Part shown: positions 1-64,000 of the stretch, in pieces
Position numbering within the stretch: position 1 is the stretch's first letter
Layout: each line of letters opens with the position of its first letter
DNA from: Amphiscolops sp. MND2022
Lineage: Eukaryota
Assembly (NCBI GenBank): GCA_964187785.1
Contig: OZ076415.1
Location: forward strand, 52,328,001-52,392,000
Direction: 5' to 3'
DNA length: 64,000 bases
Notes under the pieces: model-generated
Databases searched by the model: none
What the model was told of the DNA's origin: nothing
The model's input: the letters and a program-made list of their open reading frames with translations, nothing else
Translations under genes and position numbers: made by a program

Positions 1-19
1 AGATTCAAAAGGACAAATA

Positions 20-1530
20 GTGTGAACAAAGTTTTTATCTGAATCCGAAACTGTCACTTTCAAACTAAATTTACAAATTGAAGTTTTCTGGTTTTCTTTT
101 TATTCTTTTTGTCTTGGAATTGTCACTAAATTTTTGAAAAAATGGGTTCGGCGGGAACAAAAAAGAACCGCGCTCTAAAACAATGTGTATTTGGAAGACG
201 AAAACCTGTATTGAAGCAGATATGCCCTTTGAGCAAGAAACGAAAGTTTCGATAATAAGCCGACTTAACCAATAAGACTGAGTTGCGTGAGTGGTTGATA
301 ATCTAACGAAGCCCGTTGGGCTTGATTTCACCAAGACAGTAAATACTGATCCTAGTACCGCAAATACTTACTTTGCGATTTGATAATTGACTTCGTAAAT
401 TATGATTGCAGTCGGATTTAGAGACGGAGTAAGACGGACAGATGATTGATCCTTGAAGCCGACTTTGGATTGTGAAGATATGAAAATGGGAACAGTTGCG
501 GCAAAACAATAACGCTATTGAGACTTGGTTGATGTGCAATAACAGTGGAACGATCATGTGCCTCAAAACGGGATGCATTGAATTGAAGAGCTGCATGGAA
601 AAAAAATTGACGGAAATTTGACATTCTTTCCGGAACTTTTCACGTTAACAGATTTCAAAATGTCGAAGGGACTCCTTGATGGTTTGCTTGTGTTGCAATT
701 CGATGTGTTGATGTTAATGAATTTTGAACATAATGTGTTCCAGGGGAATCAATCATTCAATGAAAGTTTACAAAATTTAACCTGTCGCAGATTCATGACT
801 GTCATTTTGGCTTCTCTGCAATTCTGGTCTCGGGCAAAGTTCATGAAGGTCTTCTGAAAATCGACCTTCTCTTCGCTCTGATAAAACCGCTCCTTTAGCA
901 CAGAAACAAGCTCTTCACTCGTGCTCATCTCTATTGCCTTGCTCCTCAGCCAATCAGAATGATTCAAATTTTTCTCATCTAAATTGGTTAAGTGTGTGTC
1001 ACAATGATGACGAAATATATGACTCAGTTCTTGATACAATTATGTAAAATGACGTCATTTGAAGTATGAATGGATACTTTGACTCGAAGTTTTTTCACGT
1101 TGGAAGCAAAAAGGGCTCTTTTCTGTTTTCCCCCCCACCATCAAAATTTTTGAAAGAAATTCTCTTAAAAACTTTAGACTAGCCTAATTAAAAGTAAAAC
1201 ATTTTTATAACGGGAAGTTAACGTCTATTGGAACAATTTTTAGCTTGAACAAAACATTGTTCACACCTTTTGACTGTGTTCACACCTTATGTTCGTATTA
1301 AGTGTTTATTGATGACTCAAAACAGGAAGCTGTTGATTTTTTCATCAAAAAAAGCGTGACCGCGTATGAAAGAAGAGTGAACAAAGTTTGTATTTGAATC
1401 CTAAACTGTCACCCTGAGAATAACTTTTAAATTGAAGCTTTCTGGTTGGTATTCAAGTCTTTTTAATAGATTTTCATTAATTTTCCCAAAAAAATATTGG
1501 TGGTGGGGGGGGGGACAGAAAAGAGCCGCA
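20..1530. repeat. Two diverged direct copies of a ~155-bp repeat (about 20-175 and 1377-1530)
   Basis: GTGAACAAAGTTT(T/G)TAT(C/T)TGAATCC...AAATTGAAG(T/C)TTTCTGGTT occurs at both sites; a related inverted piece lies at about 1110-1150. Confidence 0.5.
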
Positions 1531-3432
1531 AAAAGTCTTGTGGAACATTCAAATTTAAATACGCACCCTCATATTTCCCAAATTTGAATTAGGGATGCCG
1601 TATAGTCCGTTAAACTAGTAATTTTCAATCACTATAATTCAAATAGTTGAAAGTCTTAAATTGAAGTGCGGAATATTGGTAGCGTTCTTTTATGACACAA
1701 TCAGAACTTCAAATTTCACCGAAATAAAATCTTCAACTTCTGTGTCACAAAAAATAAAAATTGGCTCAATCCGAGTCCTGTTTGCCATATCAGAATTGCA
1801 TTACATTATAAATGTTAGGTAAAAAATTTCCAAATAATTTTGTTCAATTTGAAAAAAAATCAATAGCTAGACACTGGCTAGGTTCGAGAAGAACCTTTTT
1901 TCTGGCAAAACGTATTACAATTCGAATATACGTCAATGATACAGATATAGCGCACTGTTTAGCAGGTGCTTGGTGAAAAAAGACGCGTCTTTTATGGTGA
2001 CCTTTGGTAGTTTTTTCAATCGAGTTGAGGTGACCTAAAGAACTCTCTAAAAATCTCCAACACGCTCAAGATATAGCGAGGGGGCCAAAACTAATCAAAG
2101 GTTTCACCTTTAATCAAAGGGTCATTATTTGACATTTTTATTTTTTTATGGAGATAACAAACCAAAACAATTATGGCATTGTACGAAAATTATTATTTCC
2201 ATTAAAAGTACCATGGGGGTTACGAACAAATCAACAATGAAATTTCCTTCTGGTACCCGCGTAATTCAAAGATCTATTATGGGAAAACGTAATCCATTGG
2301 CGATGAAAGATGGTGCAAACGAAATGACCAATTGGTTTGCTTGCAACAAACTGCAATCAATTCATTGAAATGTGAAATTTGAAAGTGTAAAATATCCCGT
2401 TAAAAAGTGAATACATAACAGTTAGGACGGTATCTTAGGCTAAGGGTTAACACATCGTTTTCTTGAGATCGATTGAGTGCAACATTTTTGGTGAAGCTGT
2501 ATTGAGGTTCATCACTGTTTCAACACGGATCCTATGAAACGGCGTTTTTAATAAGGGCACCTAAGTGAATATCACCTAATGTGAAGTGTATATTATATAT
2601 AAATATTTGTCAACTAATGTTTGCAAACAACTCTGAACAATGCAATTCAACTTGTCAGTCATTCAATTTGACGTCTTTTGTTGGAAGCCGAGAAACTTTC
2701 ACATATCGGAAGTGTGAACGAAATGACTGGTAAAGACGTCTAGACTTTTTCTGAAGGTTCGGATCATTCTTTGTTAAAGATTTGATTACGTAATGAGAAT
2801 GATTGACAGAGAAAACGTGTACGATTTTCAGTGTCTTGTTTACAAATATTACGATTTTCAAGAGTGTGAAAATTTTGTGCATTCCGTTTTTTTTGGTTCA
2901 CCTAGTAATTGAATTGTTGACAGCGGCATTCAAAGTTTGTTGTCAAACGTTTGATGACAAAGAGAAATATTGGAATTTTTGAGACCTCAAAAAAATGTGC
3001 GTTCAGTTTTTCGGGTAACTTAGCATCAAACGGCAAAAGCTTCTTTAAATCTCAGTTCTTTACCGGTCGATCAGTTTGAATTCCATTCGTTCGTTGTGAG
3101 TTACATTGGATTCGTTGTGAAACCTCTTTGGTAAAAGGTTTACTTTTGCTTTGAGAAACTATACTTTTTTGTTATTTACGTTTCTTCCGTGTGAACTATG
3201 TTATTGTATTCACGCAAAAAAAAACTGAGTTTTTAAATGAAATCTTAACATTTATATATTTTGAATCAGCAATATAATCTGCAATTTTCAATAAAATTTT
3301 TTGAGCTTTCGTTCGAACTCGTTCGCAATGACCAACCATGACCAATCAAAATGGTACTTCAAAACGTTCCGATCGGCTTTGAGCAAACGATATTGAACGA
3401 GAGGTCATCTAGACATCTAATGGTCACTGAGG

Positions 3433-3460
3433 TGACGTCATGTGAAATCATGTGACGTCA
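3433..3460. promoter_or_regulatory. Pair of CRE/ATF palindromes (TGACGTCA) about 0.95 kb upstream of the vWA gene ATG
   Basis: TGACGTCA at 3433-3440 and 3453-3460, 20 bp apart; another at 3710-3717. Function is inferred only. Confidence 0.3.
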
Positions 3461-4389
3461 TAATAGACAGACATCTTTTCAAATCTCAAGAATTTTTTAC
3501 CAAAAACTGCGAACTATGTTGATTTGAAACTGCTTTGATGGTATTTGATTTCGTTTTGAATCCAATTTGATGCTATATTTGAAAGAATTTGTAGACTCGT
3601 TGGCCTTGGAGAAGAGAAACAAGCTGTAAATATCATGATGTCATTCTCGGTCTAACCATTATAGCCTATCAAATGAAGCAAAAAACGACAAATTGGTAAC
3701 CGAAGTGTCTGACGTCATATTCTTTTCTAAGAGCACGTTCTTTCAGAAATCAACATAACCGCTGGTGCACTTTCATTGTTGAGGTGACACGCAAAAATAC
3801 GTTTTGGAAATTTGTTAAACGTTTCGCTGCAGCGTCTTGTTGAAGCTTCTTGTTTGCACGGCTTTTTTAACAACCTACGTTGTTTTCGATACTGGAATAC
3901 CGAAAAATTGGACCTTTTCACAAATCAAACGATCAATTTTTTGCTAACGCAATTTTTTAGGAGAAAACTAGTGTAGTAATCGTTTGCACAGTATTTATTT
4001 TGTAATTATATTTACAATACGTTAAACATAACTGTATTTAAAGAGAATGACGACATGCTTGTGTCATACCTCTTGCGAAAAAACCTCAAAATAACTCAGC
4101 TTGATATTTGCAAGTTTGTTGTTTCCTTGGCCATCACTTCTAAGTTTGTTACGCCGACGAAAACTTGCGTCAATTTTTGAACTTATAAGCGACTTGAAAT
4201 TGTTTATATTGTACATTTATTTATCCCTCAACCAACATTTACCGAACACACATTTGTTACTCGAACACAATAACCCTTATTAGCTTACATAAAATTACAA
4301 AATTTTCATCAGAGGTGTTTCTATAGCTAAGAAGTTTGTCTTGAAATTTGTTGTTCCATCACTACATTTGGTTAAAAGTTGATATTACC

Positions 4390-4483
4390 ATGGAGTTTGC
4401 ATCCGGTTGTGTTTATGATTACGGGGGATACTCTTCGGAGGAGAATGTTGACGACGGTGAAGAAGCATACACCCCAGCAACAG
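4390..4483 (+). CDS. vWA gene exon 1 ([11 protein letters not shown]...PAT)
   Basis: ATG in ACCATGG context; donor G|GTAATT, phase 1, matches the exon at 19457. Confidence 0.75.
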
Positions 4484-7400
4484 GTAATTTTTCATAGAAA
4501 TGAAAATTAAATACTTTGTTCTTAGAGCTTGCTCAAAAATCATTTTCATCTCAACCCGGGTTGACCCTCTTACTAGCATCTTGGTAGCCATGGCAAGATC
4601 TTGCCAAATTCTTACTAAGAACTTACCAAGATGAAAGAAAGGACTTTTGAAAGGACAAAGAAAGAAAAAACGTCATTATCCCAAGATCGAATCTTACTAA
4701 GATTGAAAAAATTTTAAGATTTCAAAATTTCGATCAAGAGTGCTGAAAATAGTTACATTCGTATAACAATTCTTTTGCCGGGTCTTTACGCAATTTCTCA
4801 GCCTAGACCTTGATTTCGATAAGGGGAATAATGTCTAAATGAAAGGACCTAAAAGCAATAAGACCTAAAAAAATGACATGCTTTCAAAGGGAATAAGATC
4901 TTTAAATCTTTTTCTTAAGAGGGAATAAGATCTGAAATTTTAGATCTTATTCCGTTTGAATTTTTTTCCACTATCAGATATCATGGATGTCATGGATCTT
5001 CATCAACCATGTTGGGGAGGGGGAGAGATTGAATCTTATTCTTAAAGGGAATAAGATCTAAAATCACTAATTTTTCCGTCATTTTGGAGAATTTTAGATC
5101 TTATTCGGTGTATATTCCTGTGGCTTCGACTCTCAATTCAGTGGTTTTATATCTTATTCCTGTGATTGTTAGATTAACTCAGTGATTTTTAGATATTAGA
5201 TTTTATTTTGGTGATATTTAAGTATATATTTCAGTTGTTTTTGATGTTTTCTAAGGGTTGAAAAGAGTCTTGTATTTTGTAGTTTTGAGTGAGTTTTGGA
5301 TTTTCAATAGCTTTTAAATTGAAGTTTTTCTGATGGTGCTTTTTTTCTCAATATTAAGTAGTTCGTAGCAAATTTTTCTTGCCATTGTGAGCTTCTTATC
5401 AAGATTTATTTTGGATACATGCCTGTTTTGGTAAGATCTTACCATGGCAAAATGAATACCTGTGGTAGAGCGCTATATTGTCACCTTCACTTGTGTAAAT
5501 AAAGTTGTGAGAAAATAGTTAATTAACAACAACCTGCCAAAATATGCCAAAGTGGCAAAATCACAAATATAGCCACATACACAAGATACGTCATTCAATT
5601 CAGTATTACATCCCGTTACTGTTTTCACTCCTTCAAGCTAGAGTTCTCTGAGCTACTACAATACCATGGCAAGCTCTTGACAAGATCTCAGCCAAGATTG
5701 TTCCAAGTTCTTGCCAAGATCTTACTAAGATATCTATGGAGGGTCAACCCGGGAAGCGATTCTCGTTTCGTATGTGGTGCATAAAGTCATCAATAATAGT
5801 AATTTTTGTGTCTCGGATGATAATGGCATTAGGAAATATCGACTTTTGATTGAAAACCCATGTAAATTATTAGAAGCGTGCATGCAGATCCTGATCCAAA
5901 GCATGCGGTACCATGCAATTCCGTGCATGGAACCATATGGTTCCGAGCTATATTTCCAGGTAAAGGTCAGGAAAAAGTTCTAGGAACTCTTTATCATGTG
6001 ATCATTCGGTTCATTGATACATTAAGATTTCTGTCTATATATTTTTCTATTGGTTGAAACTCAAAGGTCTTAATTCCTCCTACTGATTTTGGTAGAAGTT
6101 TCACATTTTAAAAGGAACTCAGCACAAATAAGGGTATGTATTCAACAACTGGGTCCTTTTTACATTTAATCTATTATAGCTATATAACTTTTTCTATTTC
6201 TCGAAAGCTTCAAGTTTTCTTTTGGATAACTACTGACGAAGAGAAGTTGAATAAAATATAACCATTTCCTTCTTTTTTTTGGAAATTGGAGATTCTTGAA
6301 ATGCTATAAAATAAATCATGCTTTCTAAATAGCATCCAATTAAATCAACTTTCCTGTCTCCATTTCAAAATAAATGGATTCCATGTTTTTTGGCCATAAA
6401 ACAATGATCTATTGAAACGACATGGTCTCAGTTACTTCTGGCAAGAGGCAGAAAAACCACCAGGCTACGATTGGGAACAGTGGGTCCAGCTATTTGAGGT
6501 TGCTGTGTTAGCTAGGCACTCAATCTCAATGATCGAACTTCTGCGAGTGGCCGACCAACAAAACCCAATAAATGCTGCCATGACGGGAAATCTTGACGAG
6601 ATACCTGCAAAAAGAAAACTAGTAAGTTTAATGTACATATCCATTGGGAAAACAGGAAGAAAGATGCTGATGGACAAATTCCCGAACATCAACATTCTGC
6701 TAATCGAGCTACAAAATTTGTTGCAAAACTGCACAGAATGTTTCCAGACACGTAGAAATCGGATTTTGGATAGACATATTTTTCTCTCGAGAAAACAAAA
6801 ATCCACGGAAACACTACATCAATTTTGGATTGCGCTGAACGGACTTGCTGCCCGATGTGGTTTCGGAGATCAAACAGAAGGGCTTGTTCACGACATTTTC
6901 GTCCTTAACATGAATAATAAACAAATCCAAGAAAAGTTATGCACGGAGCCATAAGAAACCCCTGCCGTGGCACTACAATTCGCCATTGCCCTCGAAGATG
7001 GTCTAAAAAGACAGAAGTCCTATGGGTACATTAGTCAGGAACCGAAAATCAAAGACGAGCCTATCTGTGCAGTAAGCAATAACAACCAAACAGAATGTTG
7101 GAGATGTGGGGCAGGGAGTTTTACATTAGATCGCTTGAATAAATGCAAAGCCCCGAATGCCATGTGTAATTACTGCGGAAGAAAGAGACGTCTTGAAAGA
7201 GTATGCAACCAAAAGAAAAAGGAGTTTAACCTGAAAGTTGGCAATAGTAGAGGAATTGGCAAAAGAGTGCAAAGAGTCGATCCAGAAGAAAGTGGCGAAG
7301 AGGACGACGAGGACTATATGGTATTAAAAGTGGAATCAGAAAGCGAGACCTCCAAACCATATTACATGGAAGGATTCATAAATGGCAATAAGTTCAAAAC

Positions 7401-10400
7401 CATGATAGACACCGGCTCCCCAGTAACCATCTTTGAACTGGATGAAATAAAACAAATAATGAAAAAAGAGAAATTACAAGTACGCCCAATGATCGGAAAC
7501 GAACAATACATGGACTTCAATGAAAAACCCCTCAAATTACTGGGATATGTGTTTTGCGAACTTCAAGTGAATGATATTTACATAAAGAAAGCCAGAATCC
7601 CCATTGCAAAAAACGGAACGAAGTCGATCATTGGTAGAGAGTGGCTATCAACTCTACGATACAAACTGGTCCCAGAAGGTGAGTTGGAAGTAAATGTAAT
7701 AGATAAAGAAAGTGAACTTAGCGCAGAAACTAAACAATTCGTGAAAGAATTTCCAAAACTTTTCGAAAGGAAAGGCAAGATAAAAAATAACCAAGTTCGG
7801 ATAAATTTCAACCCGGGGCGAAACTAACACAACAGAAAGGGAGAAGAATCCCTATTCAGCTGCAAAAGGCCGTAGATGAGGAAATCAGTAGACTGTTGAA
7901 AGAAGGCCATATCGAAAAAATTAACGAAATAAAAGATGTCTTCATTCAACCAACAGTGATAACCGTGAAAAAGGACCGTTCGGTGAAAATTGCGCTAGAT
8001 GCAAGAGCTTTTAACCAAGCAATCGAAAAGGATAAATACCAAATGCCGAATTTGGAAGATTTATTAGATATGGTGGCAGAAAAATTAGTTATAGAAAAAA
8101 GAAAAGCATGGTTTTCATCGGTTGACATGACATACGCATACGGTCAAGTTCCCTTGCATCTATTGACCGCCAAACACTGTAACTTTCAAATAATTGGAGG
8201 TGAGTCAACAGGTACATACAGATTCGTGACAGGATTTTATGGTCTGTCGGTTATGCCGACAGAATTTCAAAAAGTAATGGACATTTTATTAGCTAAATTC
8301 AGAGAAGTATTTGTATTTATAGACGATATTTTCATTGTAACTAAAGGAACCAAGGACGAACATATAGATAAACTGCGAGAAATTTTGAAATCGCTCGACC
8401 AAGCAGAAGTACAATTAAAGGCGGGAAAATGCACAATTGAAAAGAACGAAATTGAGTGGCTAGGTTTCAAACTGACAGAAACCGGAATTTGGCCAATAAA
8501 TACAAAAGTGCAGGGAATTACAGAAAAGCTAAGACCAACTAATTTGAAAGAATTGAGGTCTTTTCTGGGCGCAGTGAATCAATTCAATAAATTCATTCCA
8601 GACCTTGCAGTAATTTGCTCGCCCTTTTGTTCAATTCTAAAAAAAGATGCAACGTGGATTTGAAACGACGATCACAAAAAGGCATTTGTTAAAGTAAATA
8701 GAGAAGTAAAGAAAGTCGCCGAACTAACGCATTTCAAACGAAACAGACCGCTACGATTAATTTGCGATGCGAGCAAAAATGAGTTAGGGGCGGTCTTACA
8801 ACAGTGCGAAGAAAATAAATGGAAACCAATTTCGTATGCGTCTAGATTTTTAACGGAATTAGAGGCCAAATTTTCAATAAACGAATAAGGTATTAGCTGT
8901 AGTTTGGTCCGTAGAACATTTTAAAAATTATGTATATGGGGTTTCCTTCGGCATAGTTTCTGATCATAAAGCGTTACAAAGTGTTTTAAAGTCGAACAAA
9001 GGAGACAAAACATACTCTAGTCGACAAACGCGTTGGGTTGATAGACTTTTGCCTTTTGAATTTTCAATTGTACATACTCCTGGTAGAACGCTAGGAATGG
9101 CAGATTATCTATCAAGACACCCGTCGGAATACGAACGCGCCGTCGCAAAAGCGGAAGAATTATGATTGGTTTACTATTAAAGTAGTGGACGAAATTTCAC
9201 CAAAACTACCACGATTGGCAGATCAGCGTAAACCAATCAAAATGCGAGAAAGCGAGAAGGTGAAAAGAACGAACGCAAGCTGCGTGTTGACAGTTCATGA
9301 GCTTGTGCAAACAATTAAACTGAGAAGAGAAGTCGCTATGACGCTAATTAGTGAAACAATGGCGGAATTCAAAGGCTTATCACATTCCACAAACAACGAT
9401 TACGTAAAAGCAAACGCGGAATATGACCGTACAATTCAAAAAATAATCCAATTAGGCCAAAACAGGAATAATGCTGTTATTGCCCGCCTTCCCCCCTCCT
9501 TGGAGGGAAAGATTTAATTCCTTCGCGGTCGACTCAAACGGCCTCCTTTATATGGATAACCGTCTCGTCATACCTAAAGATATAAGAGAAAACATTTTAC
9601 GGGCAATTCATTACGGACATGCGGGAAGGGATTCTATGCTAAGAGAAGCATCAGATATTTGGTGGCCACGCATTCACAGGGAGATTGTTGAGAAGGCGCG
9701 AAATTGTCGAGAATGCCAAATAGCAGGTAAGAATTTAAAATGCCTAAAGTCACAAAACGAGTTTGGAAAGATACCAGAGGCATCTGAACCAAATGAAGAA
9801 ATTTCTTTAGACTTCGCGGGATCTTTTCAAAATGTAAATGGAAAGAAAATTTATTTACTAGTGTCCGTAGATAACAATTCAAGATGGCCTGACGCAATGT
9901 TCTCACCAAACCTTAACACTGAAAAACTAATTGAGTTTTTCATAGAATATATCTCAAAAAATGGAATACCAAAAAGAATCCGGACAGATCCCGGAACGGC
10001 ATTTAAAAGTGAGAAATTTAAACAATTTTGCAAAGAAAAATTTATAGACCATGTAACTTGCCCGGTAAGAGATCACAGAGGAAACGGGAAATTTGAAAGA
10101 ATGATACGCACAATAAATGGAAGATTGAGATCTAACAAAACATCTTAGTGTCGAAAGATAAGAGCGGAATATCAAACATCTTATATGCACTAAGATCAGA
10201 AAAGGGAATTGACGGAAAATCGGCGTTTGTAAGACAAAACGGAAGAAGCCCAAACACTTTAAAATCGCGAATCATTGAAAAATGTATTTGAGCAAGACCC
10301 AAAGATCAAGATAGAGCCCGAGAATTTCAGCGACGAGGTCGACTCCACAATTTTAGTCCGAGAGAGGAGTGTACGCCTTTGATCTAATTACTTGGTTCTA

Positions 10401-13400
10401 ATGGAATTAGATCTAACTGTTAGGTCTAACTTTCAGATCTAATTTTATCTAAAATACTTAGATCTAACCCCTTTAAGATCTAATATGTGTTCTGAAAGCT
10501 AAATATATTCTGGGAGGATCTTAATAGATCTAAGAGAGGGGGCAAAACTGAGATCTAAATAAAATGATCTAAAAAATCAGGTCTAAAAATTTCTTCTAAT
10601 TTGATCTAATTTGAGAAAAAAAGGTTTATTAGGATCTAAAACTAAAAAAGTGATATAAAGTATAAAACGTGCCTCGGATATGTCCCCATTTCCTCTAGTG
10701 CCCCGTGGCCTCTTGGGGCCGCCTTTATTCCCATCTTGCTAAACGAGGTCGAACACGAGCAAAGACCTAGCGGGAACGGAGATCGCGAAGCGATCGTAGT
10801 GGGAGCTGGTCTTTGCGACGGTGAGGGCGAGCGTGCATACAACGGATATGCCCCACATATCATACGAAACGTTTCGGCAAATTATTTTAGGCTGAGACAT
10901 TTCGGCATATTTTTTTGCCGAAACGTCCGCCGCCATGTTTTTGCCGAAACGTCTTATGCCGAAACGTCCGGAATCCGTCAAACCTTTATGTTGCTATTAC
11001 TTAAAATCAGTGCAGTTTAATCTGATTGAATACTGATGTCGAAAGAAGTACAATTGAGTGAATTTGGTATATGTACAATTGTTCCCCCTTTTCTCCTAAT
11101 AGAGAGGGAAGTGTGGTAGAGCGCTATATTGTCACCTTCACTTGTGTAAAGAAAGTTGTGAGAAAATAGTTAATTAACAACAACGTGCCAAAATATGCCA
11201 AAGTGGCAAAATCACAAGTATAGCCACATACACAAGATAAGTCATTCAATTCAGTATTACATCCCGTTACTGTTTTCACTCCTTCAAGCTAGAGTTCTCT
11301 GAGCTACTACAATACCATGGCAAGCTCTTGACAAGATCTCAGCCAAGATTGTTCCAAGTTCTTGCCAAGATCTTACTAAGATATCTATGGAGGGTCAACC
11401 CGGGAAGCGATTCTCGTTTCGTATGTGGTGCATAAAGTCATCAATAATAGTAATTTTTGTGTCTCGGATGATAATGGCATTAGGAAAAATCGACTTTTGA
11501 TTGAAAACCCCATGTAAATTATTAGAAGCGTGCGTGCAGATCCGGATCCAAAGCATGCGGTACCATGCAATTCCGTGCATGGAACCATATGGTTCCAAGC
11601 TATATTTCCAGGTAAAGGTCAGGAAAAAGTTCTAGGAACTCTTTATCATGTGATCATTCGGTTCGTTGATACATTAAGATTTCTGTCTATATATTTTTCT
11701 ATTGGTTGAAACTCAAAGGTCTTAATTCTTCCTTCTGACTTTGGTAGAAGTTTCACATTTTAAAAGGAACTCAGCACAAACAAGGGTATGTATTCAACAA
11801 CTGGGTCCTTTTTACATTTAATCTATTATAGCTATATAACTTTTTCTATTTCTCGAAAGCTTCAAGTTTTCTTTTGGATAACTACTGACGAAGAGAAGTT
11901 GAATAAAATATAACCATTTCCTTCTTTTTTTTTGGAAGAGATATTTAGAAAGAAATTGGAGATTCTTGAAATGCTATAAAATAAATCATGCTTTCTAAAT
12001 AGCATCCAATTAAATCAACTTTTCTGTCTCCATTAAAAAAATGGATTCCATGTTTTTTGGCCATAGAACAATGATCTATTGAAACGACATGATCGCTGGC
12101 GTTTGTGGGCGCATGTGTTTATCAACGATACGGTGATGGAAACTGAATAAAACATCTCAACTTGTCAAACAAGGAGGTCAGGCACAGCGTTTAGACTGAC
12201 AGCAAAATTGGCAACGTTTTCGTGCCCGTCGAGAACAAGAGCTGCCATTCGGCATATGAACTTATTTAGACAGCAGTTCACATTTTTTCAGACCTTGTTT
12301 TACGTCGAGATCGTTTAGCGAGTTTAGGAGACGGGAGGATCTTACCAAGATCTTTAGATATACGGCGCTCGCTAATCAAAAATCAGATAATCAAAATCAT
12401 ATGCATGCAGGAATTCGCAAACTACAGTACTCACTATTTCGGAAGAAGGACATCTGGGAAGCGTGAAAACTAGAGGGTGATGGTATAAAAATGGGTTTAG
12501 GTGTGAATAAGTTGATATCTCAGAAAATGGTTTTTCAACAAAGACGGTTAAATACTTTTGCAAGTGGCTATCGTAAATTAACGTTAATATGTGCAAAGAT
12601 GAAGGCGCTGGCAGCAGCTTGTTTGGATCAACTGCCGATCAGAAACCAGGGAGTCTCTTATTTGTATCCATGGCAACCCAAGGCCCTCCCAGATACTTGT
12701 TTGGATCGGCCATTAATCAGAGTGCTGCTGGTGGTTTGTTTGTATCAACAACCAATCAGAGTGCTGGCGGTGGTTTGTTTGGATCAACAACCAATCAGAG
12801 TGCTGGTGGTGGTTTGTTTGGATCAACAACCAATCAGAGTGCTGGCGGTGGTTTGTTTGGATCAAGAACCAATCAGAATCCCGGTGGTGGTTTGTTTGGA
12901 TCAACAACCAATCAGAGTGCTAGTGGTGGTGTGTTTGGATCCACAACCAATCAGAGTGCTGGTGGTGGTTTGTTTGGATCAACAACCAATCAGAGAGCTG
13001 GAGGTTGTTTGTTTGGATCAACAACCAATCAGAGTGCTGGCGGTGGTTTGTTTGGATCAACAACCAATCAGAGTGCTGGAGGTTGTTTGTTTGGATCAAC
13101 AACCAATCAGAGTGCTGGTGGTGGTTTGTTTGGATCAAGAACCAATCAGAATCCCGGTGGTGGTTTGTTTGGATCAACAACCAATCAGAGTGCTGGTGGT
13201 GATGTGTTTGGATCCACAACCAATCAGAGTGCTGGTGGTGGTTTGTTTGGATCAACAACCAATCAGAGAGCTGGAGGTTGTTTGTTTGGATCAACAACCA
13301 ATCAGAGTGCTGGCGGTGGTTTGTTTGGATCAACAACCAATCAGAGTGCTGGAGGTTGTTTGTTTGGATCAACAACCAATCAGAGTGCTGGTGGTGGTTT

Positions 13401-16400
13401 GTTTGGATCAAGAACCAATCAGAATCCCGGTGGTGGTTTGTTTGGATCAACAACCAATCAGAGTGCTAGTGGTGGTGTGTTTGGATCCACAACCAATCAG
13501 AGTGCTGGTGGTGGTTTGTTTGGATCAACAACCAATCAGAGAGCTGGAGGTTGTTTGTTTGGATCAACAACCAATCAGAGTGCTGGCGGTGGTTTGTTTG
13601 GATCAACAACCAATCAGAGTGCTGGAGGTTGTTTGTTTGGATCAACAACCAATCAGAGTGCTGGTGGTGGTTTGTTTGGATCAAGAACCAATCAGAATCC
13701 CGGTGGTGGTTTGTTTGGATCAACAACCAATCAGAGTGCTGGTGGTGGTGTGTTTGGATCCACAACCAATCAGAGTGCTGGTGGTGGTTTGTTTGGATCA
13801 ACAACCAATCAGAGTGCTGGAGGTTGTTTGTTTGGATCAACAACCAATCAGAGTGCTGGCGGTTGTTTGTTTGGATCAGCAACCAATCAGAGTGCTGGTG
13901 GTGGTTTGTTTGGATCAAGAACCAATCAGAATCCCGGTGGTGGTTTGTTTGGATCAACAACCAATCAGAGTGCTGGTGGTGGTTTGTTTGGATCAAGAAC
14001 CAATCAGAATCCCGGTGGTGGTTTGTTTGGATCAACAACCAATCAGAGTGGTGGTGGTGGTGTGTTTGGATCAACAACCAATCAGAGTGCTGGTGGTGGT
14101 TTGTTTGGATCAACAACCAATCAGAGTGCTGGCGGTGGTTTGTTTGGATCAACGAACAATCAAGGTACTGGTGGCAGTTTGTTTGAATTAACAACCAATG
14201 AAACCAATGAAAATGCTGGCGGTAGTTTCTTCGGATCAACAACCAATCAGAATCCCGGTGGTGGTTTGTTTGGATCATCAACCAATCAGAGTGCTAGTGG
14301 TGGTTTGTTTGGACCAACAACCATTCAGAGTTCCGGAGAAGGTTTGTTCGGATCAACGAACCAACAGGGTACTGGAGGTAGTTTGTTTGGACCAACAACC
14401 AATCAAGGTACTCCAAACAAACAGGCTGGTGGAGGTTTGTTTGAATCAGCGAACAATCGAAGTACTGGAGGTACTTTGTGTGAACCAACAACCAATCAGA
14501 GTGCTGGATGTGGTTTGTTTGGATCAACAACCAATCAATTTGCTGCCGGTGGTTTGTTTGGATCAACGGACCATCAGAGTGCTGGATGTGGTTTGTTTGG
14601 ATCAACAACCAGTCACTGCACTGGAGATAGTTTGTTTGGACCAACAACTAATCAAAGCACTGCTGCTGCTGGTTTGTTTGGATCGACAACCAATCAGAAA
14701 GCTGGCGCAGGTTTATTCGGATCCCTAATCAATCGAAGCACCGGTAACAGTTTGTTCCATCTAACCAATGGCAATCCTCTCTCGAACAACTGAGTGGCGT
14801 CTTTGTAGCGTTGATCACTCACTCTGCTGCTGCTGGGAATCACTAAGATCTTGGACTAAGATAAAAACTTCTGGCCCATACCTTGCCCCAGATTAAAAAA
14901 TCAATAACCACCAGAATTTTTGCATCGCTATTTTTTTCGCTAATCGTTAAACCGCTAATTTCAAAATCGCTACTTCGCTGAAAAAACTTTCAACAAACTA
15001 TTCAATGGAAAGTTGTTCCTTAAACTATGGAAAGTACCTCCCAGTAAATTCCACGATAAGCTTAATAATTGTAGAAATGGAATGAACGGAGATCGTGCAG
15101 TAGTCTCAAAAGTCATCTTGCCGGCAACAGTGCTGTGTCTGCATTTTGAATGAATCTCATCTTATGTCCAAATACTAGCATACAAATTTTGATTAGGTAG
15201 TTCATAGTGGTCAGAGATTTGACATCTCTTTTTTCGCTAATCTCTCAGCCGGTAATTTCAAAATCGCTATTGCGCTGAAAAACTTTGTCATCAAACTTAT
15301 ATGTTTGAATTCAAATAGTAAATAGTGTTGAAGTAGGAACGTTAACCAAATTCAATATTTGTTTTTTTTAAAAGATTTTTTATACTGTGGGTTTCACAGA
15401 TGAGTTAGAATTTTTCGAATTTTTTTTGAAACTCCGTGTATTTGTCGATGAACTTTTGAATTTGGACCATCAATTAGTTGCCGCTACTTTGAATCGCTGA
15501 TAGAATCGGTGAAAAATTCCTAGCGGCCTCTTATTAGCTCAATATCTGATTAGCGGTGTCAAAACTCTGCTAGCTGCAGTCATGTCCCCAAGCAAAGACT
15601 TTGAAGAAAAGTCTTCAATGGTCACTGCGAAAAGCCTTAGTTCAAAAAACATGATAGTGACAAAAACGGAAATGACAAACTGCTAGCGTTGAAAAATATA
15701 AAAATTACACAGAGAGACCCATGACGTAATACAACAAAACTGTCGCGATTTTGTATGCTTGTGTAAGAGTCTACTGAACTCTCCCTAGACACTTGTCTAT
15801 GATTTTCTTGCGTAGAACACGTTTTAGGACAATTTTTCCATACTTTCTGAGTGTTTTCCAATTCGGGGTTCCATTGTAGCCCACTAAACCCTCGGTCCAC
15901 CGTGGTGAAATTAGCCGTCCATTGTAGCCCACTGGACCCTCGGTCCACCGTGGTGAAATTAGCCGTCCTTGGGTTCGATTGTAGCCTGTTGGACCCTCGG
16001 GCTGCCATGGTAAAATTATCCCTCCCTTGCATATCTAACGTATTTGGGATAGAAGGTAGCACTGTCTCAGTTATTGCAGTTGAAATTGCATTTTGTATCT
16101 GAGAAATTAGGCTAGTTTTGATCTCATTAAGTCTTCTTCACTATTTGGTTAGAAATTTTCTCGTTATTCATTGTAGTTGTTGCAATTGTCATTTCACTGT
16201 TCTCTCTACTATTGACCTAAAGTCTTCACCTCTTACATTTGAGTTTCGTTGAGGCCTGCTTGACTCTGAGTCCAAATTTAGCTCATTTTCACTTCGATCA
16301 TTCATTTCGTCATTTCTTGAATAACTTCCTAACATTACATCATCATTTTCAGCATCTGACATGATGTCTAATTGTCTTGAACGTCTTTCTTTAGCCTTTT

Positions 16401-19400
16401 GCTTTCTTGTAGAAGGCATTGAAGAAATATGTTAACGTCTAATCTTGATTTGGAGAATGATAGGTACAATATAGATGAGCAGGTTAAAGATAATCATAGT
16501 TTTAGATTAAACAGATAAAGTTGAGCAACGTACGGCTAGTTCGTAACCAGATTATTTTCCAAAAGATCTTCAGAGTCCTCTGTTCCTCCTATTTATAGTT
16601 AGGAGATGACAACACAAGTATTGCGTGTCATGTTACTAAATAATAAGACAACTGTAACTAAAAATGGCATCCCGTAGGGTTCCATCGCCCTGACGTCATT
16701 ACATCAAAGAGGGGGAACTTGACGGTTAAGTTCACAAGGAAGGAAAATGGTTACAATGATTTATATGTACATCCAACACTAATCTTCAACACTACATGCG
16801 TACTAAATATGAAATTACTTGCTAGCACAATAATAAACCGTAGCGGACTTTAAGTCCGCGAAGCTACACTCAATTATAGTACCGGCAGCAGCCGCGTACT
16901 AATTCCACCGTGGCGGATATTCCGTCCACGGAGCTACATCAATATACTGCGCTTTTATTGGACAATATTATCAAGACAGCGAGTACAATTAGCTAGACGA
17001 AACGTCATTTCAACACGTTTCCTCTTCCGCGTCTAATTGCATTTTCCTAATTCATCAATTTTACATTCAAATTATCAAACTACATCAACTTTCTAACAAC
17101 AAAACAGGCACAGGACTATTTATTAATCAATTAAATATAGCCTCGAAAACTATGATTAGTATTTCTACTGTGGCCGTATGGACCATAAGTCCTCTACGGT
17201 GAAAATATAAAATGATAACGATAACTACAAAATTACATGTGACACAAAGTACCATTTATCGTTTGTCGTCTAAATGGGTAGGACTCCGGGGGTTAGTATT
17301 ATCCCCCTTCCAATAATATTTGATAGTAGTTGCTGTCACAGGCGGCATCCTGTGACAAAGACATAACAGGCAAAGGTCGCAAACATAAACGTTTGGAAAT
17401 TACGACAAAAAGAGACGTGGTTTTTGCAAATCGTTTCAAGGAAACAGTTTCAGTCTGAGAAGCGGCGAAAAGGCGTTGAAGAGTACAGAAATTACACGCA
17501 GAGACTCGCGGAGCTGCCCATACATTAAATGGAGGAACCCACGCATTGTTTTGGGAACTGACCATGTACCTGCCGATAGAGAAGTCGCTTCTCAGAAATC
17601 CATGCTTTTTTAGAGACACTTGAGTTATCAAGAAACATTGAGAGAAAAATATATTTTATTGGACGACAAATAAACATCTGCTTTGATAAATCTTATTTAA
17701 TAAATGCAAGTTTACCATCCAATAATTACAATTGAAAGCACCATACTTAGTAAGTAAAACTACCTTGCGCAGTTACTGAATAGACATAAGAGTAGAACAT
17801 CGAAAAAGTTCTATTATCAATAACATAAATGGAGCTAATTTTTGAGATAATCTTCCTGACTTGGAACTGTGATAATTCCCTCAAATTTGATGGTAATAAA
17901 ATCAAGAAAACAGAACAATCCCATTTGCACCAAATTCGACGTCGATTTTAGTTACATACCAGAAAAGTTTTCAAATTAGATGCAAATATCAAACGTATAT
18001 GTTAAAATATAACAACACGGGAACGTCTCAAGTCGGCGCTATATCTAAGGCTCAAAAACTTGAAATTTTCGAAAAAAAATTTCTTTCGGAAAATGTCGCA
18101 CAGTGCCGAAAAATGTAAAAGAGGGGACCCTTTTTGATTTATAAACACGCATTCTGTAGCAAAATAACCAAAAACTCAAAGGGAGGACCCTTTGGGGACA
18201 TTAAAAAAATTTCGAAAAAAAGTCGCACAGTGCCGAAAAAAAATCGAAAGGGGGGACCCTTTAGTCCCGTCCGGGCTTGTAGGTAACGTTTAAAAAGTAA
18301 AAAACCAAAGGGGGGATTCTTTGGATTAATTTACATGCGTTTCCCTGGTATTTAGTTTCCTTTAGTTGAACGTTAACGTTCGTCGCTTCGAGTCTGTCTT
18401 AAATAAAAAAAACAGTTACTGTACCAGTCGGGCTCTTTTATTTATAAAAGCGCCGACTAGAAATTGATACAGCTTAGCATCTAGAAAGAACAGAAAGCGT
18501 ATACAGCTCGCCGAGTCTCTGCACTAAGAATCAACTATGCAGCAACCTAATATCCTATTTTCAATAATGGTCATCACTAGGGCAACCAAAAAGGGCAATA
18601 GGGGCAAAAAGGGCAGAAATGCGGGTTAGGGGCAAAAAGTTTAATAAAAGGCAAAAAAGGCAAAATACATCGAATCTTGTACTTTTTCGTATATAATCAC
18701 CCCTTTTCTGAGAAATACGAGTCGTGCGAGTTTGTGTACAGGAGTTTCTCAGAAATAACCATTTAGCAAACTCAACAAGATGTTAGCCAAGGACCGTAAG
18801 TTTGATGTTACAAATATCGAGAATTACATTTGCATTCATTGTATCATTTCACTTTAATAAACGAATTTGACTTTTTTGTTAAATCCTCGCTTTCAAGCGC
18901 GTGCCGATAAAGGGCAAATAAGGGGCAAATTTTAAAATAAAGGGCGGCAAATAAAGGGCAAAATTTTAAAAAATAAAGGGCAAATCGCGGTTGCCCTAGT
19001 CATCACATCAATAATATTCTACCTCGAGTAACATAAGTTGAAAATAGGTAGTTTGAATAGCTAAATGAAGAAACTAGACATCTTCCTACAGACTATTCAA
19101 ATAAAACCAAGTTCTGACTGTCTTGGATGTATCTTGGATGTATTGAAGCCTGAGATTTTGAAGATTTATCTAGGAAACATCTGGGCCTCGTGTTTCGAAA
19201 CATACACAATTGAGTTTTGAGTTTCTAAATAGTAATTGAATTTTTAGTTCGAATAAGGAACATAGTCACCCCAAATCTGCTCTCTTGCTGAACTAATATC
19301 AAAATATCAAAGCACCTTATTCGATGAGTTTCGATTTCCATTAAATCTTTACTTAATGTCGCGTTGCGATAAATTTGCCTAAAATTATGCTTTCTACACT

Positions 19401-22400
19401 CTGTTTTCTACATCTGTTTCCGAACTATTTGATTTTTAATTAGTGAAACATTTTAGCGAATCAGAATCCACCTCCGCCTCCCCCTCCGCCTGCTTCCACG
19501 GGGGGTTATTGCAGAACTAGAGGAGCTGGGTTATCAGCAGCCACCGAAGTCTCATCTCACGCAGGTGTCCCTCGAGGTGTTAAAAAACTGAGTAAAGTTC
19601 GCAAGTCAGACACCAACATCATCAGTGTCAAATTCGATTGTCTTGAGGAGAAGACATTCACTACAACTGTTCAGCCAATCAAATGCGAGAAGTGTTGTGC
19701 AGTGATGACTGTACTGGAAACTACTTTGAATAATTTGGATTCTGAAAACTCCTCCGAAATGGTGAGTTCCTCCCATCCGCCTTGAGCAATATATTGGTTT
19801 CGAGGGTCATAATATACATGTTCTAGCAACGACATGGTTTTGAGTCCAAGAGTAGCCAATGCACTAAGAAAATGCATAGAAGTTTGAAGAAATTCAGACA
19901 CTTTTTGATTTATGCCATCCCATCTTTGAAGGAAACATTTGATATGAGGACACGCTGAATACCTAATTGTTTTGTTGTCGAACTGCGTGGATACCAGTAC
20001 CTAACCTACCAAAATGTCAAAATATGGAAAAAGTTGAAAATTCTTTGGTCATATTGAGGCTCTTTTCGAACAAGAAACCGCAGGTAATTTTTGCAAAATG
20101 CCAATTGGATACCCGGATCAGTCGTTGTTGAATGCTTACAACATTCTAACCGCCCGAAAAGTTTACGGGAAATTGCATCAAAACGTCAGCAATGTTTGCA
20201 TTTTAAACTATTCTGATGTTTTTATACCTAGAAAAGTGCAAACGTTTCTTTTAAAAGGTGTACTGCATAGCTAGTTATTTCGTCTAGAGCATGTTGAATG
20301 AAATTTGGCGGAAAGTGTCGAAAAAGTTTTGAATCCTTCTGTCCAAATGCTATTTGGAACGCGTATTGATAACATGTGTCTATGCTGAAATTTCTATTTC
20401 AAGAAAACATTCGAAAAGTGTCCGAAACTAGGTGTATGATGTCATAATTCTTCGAAAATGCAAATTGGAAATTTCGACCAACTTAATCCGACTTTCTCCC
20501 TTGAATAGCTTTTTGAATTGCTCGTGGTTTCAACTTTCAGATCAGTCGAAGTTCGGATCTCAAACAATTCATGAATTGATGGAAAAATGGGACCGATTTG
20601 TTAAAACTAACTTTTCCGTGAATTTTAGGGTGTTTTTGTGGCCTATACTAACAAGAAACGGAAGTTATCTCTTCTATAAAGCCGACTGGATACTAGTTCA
20701 TTCGTGTTTGAACGTCTTGACTTTTTTAACCCAAAAAAGTTTCCAAACTGTACAAAAATTACATTAAAAAAGTTCACCACTCAAAAAGTTTTCGACTGCT
20801 TAAAAATGTTTTCCGACACAAACTGCAGGTATCTTTGAAAAAAGCCTACTGGTTGAATGTTTCAGCGTCGTTTATCGTTTTCGAAATGCTAATCTACGAT
20901 TTTTCAAACTTACAAAACAGGTTTTTATCATGTCGCAGCAAATGTCACTACAAATGATAAAAACTAGAATTTGGGGATTTTTTATTTACTTTGGGGTCAT
21001 TTTGATACGCTTTTCTGAGGAACTGAAGATGTTTTTTCAAAAACGCCTTTTCCATACCGGAATCAGTCGTCGTGGAATGCTTACATTAAAGTAACCCAGG
21101 AAACAGCTGGAATGTTTTTCTAAAGGGCAAAAAATGTCAAAGTGTCAATTTTTTTAGTCAGTTTGGGGTACTTTTCTGCAGAGGAAACCGCAAACTTCTT
21201 TTAAAAAATACTGCATTTCCAAATCTTGTTTTAAACTTTTATCTTAATATTTATTATGGTTTCAACAAATAAACATTACGTTTGTCCATTTTTTTTTGAT
21301 TTTCGACAACTGTGGAGTCATTTGAGGCAGTTTCCTAACACAAATTGCAGGAACTTCAAAACGTGTTCTGGATAACAACTCCGATCTTCGTTGAAGAACT
21401 TTAGCTTGTAATCCACCAACGTTTCCATTCTTCCTAAGAAATTTCGATATTTTCACAAAATTGCCAAAAAGTCACTAAATTCCAAAAAAATGTTGAAGTG
21501 AAAGTTTTTGGGTCTTTTTGAGGCAATGTTCTACATAGAAAATTTCACAATTCTTCAAAAAGCTTGTTTCATAGCTTGGTTTCTCGTCTGGAGCTTTTAG
21601 AACTTTCTAACTTTTCATAAAAGTTCAAAATTGTAAAAAAATAGAAAGTATCGATAGTTTCGAGATTTCTGTGGTCAATTCGAGGCCTTTTTCGAACGCA
21701 AATCAGCAAAAAGTTCATTAAGAAAACCAGGTGTCCAGTATAATCGTTCTTGAAGGTTTTCAACATTTTAACTCACGAAACTTCTCAAAAATTTCAAAAT
21801 ACTACCTTTACCTAAATAGTTAAAACATTGGCATTTTTCTACTCTTTGACTCATTCGGAAGTGTTTCTCAGGCAAAACACTGCAACTTTTTCTTGTAAAA
21901 TAGCACAGCATAGCTAGTTCGTTCCTCTTTGAACATTCGAACCTTTTTACCATATTTTCCCCAAAAAGTGCACATAAATTGCATGAAAAACGACAAAATG
22001 TGAATTTTTGGATTTTGCGACTTAATTTGAGGTCTTTTTGTGTTGAGAAACTGCTTTTATTTTTTAAACAAAAATCTACTGGACACCGAGTTCATTCTTT
22101 GTTGAACAATTGTAGATTCGGATCCAAGAAATTCATCGGAAGTTTGACATGAAAATTGCATAAAGTTTTTCTCTTACTTGGTGGCGTTTCGGGGTCAAAT
22201 AAACACGTCCAAAAATCTGTACAAAAACATATCGAAATTAAATTTGTCAGTTGAAATGTAGTGTTGAACCCTTGAGTTTAAGAATACATTGGGAGCATGG
22301 AAAATTTTCAAAAAAATGCGGTTGATTTAGTGATTTTTTTCCATTTTGTGTACAATTTAAGGCATTATTTGGGGTTTTGCGGCAGGCTCATAATAGTTAA

Positions 22401-25400
22401 TGATAAAGTGTGAGGAGTTGCTGAGTAAAGTCGAATTATTTTGGATTTGAAAATTTCAACTGAACTGTTTAGGAATGAAAGGTAACTCGATTATATTTGA
22501 TCTGTTGGGTATAGTTTAATCGTGAACTTGGAATTATGCATGGTTCTTCACTTTGACTTCCCATGTATGTCACCTCGTGCTACTGATAACTTTCAGACAA
22601 AAGTTACACTGACACTCCAGAGCAATCCACTAATGTACGCCCGTAGATCGATCTCACCAATGGACCGGTGGACATATGCTTGGCTCATTTGAATTCTAGT
22701 TTATTGAAGTACTGAAGAGACTTATTTTTGCTACCAATTCTATTGATAAAGAGATCCTTAGATTTTTTTGCACTTTTTCAAAAGTTCTCCAAATCAAAAA
22801 TAATAGTTTGATTTAATCCAAGTTTGACTTTTTCAACGTGTGTGTTCCTCAATGAAAACTTTTAATAATTTTGTACATGTTCAGAAGTGGATGTGTGTGT
22901 TCTGTGGCCAAATTAACAACGTGGCAGCGGAGAGACTGAATGCGTCCCGCAATGCCGACATGCTCTTCGTGCCCGAGGGGGAGACGAGTGACCCCCAGTT
23001 GCCCCAAGAGAAGGCCGCATCCACAGGTGACACAGAAAAGGAAGGGGACAAGAAGGAAAAAGTGGACAAAACTGACGAGAGTGTTCTGCTGTTTACAATT
23101 GACATTTCCGGATCCATGGGATGCACTGTTGCCATGTCTGTACGTTCACTAAATTTTGGTTAAAAATTTGAAAAAAAACACCCGAAAAATCCTTACTTCA
23201 AAAACTCGATCATTTTTGAGCGTTGCATCTTGTAAGTAATGTGCGCGACTATTACAGTGACTAGTGTTTTTACCAGACCACATAGCTCACGCTGAAAGGT
23301 CCGCTTTTTACAGACCTTTGTCATGCCCCGCCAGTTTATTCAGCTTTTTGAGCCCTAAACCAACACAGCATTTGCACAGCAGTCAATGTTGACATGACAA
23401 CCGATTAAAATCGCCTTGGAGGATTTACATGGGAAACAAAATGTAAATGATTATTAAGAATTTTATAACTATGTAATGTGTAGAACATTAAACTCTATTT
23501 AAGACTCCGACAGTAACTGTGAATGCAGACTCTGGAAGCGACGATGACGACGCAGGCAATGCGGCGCCTGCTCCGAGACCACAGTCTGGTGGTATTTTGT
23601 CCTCCATTGGTCGAATGGTGGGGTTCCAGACTGCCAGTACTAGACCCGCAACCGCCCGGAGGTCCAGCCGACGCTCATCTAATAATAATCCTTTCCAATT
23701 CGGAGGACAACAAACGACGGCGTATATTTCACGGCTAGATGTTAGCATCTTTTTAATTTTGCATTTGATGAAAATCGGAACGCAGATTTCTTCCACGCAG
23801 ATTCGTCTATATATAGTGTTATGAATAATTGAGACGAAGTGTTCGGCGAATGCTTCAGGTGTCATGCACTGCCTTCGCTCTGAAGTCTGCCTTGTGTTTC
23901 ATGATAACTTTGAAATATTTGTTTTTGAGGATAACTTTTTCCTTTTCGTTTGGATTAATGTACTGAATTTTGTTCTACAGGCCACCAAGGGGGCACTGGT
24001 GAGTCAGATTGACGACCTGAAGACTAACAAACCCAATGTCAAGTTAGGGGTCGTCACCTTCTGTACAGAAGTGAGTTGAAATCCACTACATTATTATCAA
24101 TATAAAGAACATATGGATTGATTTTTGCTGATATTTTCTTCGCAATCAACAAGATGATTTTCTTCGCCTGATTCTCTGTTCAGAGCACTTTCTAAATAAG
24201 AAAATTCTAGGGCATCTATTCTAACATCTTTCTCTATTTAATGTTGGCTTTTAGCGACACTTTGAGAACCATCTCAGTAGGCTTTCAAGGAAAACACATT
24301 TCTGATTTTCAAATAATCCCTTAGACAACAGGTGCTCTTAAAATTTTTGGTGAATCTTAACCGATCCATTCTCATATAATAATTTCCAAGAGTAGAACTG
24401 TGCAAAATGGAAGCAAAAGTATGTTCAATAAAAACCGCTTTTTTCGGCACTATGAGATTAGCAGTGAGGACTGTGTGTTGTCAGGTGGAGTACTTGGCAG
24501 ACGGGACTAGCAGTGAGCGAAAAAAGTTGAAGCAGGAGTACGTCAACGACAAAGATGGCATCCAGAGGGAGGGCATGAAGTGCCAGATGCCTGGACCTGT
24601 GAGTGCCAGTGCAAAGATAATGAAGAGAGCCATCATGCAGTTAGTCTGTCAGTCTTTTGCTAGCCTCCCCCTCCCCCTCACTTCGATAATACACTTAGTC
24701 GAATTGAACTTCCGTAATTACTCATGTATGAATAGGAATAGTACAAAAAAGACGATACGAATTGGAGTCTCATTCCAGGCGTGAATTAGTTCAAAACAAT
24801 CAATTTCAGCAAAAAATTGTTCAATATAAAAACATTATCTCTTATTTCACTAGTTTTTGCGATTTTGTCCGATTGCAGTATGCAGTCCAGAAAAAATACT
24901 TTGACAACTAGGTAGGTCACTACTATCATACGGTTCATCCTACGGTTGTGACCATTTTTCTGCCAAGAGCTGTTCATTGCAGCAGAGAAACCATGTGAAG
25001 AACTCGTGGAAAAGCGTTGAAAACATATGCACTGCGGCGCTTCCAATTGAATATTTCCGAACCGATCTTTAAATGCTTGGAACCTCAGTTCTGTCAGTTC
25101 AGAAAACAAAGAAAACCTGAGCTTATTTTTATCTCGCGTGAAATTCTCTGATAATGTAACAGAATCATCGATATCTCGTAGAAATCGCATGCTTATGAAA
25201 TTATTCAAACTTGAGTAGTAGGTCGGTTTTGGTTCGGTGCATGCTTCTCAAGAATCATGTAAGAGAAAACCAATCTAATACTGGAGTACTGAATAATCTC
25301 AGAAACATGTCAGTAAAAACTACAAAACTTGTTTGAAAAGATGGGAAACTGCCATTTTCGAAAATCAGCTTGGAGTTTTTTTAAATCCTGGACACTTTTG

Positions 25401-28400
25401 TTAGCAAAAACTTCTTACATTCATAAGTACGTAAGCCTTCGAGTATTTTGAAAATACTTAATATAAGTCTGCTGGTTATCTGCTGAACAGATCGGTTAAA
25501 CAGGAACCTCAAACGAACCTGTTAACGTTGTATTTGAATAAATGTAAGTACAAATATTCGTTCAAATGTACAAAACTGACCTTGGATTTCAGGAAGTTTC
25601 AATGTTGCATCTCTTATTCATAGCCATTGATCATTTCAGTTATCGTGGCCCTGCAAACCTATGTAGTACCTCCGTATACAAAGATTTTCCAAGCTCCAAA
25701 TTGAGGTCTTGTTTTTCAGAATGAATCCGACATCGATGACTGCTCTGGGCCCTGCCCTTTTGTACTCGGTGGCCATAGCTGGCCAGAAGAACGGCAGCAA
25801 AGTCATCATGTGTACAGACGGCATGGCCAACGTGGGTGTTGGTAGACTGGACCATTCAGACAGAGACGATGAATTCTACTCTTATGCCGCAGAGTATGCA
25901 AACGAACTCGGGTATGCTAATTAATACACTGCTCTTTTCATCATTATTTTCCGCCTATATCTTTATATGCAAAAGGAAAGTTACCGAGCCGCGTTTTAAA
26001 AGTGATTTTGCCATGTTCCATTTTTACACCCAAATAATACAAATTCTTCCACAGAGTCCAACTACCTTAAAATGGGTTCGAGCATATACACTTAGGTACC
26101 AAAAAGCTCCGTATTCGATTCGAAAAATTTCAAAATCACAATAAATTTTTACATGATCAATTCATACAAAAGTCGCAGCGGAAAAACGATCTCAATTCTT
26201 TGGTCAAAATTGGAGATTTTCGTTTTCAAATCAGACAAACTTTCAAAGGCGATAACACTTTGTTCTTTTTTGACTTTCGGCTCCTGTGGAAACTGATCAG
26301 GCAGTATCTCGAAAACCGCTGTTAGTAATACAAAATGCCAAGACAGACCTTTGATTTTTGTACCTTTGATTAAGATCTCAGAGAATGATCGCATGATGCA
26401 AATTCTTCAATTTGTATTTGTGAAAAACGTTTCAGCGAATTTCGACTTGTTTCTGTGAATCCTTTTTCAAGAATGCATTTTCAGAAAGTGTTTAAAATGA
26501 AAGTTAAATAACAGTGTCATGAACGGCTGGCTAAATGATCGGTTTTTCTTCTGACCCGTAGTATAAATTTTTTGCCAAGATAAGATTTTTTGCGTCCTAA
26601 GAAACGCTTTCAAATATTGTGTCTGACATTAATTTGTAACAAAAAACCCTAGTATGGGCATCTTTTCCTGAAGAACACTGAATTTTTCATTACAGAAGTA
26701 TGCTGTTGAGTGGCGTATAAATAGCTAACTTAATGTCAATTTTCTCATTTTACGTCGCAGCAAGGAAAACTTCCTTGTAAATATGAAAGGGTATAGGGTA
26801 AATTGAGTTTTATGCCAAACCCGATTTGCATAATGGTAGAATGATAAAAAGATTAGAATGTTAAAGAAAAATCTGCCAGTTTGATGTTTTCTTTTTATTG
26901 GACTTTTAAAATGTTCATTAGGCGGGTTCATTGAATGTCAGCATCGGTGGTCTACCTGAAGTTTATTACTTTGATCTTTGTTTCTGACAGAGTTACCGTG
27001 TCTGTGCTGGCCATCGAGGGGTCAGAAGTGGGACTGGCCTCGTTGGGACAAGTGGCTGACCTGACCAATGGGGCAGTGAATATTGTCAAGAGCACCAGTC
27101 TTGGCGTCGAGTACTCTGGAATAGTCTCCCAACGCATAGTGGGATCCCGCGTTGAAGTAACCCTAGTTCTGCATTCTTCATTGTGAGTTAATTCCATTCA
27201 TCTCTCTTTTTGATTAGGACAATCTCAAATGCTGTCAACGTTTCATCTATCTACCGTACTTCTTAGTCATCAGAATTACAAGATCTGTAAGAAAGTGAAA
27301 GGTTTGGTTCAAGGCAAGATTGTAGCTGAATATGTCTGGAAGTCCGATCAGGGAGGCGATTGCTTGTTTTGAGTGCATTTTGAAGAACTTCTGTTTGACT
27401 TAACCATTAAAAATATATAATTTCAGATATATTCGAGACCAGCTAAACCCGTTGGACAAAACGAACTCCACTAAAACCCTGAAGATTGGAAATGTTTCGG
27501 CGGACACCGAGAACTTCTTCGAGTTCGGATTCAAGCCGAAGGGTGAGTACGCTAAAGACGCAGTTGCGCGGGTTTAATCCATGATAATTTCGCAGACTTT
27601 TTGTTGAGGCTTCGATGTTTAGGAAACATAAACTCAATTTCACAAAAAGGAATTTTAATGTCTCTTTTCCCGTGGATTGAAATATGTTCTGGAAATTACA
27701 TTAATTTGTTGTAATTTTACAGACAAACCCGAAAAACGAAAAGTGTCTGTTGACGACAATAACGCAGAAGATACAAAGAATGTCCAAAATGAGACAGATG
27801 AAGTGACTGACGAATCCAAAGAACCATCCAATCAGAATGAGCCAGGGCCTTCTTGTGACGAAAAAGTGAAGGTCGAACTACCGGAAGAAGGCAAGGCACC
27901 GGAAGCGGAAGAGGCGAAAGAACTTCCGTTCCAGTTGCAGATCACTTACACTAACAGACATAATGTGAAGATGACACGAATCATAACCAAGAAAATGCCC
28001 TGCAGTCGAAAGAGAGAGGACGCCGAAAAAGGTACGAAAGGAGAAAAACGCTTGCACATGTAACCGTGTTCGCGGCCGACGCGCTTATTTATAGCGCCAA
28101 GCCATATATGTTATCCAGAGCTCCTCTATAGTTACAAGTATTTTTTTGTTTGCAAGATTTCAAAAATCAAAAGATCAAACATTTTGTTACTACATGAAGA
28201 TATTGAAAATGCATCGAGATAGTATAATATAATGAGCAGCACTGTACGTTGCTGTTTTTTTCCTATCCAGTTTCGACACGTAATAGATTTTCACTTTTTT
28301 GCAACAAAATGTTTGAAAAATTTATGCGTAATGTAATTTAAAATAATACTCTGTTTACATTATTGAATATGCCTCTACAAAACAAACCCACCTCAAAAAC

Positions 28401-31400
28401 AAACAGTTGGAAGATGAATAGTTTCAACTATCATTTATCCTAAAATTGCTAAGAAAACGATATTCTTGCAAGTTTTTGAGGTAGGGGATTTCAATCACAT
28501 AGGGGAAAAGCTCAAAACACATTGGTTATCTGAAAAAGCTGATAGCTACTCTAGATCAAAGAGAAATTGCAGTAATAAAGTTTGAAAAAAAATTGTAGCT
28601 CAGGATCCCACAATGTCTTCGGTTTCCTCTGAATTTTCCAAGATTTAACTTTTGAAGGTGAAGGGTGTTGTACTCTAAGGCTAAAGAGCTAAGAGAGGGA
28701 AAACAATATAAAATATAGGGTTTCTAATTTCGTAACTTTATCTCAATACAAACGTATCACAAATGAATGTATTCAATCTAAGTTGTTTACGAGTTTGTTT
28801 ACTAACAACTCGTATAGTCCTCTAGACTAATGTTAATGAATCGAAACCCGGTAAAGATCAAAATGACGGATGAAACGTATAACAAAGGGATCCTTGTTGG
28901 GTAGAGAAAAGACAATCGACGAAAGCGTGCAACTTAATTTTCAAGACCATAAGGTGAAAAGAAACTGTCAAACTCTAACTGAGCATGAGTTGTTTAACAA
29001 CATTTGTTTTTTATCTGGTGCTGAACTTGAATGTACTACTACATTGACTCTTCCATGTTGAGGTATTTGGAGTAATTTTTTGTTTCAGAGGTTAACATGG
29101 CTATTCTGGGAGCCCATTCGGTGCAGAATGCAGCCGTCATTTCGAAAGAACGCGAGTACACAAAGGCGAGAAAAGATGTTTACTCCAAGAAGATGTTGCT
29201 ACTCAGAATGGAAAAGTTAGTATACATAAGAAACCTTGAGTTCCATACCTACGCACGCAACCAACCTGAAGGTGCACGTATGTTAGGAATAATTTCTTTG
29301 ATTTTCAGTCGACTATCTAGATGAGAAAAATTGTTCTGTCAACCGCTTTTCTCTCCCAACTCGTTTGCCATTTCCCATTTTCTGTACCCAACACAAAAGC
29401 TTTCCTCCAAAATCTTAACAAAAACACTGAAATTTGTAACGTCACAATCATAATCAATAGTGTGAAACTACAAAACAATTAGCTACGTAGCCTTATTATT
29501 TCAGCTCGGAGCCTACCACCGGCAAGCTTACTGTTCCTTCTCAATGGAAAAAGACACCAGGAAAACAAGATTTTATATCCTTCTTTCGAAAAAAGCGCAA
29601 ACGTTTTGATCTATTGTCAGCTATGATTTAGGTGCCGTGATGAGTCACCAAAACATTATCGAACTGTTTAGATGTTCAAGTGTTAAGCGAATGAATTATT
29701 TTCTGTTAGAAAATAACGAACAAACAAGCTCGTTCCCCAATGTACGAATCACAGGTACGGTGAGAAGTAGCAAATTTTATTCTATGAAAGGAAAAAAATA
29801 ATTTCATCGTTTGCTCAAATATAGAATACACCATTTTGTTCAGGCCTTTTTTATTTTACGCCGATATTTCATATATGGGAAAAGAAAATATTTAAATCAA
29901 ACGTTTTTTTTTACAAAATTTGCCAAGCACCAAATTTATAATTAACTTTAAGGGTGTTACTCATAGAATTCAACTCACATAAATTTAGCTTCGTGCGATT
30001 TGTATTTGCGGAGATTTCCGGACTTTTTTAGTTGACCCCAAGGACCTAGAATGACCCAAAAATAACCCCAAAAATAGTAAAATTTTCAGGTTTTTGACGT
30101 TTTTGTGCAATTTTTGTCAAATTATCGATCGATTTCGTGGCTTAGAATGTTGAAAAGGTTCAACAAGGCAGGAAGTTGTTGTCCAGCAGTCGTTTATGAA
30201 GAGATAAATGCGGTTTTTTGGAAAGAAAAAGACCCAAAAATGACAAAAAACAAAAAACTTTCCGATTTTTAACGTTTTTATGCAGTTTTTGTCAATTTCG
30301 ATAGACTCCGTGTATTAAAATAATGGAAACATTCAAAATGGCACTAATTCGTTGTCCAGTAAGCTTTTCTGAGGAAATAATTGCTGTTTTCCATATGAAC
30401 AAAATCTCCAATTGACACCGAAAATGACAAAAAAAACCAAAGTTTTCAATTTTTCAAATTTTTAACGAATTTTTTGTCAAATTTTCAACAGACGTTGTGG
30501 ATTGGAATGTTTCAAAGGGTCATCAAGGTAGCAGTCGGTTAACCAATACTCTTTTCCGAAGAGTTTATTGCATTTTTCTCAATGAAAATGTCTCAAATTG
30601 ACACCGAAAATGACAAAAAGTCCCAAAGTATTTCCAATTTTCAATGTTTCTATGCATTTTTTTGTTAACGTTTCAACAGACTTCGTGGATTGGAATGTTT
30701 TAAAGGGTCAAAAAGGAAAGAGTTGGGAGTTCGCTAGTCTTTTATGAAGAGATGTTTGCAATGTTTTGAATGAAAATGTCTCAAATTGACACCGAAAATG
30801 ACAAAAAGTCCCAAAGTTTTCCAAATTTCAAATTTTATGCATTTTTTTCCCAAATTTTTGACAGACTTGGTCAATTGGAACGTCGAAAAGGGTCAACAGG
30901 GAAAAAATGTGTTGTTCAGTATGCTTAGACAAGAGATAAATGAAGGTATTCGAGAAAAAACTGTCCGGAATTGACAACCAAAAAGACAAAACTTCGAAAG
31001 TTATCCCGGTTTTTACTTTTTTAGTTTTTGTCAAAATATCGATAGACTTCGGGGACTAGAAAATTAAAAAGCCTAGGGCATGGGCAAACTTGTTGTGTCG
31101 GTTTTTTCGTTTTCGATGCAGTTTCTGTCAAACTTCCGAGAGATTTCGTTATAGGTTCCAACACAATCAACAACAAAAGAACGAGCTATGCAATATTTTT
31201 TTTTGAATTTTTGAAATTACTTCTGAACACTTCAGAATGACTTCAATCGTGTCGAAAATTTTCAATATCTTCGTTTTTGTGCAACTAAAGTACTTTTTGA
31301 ATCGATTTGGAGTCAGAATGATGGCAATCGTTCAACAAAGATTGAACTCATGATCCAGTAGGCTTTTAAAGGAATATTTGCGGACTTCGGTGGGAAAACG

Positions 31401-34400
31401 GCTCAAAATTGGCCGTAAAAGAAAAAATTGTCGAAAATTTTGTCATTCTAATATCTTCAGTGATTTTTTTGAATAGAACCTCTGATTATCTGAGCGTTGA
31501 AACAATAAGGTATCCAAAGCGCAAGCGCAATTGGGGAAAAAAGGGGATGAAGTTCATCGAGTTTAGAACAACGGTGTCAAAGTTTCCCAACTTTCTTTGT
31601 TTTCGACAACATTGTCCTAATTCTGAACCCTTTCCGAAAATTTACTTCATTCGGAAATACCGTAGGCTCAGGTTTGAAACCTGAGCAACCGGTAGTGTTT
31701 CGAAAAGACATCAGACGTGTTTATTTGATAAACTTTCAAAAACTTTACTTAAAATACGTAAATTTTGACGTCATTTATCCAATATTTAATATTCAAAAAC
31801 CTCCAAGTAAAACCACTAGATATGGAGTACACCTTCCAAAAGAAGATGTTTGGAGCTACTTCGTGGGTTAGAATGGTGTAAACATTCAACAACAGCCTAA
31901 TTCGTTGTCCAGTAGGCTTATTGTTGAAGAGACATGTGTAGATGTATATTAGAAAAGTTCCTAAAAATGACACCAAAGTTGTCTAAACTATTTCCAATTT
32001 TTGACACTTCGTGAAATTATGTGCAATTATGCGCTCAACTTTCCTAAATTTGCGAAGGACCTGGTTTCAGCTTTCACCATTTTCTCAGTGCCAAATATTA
32101 ACTCAAGAAAGACCACTTTTTTCCAACAGGAATTACAAAAACTTTATTGGTTTTTTTCCGATGAAGTTCTTTGTTGGCGAAACGAGTTTCAGCTCGCAAA
32201 ACTACTTTTCTCAAGACGAAATTAGCTCTGAAAGCAAAGGGATCCCCTTTGACCTAATGAAAGTTTCGGAAAGACGCACGGATTTGAATAAAACTGGAAT
32301 GAGGTAATATCCACAATCAAAAGGAAACTTCTTTAGATCTATATGATCGAAAGTAACAAGGGAGTCACCCTCAAGACTCAGGAAACTTGTTTTCTCCACA
32401 GAAAACTTCAAAAACTAAAAATTGCGAAACTTGTAGAAACATTTCTGCAAAAAGAATTAGAATATTTTCTTTTCTCGGTAAGTCGCATAGTACCGAAAGA
32501 AAAAAAAACGAAAAGTGGCCAGTTATCGCAGAATCAAAAAATGTGTTTCCTTTAAAAATGGGCTAAGATGAATAAAAGTTTTTTTCGAACTTTGCGTTTT
32601 CATAGTGCATTGACTATTCGTGATCCTCAAATTTTGGTAGTTGTTGAACAGTTTGGGGCAGAAATTATCTCGTTTTATCATTTTTTGAGTTTTAAGTTCT
32701 GAAAATAGTTTTTGTGTCAATCCTGAGGAGCCACACCAATGTTGAATGTTGCTATAACTGTTTTAATCTCTAAATACTTGGTTCGAAAACGTTATTGTTT
32801 TAAAGAAGTTACTATCTTCCTGTATCTGAATCTCAACGAATATCAAATTGTACTAAATGGTAACAAATCTAACATGAAGAGACGGCAATTAGAATTTGTT
32901 GGTCAATAGCACCAAGTATCTCTGTCTGCTTTCCGTATTGATACGGTTGAAGGTCTGTGTATGTCAAGACCGCCCTTCCGGGTTGGTTCGCTAAAGTGTT
33001 GCTGAGAGTTTTGTATGACCTTATTTTACAGATTTTCTGATCTTCTTGCTGTACTGTGCGGTGGTTCTCTTCTTCAGTCTCCTCGTTGTTGTTGGTGCCC
33101 TTTCCTGTAATTACCGTTATTAATTAATTTCTTTTTACTGTTATTAGTATAGTATGGTACTCCGCCTACTTTTTTTGGTTTGTTTTGCAAAGGGCAGTCT
33201 ATTTGATCTTCTAATCCGAATTTTTGCGGTTCTATTTCATTTTTTCCTTTATGTATACTTTGGTCGGGATTAGTTTGTTTTCTTTTGGGAGCAGTTGTAA
33301 TTCATCGTCATTGTTGGTGTGGACTGGTTCGCATTCAGATTTGTTGTAACAGTCGATTTCCTCGTCCGATTCAATGCTCAGGTTTTGGTCCACTTCCCTT
33401 TGTGTTTTTGTTGGGTGACATGAATTGTTCTTGATTGTTTCTTGGCTGGTCTTTCCTTCCTTCTCGCCAGTCCTCGCTTCTGGCTAGTCCTCGCTTCTTT
33501 CGTGGTTTATGGGTTGGGGCGTATATACACGGAATGCTGCCACAGTTTTCCGTGTCCAGGGTTTTTGAGCAGGATGCTTGGTCTGCATTGTTTTGGCGGA
33601 TGTTTATCCGGTTTGTTGGAGCGGCGATTGTATTGTGAAATGGTAACGGGTTGGAGATCAGTTTTTTATGTACTATTTTATGTTTCTTTGTGGTTACGGA
33701 ATGTTCTGTACCCGATATCGCAGTTTGTATTTTTTTTTAATTTGCAGTCTAGCTATTCTTTATTGTAGTTCTTTTTATCGAATTTAAAGGGTTATTTGAA
33801 AATTTTCCATATTAATCGAACCGGTCGGCTTCTTGGTCTGTGAGAAGGCCATTCCCCGTCTGGGCTTCGGTTTGGCCATCTTCTTCTTTGACATGACCAG
33901 GTGGTCAGTTTTTTCACCGGCCGAATTTCTGGTGATATAGACTGAGATGTCTTTTGAGTCCACTAAAACGGATTTTTTGATGTTAGTTTAGTTCTGGGTT
34001 CTCTCCCGAAATGAATTTCAAACGGTGCTTTCTTGATTTCGGAATGTGTCGTGAATCTTAGTACGTGGAGTGCTCTGTTTACGTTCTCGCGTGAACGGTG
34101 TTATCTTATAAATTCGCCAGTATTAGATTCTTCATTGATTGGATGTTCGTTCGACCAATCCGGTACCGGTATGCAGGTTCGCAGTACCGTATTCACAGTA
34201 TGTAATTTGTGATTTGCAGAGTTCTTTCTACTCTTTTGAGATAAAGGCACCGCTTCTATTGCATTTAATTCGTTTTGGCACTTCGTAAACATTTATAAAA
34301 TCATTCAGAAAAACTATTACGGTTTCATGGTTGTATACTTGCATACTTGTATATCCACCGGCCATTTTCGTCTACTGCAATTAGTTCATATGGATTTGAC

Positions 34401-37400
34401 TGTAGTTTTTTGTTGTTCAAGGTTTCAGTGAAATCGTTTTGGATTTCTTCATCCGGCAACTTATTTTTTGGTGGTTCTGTTTTTTTTATTTAAAAGTGTC
34501 GGGAATTTTAGGTTTTTAACGGCGTTGAGGCATGCTGAGCAGGTTTTTGTTTTGTCTTCTATGTCTGCCCGCATTTTCAGCCACCAGAAAATTGCTGCGT
34601 TCTTACACATTTTGTTGATCCCGGATGTGCGAAATGTAAGACGTTGACTGCGGCGTAGCGTAGTGTCTTCGGCACAAATATTTTATCGTCCACCAGCGTT
34701 ATGCCCGAGCGGTGGGTAAGTTTTCTGGCCACTGATTCGTATTCGTTGCCGATTTAGTTGAGGTTGTTGTCTTCAATGCAGCAGTTTAGTTCTGTCAGGT
34801 CNNNNNNNNNNNNNNNNNNNNNNNNNNNNNNNNNNNNNNNNNNNNNNNNNNNNNNNNNNNNNNNNNNNNNNNNNNNNNNNNNNNNNNNNNNNNNNNNNNN
34901 NNNNNNNNNNNNNNNNNNNNNNNNNNNNNNNNNNNNNNNNNNNNNNNNNNNNNNNNNNNNNNNNNNNNNNNNNNNNNNNNNNNNNNNNNNNNNNNNNNNN
35001 NCGGTTCTATTTCATTTTTTCCTTTATGTATACTTTGGTCGGGATTAGTTTGTTTTCTTTTGGGAGCAGTTGTAATTCATCGTCATTGTTGGTGTGGACT
35101 GGTTCGCATTCAGATTTGTTGTAACAGTCGATTTCCTCGTCCGATTCAATGCTCAGGTTTTGGTCCACTTCCCTTTGTGTTTTTGTTGGGTGACATGAAT
35201 TGTTCTTGATTGTTTCTTGGCTGGTCTTTCCTTCCTTCTCGCCAGTCCTCGCTTCTGACTAGTCCTCGCTTCTTTCGTGGTTTATGGGTTGGGGCGTATA
35301 TACACGGAATGCTGCCACAGTTTTCCGTGTCCAGGGTTTTTGAGCAGGATGCTTGGTCTGCATTGTTTTGGCGGATGTTTATCCGGTTTGTTGGAGCGGC
35401 GATTGTATTGTGAAATGGTAACGGGTTGGAGATCAGTTTTTTATGTACTATTTTATGTTTCTTTGTGGTTACGGAATGTTCTGTACCCGATATCGCAGTT
35501 TGTATTTTTTTTAATTTGCAGTCTAGCTATTCTTTATTGTAGTTCTTTTTATAGAATTTAAAGGGTTATTTGAAAATTTTCCATATTAATCGAACCTGTC
35601 GGCTTCTTGGTCTGTGAGAAGGCCATTCCCCGTCTGGGCTTCGGTTCGGCCATCTTCTTCTTTGACATGACCAGGTGGTCAGTTTTTTCACCGGCCGAAT
35701 TTCTGGTGATATAGACTGAGATGTCTTTTGAGTCCACTAAAACGGATTTTTTGATGTAAGTTTAGTTCTGGGTTCTCTCCCGAAATGAATTTCAAACGGT
35801 GCTTTCTTGATTTCGGAATTTGTCGTGAATCTTAGTACGTGGAGTGCTCTGTTTACGTTCTCGCGTGAACGGTGTTATCTTATAAATTCGCCAGTATTAG
35901 ATTCTTCATTGATTGGATTGTTCGTTCGACCAATCCGGTACCGGTATGCAGGTTCGCAGTACCGTATTCACAGTATGTAATTTGTGATTTGCAGAGTTCT
36001 TTCTACTCTTTTGAGATAAAGGCACCGCTTCTATTGCATTTACTTCGTTTTGGCACTTTGTAAACATTTATAAAATCATTCAGAAAAACTATTACGGTTT
36101 CATGGTTGTATACTTGCATACTTGTATATCCACCGGCCATTTTCGTCTACTGCAATTAGTTCATATGGATTTGACTGTAGTTTTTTGTTGTTCAAGGTTT
36201 CAGTGAAATCGTTTTGGATTTCTTCATCCGGCAACTTATTTTTTGGTGGTTCTGTTTTTTTTATTTAAAAGTGTCGGGAATTTTAGGTTTTTAACGGCGT
36301 TGAGGCATGCTGAGCAGGTTTTTGTTTTGTCTTCTATGTCTGCCCGCATTTTCAGCCACCAGAAAATTGCTGCGTTCTTACACATTTTGTTGATCCCGGA
36401 TGTGCGAAATGTAAGACGTTGACTGCGGCGTAGCGTAGTGTCTTCGGCACAAATATTTTATTGTCCACCAGCGTTGTGCCCGAGCGGTGGGTAAGTTTTC
36501 TGGCCACTGATTCGTATTCGTTGCCGATTTAGTTGAGGTTGTTGTCTTCAATGCAGCAGTTTAGTTCTGTCAGGTCGGGGTCGGTGGCTTTAGTCAGCAT
36601 GAAGTTTAACTCGGCCGCCCTGACGTTGTCCTCCTGCTGTTTGTTTCTGGTAGCTTTTTAATCTACAACCCGGTTTATTCGGACGTAGTGGACGGCTCTG
36701 TCCTCGATGGGGTTGTTGCGGTAATCTTGACCTGTATAGCAAGGTATACTCCTGGTTCATGTGTTGCCACGGCTTCGTCCTGATTCGATGAGGTGGTGGA
36801 TTCAGTATCTCTTGTTGTTTCATTTCTTCCGTCCATTTGATCTGGGCCCTGTGGCACCGGTGGTATCTCGTCGTCGAAATTCCGGATGTCACCTCCACTG
36901 ATGCGTCTTCCTTTCGTTTCAGTTGCATGTCTCTTCTCTTTATCTCCTTTCTCTCATCTTCCGGCCTTCTTGGGACGGACGTAAATGTCTCTGCCGAGGC
37001 TTCTATCTCCATGTGGCTGCATTACTCTTGGTTCAATCCGTCTGTTTACTAGCTCCGCAATCGGGGGATTTTTCTCGTTTGTTGGGTTTTGACATGATTT
37101 GATCATTTGCGCCCCAAAGGTATCGCAGTTGTACGTCTGATTGGAAGAATTTCGCGTTCTGGTTATCGTTGTTATTGATTGTTGAAGAGTTCACGGTTGT
37201 ATTGTTGATAAACGGCTGTAATGTGTAGTATTTAGAATTGATATGGCTTTTTCGTGATTGGCAGCGCCGCGTATTAATTAGCGTGCGCGTATCAGGCATG
37301 TTCGTTTCACTGATGGTGTTCTCGGCTTCTGATTGGTTGAAAATTCGTCCTATACGGGCGTGTACCGATGCAAGTTGCGCGATGGCGCTGACTACAATTT

Positions 37401-40400
37401 CTTTTCCGTAACTTTTTTCCGGTTCCGGTTTTTTTGGTAGGAGTTCGGCTGATAAAGTCTGAAATTTGATTTCGTTCCCGGCGGTATAATTTAGTCTGAT
37501 GTCGAAGTGGTTTAGAATGTCCAGCAATCTTGTTAGCGTTGCGCTGTATTTTTTGTTGGCGTTGTTTTTTTTAGTAGTGGTTCGAGTGCTTGATGGTCCG
37601 AGAATAATTGGACTTGTTTCCCGTATAGGTAAAATCGGAATCTCTCTTCCACAAACTACGGCCACTAGGTCCCTTTCGCATCTTGAATATTTCTGTTTCG
37701 CGTCGTTCAAGTAGCGGCTGGTGAATGCAATGGGTTTCAATTCCCCGTTTCCTTGTTTTTGCCATTGAGCTACTGCAAGGCCTGTATTGCAGGCATCAGT
37801 TGTGACGTTATCTTCTCTGTTTCCGTTGTAGTGGGCGAGGCACGGTATGGATGTTAGTTCTTGACTTATTGTGTTGAACTGTGTTGCGTACTTCTGTCCA
37901 GCCTCTTTCGTCCCTTTCCTTAGTAACCGTCTCATTTTGTCCGCTTTCTAAGGAGAGGTGTGGTATAAAGTTTGCGAAGTAATGAATTGGATATTGGATC
38001 TTGGTCATTTCTCAAAAGCTCTTTGGTTCAATAGTTCTTCCATGTTTGACATGTGCGGTCTTTTCTTCACAAAACTCTAGTTCAGTTTGCGGGCGTTCAT
38101 TGCGACTTTTACCCTTTTCCTTTACCGTAGTTACTACCGGTGATACAAAACAACCTTCTTCGGTTTTTACTAGTCTTTCAAGGTGTCCGGACTTCATTAA
38201 TCGGTCAAGATCGTTCTTTACCTCTTGTTGCAAGTGATAAAGTATCGGTTTTGCCTTTTGGTGGATCGTGTAGCATCCTGGTTATATGCATGTTTACCTC
38301 CGGGTTCTTGATTGCATGGTTCGTTTCATACAGTTTGTGGAATTTTGTATGTATTGCGTTTTTTTTTGGTTGGCAAATTCGTCCAATGGGATTCTGTTGA
38401 TAGTGATTGGCAATTGTTTTAGCCAATTTACACCTAGTAGTGGTGTGATATCGTTTCTTCGTGTGATAAGTTTTGGTAATTTTGTAAATTCGAATTATTA
38501 TTCGATATCTGCCCATACTTTCCCCAGGAATTTGATTTCGTTTTGGTTCACATCTTTGTATCTTTCCTTTAGTGATTGGATGTCCTTTTGGCTGTATTTT
38601 TCCGGTTTATTCGGCATGAGCGTAACCGAAATCCGGTGTCAATTGTGAAGTTTTTGGTTTTCGCGTTGATTTTCATTTTGATTTTTTAATGGTCGTTCTT
38701 GTCCGCTAGTATTCAGTTAATTTGTGTTATTTGTTGGATTTCTTCGGGTTCACTTTCTACTTCGTCGTAGTATGTTTCCCCGAAATCCCCAATGTTGTTT
38801 ATTTTTTCTTGCGTTTCGGTGCTGCTGCGGCATACTCTTGCAAATTGTCTCATCTTGTGGCGTTAATTGCATCCCGTTGTTTTTGCAGGGCATTTGTGTA
38901 GTGGTATCCAAAATTGCTGTCCGCAGAATCCGCAGTCATCTTACTTTTGTGGTGGTTTTCCGGTAAAAGTGTTGTATGTTCGATGGCTTTTTTGGATTTT
39001 TTGAATTGGTTTTTGTTGTTTTTTCGTTTACCAGTGCTGTGGGTATTGTTGATTGTTTATGTCTTTTCTCGTAGCTGTCTGGGTTACTAAGTCCAACGTT
39101 GTTATGAGATTCAATATTTTTCCCTGAATAGGTTTTTCCCGTAATTTTTTATTTGTGTTACTGGTGATCAAGTTTGAGAAAAGTAGGTCCTCTTGTTTGA
39201 TATCTTTGAATTCGAAGTTTCTCTTCAGGGATACTAGCTTTCTCCAGTTTTCTTCAGGGGTTTCATTTTCTTCCTATATTGCCCAACAGAAATCTCCTCG
39301 ACTGTGGTACGTATTTCGCTTCGATATGTAATAGTCTTTGAATAGTTGTAGTAGTCTTTCCGTGCTCCGTGTTTATCGTGTCAGGGTCTGTGTTAAATTC
39401 TCCTTTAGTTATATTCTCGATTGCTGACGGTCCGGCTCCCCAGATGAGGTCTTGTCTCATTTCTGGTTCTTTTCCTGTCCATCTGTTGCTGATTGGTATT
39501 GTTTGCCCGGATCATGCCGGTTTTATGTCAATATCATAGATCCGTTTGGTATAGTGCTGTAGACTTTCCGTCCATTCTTTTGGTGTGTTTATCTTCTTAC
39601 CGTGGAGTCCGGTGTCTCCGAGATACGGTAACTGTATATTGCTAGTGGCCGTTGTCATCGCTTTTTGGTTGGTGAAAATTAGAGTTTGTACGGTAAAAAG
39701 GAAATGTGGGGTGAAATCATGCTACTCCGTCATGTTGTAATCTCTAAATACTTGGTTCTAAAACGTTATTGTTTTTGGGAATTAATTATCTTGTATCTGA
39801 ATCTCAACGTATATTAAATCGTACTGAATGGTAACAAATCTAAGTAACGTAAATAGACAGCAATTAGAGTTGTTGGTCAATAGCACCGAGTATCTCTGTC
39901 TGCTATCCGTATTGATACCGTTGAAGGTCGGTTGAAGGTCTGTGTATGTCACAAAAACAATGTTTCCAATGCCACGTATTGGTAGCACTTACCTGATGTG
40001 AACATAGCGTAATTAGTTGTTACTGTGGTATTTTGGACTTTTTTGTCTATGGCGCTTTTGTCTGTGTTTTTGGCCCTTTTATCTGTAAGCTCTTCTGTCT
40101 GTAATCTTTTTTGTGGAATCATCTGATGTTTCAGATCGTTATTCCATTGTTCATTGTAAGTTATCCTCGTTCTTTGAAAAAAGTTTTCGACTGGTTTCAT
40201 TCGGTGAGGAGTGTTTCTTACATTTTTTCCCACTGGAAAGTTTTTTGCTCGAGGTTGCCTCATTCGATATCACTCGACCCATTCTTTTGGATGCCCGACA
40301 TCTTTTGGTCTGACTTATGTTGGAACACGCACACCACACGCAACAGTGGCATCAATGTGTTGACAACTTTCGCGCTTTGGAACAACCAACGCTTTGCTGT

Positions 40401-43400
40401 GATCCAACTGGAAGCAGGTTTGAGAATAATAGTTGCGAGGTGGCGAGGTGAGTAACTTGCCGCAAATGAAAGGTCGAAACTTTTACGTCAATGATGACGG
40501 AACATCCCAGAGAAAGACTTGCTTCAAAGAGCCCCCTTTCGCGAACACTGGCGTTGATTCCTTTGAACCGTATTTGTATCTGTAAAGCGTTCCACTGAAA
40601 AATGTTGAAGATTCCTTTTTACCTGTCTCACCAGTCGCGCAGTCCATATGATTTAGCTCCCTGCATGGACACTAGTATCGGTTTGATGGGAATCGTGGCA
40701 TCAGTCATTCGGTCAGACAACGCGTCAAACTTCGTTGCCAGCGAGAACGAACTATTGTCCAACATCAACAATTGAAACCAACAAACTGTCAGCGATGCAC
40801 TCGTTAATAAAGACGCTACGTGGAAGTTCAACCCACCAAGTTCCCCCATCACGAAGGGGGTTTGCGAACGTCCAGTCCGTAGCTTCACACACGTTTTCTT
40901 TGTCGTTGTAGGAAACCGCGGTTTTCAAGTGATATCTTCACGACAACGTTTTGCTTGGTGCAACATTCTGAAAAGTTCGTCCAATCACTCCCGTTAGTCC
41001 TGAAGCTATTGACGTAAACGCTCTTACACGAAATAACTTTTGGGAACTGTCAGTTCAATATTGCCGTCGTACTTCCGCCCAGAATCAGACCATCTGAAGC
41101 AATACGTTCGAGCTCAAGCGTATTCAGACTCAATTTGGAATCGTTGGCTCAAGAAGTACGTTCCAAACCCCAACCGCCGCTCCAAATGGTCCAAGAGGTC
41201 GGACCGAGATCTAAAACTGGAGACCTCCTCTGATTAGTCGATTTTACCGCAGATTTAATAAGCTATTATCAAGTTGTCTTGGTGTAATGGGAGCATAGTT
41301 GCCTGGCAACTGTGGACATGGGTTCAATCCCAGGATTTGTATAAACTTTTCATATTTTGGAAGTATTTCTTTGATTTTTTCAACTTGACCTTGAAAAAAT
41401 GCTTTGCTACTTATGTTTAATGTTGGTCATTTTGTTGACAAACATGTATTGTTCACTTTGATGTTTAGTAAACATCGTATGCTTGTTTTTGCCATCATTC
41501 GGGTGAAAAAACGCGACCGATTCTTTTAAAACGATTTATAGAGAAACTTACAATTCTACCCTAGTTTGGAAAAAATGGAAATCCTGCAGTTATCTTGCAA
41601 GTATCTTAAAAACGTGGTATTCTTGCAAGCTTCTTGCAAGCCGATGCCAGCCTTGCAAAAGTCTTGCAAGACCATGCAAATTTTGCAAGATAATAAATCA
41701 AAACCTTGCAGGACATCACAGTTATGATAACGTAATCAACGCTTCACAAATTGTCGAAATCGATCATTTTTCACAAATTTTTCAGGGTTTGTTCTTACAC
41801 AATGTACGCGTTTGATCAATCCAATAGTCAAAATTGAACATTTTTCACGGTTTGTTCCTAAACAATGTACGCTTTTGATCAATTAAGGTTCGTTCGGCCT
41901 ATTTTCAAAGTCTTATCGTGTACATGATAAAAGAAAGTAATTTGTTCTTCAATATACATCAGAACTATTGTCGGTTTTTTAGTCGGCGCTTTCCGTAGAA
42001 AAACGCAAACTATAGTAGTGACTTTTTCTTTTTTTTTAAGATCAACGAAATGACAGATTTCTTTATAAGTTAAGTTTATAAGTTAACCGACACTATCACT
42101 AAACTGTGCCACACTACTTCACTGCCACCTGGCATAGAGGTTACGGCTTTTTTGAGGTCTGCCAAGCAGAAGTACATGGGTTCGAGTCCCGCCCTTGACC
42201 TATATTTTTTGGTGCATATTTTTTTCGGCTTTGTGAGATTTTTTTTCGCAAAAACCTCCAAAGGGTCCACCCTTCATTTTTTTGTCTATTTTGCAAAAGA
42301 ATGGATGTTCAAAAACTCCCAAAGGGCCAAAAAATTAAAAAAAAACAAAATTTCGGATTTTTTTTCTTTTTCCTCAAGCGGCTACTGTAGAAGAGAATAC
42401 TTGACACTTTGAAGTCCTTTTGCTATTTTTGAGCCTTAGATATGGCGCCGACTTGTGCCGTTCCCGGCTTGTTAAATACAAACAATAAGTTTTCATGCTG
42501 CATTACTAAAATCACACTTCTAGAGATATAGTTTTTCTAGAGTTTGCATTTTGGGTTCCTCACAGCTGTCTCCCTTAAGTCAATTGTAAATTGACAAAAC
42601 TGAGATGACTGAAGCCAGATTGTTGTTTAAGAAAGTCCTTTTCAAATATTCTAAATAAAAATGTCTGGAACCGCTTTTTTGATAGTACGAGAATGGGGAC
42701 TTGCAGAATTATTCATTAAGTGACGTTCAAATGAACGGAAGGTCTTTTAGGCATCTCGATTTCTTAGTCGAAACATGCAAGTATCTTTCCTAGCACTTTC
42801 CTTGCAAGTCTAACACAATGTCATATTATTTCTTGCCTTGCAAAAATCTTGCAAGAATCTTGCAAGACAGTTTGCAAGAATAATGCATTGACTTGCAATA
42901 TCTTGCAAGACGTCTTGCAAGATCTTTTCAAGAATTACATTTTTTTTCACCCTAGGGTATGGTTATTTCAGGAATTTCAAAGGGTGTAGATCTTGGACAC
43001 TTTGTAATCATAGGCTGTTTTGAACGAATAAAAACGTTTTACAGAAGTACGGAAGAACTACAATTAATTCTAGCTCGGAGGATTTTGACTACAGTTGCGT
43101 AGCTATCTGAACTTTTGCGCCAAGAAATGTTCCAAGTGATCTTACAAAAACAGTTTTCCAGCGTTTCTTTATTTGGGTCAGGTCAGCACCAGTAACTTCC
43201 TAGTCTGGGTTCAGGGGTGCGGTCCCGAGACGAAGTCATCTGAAATTTTGCAGACATTCATTACAGTTCAATTGAGCAAAAAGAGTTATGGTTTCCAAAA
43301 GTTTCTTCTAATTAGTTTCATATTTTGTCCGAGTACCATTTTCAATTTCGCCGAAGTATCGGAACATGAAATTATTGATAACAGCTTCCCAAAATATTAT

Positions 43401-45038
43401 TGAAAATTCAACCCAAATATGGTTTATAGAAAAATAAAAATGCACTGGGTATTTTCATCTTTTCAGAATTGTACATTTTTTGTTTTGTAAATATTAATAT
43501 TTTTCAGCTCCAGAAATTGTAGCAGTAGTAGTGTGCGGGAAGCAATCTCTCAAACTAACGCCTGCCTGGACAATTATGGAGCAGATCTCATGGACCAACA
43601 GGCTGTAAGTTGACTTTTTAATCGGCGCTTTATAAAATAAATTTCATATATTTTTGTGTATTTAATTTGTTCATTTTTCTTTCCAATCCGGTGACCATAA
43701 AAATTCTGAAAATTCTACAAAATGCCACAAATTCCAAAATAGTTCAGAGAGTCCTTCCTTCCATTTTTAAACGCTCATTTGGATATCAAGCGTTATGAGT
43801 TCCATTTTCACTGAGACTTTTCTGGAAGAAGTTGAAATTCCATCGAAGGGCCACTTTAGGTTTTTTTGATATTTTGTTTTTTTTTCAAGTCTGAAGGGTC
43901 TCCTTCGGACTTTTTGGCATTATGCGATTATTTATCTAGGAAATTTTTTCCTCCAAATTTATTTTACTTTTCCAGTGGCGCATAAATGTATTTTCGGCAC
44001 TCCACGACTTTTCTCATGGAAAAATTATGGAAACAGCCACTTAGCTTTGCATGTCGTTTTTAGTCAGCGCTTTTCTTGAAAAGAACTGACTATAGTCATG
44101 GTTTTTTTCGATACACCTGAAGTGACCAAAATACTTCTATCAAAAATTATACAAAATTTTAAATTGCCCTTATTGGCCCAGGGAACTGAACCAAAAAGGT
44201 TTCTCGCGTAACATACAATACCGGACGAGACCAAAGGGTCCCCCCTTTCAGTTTTTTCGGCACTGCGAGATTTTTTTCAAATTTTTTTCGGGTGCTGTAG
44301 AAGAGAATACTTTGACACGTTGAAGTCCTTTTGCTATTTTTGAGCCTTGGATATGGCGCCGACTTGGGCCGGTCCCGGCTTGTTACCTTGTGATATTGAG
44401 AATTATTCAGAAAGAGTTCCTTAAAGCATTGAAGTAACTTTTACCTTTTGAACTGTAAGCGGGGCACCAATTCATGCCGTTCCCGGTTTGTTAGCACGTA
44501 TGCTTACTTCGTTACTATCTTTGCACACGTTCTGCGGGTCAAGCAACACCATGTATGCAGAAAAGACAAGAAACAGTAAACGTTTTTTTTTTAAAAAATT
44601 CAGTCAAAAAATTGTTTCTTCTGTTTCAGCAAGAAATGGCATTGGGTTTGGATATGTCAGATGATGAATGTGTAGGCTCAGGCTCTTTGTCGTCAAGCTA
44701 CTTCATGGATAAAACTAAAAAGGTATCTGTGAAAATTTTCATTATCCTGTTTGAAACTATTCACATATCATTGACTTAAACTGGCCAAATTGTTATCAAC
44801 TTCGAGCTCTTTAACTATTTTAAAGTTGGTCAATTCAGTTTTGAGAAAAACGTCTGATTTGTCGAAATCGAGTAATTTAGAGTTCAAATTAAGCCTAATA
44901 CAATTCAAAGTTGTTACAACTTCATATCATGTTTTTTTTCAGAAAAAGGCCTTTAGAGCCCAAAGACAAACAGACAAATCAGCTAATATGATGTTCGGAA
45001 ATGCCAAATGCAACACTAAAAAATCTTTCTTCAAGTGA
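4390..45038 (+). CDS. 14-exon gene, 785 aa: Sec23/24-like zinc finger + vWA domain protein (circularly permutated Ras protein 1-like family, no Ras domain seen)
   Basis: Exons 4390-4483, 19457-19761, 22885-23139, 23504-23740, 23981-24070, 24485-24639, 25720-25911, 26991-27182, 27427-27542, 27723-28031, 29089-29215, 43508-43604, 44630-44722, 44943-45038. All introns are GT-AG, phases match, total 2358 nt. Motifs: MEFASG start, CEKC/CVFC, DISGS, TALGPAL, CTDG. Confidence 0.88.
4815..5170. repeat. Array of GGAATAAGATCT / AGATCTTATTCC motifs in both orientations
   Basis: About 8 degenerate copies visible; typical of subterminal repeats of a foldback-type element. Confidence 0.55.
5461..5660 (+). 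mobile_element. 200-bp solo LTR with 5-bp TSD ATACC
   Basis: TGTGGTAG...CTACTACA termini; ATACC at 5456-5460 and 5661-5665; near-identical to 11112-11311. Confidence 0.85.
5661..6424 (+). repeat. Copy 1 of a ~765-bp duplicated flank (copy 2 at 11312-12091)
   Basis: Direct repeat with scattered substitutions and small indels; includes the right TIR of the 4555 element. Confidence 0.9.
6420..10365 (+). pseudogene. Ty3/Gypsy gag-pol, 5'-truncated and disabled
   Basis: Gag with Cys knuckles (CWRC...), protease IDTGSP, RT FIDD, RNase H ICDAS/SDHKAL, integrase HYGH...CREC and DDE core, in PR-RT-RH-IN order; stops at 6952 and 8661 plus frameshifts. Confidence 0.93.
10378..10980. repeat. Mosaic in the retroelement 3' region: AGATCTAA array, GC-rich block, GCCGAAACGT array
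   Basis: Over 10 (A)GATCTAA motifs at 10378-10640; several GCCGAAACGT/ACGTTTCGGC-type motifs at 10865-10980. Confidence 0.6.
11101..11311 (+). mobile_element. Polypurine tract plus 3' LTR (11112-11311)
   Basis: AGAGAGGGAAG directly before TGTGGTAG; 200 bp; followed by ATACC. Confidence 0.88.
11312..12091 (+). repeat. Copy 2 of the duplicated flank
   Basis: Matches 5661-6424; the copies diverge after ...GAAACGACATG. Confidence 0.9.
12589..14793 (+). CDS. 734-aa GLFG/FG-repeat protein (nucleoporin-like low-complexity domain only), nested in intron 1
   Basis: About 50 repeats of [13 protein letters not shown]; diverged 3' units keep LFG through synonymous changes (e.g. TTA TTC GGA TCC vs TTG TTT GGA TCA); TGA stop, ATTAAA about 100 bp downstream. 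Confidence 0.65.
12710..14300 (+). repeat. 39-bp coding minisatellite with a 273-bp (7-unit) higher-order period
   Basis: Variant unit AGAACCAATCAGAATCCC at 12865, 13138, 13411, 13684 (273 apart), then 13918 and 13996. Confidence 0.95.
15741..17101 (-). mobile_element. ~1.36-kb solo LTR containing a gag-like N-terminal ORF ([16 protein letters not shown]...)
   Basis: Minus-strand TGTTG...CGCGACA termini, 4-bp TSD AAAC at 15737-40 and 17102-05; frameshifted ORF from 16419 runs to the LTR end. Confidence 0.6.
15871..16020. repeat. 48-bp tandem repeat (about 3 units) inside the LTR ORF
   Basis: CCATTGTAGCCCACT...GTGAAATTAGCC at 15871 and 15919, plus a partial third unit. Confidence 0.85.
18011..18462 (+). 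mobile_element. DINE-1/HINE-like (Helentron-associated) non-autonomous element
   Basis: AACAA start, AGTCGGCGC subterminal motif inverted at the far end (GCGCCGACT), internal AGTCGCACAGTGCCGAAAA/GGGACCC repeats, no TSD seen. Confidence 0.55.
18578..18998. mobile_element. hAT MITE
   Basis: TIR TAGGGCAACC/GGTTGCCCTA, perfect 8-bp TSD GTCATCAC, many AAGGGC subterminal repeats. Confidence 0.93.
19457..19761 (+). CDS. vWA gene exon 2 (poly-Pro, [13 protein letters not shown])
   Basis: Acceptor TTTTAG, donor GTGAGT; open frame with the first Zn-finger Cys pair. Confidence 0.85.
22885..23139 (+). CDS. vWA gene exon 3 (WMCVFC, DISGS)
   Basis: TTCAG acceptor, GTACGT donor; second Cys pair and MIDAS DxSxS. 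Confidence 0.92.
23504..23740 (+). CDS. vWA gene exon 4
   Basis: TTTAAG acceptor, GTTAGC donor; ends ISRLD, phase 0. Confidence 0.8.
23981..24070 (+). CDS. vWA gene exon 5
   Basis: CTACAG acceptor, GTGAGT donor; [11 protein letters not shown]...VVTFCTE. Confidence 0.9.
24485..24639 (+). CDS. vWA gene exon 6
   Basis: TGTCAG acceptor, GTTAGT donor, phase 2 completed by the next exon. Confidence 0.82.
25720..25911 (+). CDS. vWA gene exon 7 (TALGPAL, CTDG)
   Basis: TTTCAG acceptor, GTATGC donor; MIDAS Thr and Asp. Confidence 0.92.
26991..27182 (+). CDS. vWA gene exon 8
   Basis: TGACAG acceptor, GTGAGT donor; [10 protein letters not shown]... Confidence 0.9.
27427..27542 (+). CDS. vWA gene exon 9 ([15 protein letters not shown])
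   Basis: TTTCAG acceptor, GTGAGT donor; phases 2 and 1 consistent. Confidence 0.88.
27723..28031 (+). CDS. vWA gene exon 10 (acidic linker, [10 protein letters not shown])
   Basis: TTACAG acceptor, GTACGA donor. Confidence 0.88.
29089..29215 (+). CDS. vWA gene exon 11
   Basis: TTTCAG acceptor, GTTAGT donor; [13 protein letters not shown]... Confidence 0.82.
29922..32740 (+). repeat. Large unclassified non-coding interspersed repeat, copy 1
   Basis: Colinear, diverged homology to the reverse complement of about 54970-57516 (e.g. ATAGAATTCAACTCA...AGCTTCGTGCGAT; AAGTAACAA...GTCACCCT). Confidence 0.7.
30050..31050 (+). repeat. Degenerate ~185-bp tandem array (5-6 units)
   Basis: AATTGACACCGAAAATGACAAAAA at 30410, 30596, 30786, with weaker copies near 30228 and 30970. 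Confidence 0.75.
32759..39953 (-). mobile_element. Old full-length Ty3/Gypsy LTR retrotransposon, decayed
   Basis: LTRs at 32759-32968 and 39733-39953, clearly diverged; TSD ATAAC/AAAAC; RT, RNase H (TTDAC) and integrase remnants on the minus strand. Confidence 0.85.
33227..36576. other. 1575-bp duplication on both sides of a 200-N gap (34802-35001); probable assembly overlap
   Basis: 33227-34801 and 35002-36576 have equal length, about 10 differences, and abut the gap exactly. Confidence 0.85.
40330..41235 (+). pseudogene. BEL/Pao integrase remnant
   Basis: Broken-frame motifs [35 protein letters not shown]. Confidence 0.85.
41273..41340 (+). pseudogene. tRNA-derived sequence (Gly-like) with collapsed anticodon loop
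   Basis: A-box-like TGGTGTAATGG, AGCATAGTTGCCT, stem AGTTGC-CTG-GCAACT, B-box GGTTCAATCCC; no convincing acceptor stem. Confidence 0.5.
41559..42957. mobile_element. CCC...GGG non-autonomous element with 2-bp TSD TA
   Basis: CCCTAG/CTAGGG ends, ~45-bp imperfect TIR, dense CTTGCAAG subterminal repeats at both ends. Confidence 0.72.
41975..42473 (-). mobile_element. HINE-like copy with an internal tRNA-like A/B box module
   Basis: TTTTAGTCGGCGCTTT ... GGCGCCGACTTGTGCCGTTCCCGGCTTGTT; TGGCATAGAGG at 42130 and GGTTCGAGTCC at 42179. Confidence 0.6.
43508..43604 (+). CDS. vWA gene exon 12
   Basis: TTTTCAG acceptor, GTAAGT donor; 97 nt, phase 2 in and phase 0 out, fitting both neighbours. Confidence 0.75.
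43614..44384 (-). mobile_element. HINE-like copies (two abutting or nested)
   Basis: 3'-type ends near 43614 and 44059; 5'-type end GGCGCCGACTTGGGCCGGTCCCGGCTTGTT at 44384. Confidence 0.55.
44630..44722 (+). CDS. vWA gene exon 13
   Basis: TTTCAG acceptor, GTATCT donor; [13 protein letters not shown]... Confidence 0.78.
44943..45038 (+). CDS. vWA gene terminal exon 14
   Basis: Poly-T CAG acceptor; [11 protein letters not shown]...FFK then TGA. Confidence 0.78.
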   Translation, partial: KKAFRAQRQTDKSANMMFGNAKCNTKKSFFK

Positions 45039-45662
45039 AAACAGTTACCACGCCATTCTATCTACAATACAGTTACAGTTAAATGCATATCCCGTGATCG
45101 CCCAAATGCCAGAATATCGTCCCTCTATATTTTTAAATTATCATCATGGCTTCAAATTTTATGAACCTCAATATTTTATATGAATTGCTGTATTTAAATT
45201 TGAGTGCCCGTCGTGATTGAAGAAATTGATATGAATACTTTAAGCGTTTTTGCTCCCAAGTTTTACCTGCAAGAAAAGTTATATTAGAGTATATAATTGC
45301 AACCCGACCTTTTTGTAGCATTACAGCCACATTCGAGTCGTAAAGTTCGGAGACAAAGCCTGAGAAATTGTCAATGAAAAGTCACCCTTCATACTATGAC
45401 CTTCGGATTGACCCTCCGCATGAAAATGAGCGCTTGAATTCTTTGTGTACGAGTATGTAGAAAGTCGCCCGGAAAACGATCCATTGAAATAGATTTCTGT
45501 TAGGTTAGAATCCGTAGTCGGGATTGCTTGAAATTTTTACATGCTGCCTTGGAACAAGCAGGCTAGTTTTGTATTACAAAACGTGGGAAAATCAGGAGCA
45601 TGCATGGAAAAATGTTGTAAAACTTCCAAGCAGTTTGTAAAAAGCTTAACGGACATCCATGT

Positions 45663-46751
45663 TGTGATAATCCTCCTCCTCGGAGTCCTCATTTGAAATA
45701 AGAGTTTCGTCTAAGTTTGGTATACTTCGGTAAAATGGTCTAGCAGGATTTCTCAGTTCATTCATATCAGAGGCTCTAATGGGATAATCTTCGTCTTCTG
45801 TGTCTGAATTTTCAACGTTAGATGCGTGAACTCCAACAGACCTATCATTTTTGGATCCCGAAGGTTGAGTGTTCTGAGTTCCGTTTATTTCAGATCTAGG
45901 ATTTGTTTTTGTTGATGCACATTTGATTGTTCTCATCTCTTTCACATTTGCTTCAAACTTGTTTTCCATCTCTTCCCTCATTTTCCTTATTCTGTCCTTA
46001 TTCTTTTGCTAAAAGTGCTCAGTCCATGCTTCAATCTCATTGCTAATTTGGCTGGGTTCTGTTAATTGAGGTCTTAAATCGTCTCCACCTAAAGTTTCCT
46101 GGATGACGGTATCAACAATATGTAAAATGTAAAGTTTCATTACGTTGGTTTGTTGTTTCCACTTGCGCTTCACTCAGATCTCTGTCAGGAGGTGGAGTTT
46201 CCAATCTCCTACACCTTCTGTTTTTCTTGGTGAAAATGCGTTGTGGTTGTTAGGGAAGAATTTGAATTTATTCAAACGACTTCGACAAAACAAACTGAAA
46301 AAGTAGAACACGGGTTGAAAGGAAAGACTGCTTTCACAATGGTTGATTAAGGTTCTAAGCGACTGCTTCTGGTGAGAGCTATTCAAAAGAATGATCCCTA
46401 CACTTGTATGTGTCGAGAAAAGATATCTGGGACTACACCCGTTTTTGTGAGTGTCATGATTCTCAAAATCTATAAGCAAATTGCGCCATATGGCGTAATT
46501 CTAATTAAGCTTTAGAGTATACGTTACATGGGAACCGTTCAAATGGACGACCGCTCTGTTTGACGACTGTGCATTTGATCGATTTTGCACGCATTCCATT
46601 TTCAGTTCGCTCACAACTTGTAATGGTTACATAATTGGAGTTTGTCCGCGAACCTCAACCAACCAATAATATTTTAGAAACAGCTGGTAGTCTTCCAATT
46701 GACCAATCGGTTAGTTGAGCGGTCGTCTATTTGAGCTAGACTCACGTTACA
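45663..46751 (-). mobile_element. Long solo LTR (or LTR fragment) with a gag-like ORF ending ...EEEDYH at the terminal CA
   Basis: Ends GAGGAGGATTATCACA like 60053; protein homology to the 59490-60053 ORF; far boundary approximate, no TSD found. Confidence 0.55.
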
Positions 46752-46978
46752 TGGCAGTTAGATTACGTATTTCCCAAATATGGTAAAAACCCTGGAAATT
46801 CGTATATTACCTTGTATACGTCTTTATTGTCCCGCATAGTGACGTATGAATAGCCCATAGCACTTTTGTGAGAGAAGTGATGGGCTTCCGCATAATACCG
46901 CATATACGGTAACAAAATTCCGCATGTTGCTGTATATGAGTCTGGAATGTTCCGCACGATATCGCACATTTAATAAAT

Positions 46979-47330
46979 AACAAGACGGAAACGTCCCAAG
47001 TCGGCGCCATATCTTAGGCTCAAAAATATTCAAGGAACAACTATTGGAACTATCTGGGAAAAAATTTTTTTCCAAGAAAAATATTTGTTTAAAAAGTCGC
47101 ACAATGCCGAAAAAGTTAAAAAGAGGTAATTTAGGCTCATTAAACGTTTTCTACCAACCGAAAAGTTCAAAAAATGCAAGGGGGTACACTTTGATAAAAT
47201 TCGAAAATTTTCGAAAAAAAGTCGCATAGTGCCGAAAAAAAACCCAAAGGGGGGACCCTTTGGTCTCACCTGTACTTTTGGAAGCATTAAAGAATTTATG
47301 GTTCAGTGCGAGAATCGAACCCACGCTCTC
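46979..47330 (+). mobile_element. HINE-like copy with antisense B-box
   Basis: AACAAGACGGAAACGTCCCAAGTCGGCGCCATATC start; GAGAATCGAACC at 47310. Confidence 0.55.
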
Positions 47331-50249
47331 CGGCTTGGTTTAAGATGAACAAATATGAAAGATGAACAAATTGTAAGAAAAGTGGACCACTCAGAGTGAG
47401 ATTGTCAACTGAAAAAAAACTACTCACTGTAAGAGTTGAGCTTTTTTCCTTAAGGGAAAAGGCGCGGACTAAAAACAGCACAATGAAGTACATACGTCAC
47501 TATGTTTTCTGCACAGTGACGCGTGATTAAGAGTTAAACAATCACGTATGAAGTAGTCATCAAGTTCCATTCATGAAAACAATCTAGCAAAATTGTGACC
47601 AGAGGTAAAAAGTTAAAAAAGCACATGGTAAACTGTATCTTAATTCATGATTTTACACTTTTAAAAGAAAAAATATAGAAACTTCTAAAAGAGAAAATTT
47701 ACACTTCTAAAAGAGAAAAAATAGAAACACATATTTACATGATTCGATCTTCCAATTAAAACAAATAAAAAGGCACTAAAAGGCAGGGGGGTTTGACATT
47801 TTTAGGGGTCGGAAAAAATTTCGACTACTTATGCAATCGTGCTGTTTTTTTCTGTTGTTTTTTTTCTACCGACCTTCTCATGAAAATTTCTAATTCCTCA
47901 AAATCTGTTCATAAGAATTTCACGAAATTTTGCACAGTCATTCTAAACCCAAGGGGGCGCCTGCGTGCGCAAAGGCATCAAAATCGTATGACTGGAATGT
48001 GAGAAACATAGCCTAAATTAACCCAAAAGTGGCCAAAAAACAGTCACTTTTCGACTTTGTTTAACTTTTGATAAAACTGTTCATACGATTCGAACCGAAA
48101 GTTTCTACGGTCATTTTGTTCACCATAGTATGGTCCTATGTGTGCAATCTCAATAAATTGGTATGACTGGTATTGGAGCGAGTCAGAAGGAAAAAGATCT
48201 AAGCTGACTCCTTTACCGCATATGCGGCTCTGGTATAAGAGTCCTATTGGTACAAGTTTGTTCTTCAGGGCTGCATCTGTAGTTCTCTTTCTGCACTTTC
48301 ATAGCTGGGCTAGCGCAACCATGAGGCTGTGACACATGTACTTGGAAAAAACTTCCAGGCAGTTTTCGGAATTTCATAAAAAATTTGGAAAAAAATGAAG
48401 GCTCCGATCGATCTCAAACCTCAAACAACTTTGGATAACATATTCAAACGCTTTCTCTGCATCTTGAAACCTAGTGTACTTCATTAAAAAATTCATTCCA
48501 ATGGGAAAAATCAGTTCAATCATTACAAAATGGTACAAACACAAAAAGACAGTTTAGAAGCATTCAAATTTGTCACATCATACGATGTTGCTTAGGCCAA
48601 AACTTGGAAATTTGCAAGACCAGACCATTTTCTACTTCTCGGACGTCAGCTAGAAATGCGGCCACTTCTGATGCACTCAAATTGCAAGGGCGATGAGACC
48701 AGAAAGAGAAAGCTTACACGATTGTAAAATCTGACAAAACAGTTTTCCAAACATTCGAGTCTTTGATACAAAGCAAGGCAAGAGTGACGCAGCAGTAAAC
48801 TTTTGAGAAAGAAAACTTCAGAAAGCAGCTCCAAAAACCTAATGAATTTGCCTTGCAACCTATTATAGCATGTAAAATTTTACAGCACTTGCAGCTAGAG
48901 TTGTGTCAATGAAAAAATCTTTTACAACTCCCACGGAAATTTAAAACAATCATGGAATATTTTAGACTAGTAATGCTGGAGTTTAGAATTCACTTAAATG
49001 CTCTTCTGACGTGACTGATTTACCACAACCAAAAACAAAAAACCCGCGCTTTTTCAAAAAATTTGCAATCTAACAGCAATCTAATTCTTCAAAATGATCT
49101 TTTCAGACTTTTTCAGAGACGTTTGACAGTAATTCCGCGTTAACCTAAATACAGAAAACATGTATATCAAAGTTCGTATATCGTGATGTATGATACACTG
49201 ACCAAAAAATAAATCCGTGCAAATTGTACGAGGAGCATATACTCTTTGTAGTCTGCAGTTTCGGAGAAACAGAACGACCCTTGCAGTGGCTAGTTTTTAC
49301 CAGTAGCTCTGATCCGCCCACTTTTACGGAGAACAGACGATGCGCAAGTATTTTTCACACAGAAAAGACCATGTGGCTTAGCCAGCACGCTATATTCGAA
49401 TTGTAGACGTTATATCCGAACGTCTGTATTTTGTTTTACTAAGGAGGAGGCGGAGGTTTCTTTTTCATCAAAACTATTGCGCTACATCCGATTTGCTACA
49501 TCCGAAGACCCCCTCATTGTTTTTACTAGAAACGAAAGATTTTGCGTGCATAGATGTTTTTTGCCTGTTTCAAGGGTAACCTCTGATTATTTTTAGTCCT
49601 GTGGGACTGATGAACGTTTCTCAATAATTTCCCAGAAGACCCTACGGCTTTTTTGGCACTGTGAGACTATTTTTCGAAACAGTTGTCTTCGGTAAATTTG
49701 TACCCCCTTCACTTTTCAAAATGTTTCTGACTTGGAAAAAGCGTTTCGTGACCTAAATGGTTCTCGTTTTGGGTTTTTCCGCACCACGGAAGAAAAAATC
49801 AGTGGCATTTTTTGGAAAATTGTTTTTTTCCACTTTGGGAAAAACTGTTCAAATCTTATGGGTATCCCTTAGGTTTTTTTGCTGCTGTATTAATCCTATA
49901 AATTCTATTAATTTTCACAATGCTGTGTTTTCGCATATTCAAAACACTTTGCGTTTTTTGAAGCTTGAGTGAAGCGCCGACTTTGGCCGTTCCCAGATGA
50001 TCTATAGTAAGGTAAGGTTTTCGAACCATGGTTCCACAATGGAACACTATTTTACACGGGAGAAATTTACATAACGTAGTCAAACAACTCAGACGTCGAT
50101 AATCCCGGGGACGTCTAGCTGATCCTAATTTATTTGCTTCTAATCGAAAATTCTAGTTACTTCTAATTAAATTTCTTCAGTTGCTAGTTGCTTCTAGTTT
50201 ATCTAAATGTTGTCTACAAATTACGATAACGTAGTCAGCTATGTTCACA

Positions 50250-51302
50250 CCCTAAGTTACAAAAATCACAACTCTTGCAAAATTCTTACAAGAATTCTTG
50301 TAAGATCTTGTAAGAAAATGCATTTTTAGAATCTAACTCTTGCAAAAATCTTGCAAGATTTGCATTTTTCTGCTCAGAATGTTACAAAAAATGCATAAAT
50401 CGGACAAATTTTTTTGCATTTCCTGCCTCAAAAAAATTGAAAAGAAATTACAACTGCAAAAGAAAACCCTCTGTACGCGTAAAATGACACAATTGCCCAT
50501 ATTCGAGCATCTAGATTTTATATCATCGGAATGCCTTATTTGCATAATGAGCATTGTTTGATGTTATATTGTTGTAAAGTTTTCGCTTACAACATTACAG
50601 CCCTGCGTGGTGTCATTGCCTCGGTGAGGGCAATGGCCTCCATTCTCAGCAGTCACCTGACTAGTTGAAATGGGCTGGAGAAGAAATGAAACCGATGGTT
50701 GAATTTTGCTAGAATTTTCAGGGTTTTTATAGTTTTCAATATGACATTGCACAGGTGGTTTTGTAGTATTTTTACTGATTTTCTCCATCACAGTAGCTGA
50801 CAGCAGGTTCGGGTTAGAACCGTTAGAAAGCCCTTGAAATGTATTTTCATTTGGTATCATGTTCATATTCCTATCATCATAAGCTGAAGAGTTCTCAGAG
50901 TTTTTGTCCGGAGTTTCATAGCTGGAATACGTTATAGTAATTTCTGGGGTAAAATTGCATGTAAAGTCTTGTTGCTCAAAATTAACAATTTGGAGCCTTT
51001 TGCTGGGATCCTGGGACAGTTTGTGCATTGTGAACGGCAACTGTGGCTGTTGTTGCTGGTAGTTTGATGATTTTTGAAGTTTTGGTCGAAATAACACATC
51101 ACATTTTTTGTAAGAATTTCTTACCAAAAAAATGCATTTTTTGCAAAAATGTTATCAGAATCTTGTAAGAAATGTTCGACATTGTAACAAATTTGCAAAA
51201 TTTGCGGTTCTGGTACAAACTTGTAAGATTCTTGCAAGAAATGCAAAGTTGACGAGAATTTCGGAAGAATTTTGCAATATTTGTGATTCTTGTAACCTAG
51301 GG
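50250..51302. mobile_element. CCC...GGG non-autonomous element with 2-bp TSD CA, carrying an internal ORF
   Basis: ~38-bp TIR CCCTA(A/G)GTTACAA(A/G)AATCACAA..TTGCAAAATTCTT; CA on both sides; CTTG(C/T)AAG repeats. Confidence 0.8.
50564..51127 (-). other. 187-codon ORF of unknown origin inside the CCC...GGG element
   Basis: Stop-free, S/N/T/Q-rich, less AT-rich than its flanks; no recognised domain. Confidence 0.35.
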
Positions 51303-52353
51303 CATACACCTAGTGCCCTAAATGCAGGAGCAAAGCGAAGCGGAGCGACGTTCCATATGGCCATGCGTCAATGTTGCTATTTGGCGAAGGGAGCGAAGCG
51401 CGACCGAGCCATACAGCAAATATGGTAACCTCTTAAAATAATAACCTAAAAATAATCGCTGATATGGAATTTTTTTAGGAGCAACTAGTTTTAGAAGCAG
51501 CCAGATTTAGATGCAACTCGTCATTTCAAAATTAGAAGCAAATAAATTAGCAGCAACTGGGCAGACCCGATGACCCCATTCCCTTGTTGAAACTGATTGA
51601 ACATTTTTGCATGTACTATATTGTTGTCAGCAACTTTTATTATCATTTTCTAAAACTCGTTCGGAAATTTTCATGCGCAAGGAATTTCATATTTGTTCTA
51701 TATAACTTTTATCAAACTGCCTGAAAGATTCATCAAAGTTTTTTTTACAAACTATTGCGAAAATAGTGATTCTAACTAGTAGTTGACGATCCGCTCTTGA
51801 AATTTGTTTTTGACAACTATATTTGTTCTGCAGCACTGCTTAAGTGGCGATTCAAGATGCGCTAGGTCTATAAGTGTTCTCCATTGCTACATGTGCCATT
51901 AAACTTCCTCAGAACAAAATTGTATGAATTCAATGTTGCAAGCTGAAATTTGTAGCTTATATTTTTAACAAAAGTTTGTGGATTCAAATTTGACTGTGAA
52001 CTCATCAAGAACTGATGCCCCCTTGGACCAGCAATGACCACAGGTGGAAACAAAGTTACACATGTTAAGGTTCAAAAAGCTACATTTCCGTTTCCCAAAG
52101 AAATCGTGTATTGAATGATGCTCAGATAAACGCATTTTCAACAGTTTAGTTACATCTGCGTATGCAAAGATCTTCAATACATCCGATGTATATCCAGTTA
52201 TATCCGTTCATAGAGCTTGAGGCACTGTTTGGCAGTTTTTGCATGATTAAAGCCAGATTATGATCACGCATGACAAGCATGTAAGTGATACGAAGATCAA
52301 GTATGATAAACATTAAACTCGTGACATGACCATGAAAAATTTTATTTGATGGA

Positions 52354-52716
52354 ATTTAGTATCAAAACATGGAAACATTGTATTTGATACATGCCAAGCC
52401 AACCAGGGCTAAAAAATAGCGACAGTCATCCCTACTTATGGTTGGGTTCATTTTCGTATTTTGCTTTTTTGGTTTAAAAAACGATGGTCCTAACTTTTTT
52501 CTTGTTGATTTTGCTTTCAATGATTAATGTACTTATCTTTCCATTCAAACCAAAACAATGGAAACCAAAATCAAAAACAAGAAAAAAGTTAGGACCATCG
52601 TTTTTTAAACCAAAAAAGCAAAATACGAAAATGAACCCAACCATAAGTAGGGATGACCGTCTTGACATTGGCTTGACATGTATCAAATACAATGTTTCCA
52701 TGTTTTGATATTGAAT
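52354..52716. repeat. Nested inverted repeats (perfect 82-bp inner arms plus ~50-bp outer arms)
   Basis: 52425-52506 is the reverse complement of 52576-52657; outer ATCAAAACATGGAAACATTGTATTTGATACATG is mirrored at about 52675-52710. Confidence 0.92.
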
Positions 52717-52729
52717 CTTACTGTTTTTG

Positions 52730-52879
52730 TATCTTTACTTTCGATGCAGTATCTCTGGAATTGTATAAAACGTACGGAATCAGCTCCGTTTAAACTAATT
52801 TGAATTCAAATTAGTTTAAACGGAGCTGATTTCGTATGTTTTATACAATTCCAGAGATACTGCATTGAAAGTAAATATA
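52730..52879. repeat. 150-bp spacerless palindrome centred on GAATTC
   Basis: 75-bp arms with 4 mismatches; centre at 52802-52807. Confidence 0.95.
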
Positions 52880-52977
52880 AAATCCTTTTTCTGGCAAATT
52901 TAAAGATTTAAATTAATTGTTCATTCAATCACTTTTAAAAATTAATAGTTTCACCAAAGTTCTTCCGAATTGAACTT

Positions 52978-53828
52978 CCCGGGTTTCCCGACCAGGCCGA
53001 TCATAATCTGACCATATTATGGCGCCATAGAAATCATACAAATTTCCTTACTATGATCTTGCCATGATCGGCCTGGAATCATATATGGTCCTATGGTCCA
53101 GAGTATGGTCAGCCTGGAATCATAAATTCTTGTTCCAAACGGGTGTTGACGTGACATGCAACCCAAACAAAAATTTTCAAATATTGAAAACAGCCAGCTT
53201 TATAGGCTGAAGGCAATGGAGCCACATTCGACATTTTGTAGCTGCGAACGATACATTGCAGGTCAGAACTCCGTTAAGCTCTAAGCGGAGTTAAAGACAA
53301 ACAATAGTAACTCAATTTGTTCTCAGCCACTCCTTAGTTAATAACTAACTTTTTTGTTATAGCAGTACCCACTTTGCAGTATAGTTTTAGATTATTTCGA
53401 GAAAAATTACCAATAATTCAGCAAAAGATGCCCAAAATTGATTATTGCTACCTTATTTTCATTTTGGTGATTGTATCGGACCTTTGGTTGAGGAATATCT
53501 TGTAATTTCCTCAGAGTATGCGTTGATTGACTAAATTATCCTAGTTTTCTTTTTATGGCTCCAGGCTGACCAAACTCTGGGCCATAATTATGGTTCCAGG
53601 CTGATCATAGACTGAACCATATATGGCCCAGAATATGGTCAGGCTGGAACCATAAACTTTGCTTTTTATGGTTCCGGGCTGATCATAGACTGGACTATAT
53701 ATGTCCAGAGTATGGTCATCCTGGAACCATAAACCTTTATGGTCCAGAGTATGATCAGCCTGGAATCATACTGTGAGTATGATGGCAGAGTATGATTGAC
53801 CTGCTTTTGTATGGGATGGAAACCCGGG
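52978..53828. mobile_element. CCC...GGG non-autonomous element with 2-bp TSD TT
   Basis: TIR CCCGGGTTTCC/GGAAACCCGGG; TT on both sides; CTGGAA(T/C)CATA and ATGGTCCAGAGTATG repeats. Confidence 0.8.
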
Positions 53829-54969
53829 TTAGTCAAAAGCATGTTTTATTTACAAATCGATTTTGCAAAGTAATGATTTAAGCAGCATAAGAAAATGATC
53901 TAGAAATAGAACGAAAAAGTAATCAATGAAATATTTTGAAAAATTTGATCTTCAGCCCTGGATTTCTAACTACTTATGACCTAAGCAAAAGCTTCAAGAC
54001 TATAATGTCACGTTTGGTCAAACAATGTGTGATCTATAAAAACCTGTTGATCAACTTTCCAGCAACAGAACAAAACATGATGGAATCGAATCTATTTTAA
54101 CTTGTTACCGAAATCAACCGTCCTAACGCAGCATTTGAAACTTTCACGTACATCGGGTAATCATTCAAAACTTCAGATTATCAAAACAGCCAAACAGTTT
54201 TATAAGTCTTTTGCATTCCCTGAAAGTGCTTGGATTGAATTCTACATGAACACTGATATCTGCTGGAATCAAACTGGCTTCTAAGTGTATGTAAAGACTT
54301 GTAACTTTCTGTTCAGGATCACATTGATGAAAATTTGCATTGATTTCGTTGTTTTTCAAGAACTGAAGAATATTCGTCTGAAAACGTCCATTTTCTTTGA
54401 CTATGACCATACCGCAATCTCCTTTCTCGGAAAGGCCGGTGGTCCAGCTCGACCTGTCTGTTTCCCTTTCGTGATTTCTTGAGTTGATTTACGTCGTCGG
54501 CATTCTTTCATTTAATCATATGGTGTAAAACTGAATTTACCTTGACAACTGAATTTCACTTTGACTTTGTTTCTGGTCAAGGAGTCAATTCCACGGTTTT
54601 TGAGGTATGGCGATGTCTTATTCCGCACTTACTAATATTTTGGATCTGATCATTATCTTGGCTCTCTGGAAAAATTTTGTTCGGCTTGCGCCATACCCAC
54701 ATTGTTTTTGTTCGTTTGTTGCATCGGACCTGTATGGTTTGATGGCTAACTTACCGTCAAGTCGGGACGTAGCAACATGCAAATCTGGTATTTGGTGTGA
54801 TTCAGGTAATCCGGACTAACAGGTGTGGTTAAGGTCCAGCATGTGGAAGTAACAGACTCAGAATGGCGATGACTATTCGGTATTCACGCCGCGTAATTAG
54901 GTGGCCTCATCGGTGTGAACTGCTTCACAACCTTCTCTTTCTGTTCCCACGATTATTTTCATTGCTGCT

Positions 54970-57516
54970 ATGTGAAGACAGTTTACGGTTTTTCCTGAAG
55001 ATAATAGTAACAAGACGCCCGCTGAGCAGCGAGATATTTTCCGCCCCAAACTGTTCTACAGCTTCAAAAATTTGACGCTAAAGAATAGCCAATGCACTAT
55101 GTAAACGCAAAAACGTTCGGAGAAAAGGGCTTTGATTCATCTTAGCCCATTTTTTAAATGAAACACCTATTTTTTTAAAATTCTGAGATAGGCGGCCACT
55201 TTTCGTTTTTTTCGGCACTATGCGACTTAACGAGTAAAGAGAAATTTTTCGGGATTTTTTTTTCGGAAACAATTTTCGAAAAATAGTTTTCGCAATTTTA
55301 GTTTTAGTTTCCCGAGTCTTCAGGGTGACCTCTTTGTTACTTTTGATCATGTGGAACTGATGAGTTTTCTTTTTGATTTTGGAAAAAATTTCTTTTCAGT
55401 TTTTTTCAGATCTGTGTTTCTTTCCGGAACTTACTTTTGGTCGAAGGGTACCCCCTTGCTTTCATAACTGATTTCGGCTTGAGAAAAGTAGTTTTGCGCG
55501 CTGGAACATTTTTCGCCATCAAAGAATTTACCGAAAAAAATCACAAAATTTGTGATTCCTGTTGGGGAAAAAGTGGTTACCGTGGCGTACTTTATGGGGC
55601 AATTTTTGGCACAGAGAAAATGAATAAAACTTAAAACTAGGTCTTTTGCAAGTTTAGGAAACTTCAGGGGTCCCGGTTTGGTAAATTATTGCATATAGTA
55701 TAACCAGAAGTGTCGAAAATTGGAAATAATTTGAACAATTTTGGGGTCAATTTGAGGAACTTTTCTGACATGAACGTACAGATATGTCTTCAAAAATGAG
55801 CCTACTGGACACCGAGTTTAGTTGTTGTTGTACTCCAGATATAGTGATTTTGCTTGGAGCTTTTTGGATATTAAATATTTGGCAAATAAGGTCGAAATTT
55901 ACTTTTTCGAGTACAATTTTCGTAGGTTGTGCAAAGAAACTTGTCGGATATTTTTCAAAACCATACTGTTTTATTCTTGGGCCAATGGGTTTTCTGATTG
56001 AAGTAAAGTTCCAAAAAAGATCCAAAATTGGGACAATGCTTTCGGATATTGATATCTTTCCGAAACACGACCGGTAGCTAAAAGTTTCAATTCTGACCCT
56101 ATGGGTTTTCAGATTGAAGTAAATTTTCGGAAAGGTTCCAAAATTGTTACTTGGTTGTCGACAATTGAGAAAATTTGGGAATTCTGACACCTTTGTTGTG
56201 GTGTGAACCTCTGACACCTTTGTTGTGAAACTCGAGGAACTTCATCTCACTTTCTATCCCAAATTGTGTTTTGAATACCCCATTGTTTCAACGCTCAGGT
56301 CAAGGGAGTTTCTATTCTAAAAACGTTAGTGGTTTGACCAAAAATTGTGTTTAACTTGTCAGAAAACCTGCGTTTTTGTTGTTCCATGAATTTTGGTATT
56401 TTCGAGGCTAATTCCAAAAAAAATCAATTGCTAATAAATCTTCAAAACTGCCTACTGGATACCATATTCAGTCAATGTTGAGCTTTCAAAACCCTTTCAT
56501 GCCACGAAGTAGTTCAGAAAGTGTACGAAAGCAGCCCAAAAATGTAAAAAAACTAAAAATAAATACTCTGTTTTTTGCAAACTTTCGGTCATTTTGAGGA
56601 AACTTTCTTCCAAAAAGATGCAAATTTGTCTCTTAAAAACGTGATGTGGTTCTAGTTTTATCATCTAGAGCTTTTAGAAGCTTTTATCTCACCGAGAGTC
56701 TTCAATCTCAAAAAAATGATAACTGGAAATGTCAAAAAATTTCGACAAATTCGGCATTTTGCGTCCAATTTTGAGCCATTGTCAACTGAAGTCTGCAAAT
56801 GTTTCTTTAAAAGCTTACAGGATTATGTGTTCAATCTTTGTTGAACGCTTGTCATCATTCTGCCTCCAAAACGATTCAAAAAGTACACATAAGTTGCATA
56901 AATGCGAAGCTGTTGTAATTTTTCGACTCCGTTTTAGTCATTCTGAAGTGTTTTTGAAGCAAAACGCTGCAACATTCTCTTCAAAAAGTTTAATGCAAAG
57001 CTCCTTCTTTCGTTTTTGATTGCGTTGGAACTTATAACGAAAGCTCTCGGTAATAGTACAAATATTGCATCAAAAAGGACAAAACTCAATTTTTTCGACA
57101 TTTTCAGTACCAGTTTGAGGCCTTTTCCTTTTACAAATTGAACTTATCCCTTGAAAAAAGCTTACCGAAACAACAATTTTCTGTCTGTTTAGGGTGCCAT
57201 TCTCGTTAACGAAGTCTATCGATAGTTTTGAGAGAACTGGTGAAAATCGGAAAACCTGGGAACATTTGTCTTTTTCGATGTCAACTCCAGACAATATCTA
57301 TCGAAAAATGGACAAAAGTTGCATTAAAACGTGAAAAAATGGAAATTTTGTAATTTTATATTTTTGGGGTCATTTTTTGGATCATTCTGGGGTCTTTAGG
57401 GTGAACTAAAAAAAGTCCAGAAATCTCCACAAAAACATATCGCACGAAGCTAGATTTCTTTGAGTTGAATTCTATGTGTAACAGCCTTAAAGTTAAATAT
57501 AAGTTTGGTGCTTGAC
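54970..57516 (-). repeat. Large unclassified interspersed repeat, copy 2
   Basis: Inverted homologue of 29922-32740. Confidence 0.7.
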
Positions 57517-57529
57517 TTTGACTGATTGT

Positions 57530-60500
57530 TTTGAATGCTGTGCCTCTCCCGGTGCGTGTTTTTCTCCTTGTTGTTAGTTCACTTCAGTGTGTTGATATCA
57601 ATAGGGTCGAATTCAGTTGCAATCAGAACTTTCGGAGATTTCGGTTGTCAGCCATTGAGCCCTCGAACAGTTTGGCCGAAGCTTGTTTCAATGAAGAAGT
57701 CGATGTTCTTGGTACATCTTCCAGTCCGTATCAACGGATTGAGCTATAGCCGTCAACCGTCGTAAAATGTCTTGTGTTTCATGTCGAGGTCTTCAGTTTA
57801 GAGTTGTTCAATAAAGTTTTGGTCCATTTATAGCCTGAATTGTTAGTCGATGTCAGTTTTATTATTTGATCTCTTCAGGCTGGTTAGTAACGAAGCGCGA
57901 AATGGAGTGGCAATTTTATCAATTATGTTTGCCTCTGCGCATGGTTTGTTCACTTGCGATTACAGCTGTTCATTCAGGAAACCTTTTTTGTTCAAGATGG
58001 CTGCTAAGAAAGCGAATTCGGACTTCAGAAGCGATAAAATGTTGCTGTTTACATACTGTTGTTTTTGTTTATTCGGTTGAGGCCGTTGACTACTGAGCAA
58101 ATTCATCAACGCTAGATGTGGGTAACGCTTTCATCAAAGAAGGCTGGTAGGCCTGACTATTAACAAGCAACGCGCTATAGGTCTTATACGATTGATTTTT
58201 CGTTATAGGCAGTTCTTGGGCCTGAGTGTTAGGAAATAATTTTATCGATTTACCGTAAAAATTAAATGTGACGTAATATAGGATCAAACTATTGTTTATA
58301 GCTCGAGTGCATTTATTGCGTTTTGTTTTGGTATCCGATGAAAAACAGTTGGCAAAAAATTGTTGGTTATATTATTCCCTCTGACTGTTGTTGTCATAAA
58401 ATGGCTCTCAAGCTTTTTGTAATGGTTCTCACTGAAATGATGTTCGGCAATTCGAACGTTTTACGTGCCAATCATGGTTCTTCCGTGACACTAGTCTTTT
58501 CGAATGCTTCAGATTGTTTGTCAGTACCTTTTGACAGCTTTTTCCTTTAAACAGTCTTCTAAGAAAATTAGTCTGTGCACGATTTTCAATTTCTCACCCA
58601 TCTATAAAGAACCCACTCAGAAACTCAATTCTTCATATGACTTATTTCACGTAAATTCATGTATAACTTTTGAATACCAGCATTGTTGGAATTCGTTTAC
58701 TATTACAGTTAATAATATTTGTTGGATGATGTTGATTTACATATTAATCATTGTACATTACTAGTGATTGATATATTTCTTACATAATACCACTTTACAT
58801 GGAATTTCATGAATTGAATAAATTATGCAGGGGAATCTCATGAAGCATTAGTACGTACGAACTTAGACCTTTACCTTATCTGCTGTAATGAGTTTACCAC
58901 ATATTGCAGTATAATTTCACTCTGTCGATATTTTTGATTGTGACATTTGAAAGCATGGCTCATTGTATTATTCTAATTGCACGTGCACTATTATAATGAA
59001 GTCAACATTTGTGCCATGTATGACTCAAACTGCGTATTACTACGAATTTCATTAACGCTAAACAGATTGGTGAAGTTATTACGCTGAGTCCGACAGCCAA
59101 TCAGAATGCAGGATAACACTCGTCATGTAAGAAGCTATTTATAAAGATGGGTAAAATGGGTAAACCTATTTTACTTCAAATTAATATTGGGGCGCTATTT
59201 TTAGTTATTACGTTTTTATGACGTATGCATGACACTCCAAAAATTGGTTGTCATGTTGCTAATTTTAGACCCTAAGAAAAGGAGAGTTAAGAGCCTATAA
59301 AAATTCATTCCAACAAAAATTTGTTGAACTATTCAGACCTACTTTTTCACTCCTCAATCTTTGTCTTATCTTGATAATTTGATGTTATGTGCATCTTTTC
59401 CAACTCTGCATTCGACACTATCTTTTTTCATCTCTCAACTTGATTAAAATTCTTCTCTCCAACAATCAACATTTTCACCTAACTGAGATGGGAAATAAAA
59501 GAAATCGGAAATCCAGGCAAGCACAATCACCCTCACTTGAGAGAGTCGTGAGCGCATCTGAGATTGAAACCTCACAAGGTATTGAAACTACTATTGAAAC
59601 TCTTAGTAATTTTGAAAATGTTGGTTCGGTTAGGGAAGGAGAAACAACATTAGTAAGTGGTTCTCAGAACGAGGACGAAATGCAAGTGTGGACTCAAAGA
59701 ATAACTGAAAAGACAAATGAAGTAGTATCAGACCTGAGGAAAGAAATGAATAAAAAATTGGAGAAAATGTTGAAAGAGATGAACAACAGCAGAAGAGCAC
59801 AATCTGTGCTAAGCAGGAGATATTAAGAGCAAAACACCCCTCAAGTAGGAACCTCAAAAAAACATAAATAACGGGGACGATGAAGGAAACGCATCTGAGC
59901 CTGAAGACAGAGAAAACGAAATACAGGATAATCCTTTTAGGCCATCAAATATGAATGAACTCAAAACGCCGATGCAACCTTTGAATATACAAAACATCGA
60001 TTTAAATGACTCTGTACACATAAATGAAAACCGCGCAGAGGAGGATTATCACAAATATCCTGTCTTATTTTAACTTGTCCGGATATGATCAGCTTGTTTG
60101 ATTCTTCTTCCACCACTAGTTGAAGAAGAATCGAGATTGGTCGATTCTTCTTTGCTGTCAATTTTGCCTCTTCTTCAATGATAATGTTCACTTTCATGGC
60201 TACTGTTTTATCTCCAAGCAAATTTCTGGTTCTTAGATCCCCGTTTTCCAGCTGTTCGATATTTTTTATTTTATACTTTTACAATCGTAAGTGTACAGAG
60301 TTCAATTATCTACACCGCCATTCAATCCAGTCCGAGTAATGGGTCTCATTTGTGCTGTTTTTACCAGTGTTCTAGCTTCATTTTTGTTATCTTATTCGTC
60401 TTTGATCTCTGCTTGCGTTTTAGCTGCAAAATTGTCATCTTTACCGTTGACATCTTTGTAGTGTGTTATCGTCGGTCTAGTTGTTCTACTGTAGTTGAAA

Positions 60501-60960
60501 TTGCGTTTCAGTATTATTTTAACCCATAAGTTTGATTGATCAGTTATTTACTAAAACTTTTGTGCTACAGAAAGTTGAATCGTGTATGTATTAATTTCTT
60601 GTCGTTTCAACTTAATTGCTGATCACGTGCATTCTTTTTGGACAACACCCATCCTGGGCGTGAGTGGCTTCTTCTTCGAGTTTGCCAAGTGATTTTGTTT
60701 CGGTGATCGGCAAACTTTTGCGGACCCCGTCTGCCGCAGATATTACGTGTTCGTGTCCAGTTCGATGCGCTGCATTTCAAGAATCCACCTTTTGTTTTTC
60801 ACGGTGTTATCGCTATAGTCCGTTTGTTTTCTGTCTTCCATCCCCCGGGATCGATGTTTCGTTTTTTTTTGAAACTTGTTGTCGTAGATTTCCTCGGTGA
60901 TTGTGTCAATCAACATATATCTCTTTCCATATTCTTCTTCAGCTTATAGTATTTCTTTAA
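57530..60960 (-). pseudogene. Heavily decayed Ty3/Gypsy gag-pol, split by a solo LTR
   Basis: Knuckle-like remnant at about 60700-60850; KKNRPISILLQLVVEEESNKLI (pre-RT) at about 60100; RNase H-like remnant at 58330-58560; integrase-like remnant at 57600-58200. Confidence 0.55.
58720..60053 (+). mobile_element. ~1.33-kb solo LTR with a gag-like ORF (MGNKRNRKSR...AEEDYH)
   Basis: TGTTG...GATTATCACA; AATAT at 58714-18 (one extra T before TG) and at 60054-58. Confidence 0.6.
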
Positions 60961-62519
60961 GTTAGCGATTAGTGACAAAAACTGTAAATCGAAAAGTTCG
61001 ACCGATCCGCAGGATTTTTGCAGAATTTTGCAGAGATGTGCAGATTCGAAAAAGATGACCTCCTCAAAAACACAATAAAACCCTAGAGCGATGTGAAACG
61101 AATAATAAAAATGTTTAAAACTGGAGAGATGCTTATTTTGTCAAAATGATGAACCATTTTTCTGCAGGAGTTTGTAAAGATCCAAACAATGACCAATAAA
61201 TTACTAAAACGTATTCAGAGTTACCAGCAATTACTAAAATTACTCCAGCAAACCAGGTTCCCAAAATATTACAAAAACAACACTTCAGCGACATATCTAC
61301 CAACCCAGAAGGTTGACATATATCAAATTTCATCCGTCAAATAGAAGTCAATATGGTAAACGAACCTCTCAAAGTTCAACAACCACTTCTGAAAAGTTCA
61401 AGTGAAATGGATAAATTACGCTGAATAACCAATACGGCACATTCTCCAATCACCAAATTTACCGTGATGGGGACAAATTTTCTTTTTCGTGAATTCTGAG
61501 TGACGAAGAGTTTCAACTGACTGAACCCTGGTCAGCTAAATTACTTAATATAGTAGTTGAAGAAGTCCAAACATGCAGTATATTGGTTCCTTAGAAGCTG
61601 CAGAAAAACGTATTTCTGCAAAAATCTTCAAAGAAAATCTTAAAACTTCTGTAAAGATTCTGCAGATCTGTATGGTTCTTCATGACTCAGTGCGAATATT
61701 TTTGCAGAATTCTACAAGGAAAATCCTGCAGATCTGCACAGATTTGCAAAGGTCGAAAACTTGGCTGTTCCATTGTGATGTAAAGCCGGAACAGACTGTA
61801 TAATTTGTACATTGTAGTGAAGATGCGTCTCTCTCCCGTACCTATTTGATCGTCTCGTTTTTTGCCAACTGATCAGAGCCCAAGAGTAGGTGTCTTTGAT
61901 CTCCACGTCTAGCTGTCTCGATAGGCCAACGACCGTTGTTGCAAAAGAGTCTTTTCCTGCGGTATGTGGTCGTTCATTTTCTGAGAACGTTCTTAGCATG
62001 ACTGAGCCATCGTGTTGAGTAAGAGAATGGATAGTATAATTCTGTATTGCAGCGTTGGTCGTTTTTTTATCTATAAGCATACCCAGTGTAAAAAACTCTT
62101 GGGTATCTTACCAAGGTCTTGGATTTTCCTACCAAATCCTGCTACCTCGTGGCAGTCTTACCTCTTTCAGAAATTCTTGAAATTTTTGACAAAAATATGC
62201 CAAGATTCGTATCAAATTCGGAAGGAGAAAATTGCATTGATCAAGGCTGTGATATATTATGCATTTCATCAAACACCAACCAGGAGCTTTCGTATGGAAC
62301 GAATTTGTTCATTTACAAATTTCCAGCGGAAATATAGAAAAATGTCAGAATGAAATCACTGAAACTTTCCCAAAGTATTTAGAAGCCAACCAGTTGGATC
62401 AAATTCATTGCGTTATTATTATATAAAACAAAGTTTGGTACGACTTGAAATATCGCCTTTTTAGACGTGGAACTATAGTACACTAATACAATATAGTATG
62501 CAGTATACTAATTTCAGTA

Positions 62520-63250
62520 CAGTAGCGTTCTAAAATATCGCAACCTCATAGCATAAAATGGCAAAATTCAAAACCAAAAATCTCATAAACTGTCACGAAC
62601 ACAAATTTTTGCCAGCTAGGAAAGTTTCTTAGAATTTTATCTAGTTTACAAAAATGTTTGTTTGAAATTTCTACGACCGTTACCAAAAAAGTTAGAAATT
62701 GCAAATTTTAGTAAATTTTGATTGAAATTTGAGTTTTTTCGAAAATTGAGTAACTTCGAATATTTTTTTTGGATTTTTTTTATTGGGAAACTTCCTATAA
62801 TCTCCCGAACCTACTGAATTGTTTTGATCGAGAATTTTTTTCGAATCAGAAAAAATACACTATATTTTGTGTCTATGAGCACTGAAGTACATGTATTAAG
62901 ATAGGCTATAAGAATTGTATTTAGAAAATTGATGATTTTTATTTGAAATCGAAAAAGTTTTCCGATCAAATTATATCAGCATCCTCAGGAGATTTGGGGG
63001 CAAATATATTTTCAACTTTGTCAAAATCCAGAAAAAGTACAAATTTGATTAAATTTTGTCAAAATTTCCAATTTCTAACTTTCGCAATTTTTGTCGCAGA
63101 AATTTCAAACAAACATTTTTGTAAACTAGATAAATTTCTAATAAACTTTCCTAGCTGACACTTTTTCGTATTTGGGACAGTTTTCAAGAAATTTGGATTT
63201 GAAATTTGCAATTTTAGGCATTGGAGTTGCGATATTTTAGAACGCTACTG
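62520..63250. mobile_element. Tc1/mariner-type MITE
   Basis: TA|CAGTAGCGTTCTAAAATATCGCAAC ... GTTGCGATATTTTAGAACGCTACTG|TA; imperfect TIRs extend over 150 bp. Confidence 0.88.
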
Positions 63251-64000
63251 TAGACAGTCTACAGTGTACAGTATACTTAATAGTAAACCAATTCAATATT
63301 TTAGTCTTGCTGAAGGGCATTACTTTTATCAAAATCAATGAATCAGTGAACTTTTTGCGTTTTAGTCCATGGTCATCCATTAATGTTCTTGAAACTCTTG
63401 ATAAAAATCATGGAATTTTCTGAATTTCTTGGCACGATCTTGCAAGATTCTGGAAGGTATTTTTATATAGGACACGTCTGTTTAGCACCAAAAGTCAGTT
63501 GTTGAGATTCTTTCAAAGTACTCTACAGGAACTCAACCACAAAACTTTCTTGTTTAGGATGTTTTTCCTTCCTAATAAAATTTGTTGACCATCTTGAAGT
63601 TTGTATAGTTTTCGCTAGAAGTTCTTTCAGTTTTTTTGTTATTTTTGAATCCAGTCTGCAAACTTTTGGCGATGGTCAAAATCATGAGTAAAACTCATGT
63701 TTTTTTCACAGCAAAGTTTTTGATAAACCATGCAGAAACTTTGCGACCTTATTTTTATATTAGCTCATTAAAGTTACAGGAAATATAAATACATCTATCT
63801 CCAAGTGCTGATATAATTGCTAGAAAAATTACGAATAGATTTTTCAGCAGTAGTTTTGAATGTGAACAAGATCCTAATTAAAGATATGCTAATATGATAG
63901 TTCAAAACCGCTGTCAGGTACCTACCTAAGCTTTGATTTCAATTATTACAGAAAAAGTGCCGTCAGAAAGTTGAGTTTTGTAGACAATAATATGAGAAAA

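Follow-up and report, generated by a model that had tools for sequence, protein, structure and literature searches.

A published benchmark puts Nup98 at 43 +/- 6 FG motifs in 549 +/- 87 residues (PMC8311347), and FG repeats are also found in proteins that are not nucleoporins, among them Caenorhabditis elegans GLH-1/2/4, RDE-12, and DDX-19 and human trophinin and filaggrin-2 (PMC8311347). An engineered protein, prf.GLFG52x12, consists of 52 identical GGLFGGNTQPAT units and gives an FG phase whose selectivity resembles that of the pore (Ng et al. 2021, PMC8245513); a published proline-free variant, GGLFGGATNSQT, gives irregular amyloid-like material (PMC8245513). We analyzed a natural GLFG array in a 64,000-nucleotide window of the Amphiscolops sp. 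MND2022 genome (contig OZ076415.1, positions 52,328,001 to 52,392,000). A preliminary description of this DNA had reported a 734-codon open reading frame (ORF) made up of GLFG-type repeats, located within intron 1 of a vWA host gene and on that gene's strand, and had proposed that it encodes an unanchored FG protein under selection. The ORF and its position were exactly as described. We nevertheless favor, at a probability of about 55%, a reading of the array as a coding-competent, lineage-specific intronic minisatellite that is at most a proto-gene.

The GLFG frame runs from ATG to TGA at positions 12589 to 14793 (+) and contains only 13-residue repeats, and the 39-bp tandem array that contains it, with about 56 units, spans 12541 to 14790. 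TRF gave a period of 39 with 51.3 copies and 84% matches over 12697 to 14723. Segmentation anchored on LFG gave 55 units within the ORF, 52 of them exactly 39 nt long and the other three with insertions of 9, 15, and 3 nt. The core of the array (12775 to 14139) is homogenized and carries a 7-unit (273-bp) higher-order repeat, with copies 273 bp apart being 95 to 96% alike compared to about 90% for neighboring copies. Decayed units make up the 5' edge (12541 to 12774), and the one upstream of the ATG has an in-frame TAA at 12574 to 12576. The 3' part (14140 to 14790) consists of 15 diverged units and a decayed terminal unit; it holds all three insertions but no stop in the GLFG frame. The units decay toward both array ends, and the ORF stops just past the last, decayed unit. 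The limits of the GLFG ORF are therefore those of the array, with start and stop falling in the decaying edges. Head-to-tail units of 10 to 100 bp, a homogenized center, and decayed edges are all features of a minisatellite.

The GLFG frame is not the only open one. A second plus-strand frame is open over 566 and 176 aa, and minus-strand frames are open over 271 and 177 aa. As other frames are open and a decayed unit with TAA lies 5' of the ATG, openness alone is no evidence of a gene. The 734-aa ORF has no signal peptide and no nonrepeat segment at either terminus, which also favors a minisatellite. Candidate expression signals were read from the flanking sequence. The sole TATA-like element 5' of the ORF, TATAAAAA, lies about 100 nt before the ATG at 12484 to 12491 (+), and the next AUG is out of the GLFG frame. 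Both AUGs that follow this element (12491 and 12527) belong to the other open frame of 566 aa, and the one at 12527, the first after the start site predicted from the TATA-like element, has A at -3 and G at +4, again in favor of a minisatellite. About 100 nt past the stop, ATTAAA at 14892 to 14897 (+) is a possible poly(A) signal, although hexamers of this type are frequent in AT-rich DNA.

The FG-repeat nature of the frame was confirmed by both profile and composition. Pfam PF13634 (Nucleoporin_FG) matched 15 stretches of the ORF with 305.7 bits against a cut-off of 32.2 (E = 9.5e-93), a score inflated by repetition. It was the only family found in the Pfam search, with GLEBS (PF21240), PF04096, and other domains all absent, in agreement with the earlier statement that the ORF lacks GLEBS, an autoproteolytic domain, or any other anchor. 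FG motifs number 49 across the 734 aa of the ORF, or 6.7 per 100 aa, and D/E/K/R residues make up 3.8%, compared to 32 FG motifs and 5.2% D/E/K/R in residues 1 to 480 of the genome's own Nup98. Composition and FG density thus match the FG domain of that protein, and the FG content is within the published Nup98 benchmark (PMC8311347). Proline occurs in about 1 unit in 7, and there are about 13 Cys and 12 Arg residues. PF13634 matches just 6 loci in the 1.07-Gb genome; FG-like translations are rare, so a chance look-alike is not cheap, and this counts against a minisatellite. Protein database searches with the whole ORF gave compositional matches only, the best being yeast Nup116 at 38%. The diverged 3' third found nothing close in a search of a kind that near-identical records may escape, and the ESM Atlas gave weak FG-only clusters at 0.83.

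The preliminary description had called for the true Nup98 locus to be sought elsewhere. A complete Nup98-96 gene is present on another contig, C13, where GLEBS could be read from the sequence and where PF04096 has its single locus in the genome (C13:14925770-14926210). We detected no nucleotide homology of the array to this gene. Matches of 23 to 31 nt to Nup98-96 and to a further FG locus, L002, were the only ones found; they are explained by the codons of GGLFGS common to these loci and were rejected as evidence of recent descent from either.

The host is a conserved animal gene of the vWA/Sec23-24-like type. Its exon 1 (4390 to 4483, +) ends in phase 1 at a GTAATT donor and is kept in relatives (E = 2e-8), and exon 2 (19457 to 19762, +), with acceptor ttttag|CG and donor GTGAGT, encodes a Pro-rich stretch and the first half of a Sec23/24-type zinc finger. 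The two exons join in phase 1, a structure that is kept in relatives. The second half of the zinc finger and the vWA motif DISGSMG follow in the exon 3 region (22840 to 23163, +). Directly 5' of the array, the same intron contains a long terminal repeat (LTR) retrotransposon (5461 to 12092, +) with gag, PR, RT, and INT frames split into separate ORFs and with LTRs at about 5461 to 6422 and 11112 to 12092 that are 98.2% identical. A very high-copy dispersed repeat lies directly 3' (14930 to 15570), where the summed contig depth is about 10^3 to 10^4.8 compared to about 20 to 75 in unique flanks. Carriage of the array as transposon cargo, or its membership in a multicopy family, was ruled out, as the flanks and the diverged part are single copy in the genome; the array also lies about 450 to 500 bp outside the 3' LTR. 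Rfam families were absent throughout the window. Searches of sequencing runs gave no transcript evidence: none of the runs recorded as RNA contained the stretch, and those found were DNA-type contig sets from one sample plus a 129-Mb run that contains Nup98-96 but was not among the top four for the ORF stretch. The contig sets covered the flanks at even single-copy depth and left the array unassembled, and these results favor neither a gene nor a minisatellite.

A second haplotype or individual (L017) was 97.8% identical over 17 kb. Its GLFG frame is open and exactly 13 units shorter, with 42 units compared to 55 and 565 aa compared to 734. This is the copy-number polymorphism of a minisatellite, whereas the openness of the frame in both haplotypes counts against one. 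The last 1,282 nt of the ORF differ from L017 at 4 positions, and among the three differences in the diverged 3' part, one is synonymous and two are nonsynonymous. Divergence in the unique part of the ORF is 0.2 to 0.6%, but many plain 500-bp intronic bins are as low, and low polymorphism was therefore rejected as a sign of constraint. Two more distant relatives, L019 and L024, retain both host exon 1 and host exon 2, with phase and acceptor unchanged. The ORF that was to be sought at their syntenic intron was absent: intron 1, fully covered in both and about 0.9 kb long, contained no FG array and no FG-dense frame. The array is therefore lineage specific, and the orthologues to be expected of a Nup98-type nucleoporin are missing from both introns. 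In a further relative (L018/L020/L022), a Polinton-like element fills the region 5' of exon 2, with exon 1 not found in the next 8 kb, and this species was uninformative.

The preliminary description had also held that older units keep LFG through synonymous codons and that this suggests selection on the frame. Such codons do occur (TTA for Leu and TTC for Phe), but the 6 synonymous base changes among the LFG codons of the units are outnumbered by 9 nonsynonymous ones. The overall dN/dS-like ratio was about 0.8 and not significant, which is in line with a minisatellite. Other results count against a minisatellite. Across 17 old units, divergence from the consensus was 9.8% for the nine LFG bases and 27% for the spacer (Fisher, 2e-6), and all three indels of the array are multiples of three. 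The old units have no stops in the GLFG frame, with a simulated P of 0.013 that is too optimistic because each of the three frames falls short of the simulated number of stops. The local haplotype indel-to-substitution ratio (0.166, with 73% of indels not a multiple of three) predicted 8 to 19 frameshifting indels where none was observed, but this expectation is probably too high, since most intronic indels are driven by homopolymer runs, which are missing from the array. Retention of composition in the GLFG frame gave z = 3.0 under a uniform null and z = 1.5 under a position-weighted null, the latter equal to the other plus-strand frames. The composition signal of this frame (z about 3 to 4) was thus lost once per-position variability was kept. 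The signs of selection are mixed, and frame-specific constraint does not survive these controls, so that the proposal of selection on the GLFG frame was not upheld.

How the array might have become a gene, or part of one, has to be weighed against these results. In a young nested stand-alone gene, a transcript from its own promoter would be translated, starting at the ATG at 12589, to give a GLFG polymer of 565 to 734 aa with no anchor. Through FG-FG cohesion this polymer would condense and take up nuclear transport receptors, serving either as a sink for them or as a mobile FG phase. The strong PF13634 match, the low charge and Nup98-like FG content, and the scarcity of FG-like loci in the genome are consistent with this, as are the conserved LFG codons, the in-frame indels, and the stop-free frame open in two haplotypes. 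The ORF is also flanked by the TATA-like element and ATTAAA, and an engineered anchor-free domain of 52 GLFG 12-mers does form a selective FG phase (PMC8245513). However, the array is missing from the syntenic intron of two relatives, two strong-context AUGs of another frame precede the ATG, the ORF and array limits coincide, the frame-specific signal disappears under the position-weighted null, and in the diverged 3' part nonsynonymous changes make up two of the three differences between haplotypes. Proline is present in about 1 unit in 7 and the published proline-free repeat was amyloid-like (PMC8245513), so that high expression could be harmful, a further point against a nested gene. We consider such a gene a tentative alternative, clearly less probable than a minisatellite. 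The same modest likelihood applies to a natural anchor-free GLFG protein, a near-perfect repeat of 42 to 55 units recently born from the intronic minisatellite, that, as a free FG phase or an amyloid-like solid, would sequester importins, exportins, or other FG-binding clients (retroelement capsids, for example).

An older coding origin would account for old units that are FG-like, keep LFG, and carry in-frame indels, in a locus with no present-day gene features. In that case, an FG-coding segment of an FG nucleoporin or of a lost paralogue would have been duplicated or captured, and the array would be what is left of it as it decays; the older units would have diverged while still coding, and the center would later have been reamplified as noncoding DNA. 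The other FG array in the genome, L002 (C1:62.43 Mb), does have an in-frame TAA. However, every unit, the oldest included, keeps the 13-residue period, whereas Nup98 spacing is irregular. At the nucleotide level, no GLFG unit of Nup98 matches at more than 25/39 positions, the matches to L002 are no longer than those given above, and the genome yielded no parent locus. We regard this origin as unlikely. It is more improbable still that the array serves the host as an alternative first or cassette exon, placing an FG domain of about 715 residues before the Pro-rich N terminus. A candidate donor at 14743|14744 (ACCG|GTAACA) is in phase 1, as is host exon 1, and would allow in-frame reading into exon 2, and a candidate acceptor at 12598|12599 (gcaaag|AT) is phase compatible, both being picked out by inspection. 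Yet both sites are weak and lack a polypyrimidine tract, and at -2, +5, and +6 the donor departs from the consensus. Either phase match would occur by chance one time in three, with many other AG and GT sites on offer, and the host N termini in three relatives are Pro rich rather than FG rich.

For an intronic minisatellite, we propose that unequal exchange or replication slippage amplified a 39-bp unit that is free of stop codons in several frames; the present copy number is 55 in this haplotype and 42 in the other. Intron 1 would have expanded in this lineage from less than 1 kb to 15 kb through transposon insertions, and the array is most probably spliced out with it at the conserved exon 1-exon 2 junction. 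The long GLFG frame would exist because the unit length is a multiple of three and the unit is stop free, and it probably yields no protein at present. It is coding competent nonetheless and, if translated, would give a cohesive Nup98-type FG polymer.

If translated, the product would be the first natural FG-only protein without a pore anchor, and would show that a cohesive FG domain can originate de novo in a 39-bp repeat. Its copy-number alleles, with 42 and 55 units, would then form a natural series relating repeat number to phase behavior or transport-receptor capture. The suggested roles as a condensate, importin sink, or Gag decoy describe what such a protein could do if made. If the array is untranslated, it is a caution that a stop-free, multiple-of-three minisatellite can mimic a low-complexity domain at a Pfam E value of 1e-92 and that gene calls on such frames need RNA evidence or conservation.

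The GLFG domain of Nup98, Nup100, and Nup116 (PF13634) and the ORF share GLFG motifs, uncharged S/T/N/Q/G/A spacers, and low charge. In contrast to these nucleoporins, the ORF lacks GLEBS, the autoproteolytic domain, and the Nup96 part, and it differs from Nup98 in its strict 13-residue period, near-identical units, and lack of conservation in relatives. Like prf.GLFG52x12, it is anchor free and near perfect, with about 50 GLFG units of 12 to 13 residues, but it is natural DNA with a putative product, and with proline in so few units it is closer to the proline-free GGLFGGATNSQT. Nonnucleoporin FG proteins use their repeats outside the pore, in several cases within condensates (PMC8311347), but they carry folded domains such as helicases and mostly FGG or GFG repeats, whereas the ORF is repeat only. 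Codfish antifreeze glycoprotein genes have a documented function, as well as documented expression and secretion signals (PMC5850335, PMC8622921), whereas a product of the array is putative. What these genes and the array have in common is a short, multiple-of-three unit amplified to a long open frame in formerly noncoding DNA, with a variable copy number (PMC5850335, PMC8622921).

The 734-codon frame reported in the preliminary description was recovered exactly by ORF listing (12589-14793, plus strand), and we read it, with a probability of roughly 0.55, as a young, polymorphic, coding-competent intronic minisatellite that is at most a proto-gene. Tandem Repeats Finder delimited an array with a period of 39 (51.3 copies, 84% matches) at 12697-14723. 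When the translation was cut at every L/V/F-F/C-G/E/V/H motif, the ORF fell into 55 units, 52 of which are exactly 13 residues (39 nt) long, the other three being longer by 3, 5, and 1 residues. The array is homogenised in its central part (about 12775-14139), with a higher-order repeat of seven units (273 bp): copies at 273-bp spacing are 95 to 96% alike, compared to about 90% for adjacent copies. Unit divergence rises gradually toward both ends. The periodic similarity extends 5' of the ATG, up to about 12541, where the array unit reads Y-F-C and an in-frame TAA is present at 12574-12576; the final unit reads straight into the stop codon. The ORF is therefore the array and nothing else, bounded by the first stops met in the decaying edges. 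A second plus-strand frame stays open in two stretches, of 566 aa at 12491-14191 and 176 aa at 14198-14728, and minus-strand frames of 271 aa and 177 aa are also open (ORF listing). The flanks and the diverged part are single copy in the genome.

As described previously, the ORF is located within intron 1 of its host. This intron is 15 kb long and lies between exon 1 (4390-4483, plus strand, ending in phase 1 with donor GTAATT) and exon 2 (19457-19762, plus strand, acceptor ttttag, donor GTGAGT). The label "vWA gene" is fair, since one later exon has a DISGSMG motif. The later exons also give weak, correctly ordered matches to the zinc finger, trunk, and beta-sandwich domains of Sec23/24. In the window (4390-28063) and in three relatives (L019, L024, and L018), the gene has a proline-rich N-terminus followed by a zinc finger of the Sec23/24 type, a vWA domain bearing a DxSxS motif, and a beta-sandwich like that of Sec23. 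Among 1.8 billion representative proteins, no annotated full-length homologue of exon 3 was present; its matches were exon-sized ORFs from five assemblies only. Intron 1 also contains an LTR retrotransposon (5461-12092) with LTRs of about 960 bp each (98.2% identical), a TGG primer-binding site, a polypurine tract preceding the 3' LTR, and broken gag/PR/RT/INT frames spread over at least four ORFs. The element lacks a clear target-site duplication (ATACC versus TGATC). An origin of the array as part of the retrotransposon was rejected, as the array starts about 450 to 500 bp past the 3' LTR. Just 3' of the array, still in intron 1, is a very high-copy dispersed repeat (14930-15570). The summed contig depth of this interval and of 11197-11393, an LTR segment including an 11-bp palindromic tandem repeat (CAAGATCTTGC) at 11321-11382, was 10^4 to 10^5, versus about 20 to 75 for unique DNA. 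Elsewhere in the window, a 7-kb block (33000-40000) with strong T-over-A skew (AT skew of -0.3 to -0.46) encloses a 200-N gap (34802-35001) flanked by near-identical ORF segments (33207-33431 and about 35000-35206) and is probably a duplicated or tandem element interrupted by the gap.

The frame is intact in a second haplotype or individual (L017), where it is open for 565 aa, exactly 13 units fewer. Over 17 kb, L017 and the window are 97.8% identical, so that they diverge about as much as the two haplotypes do in the reads. The two differ at four sites in the final 1282 nt of the ORF; three of these sites are in the diverged 3' part, one synonymous and two nonsynonymous. This low divergence was rejected as a special feature of the ORF, since plain intronic 500-bp bins at 0 to 0.6% are numerous. 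Searching representatives with the third host exon returned exon-sized ORFs on long contigs of other assemblies. The host exons of L019 are 54 to 69% identical to those of the window at the protein level; exon 1 is at 8109-8199, exon 2, starting at 9077, keeps the phase and the ttttag/CG acceptor, and the intron between them, of about 877 bp, has no FG-dense frame. For L024 (exon 1, 7057-7137; conserved part of exon 2, 8108-8278), the FG array is absent throughout the 20 kb examined. The ORF is thus missing from the syntenic intron of both relatives, where the preliminary description had proposed looking for it, and with the exons conserved, the array is a lineage-specific gain within a conserved intron. 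A third relative (L018/L020/L022) is uninformative because exon 1 was not found and a Polinton-like element lies upstream of exon 2. This Polinton/Maverick-like element (L018 1-7400, L020, and L022 8300-18700; ENA ERZ26859043 ctg76554) has more than 20 ORFs, a double-jelly-roll capsid, and a family B DNA polymerase split by an intein that carries a homing-endonuclease region. A second copy is on a separate contig (L021).

The most serious competitor, a young stand-alone FG protein, is possible but clearly less probable. The earlier characterization of the ORF as FG-like and anchor free was upheld: PF13634 (Nucleoporin_FG) was the sole Pfam family matched (E = 9.5e-93), and the search found no GLEBS domain, autoproteolytic domain, or any other family. 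The composition is 25% G, 13.5% S, 13.5% T, 9% N, and 7% Q, with 3.8% charged residues, and a hydrophobic N-terminus is absent on inspection. The 49 FG motifs, including 31 GLFG, give a density of 6.7 per 100 aa, equal to that of the FG domain of Nup98 in the same genome, and fall inside the published Nup98 benchmark of 43 +/- 6 FG in 549 +/- 87 aa (PMC8311347). Inspection also revealed a TATA-like element (TATAAAAA, 12484-12491, plus strand) and an ATTAAA about 100 nt 3' of the ORF stop (plus strand). A start site about 30 nt past the TATA-like element would make 12527 the first AUG; this codon (A at -3, G at +4) belongs to the other open frame rather than to the GLFG frame. A search for RNA runs of this organism yielded none; the four runs containing the stretch are DNA contig sets from a single sample, and a fifth run, of unspecified kind, contains Nup98-96 but did not rank among the top matches to the ORF stretch. 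The evidence on the proposed selection on the GLFG frame points both ways. In the 17 old units of 39 nt, the nine bases coding for LFG were off consensus at 9.8% versus 27% for the spacer (Fisher, 2e-6), and LFG was retained in 11 of these units versus 4.9 expected. Each of the three indels in the array has a length divisible by three. In the flanking intron, the haplotypes differ by 45 gap events per 271 mismatches, with 73% of the gaps not multiples of three, a ratio that predicts 8 to 19 frameshifting indels in the old units versus 0 observed, although this expectation is probably too high because the array is without the homopolymer runs that cause most intronic indels. No stops occur in the GLFG frame over the old units (simulated P of 0.013), but the simulation overstates this deficit, as all three frames have fewer stops than simulated. 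On the other side, unique variants are even over codon positions (20/20/24), the dN/dS-like ratio is 0.8 and not significant, and the LFG codons have 6 synonymous and 9 nonsynonymous changes. Retention of the consensus residue set by old units in the GLFG frame gave a z of 3.0 under a uniform-position null and 1.5, equal to the other plus-strand frames, with per-position variability kept. A DNA-level minisatellite core would also take the form of a conserved 9-mer. Overall, the evidence for selection is suggestive, not conclusive.

PF13634 matched just six loci in the whole genome, on C1 (L002), C13, C12, C8, and C2 and at the GLFG ORF, so FG-like translations are rare in this genome. The true Nup98, which the preliminary description had proposed locating elsewhere, is complete on C13, and the GLFG ORF is not one of its exons: in the 1.07 Gb searched (window, C7:52328001-52392000), PF04096 was found at one locus, within an uninterrupted 1797-aa ORF that combines GLFG repeats and a GLEBS-like segment with the autoproteolytic domain and the Nup96 part. 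No nucleotide homology was found between the array and this gene, the best match being 23/27 nt across GGLFG-coding bases, and no Nup98 GLFG unit exceeded 25/39 identities with the array unit. The best paralogue is L002, with common sequence limited to short GGLFGS-coding matches and one in-frame TAA in L002. A relic of a captured FG-coding segment is unlikely, and use of the array as an alternative host exon is more improbable still. A candidate donor (14743/14744) and acceptor (12598/12599) seen on inspection would fit the phase of host exons 1 and 2; both are weak, and the relatives' host N-termini are proline rich, not FG rich.

These loci have features of their own. The Nup98-Nup96 gene lies at C13:14923148-14928541 (L016 2149-7542, minus strand). 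This gene normally has many introns, and its uninterrupted 1797-codon ORF suggests either that a retrogene has replaced it or that the lineage is poor in introns. In L002 (C1:62429122-62433246), FG repeats recur about every 25 aa (GGLFGSAAAQPASK / SLFGSSSAQPAS) between nonrepeat flanks, and a second frame is open as well; the locus may be either a genuine FG nucleoporin exon or one more FG array in decay. A 15-kb run at C1:8820854-8835271 has very long open frames, reaching about 1100 aa, whose compositional similarity to the GLFG ORF is weak (21 to 24%); the run is probably a giant repeat gene or array rich in G/S/T.

An anchor-free domain engineered from 52 identical GGLFGGNTQPAT units makes an FG phase that keeps out inert proteins and enriches transport receptors more than a thousandfold, and a proline-free version (GGLFGGATNSQT) gave irregular, thioflavin-positive, amyloid-like material (PMC8245513). 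In the natural array, just about 1/7 of the units have a proline; by extrapolation from these published repeats, a product, if made, would thus be predicted to cohere strongly and might tend to form solids.
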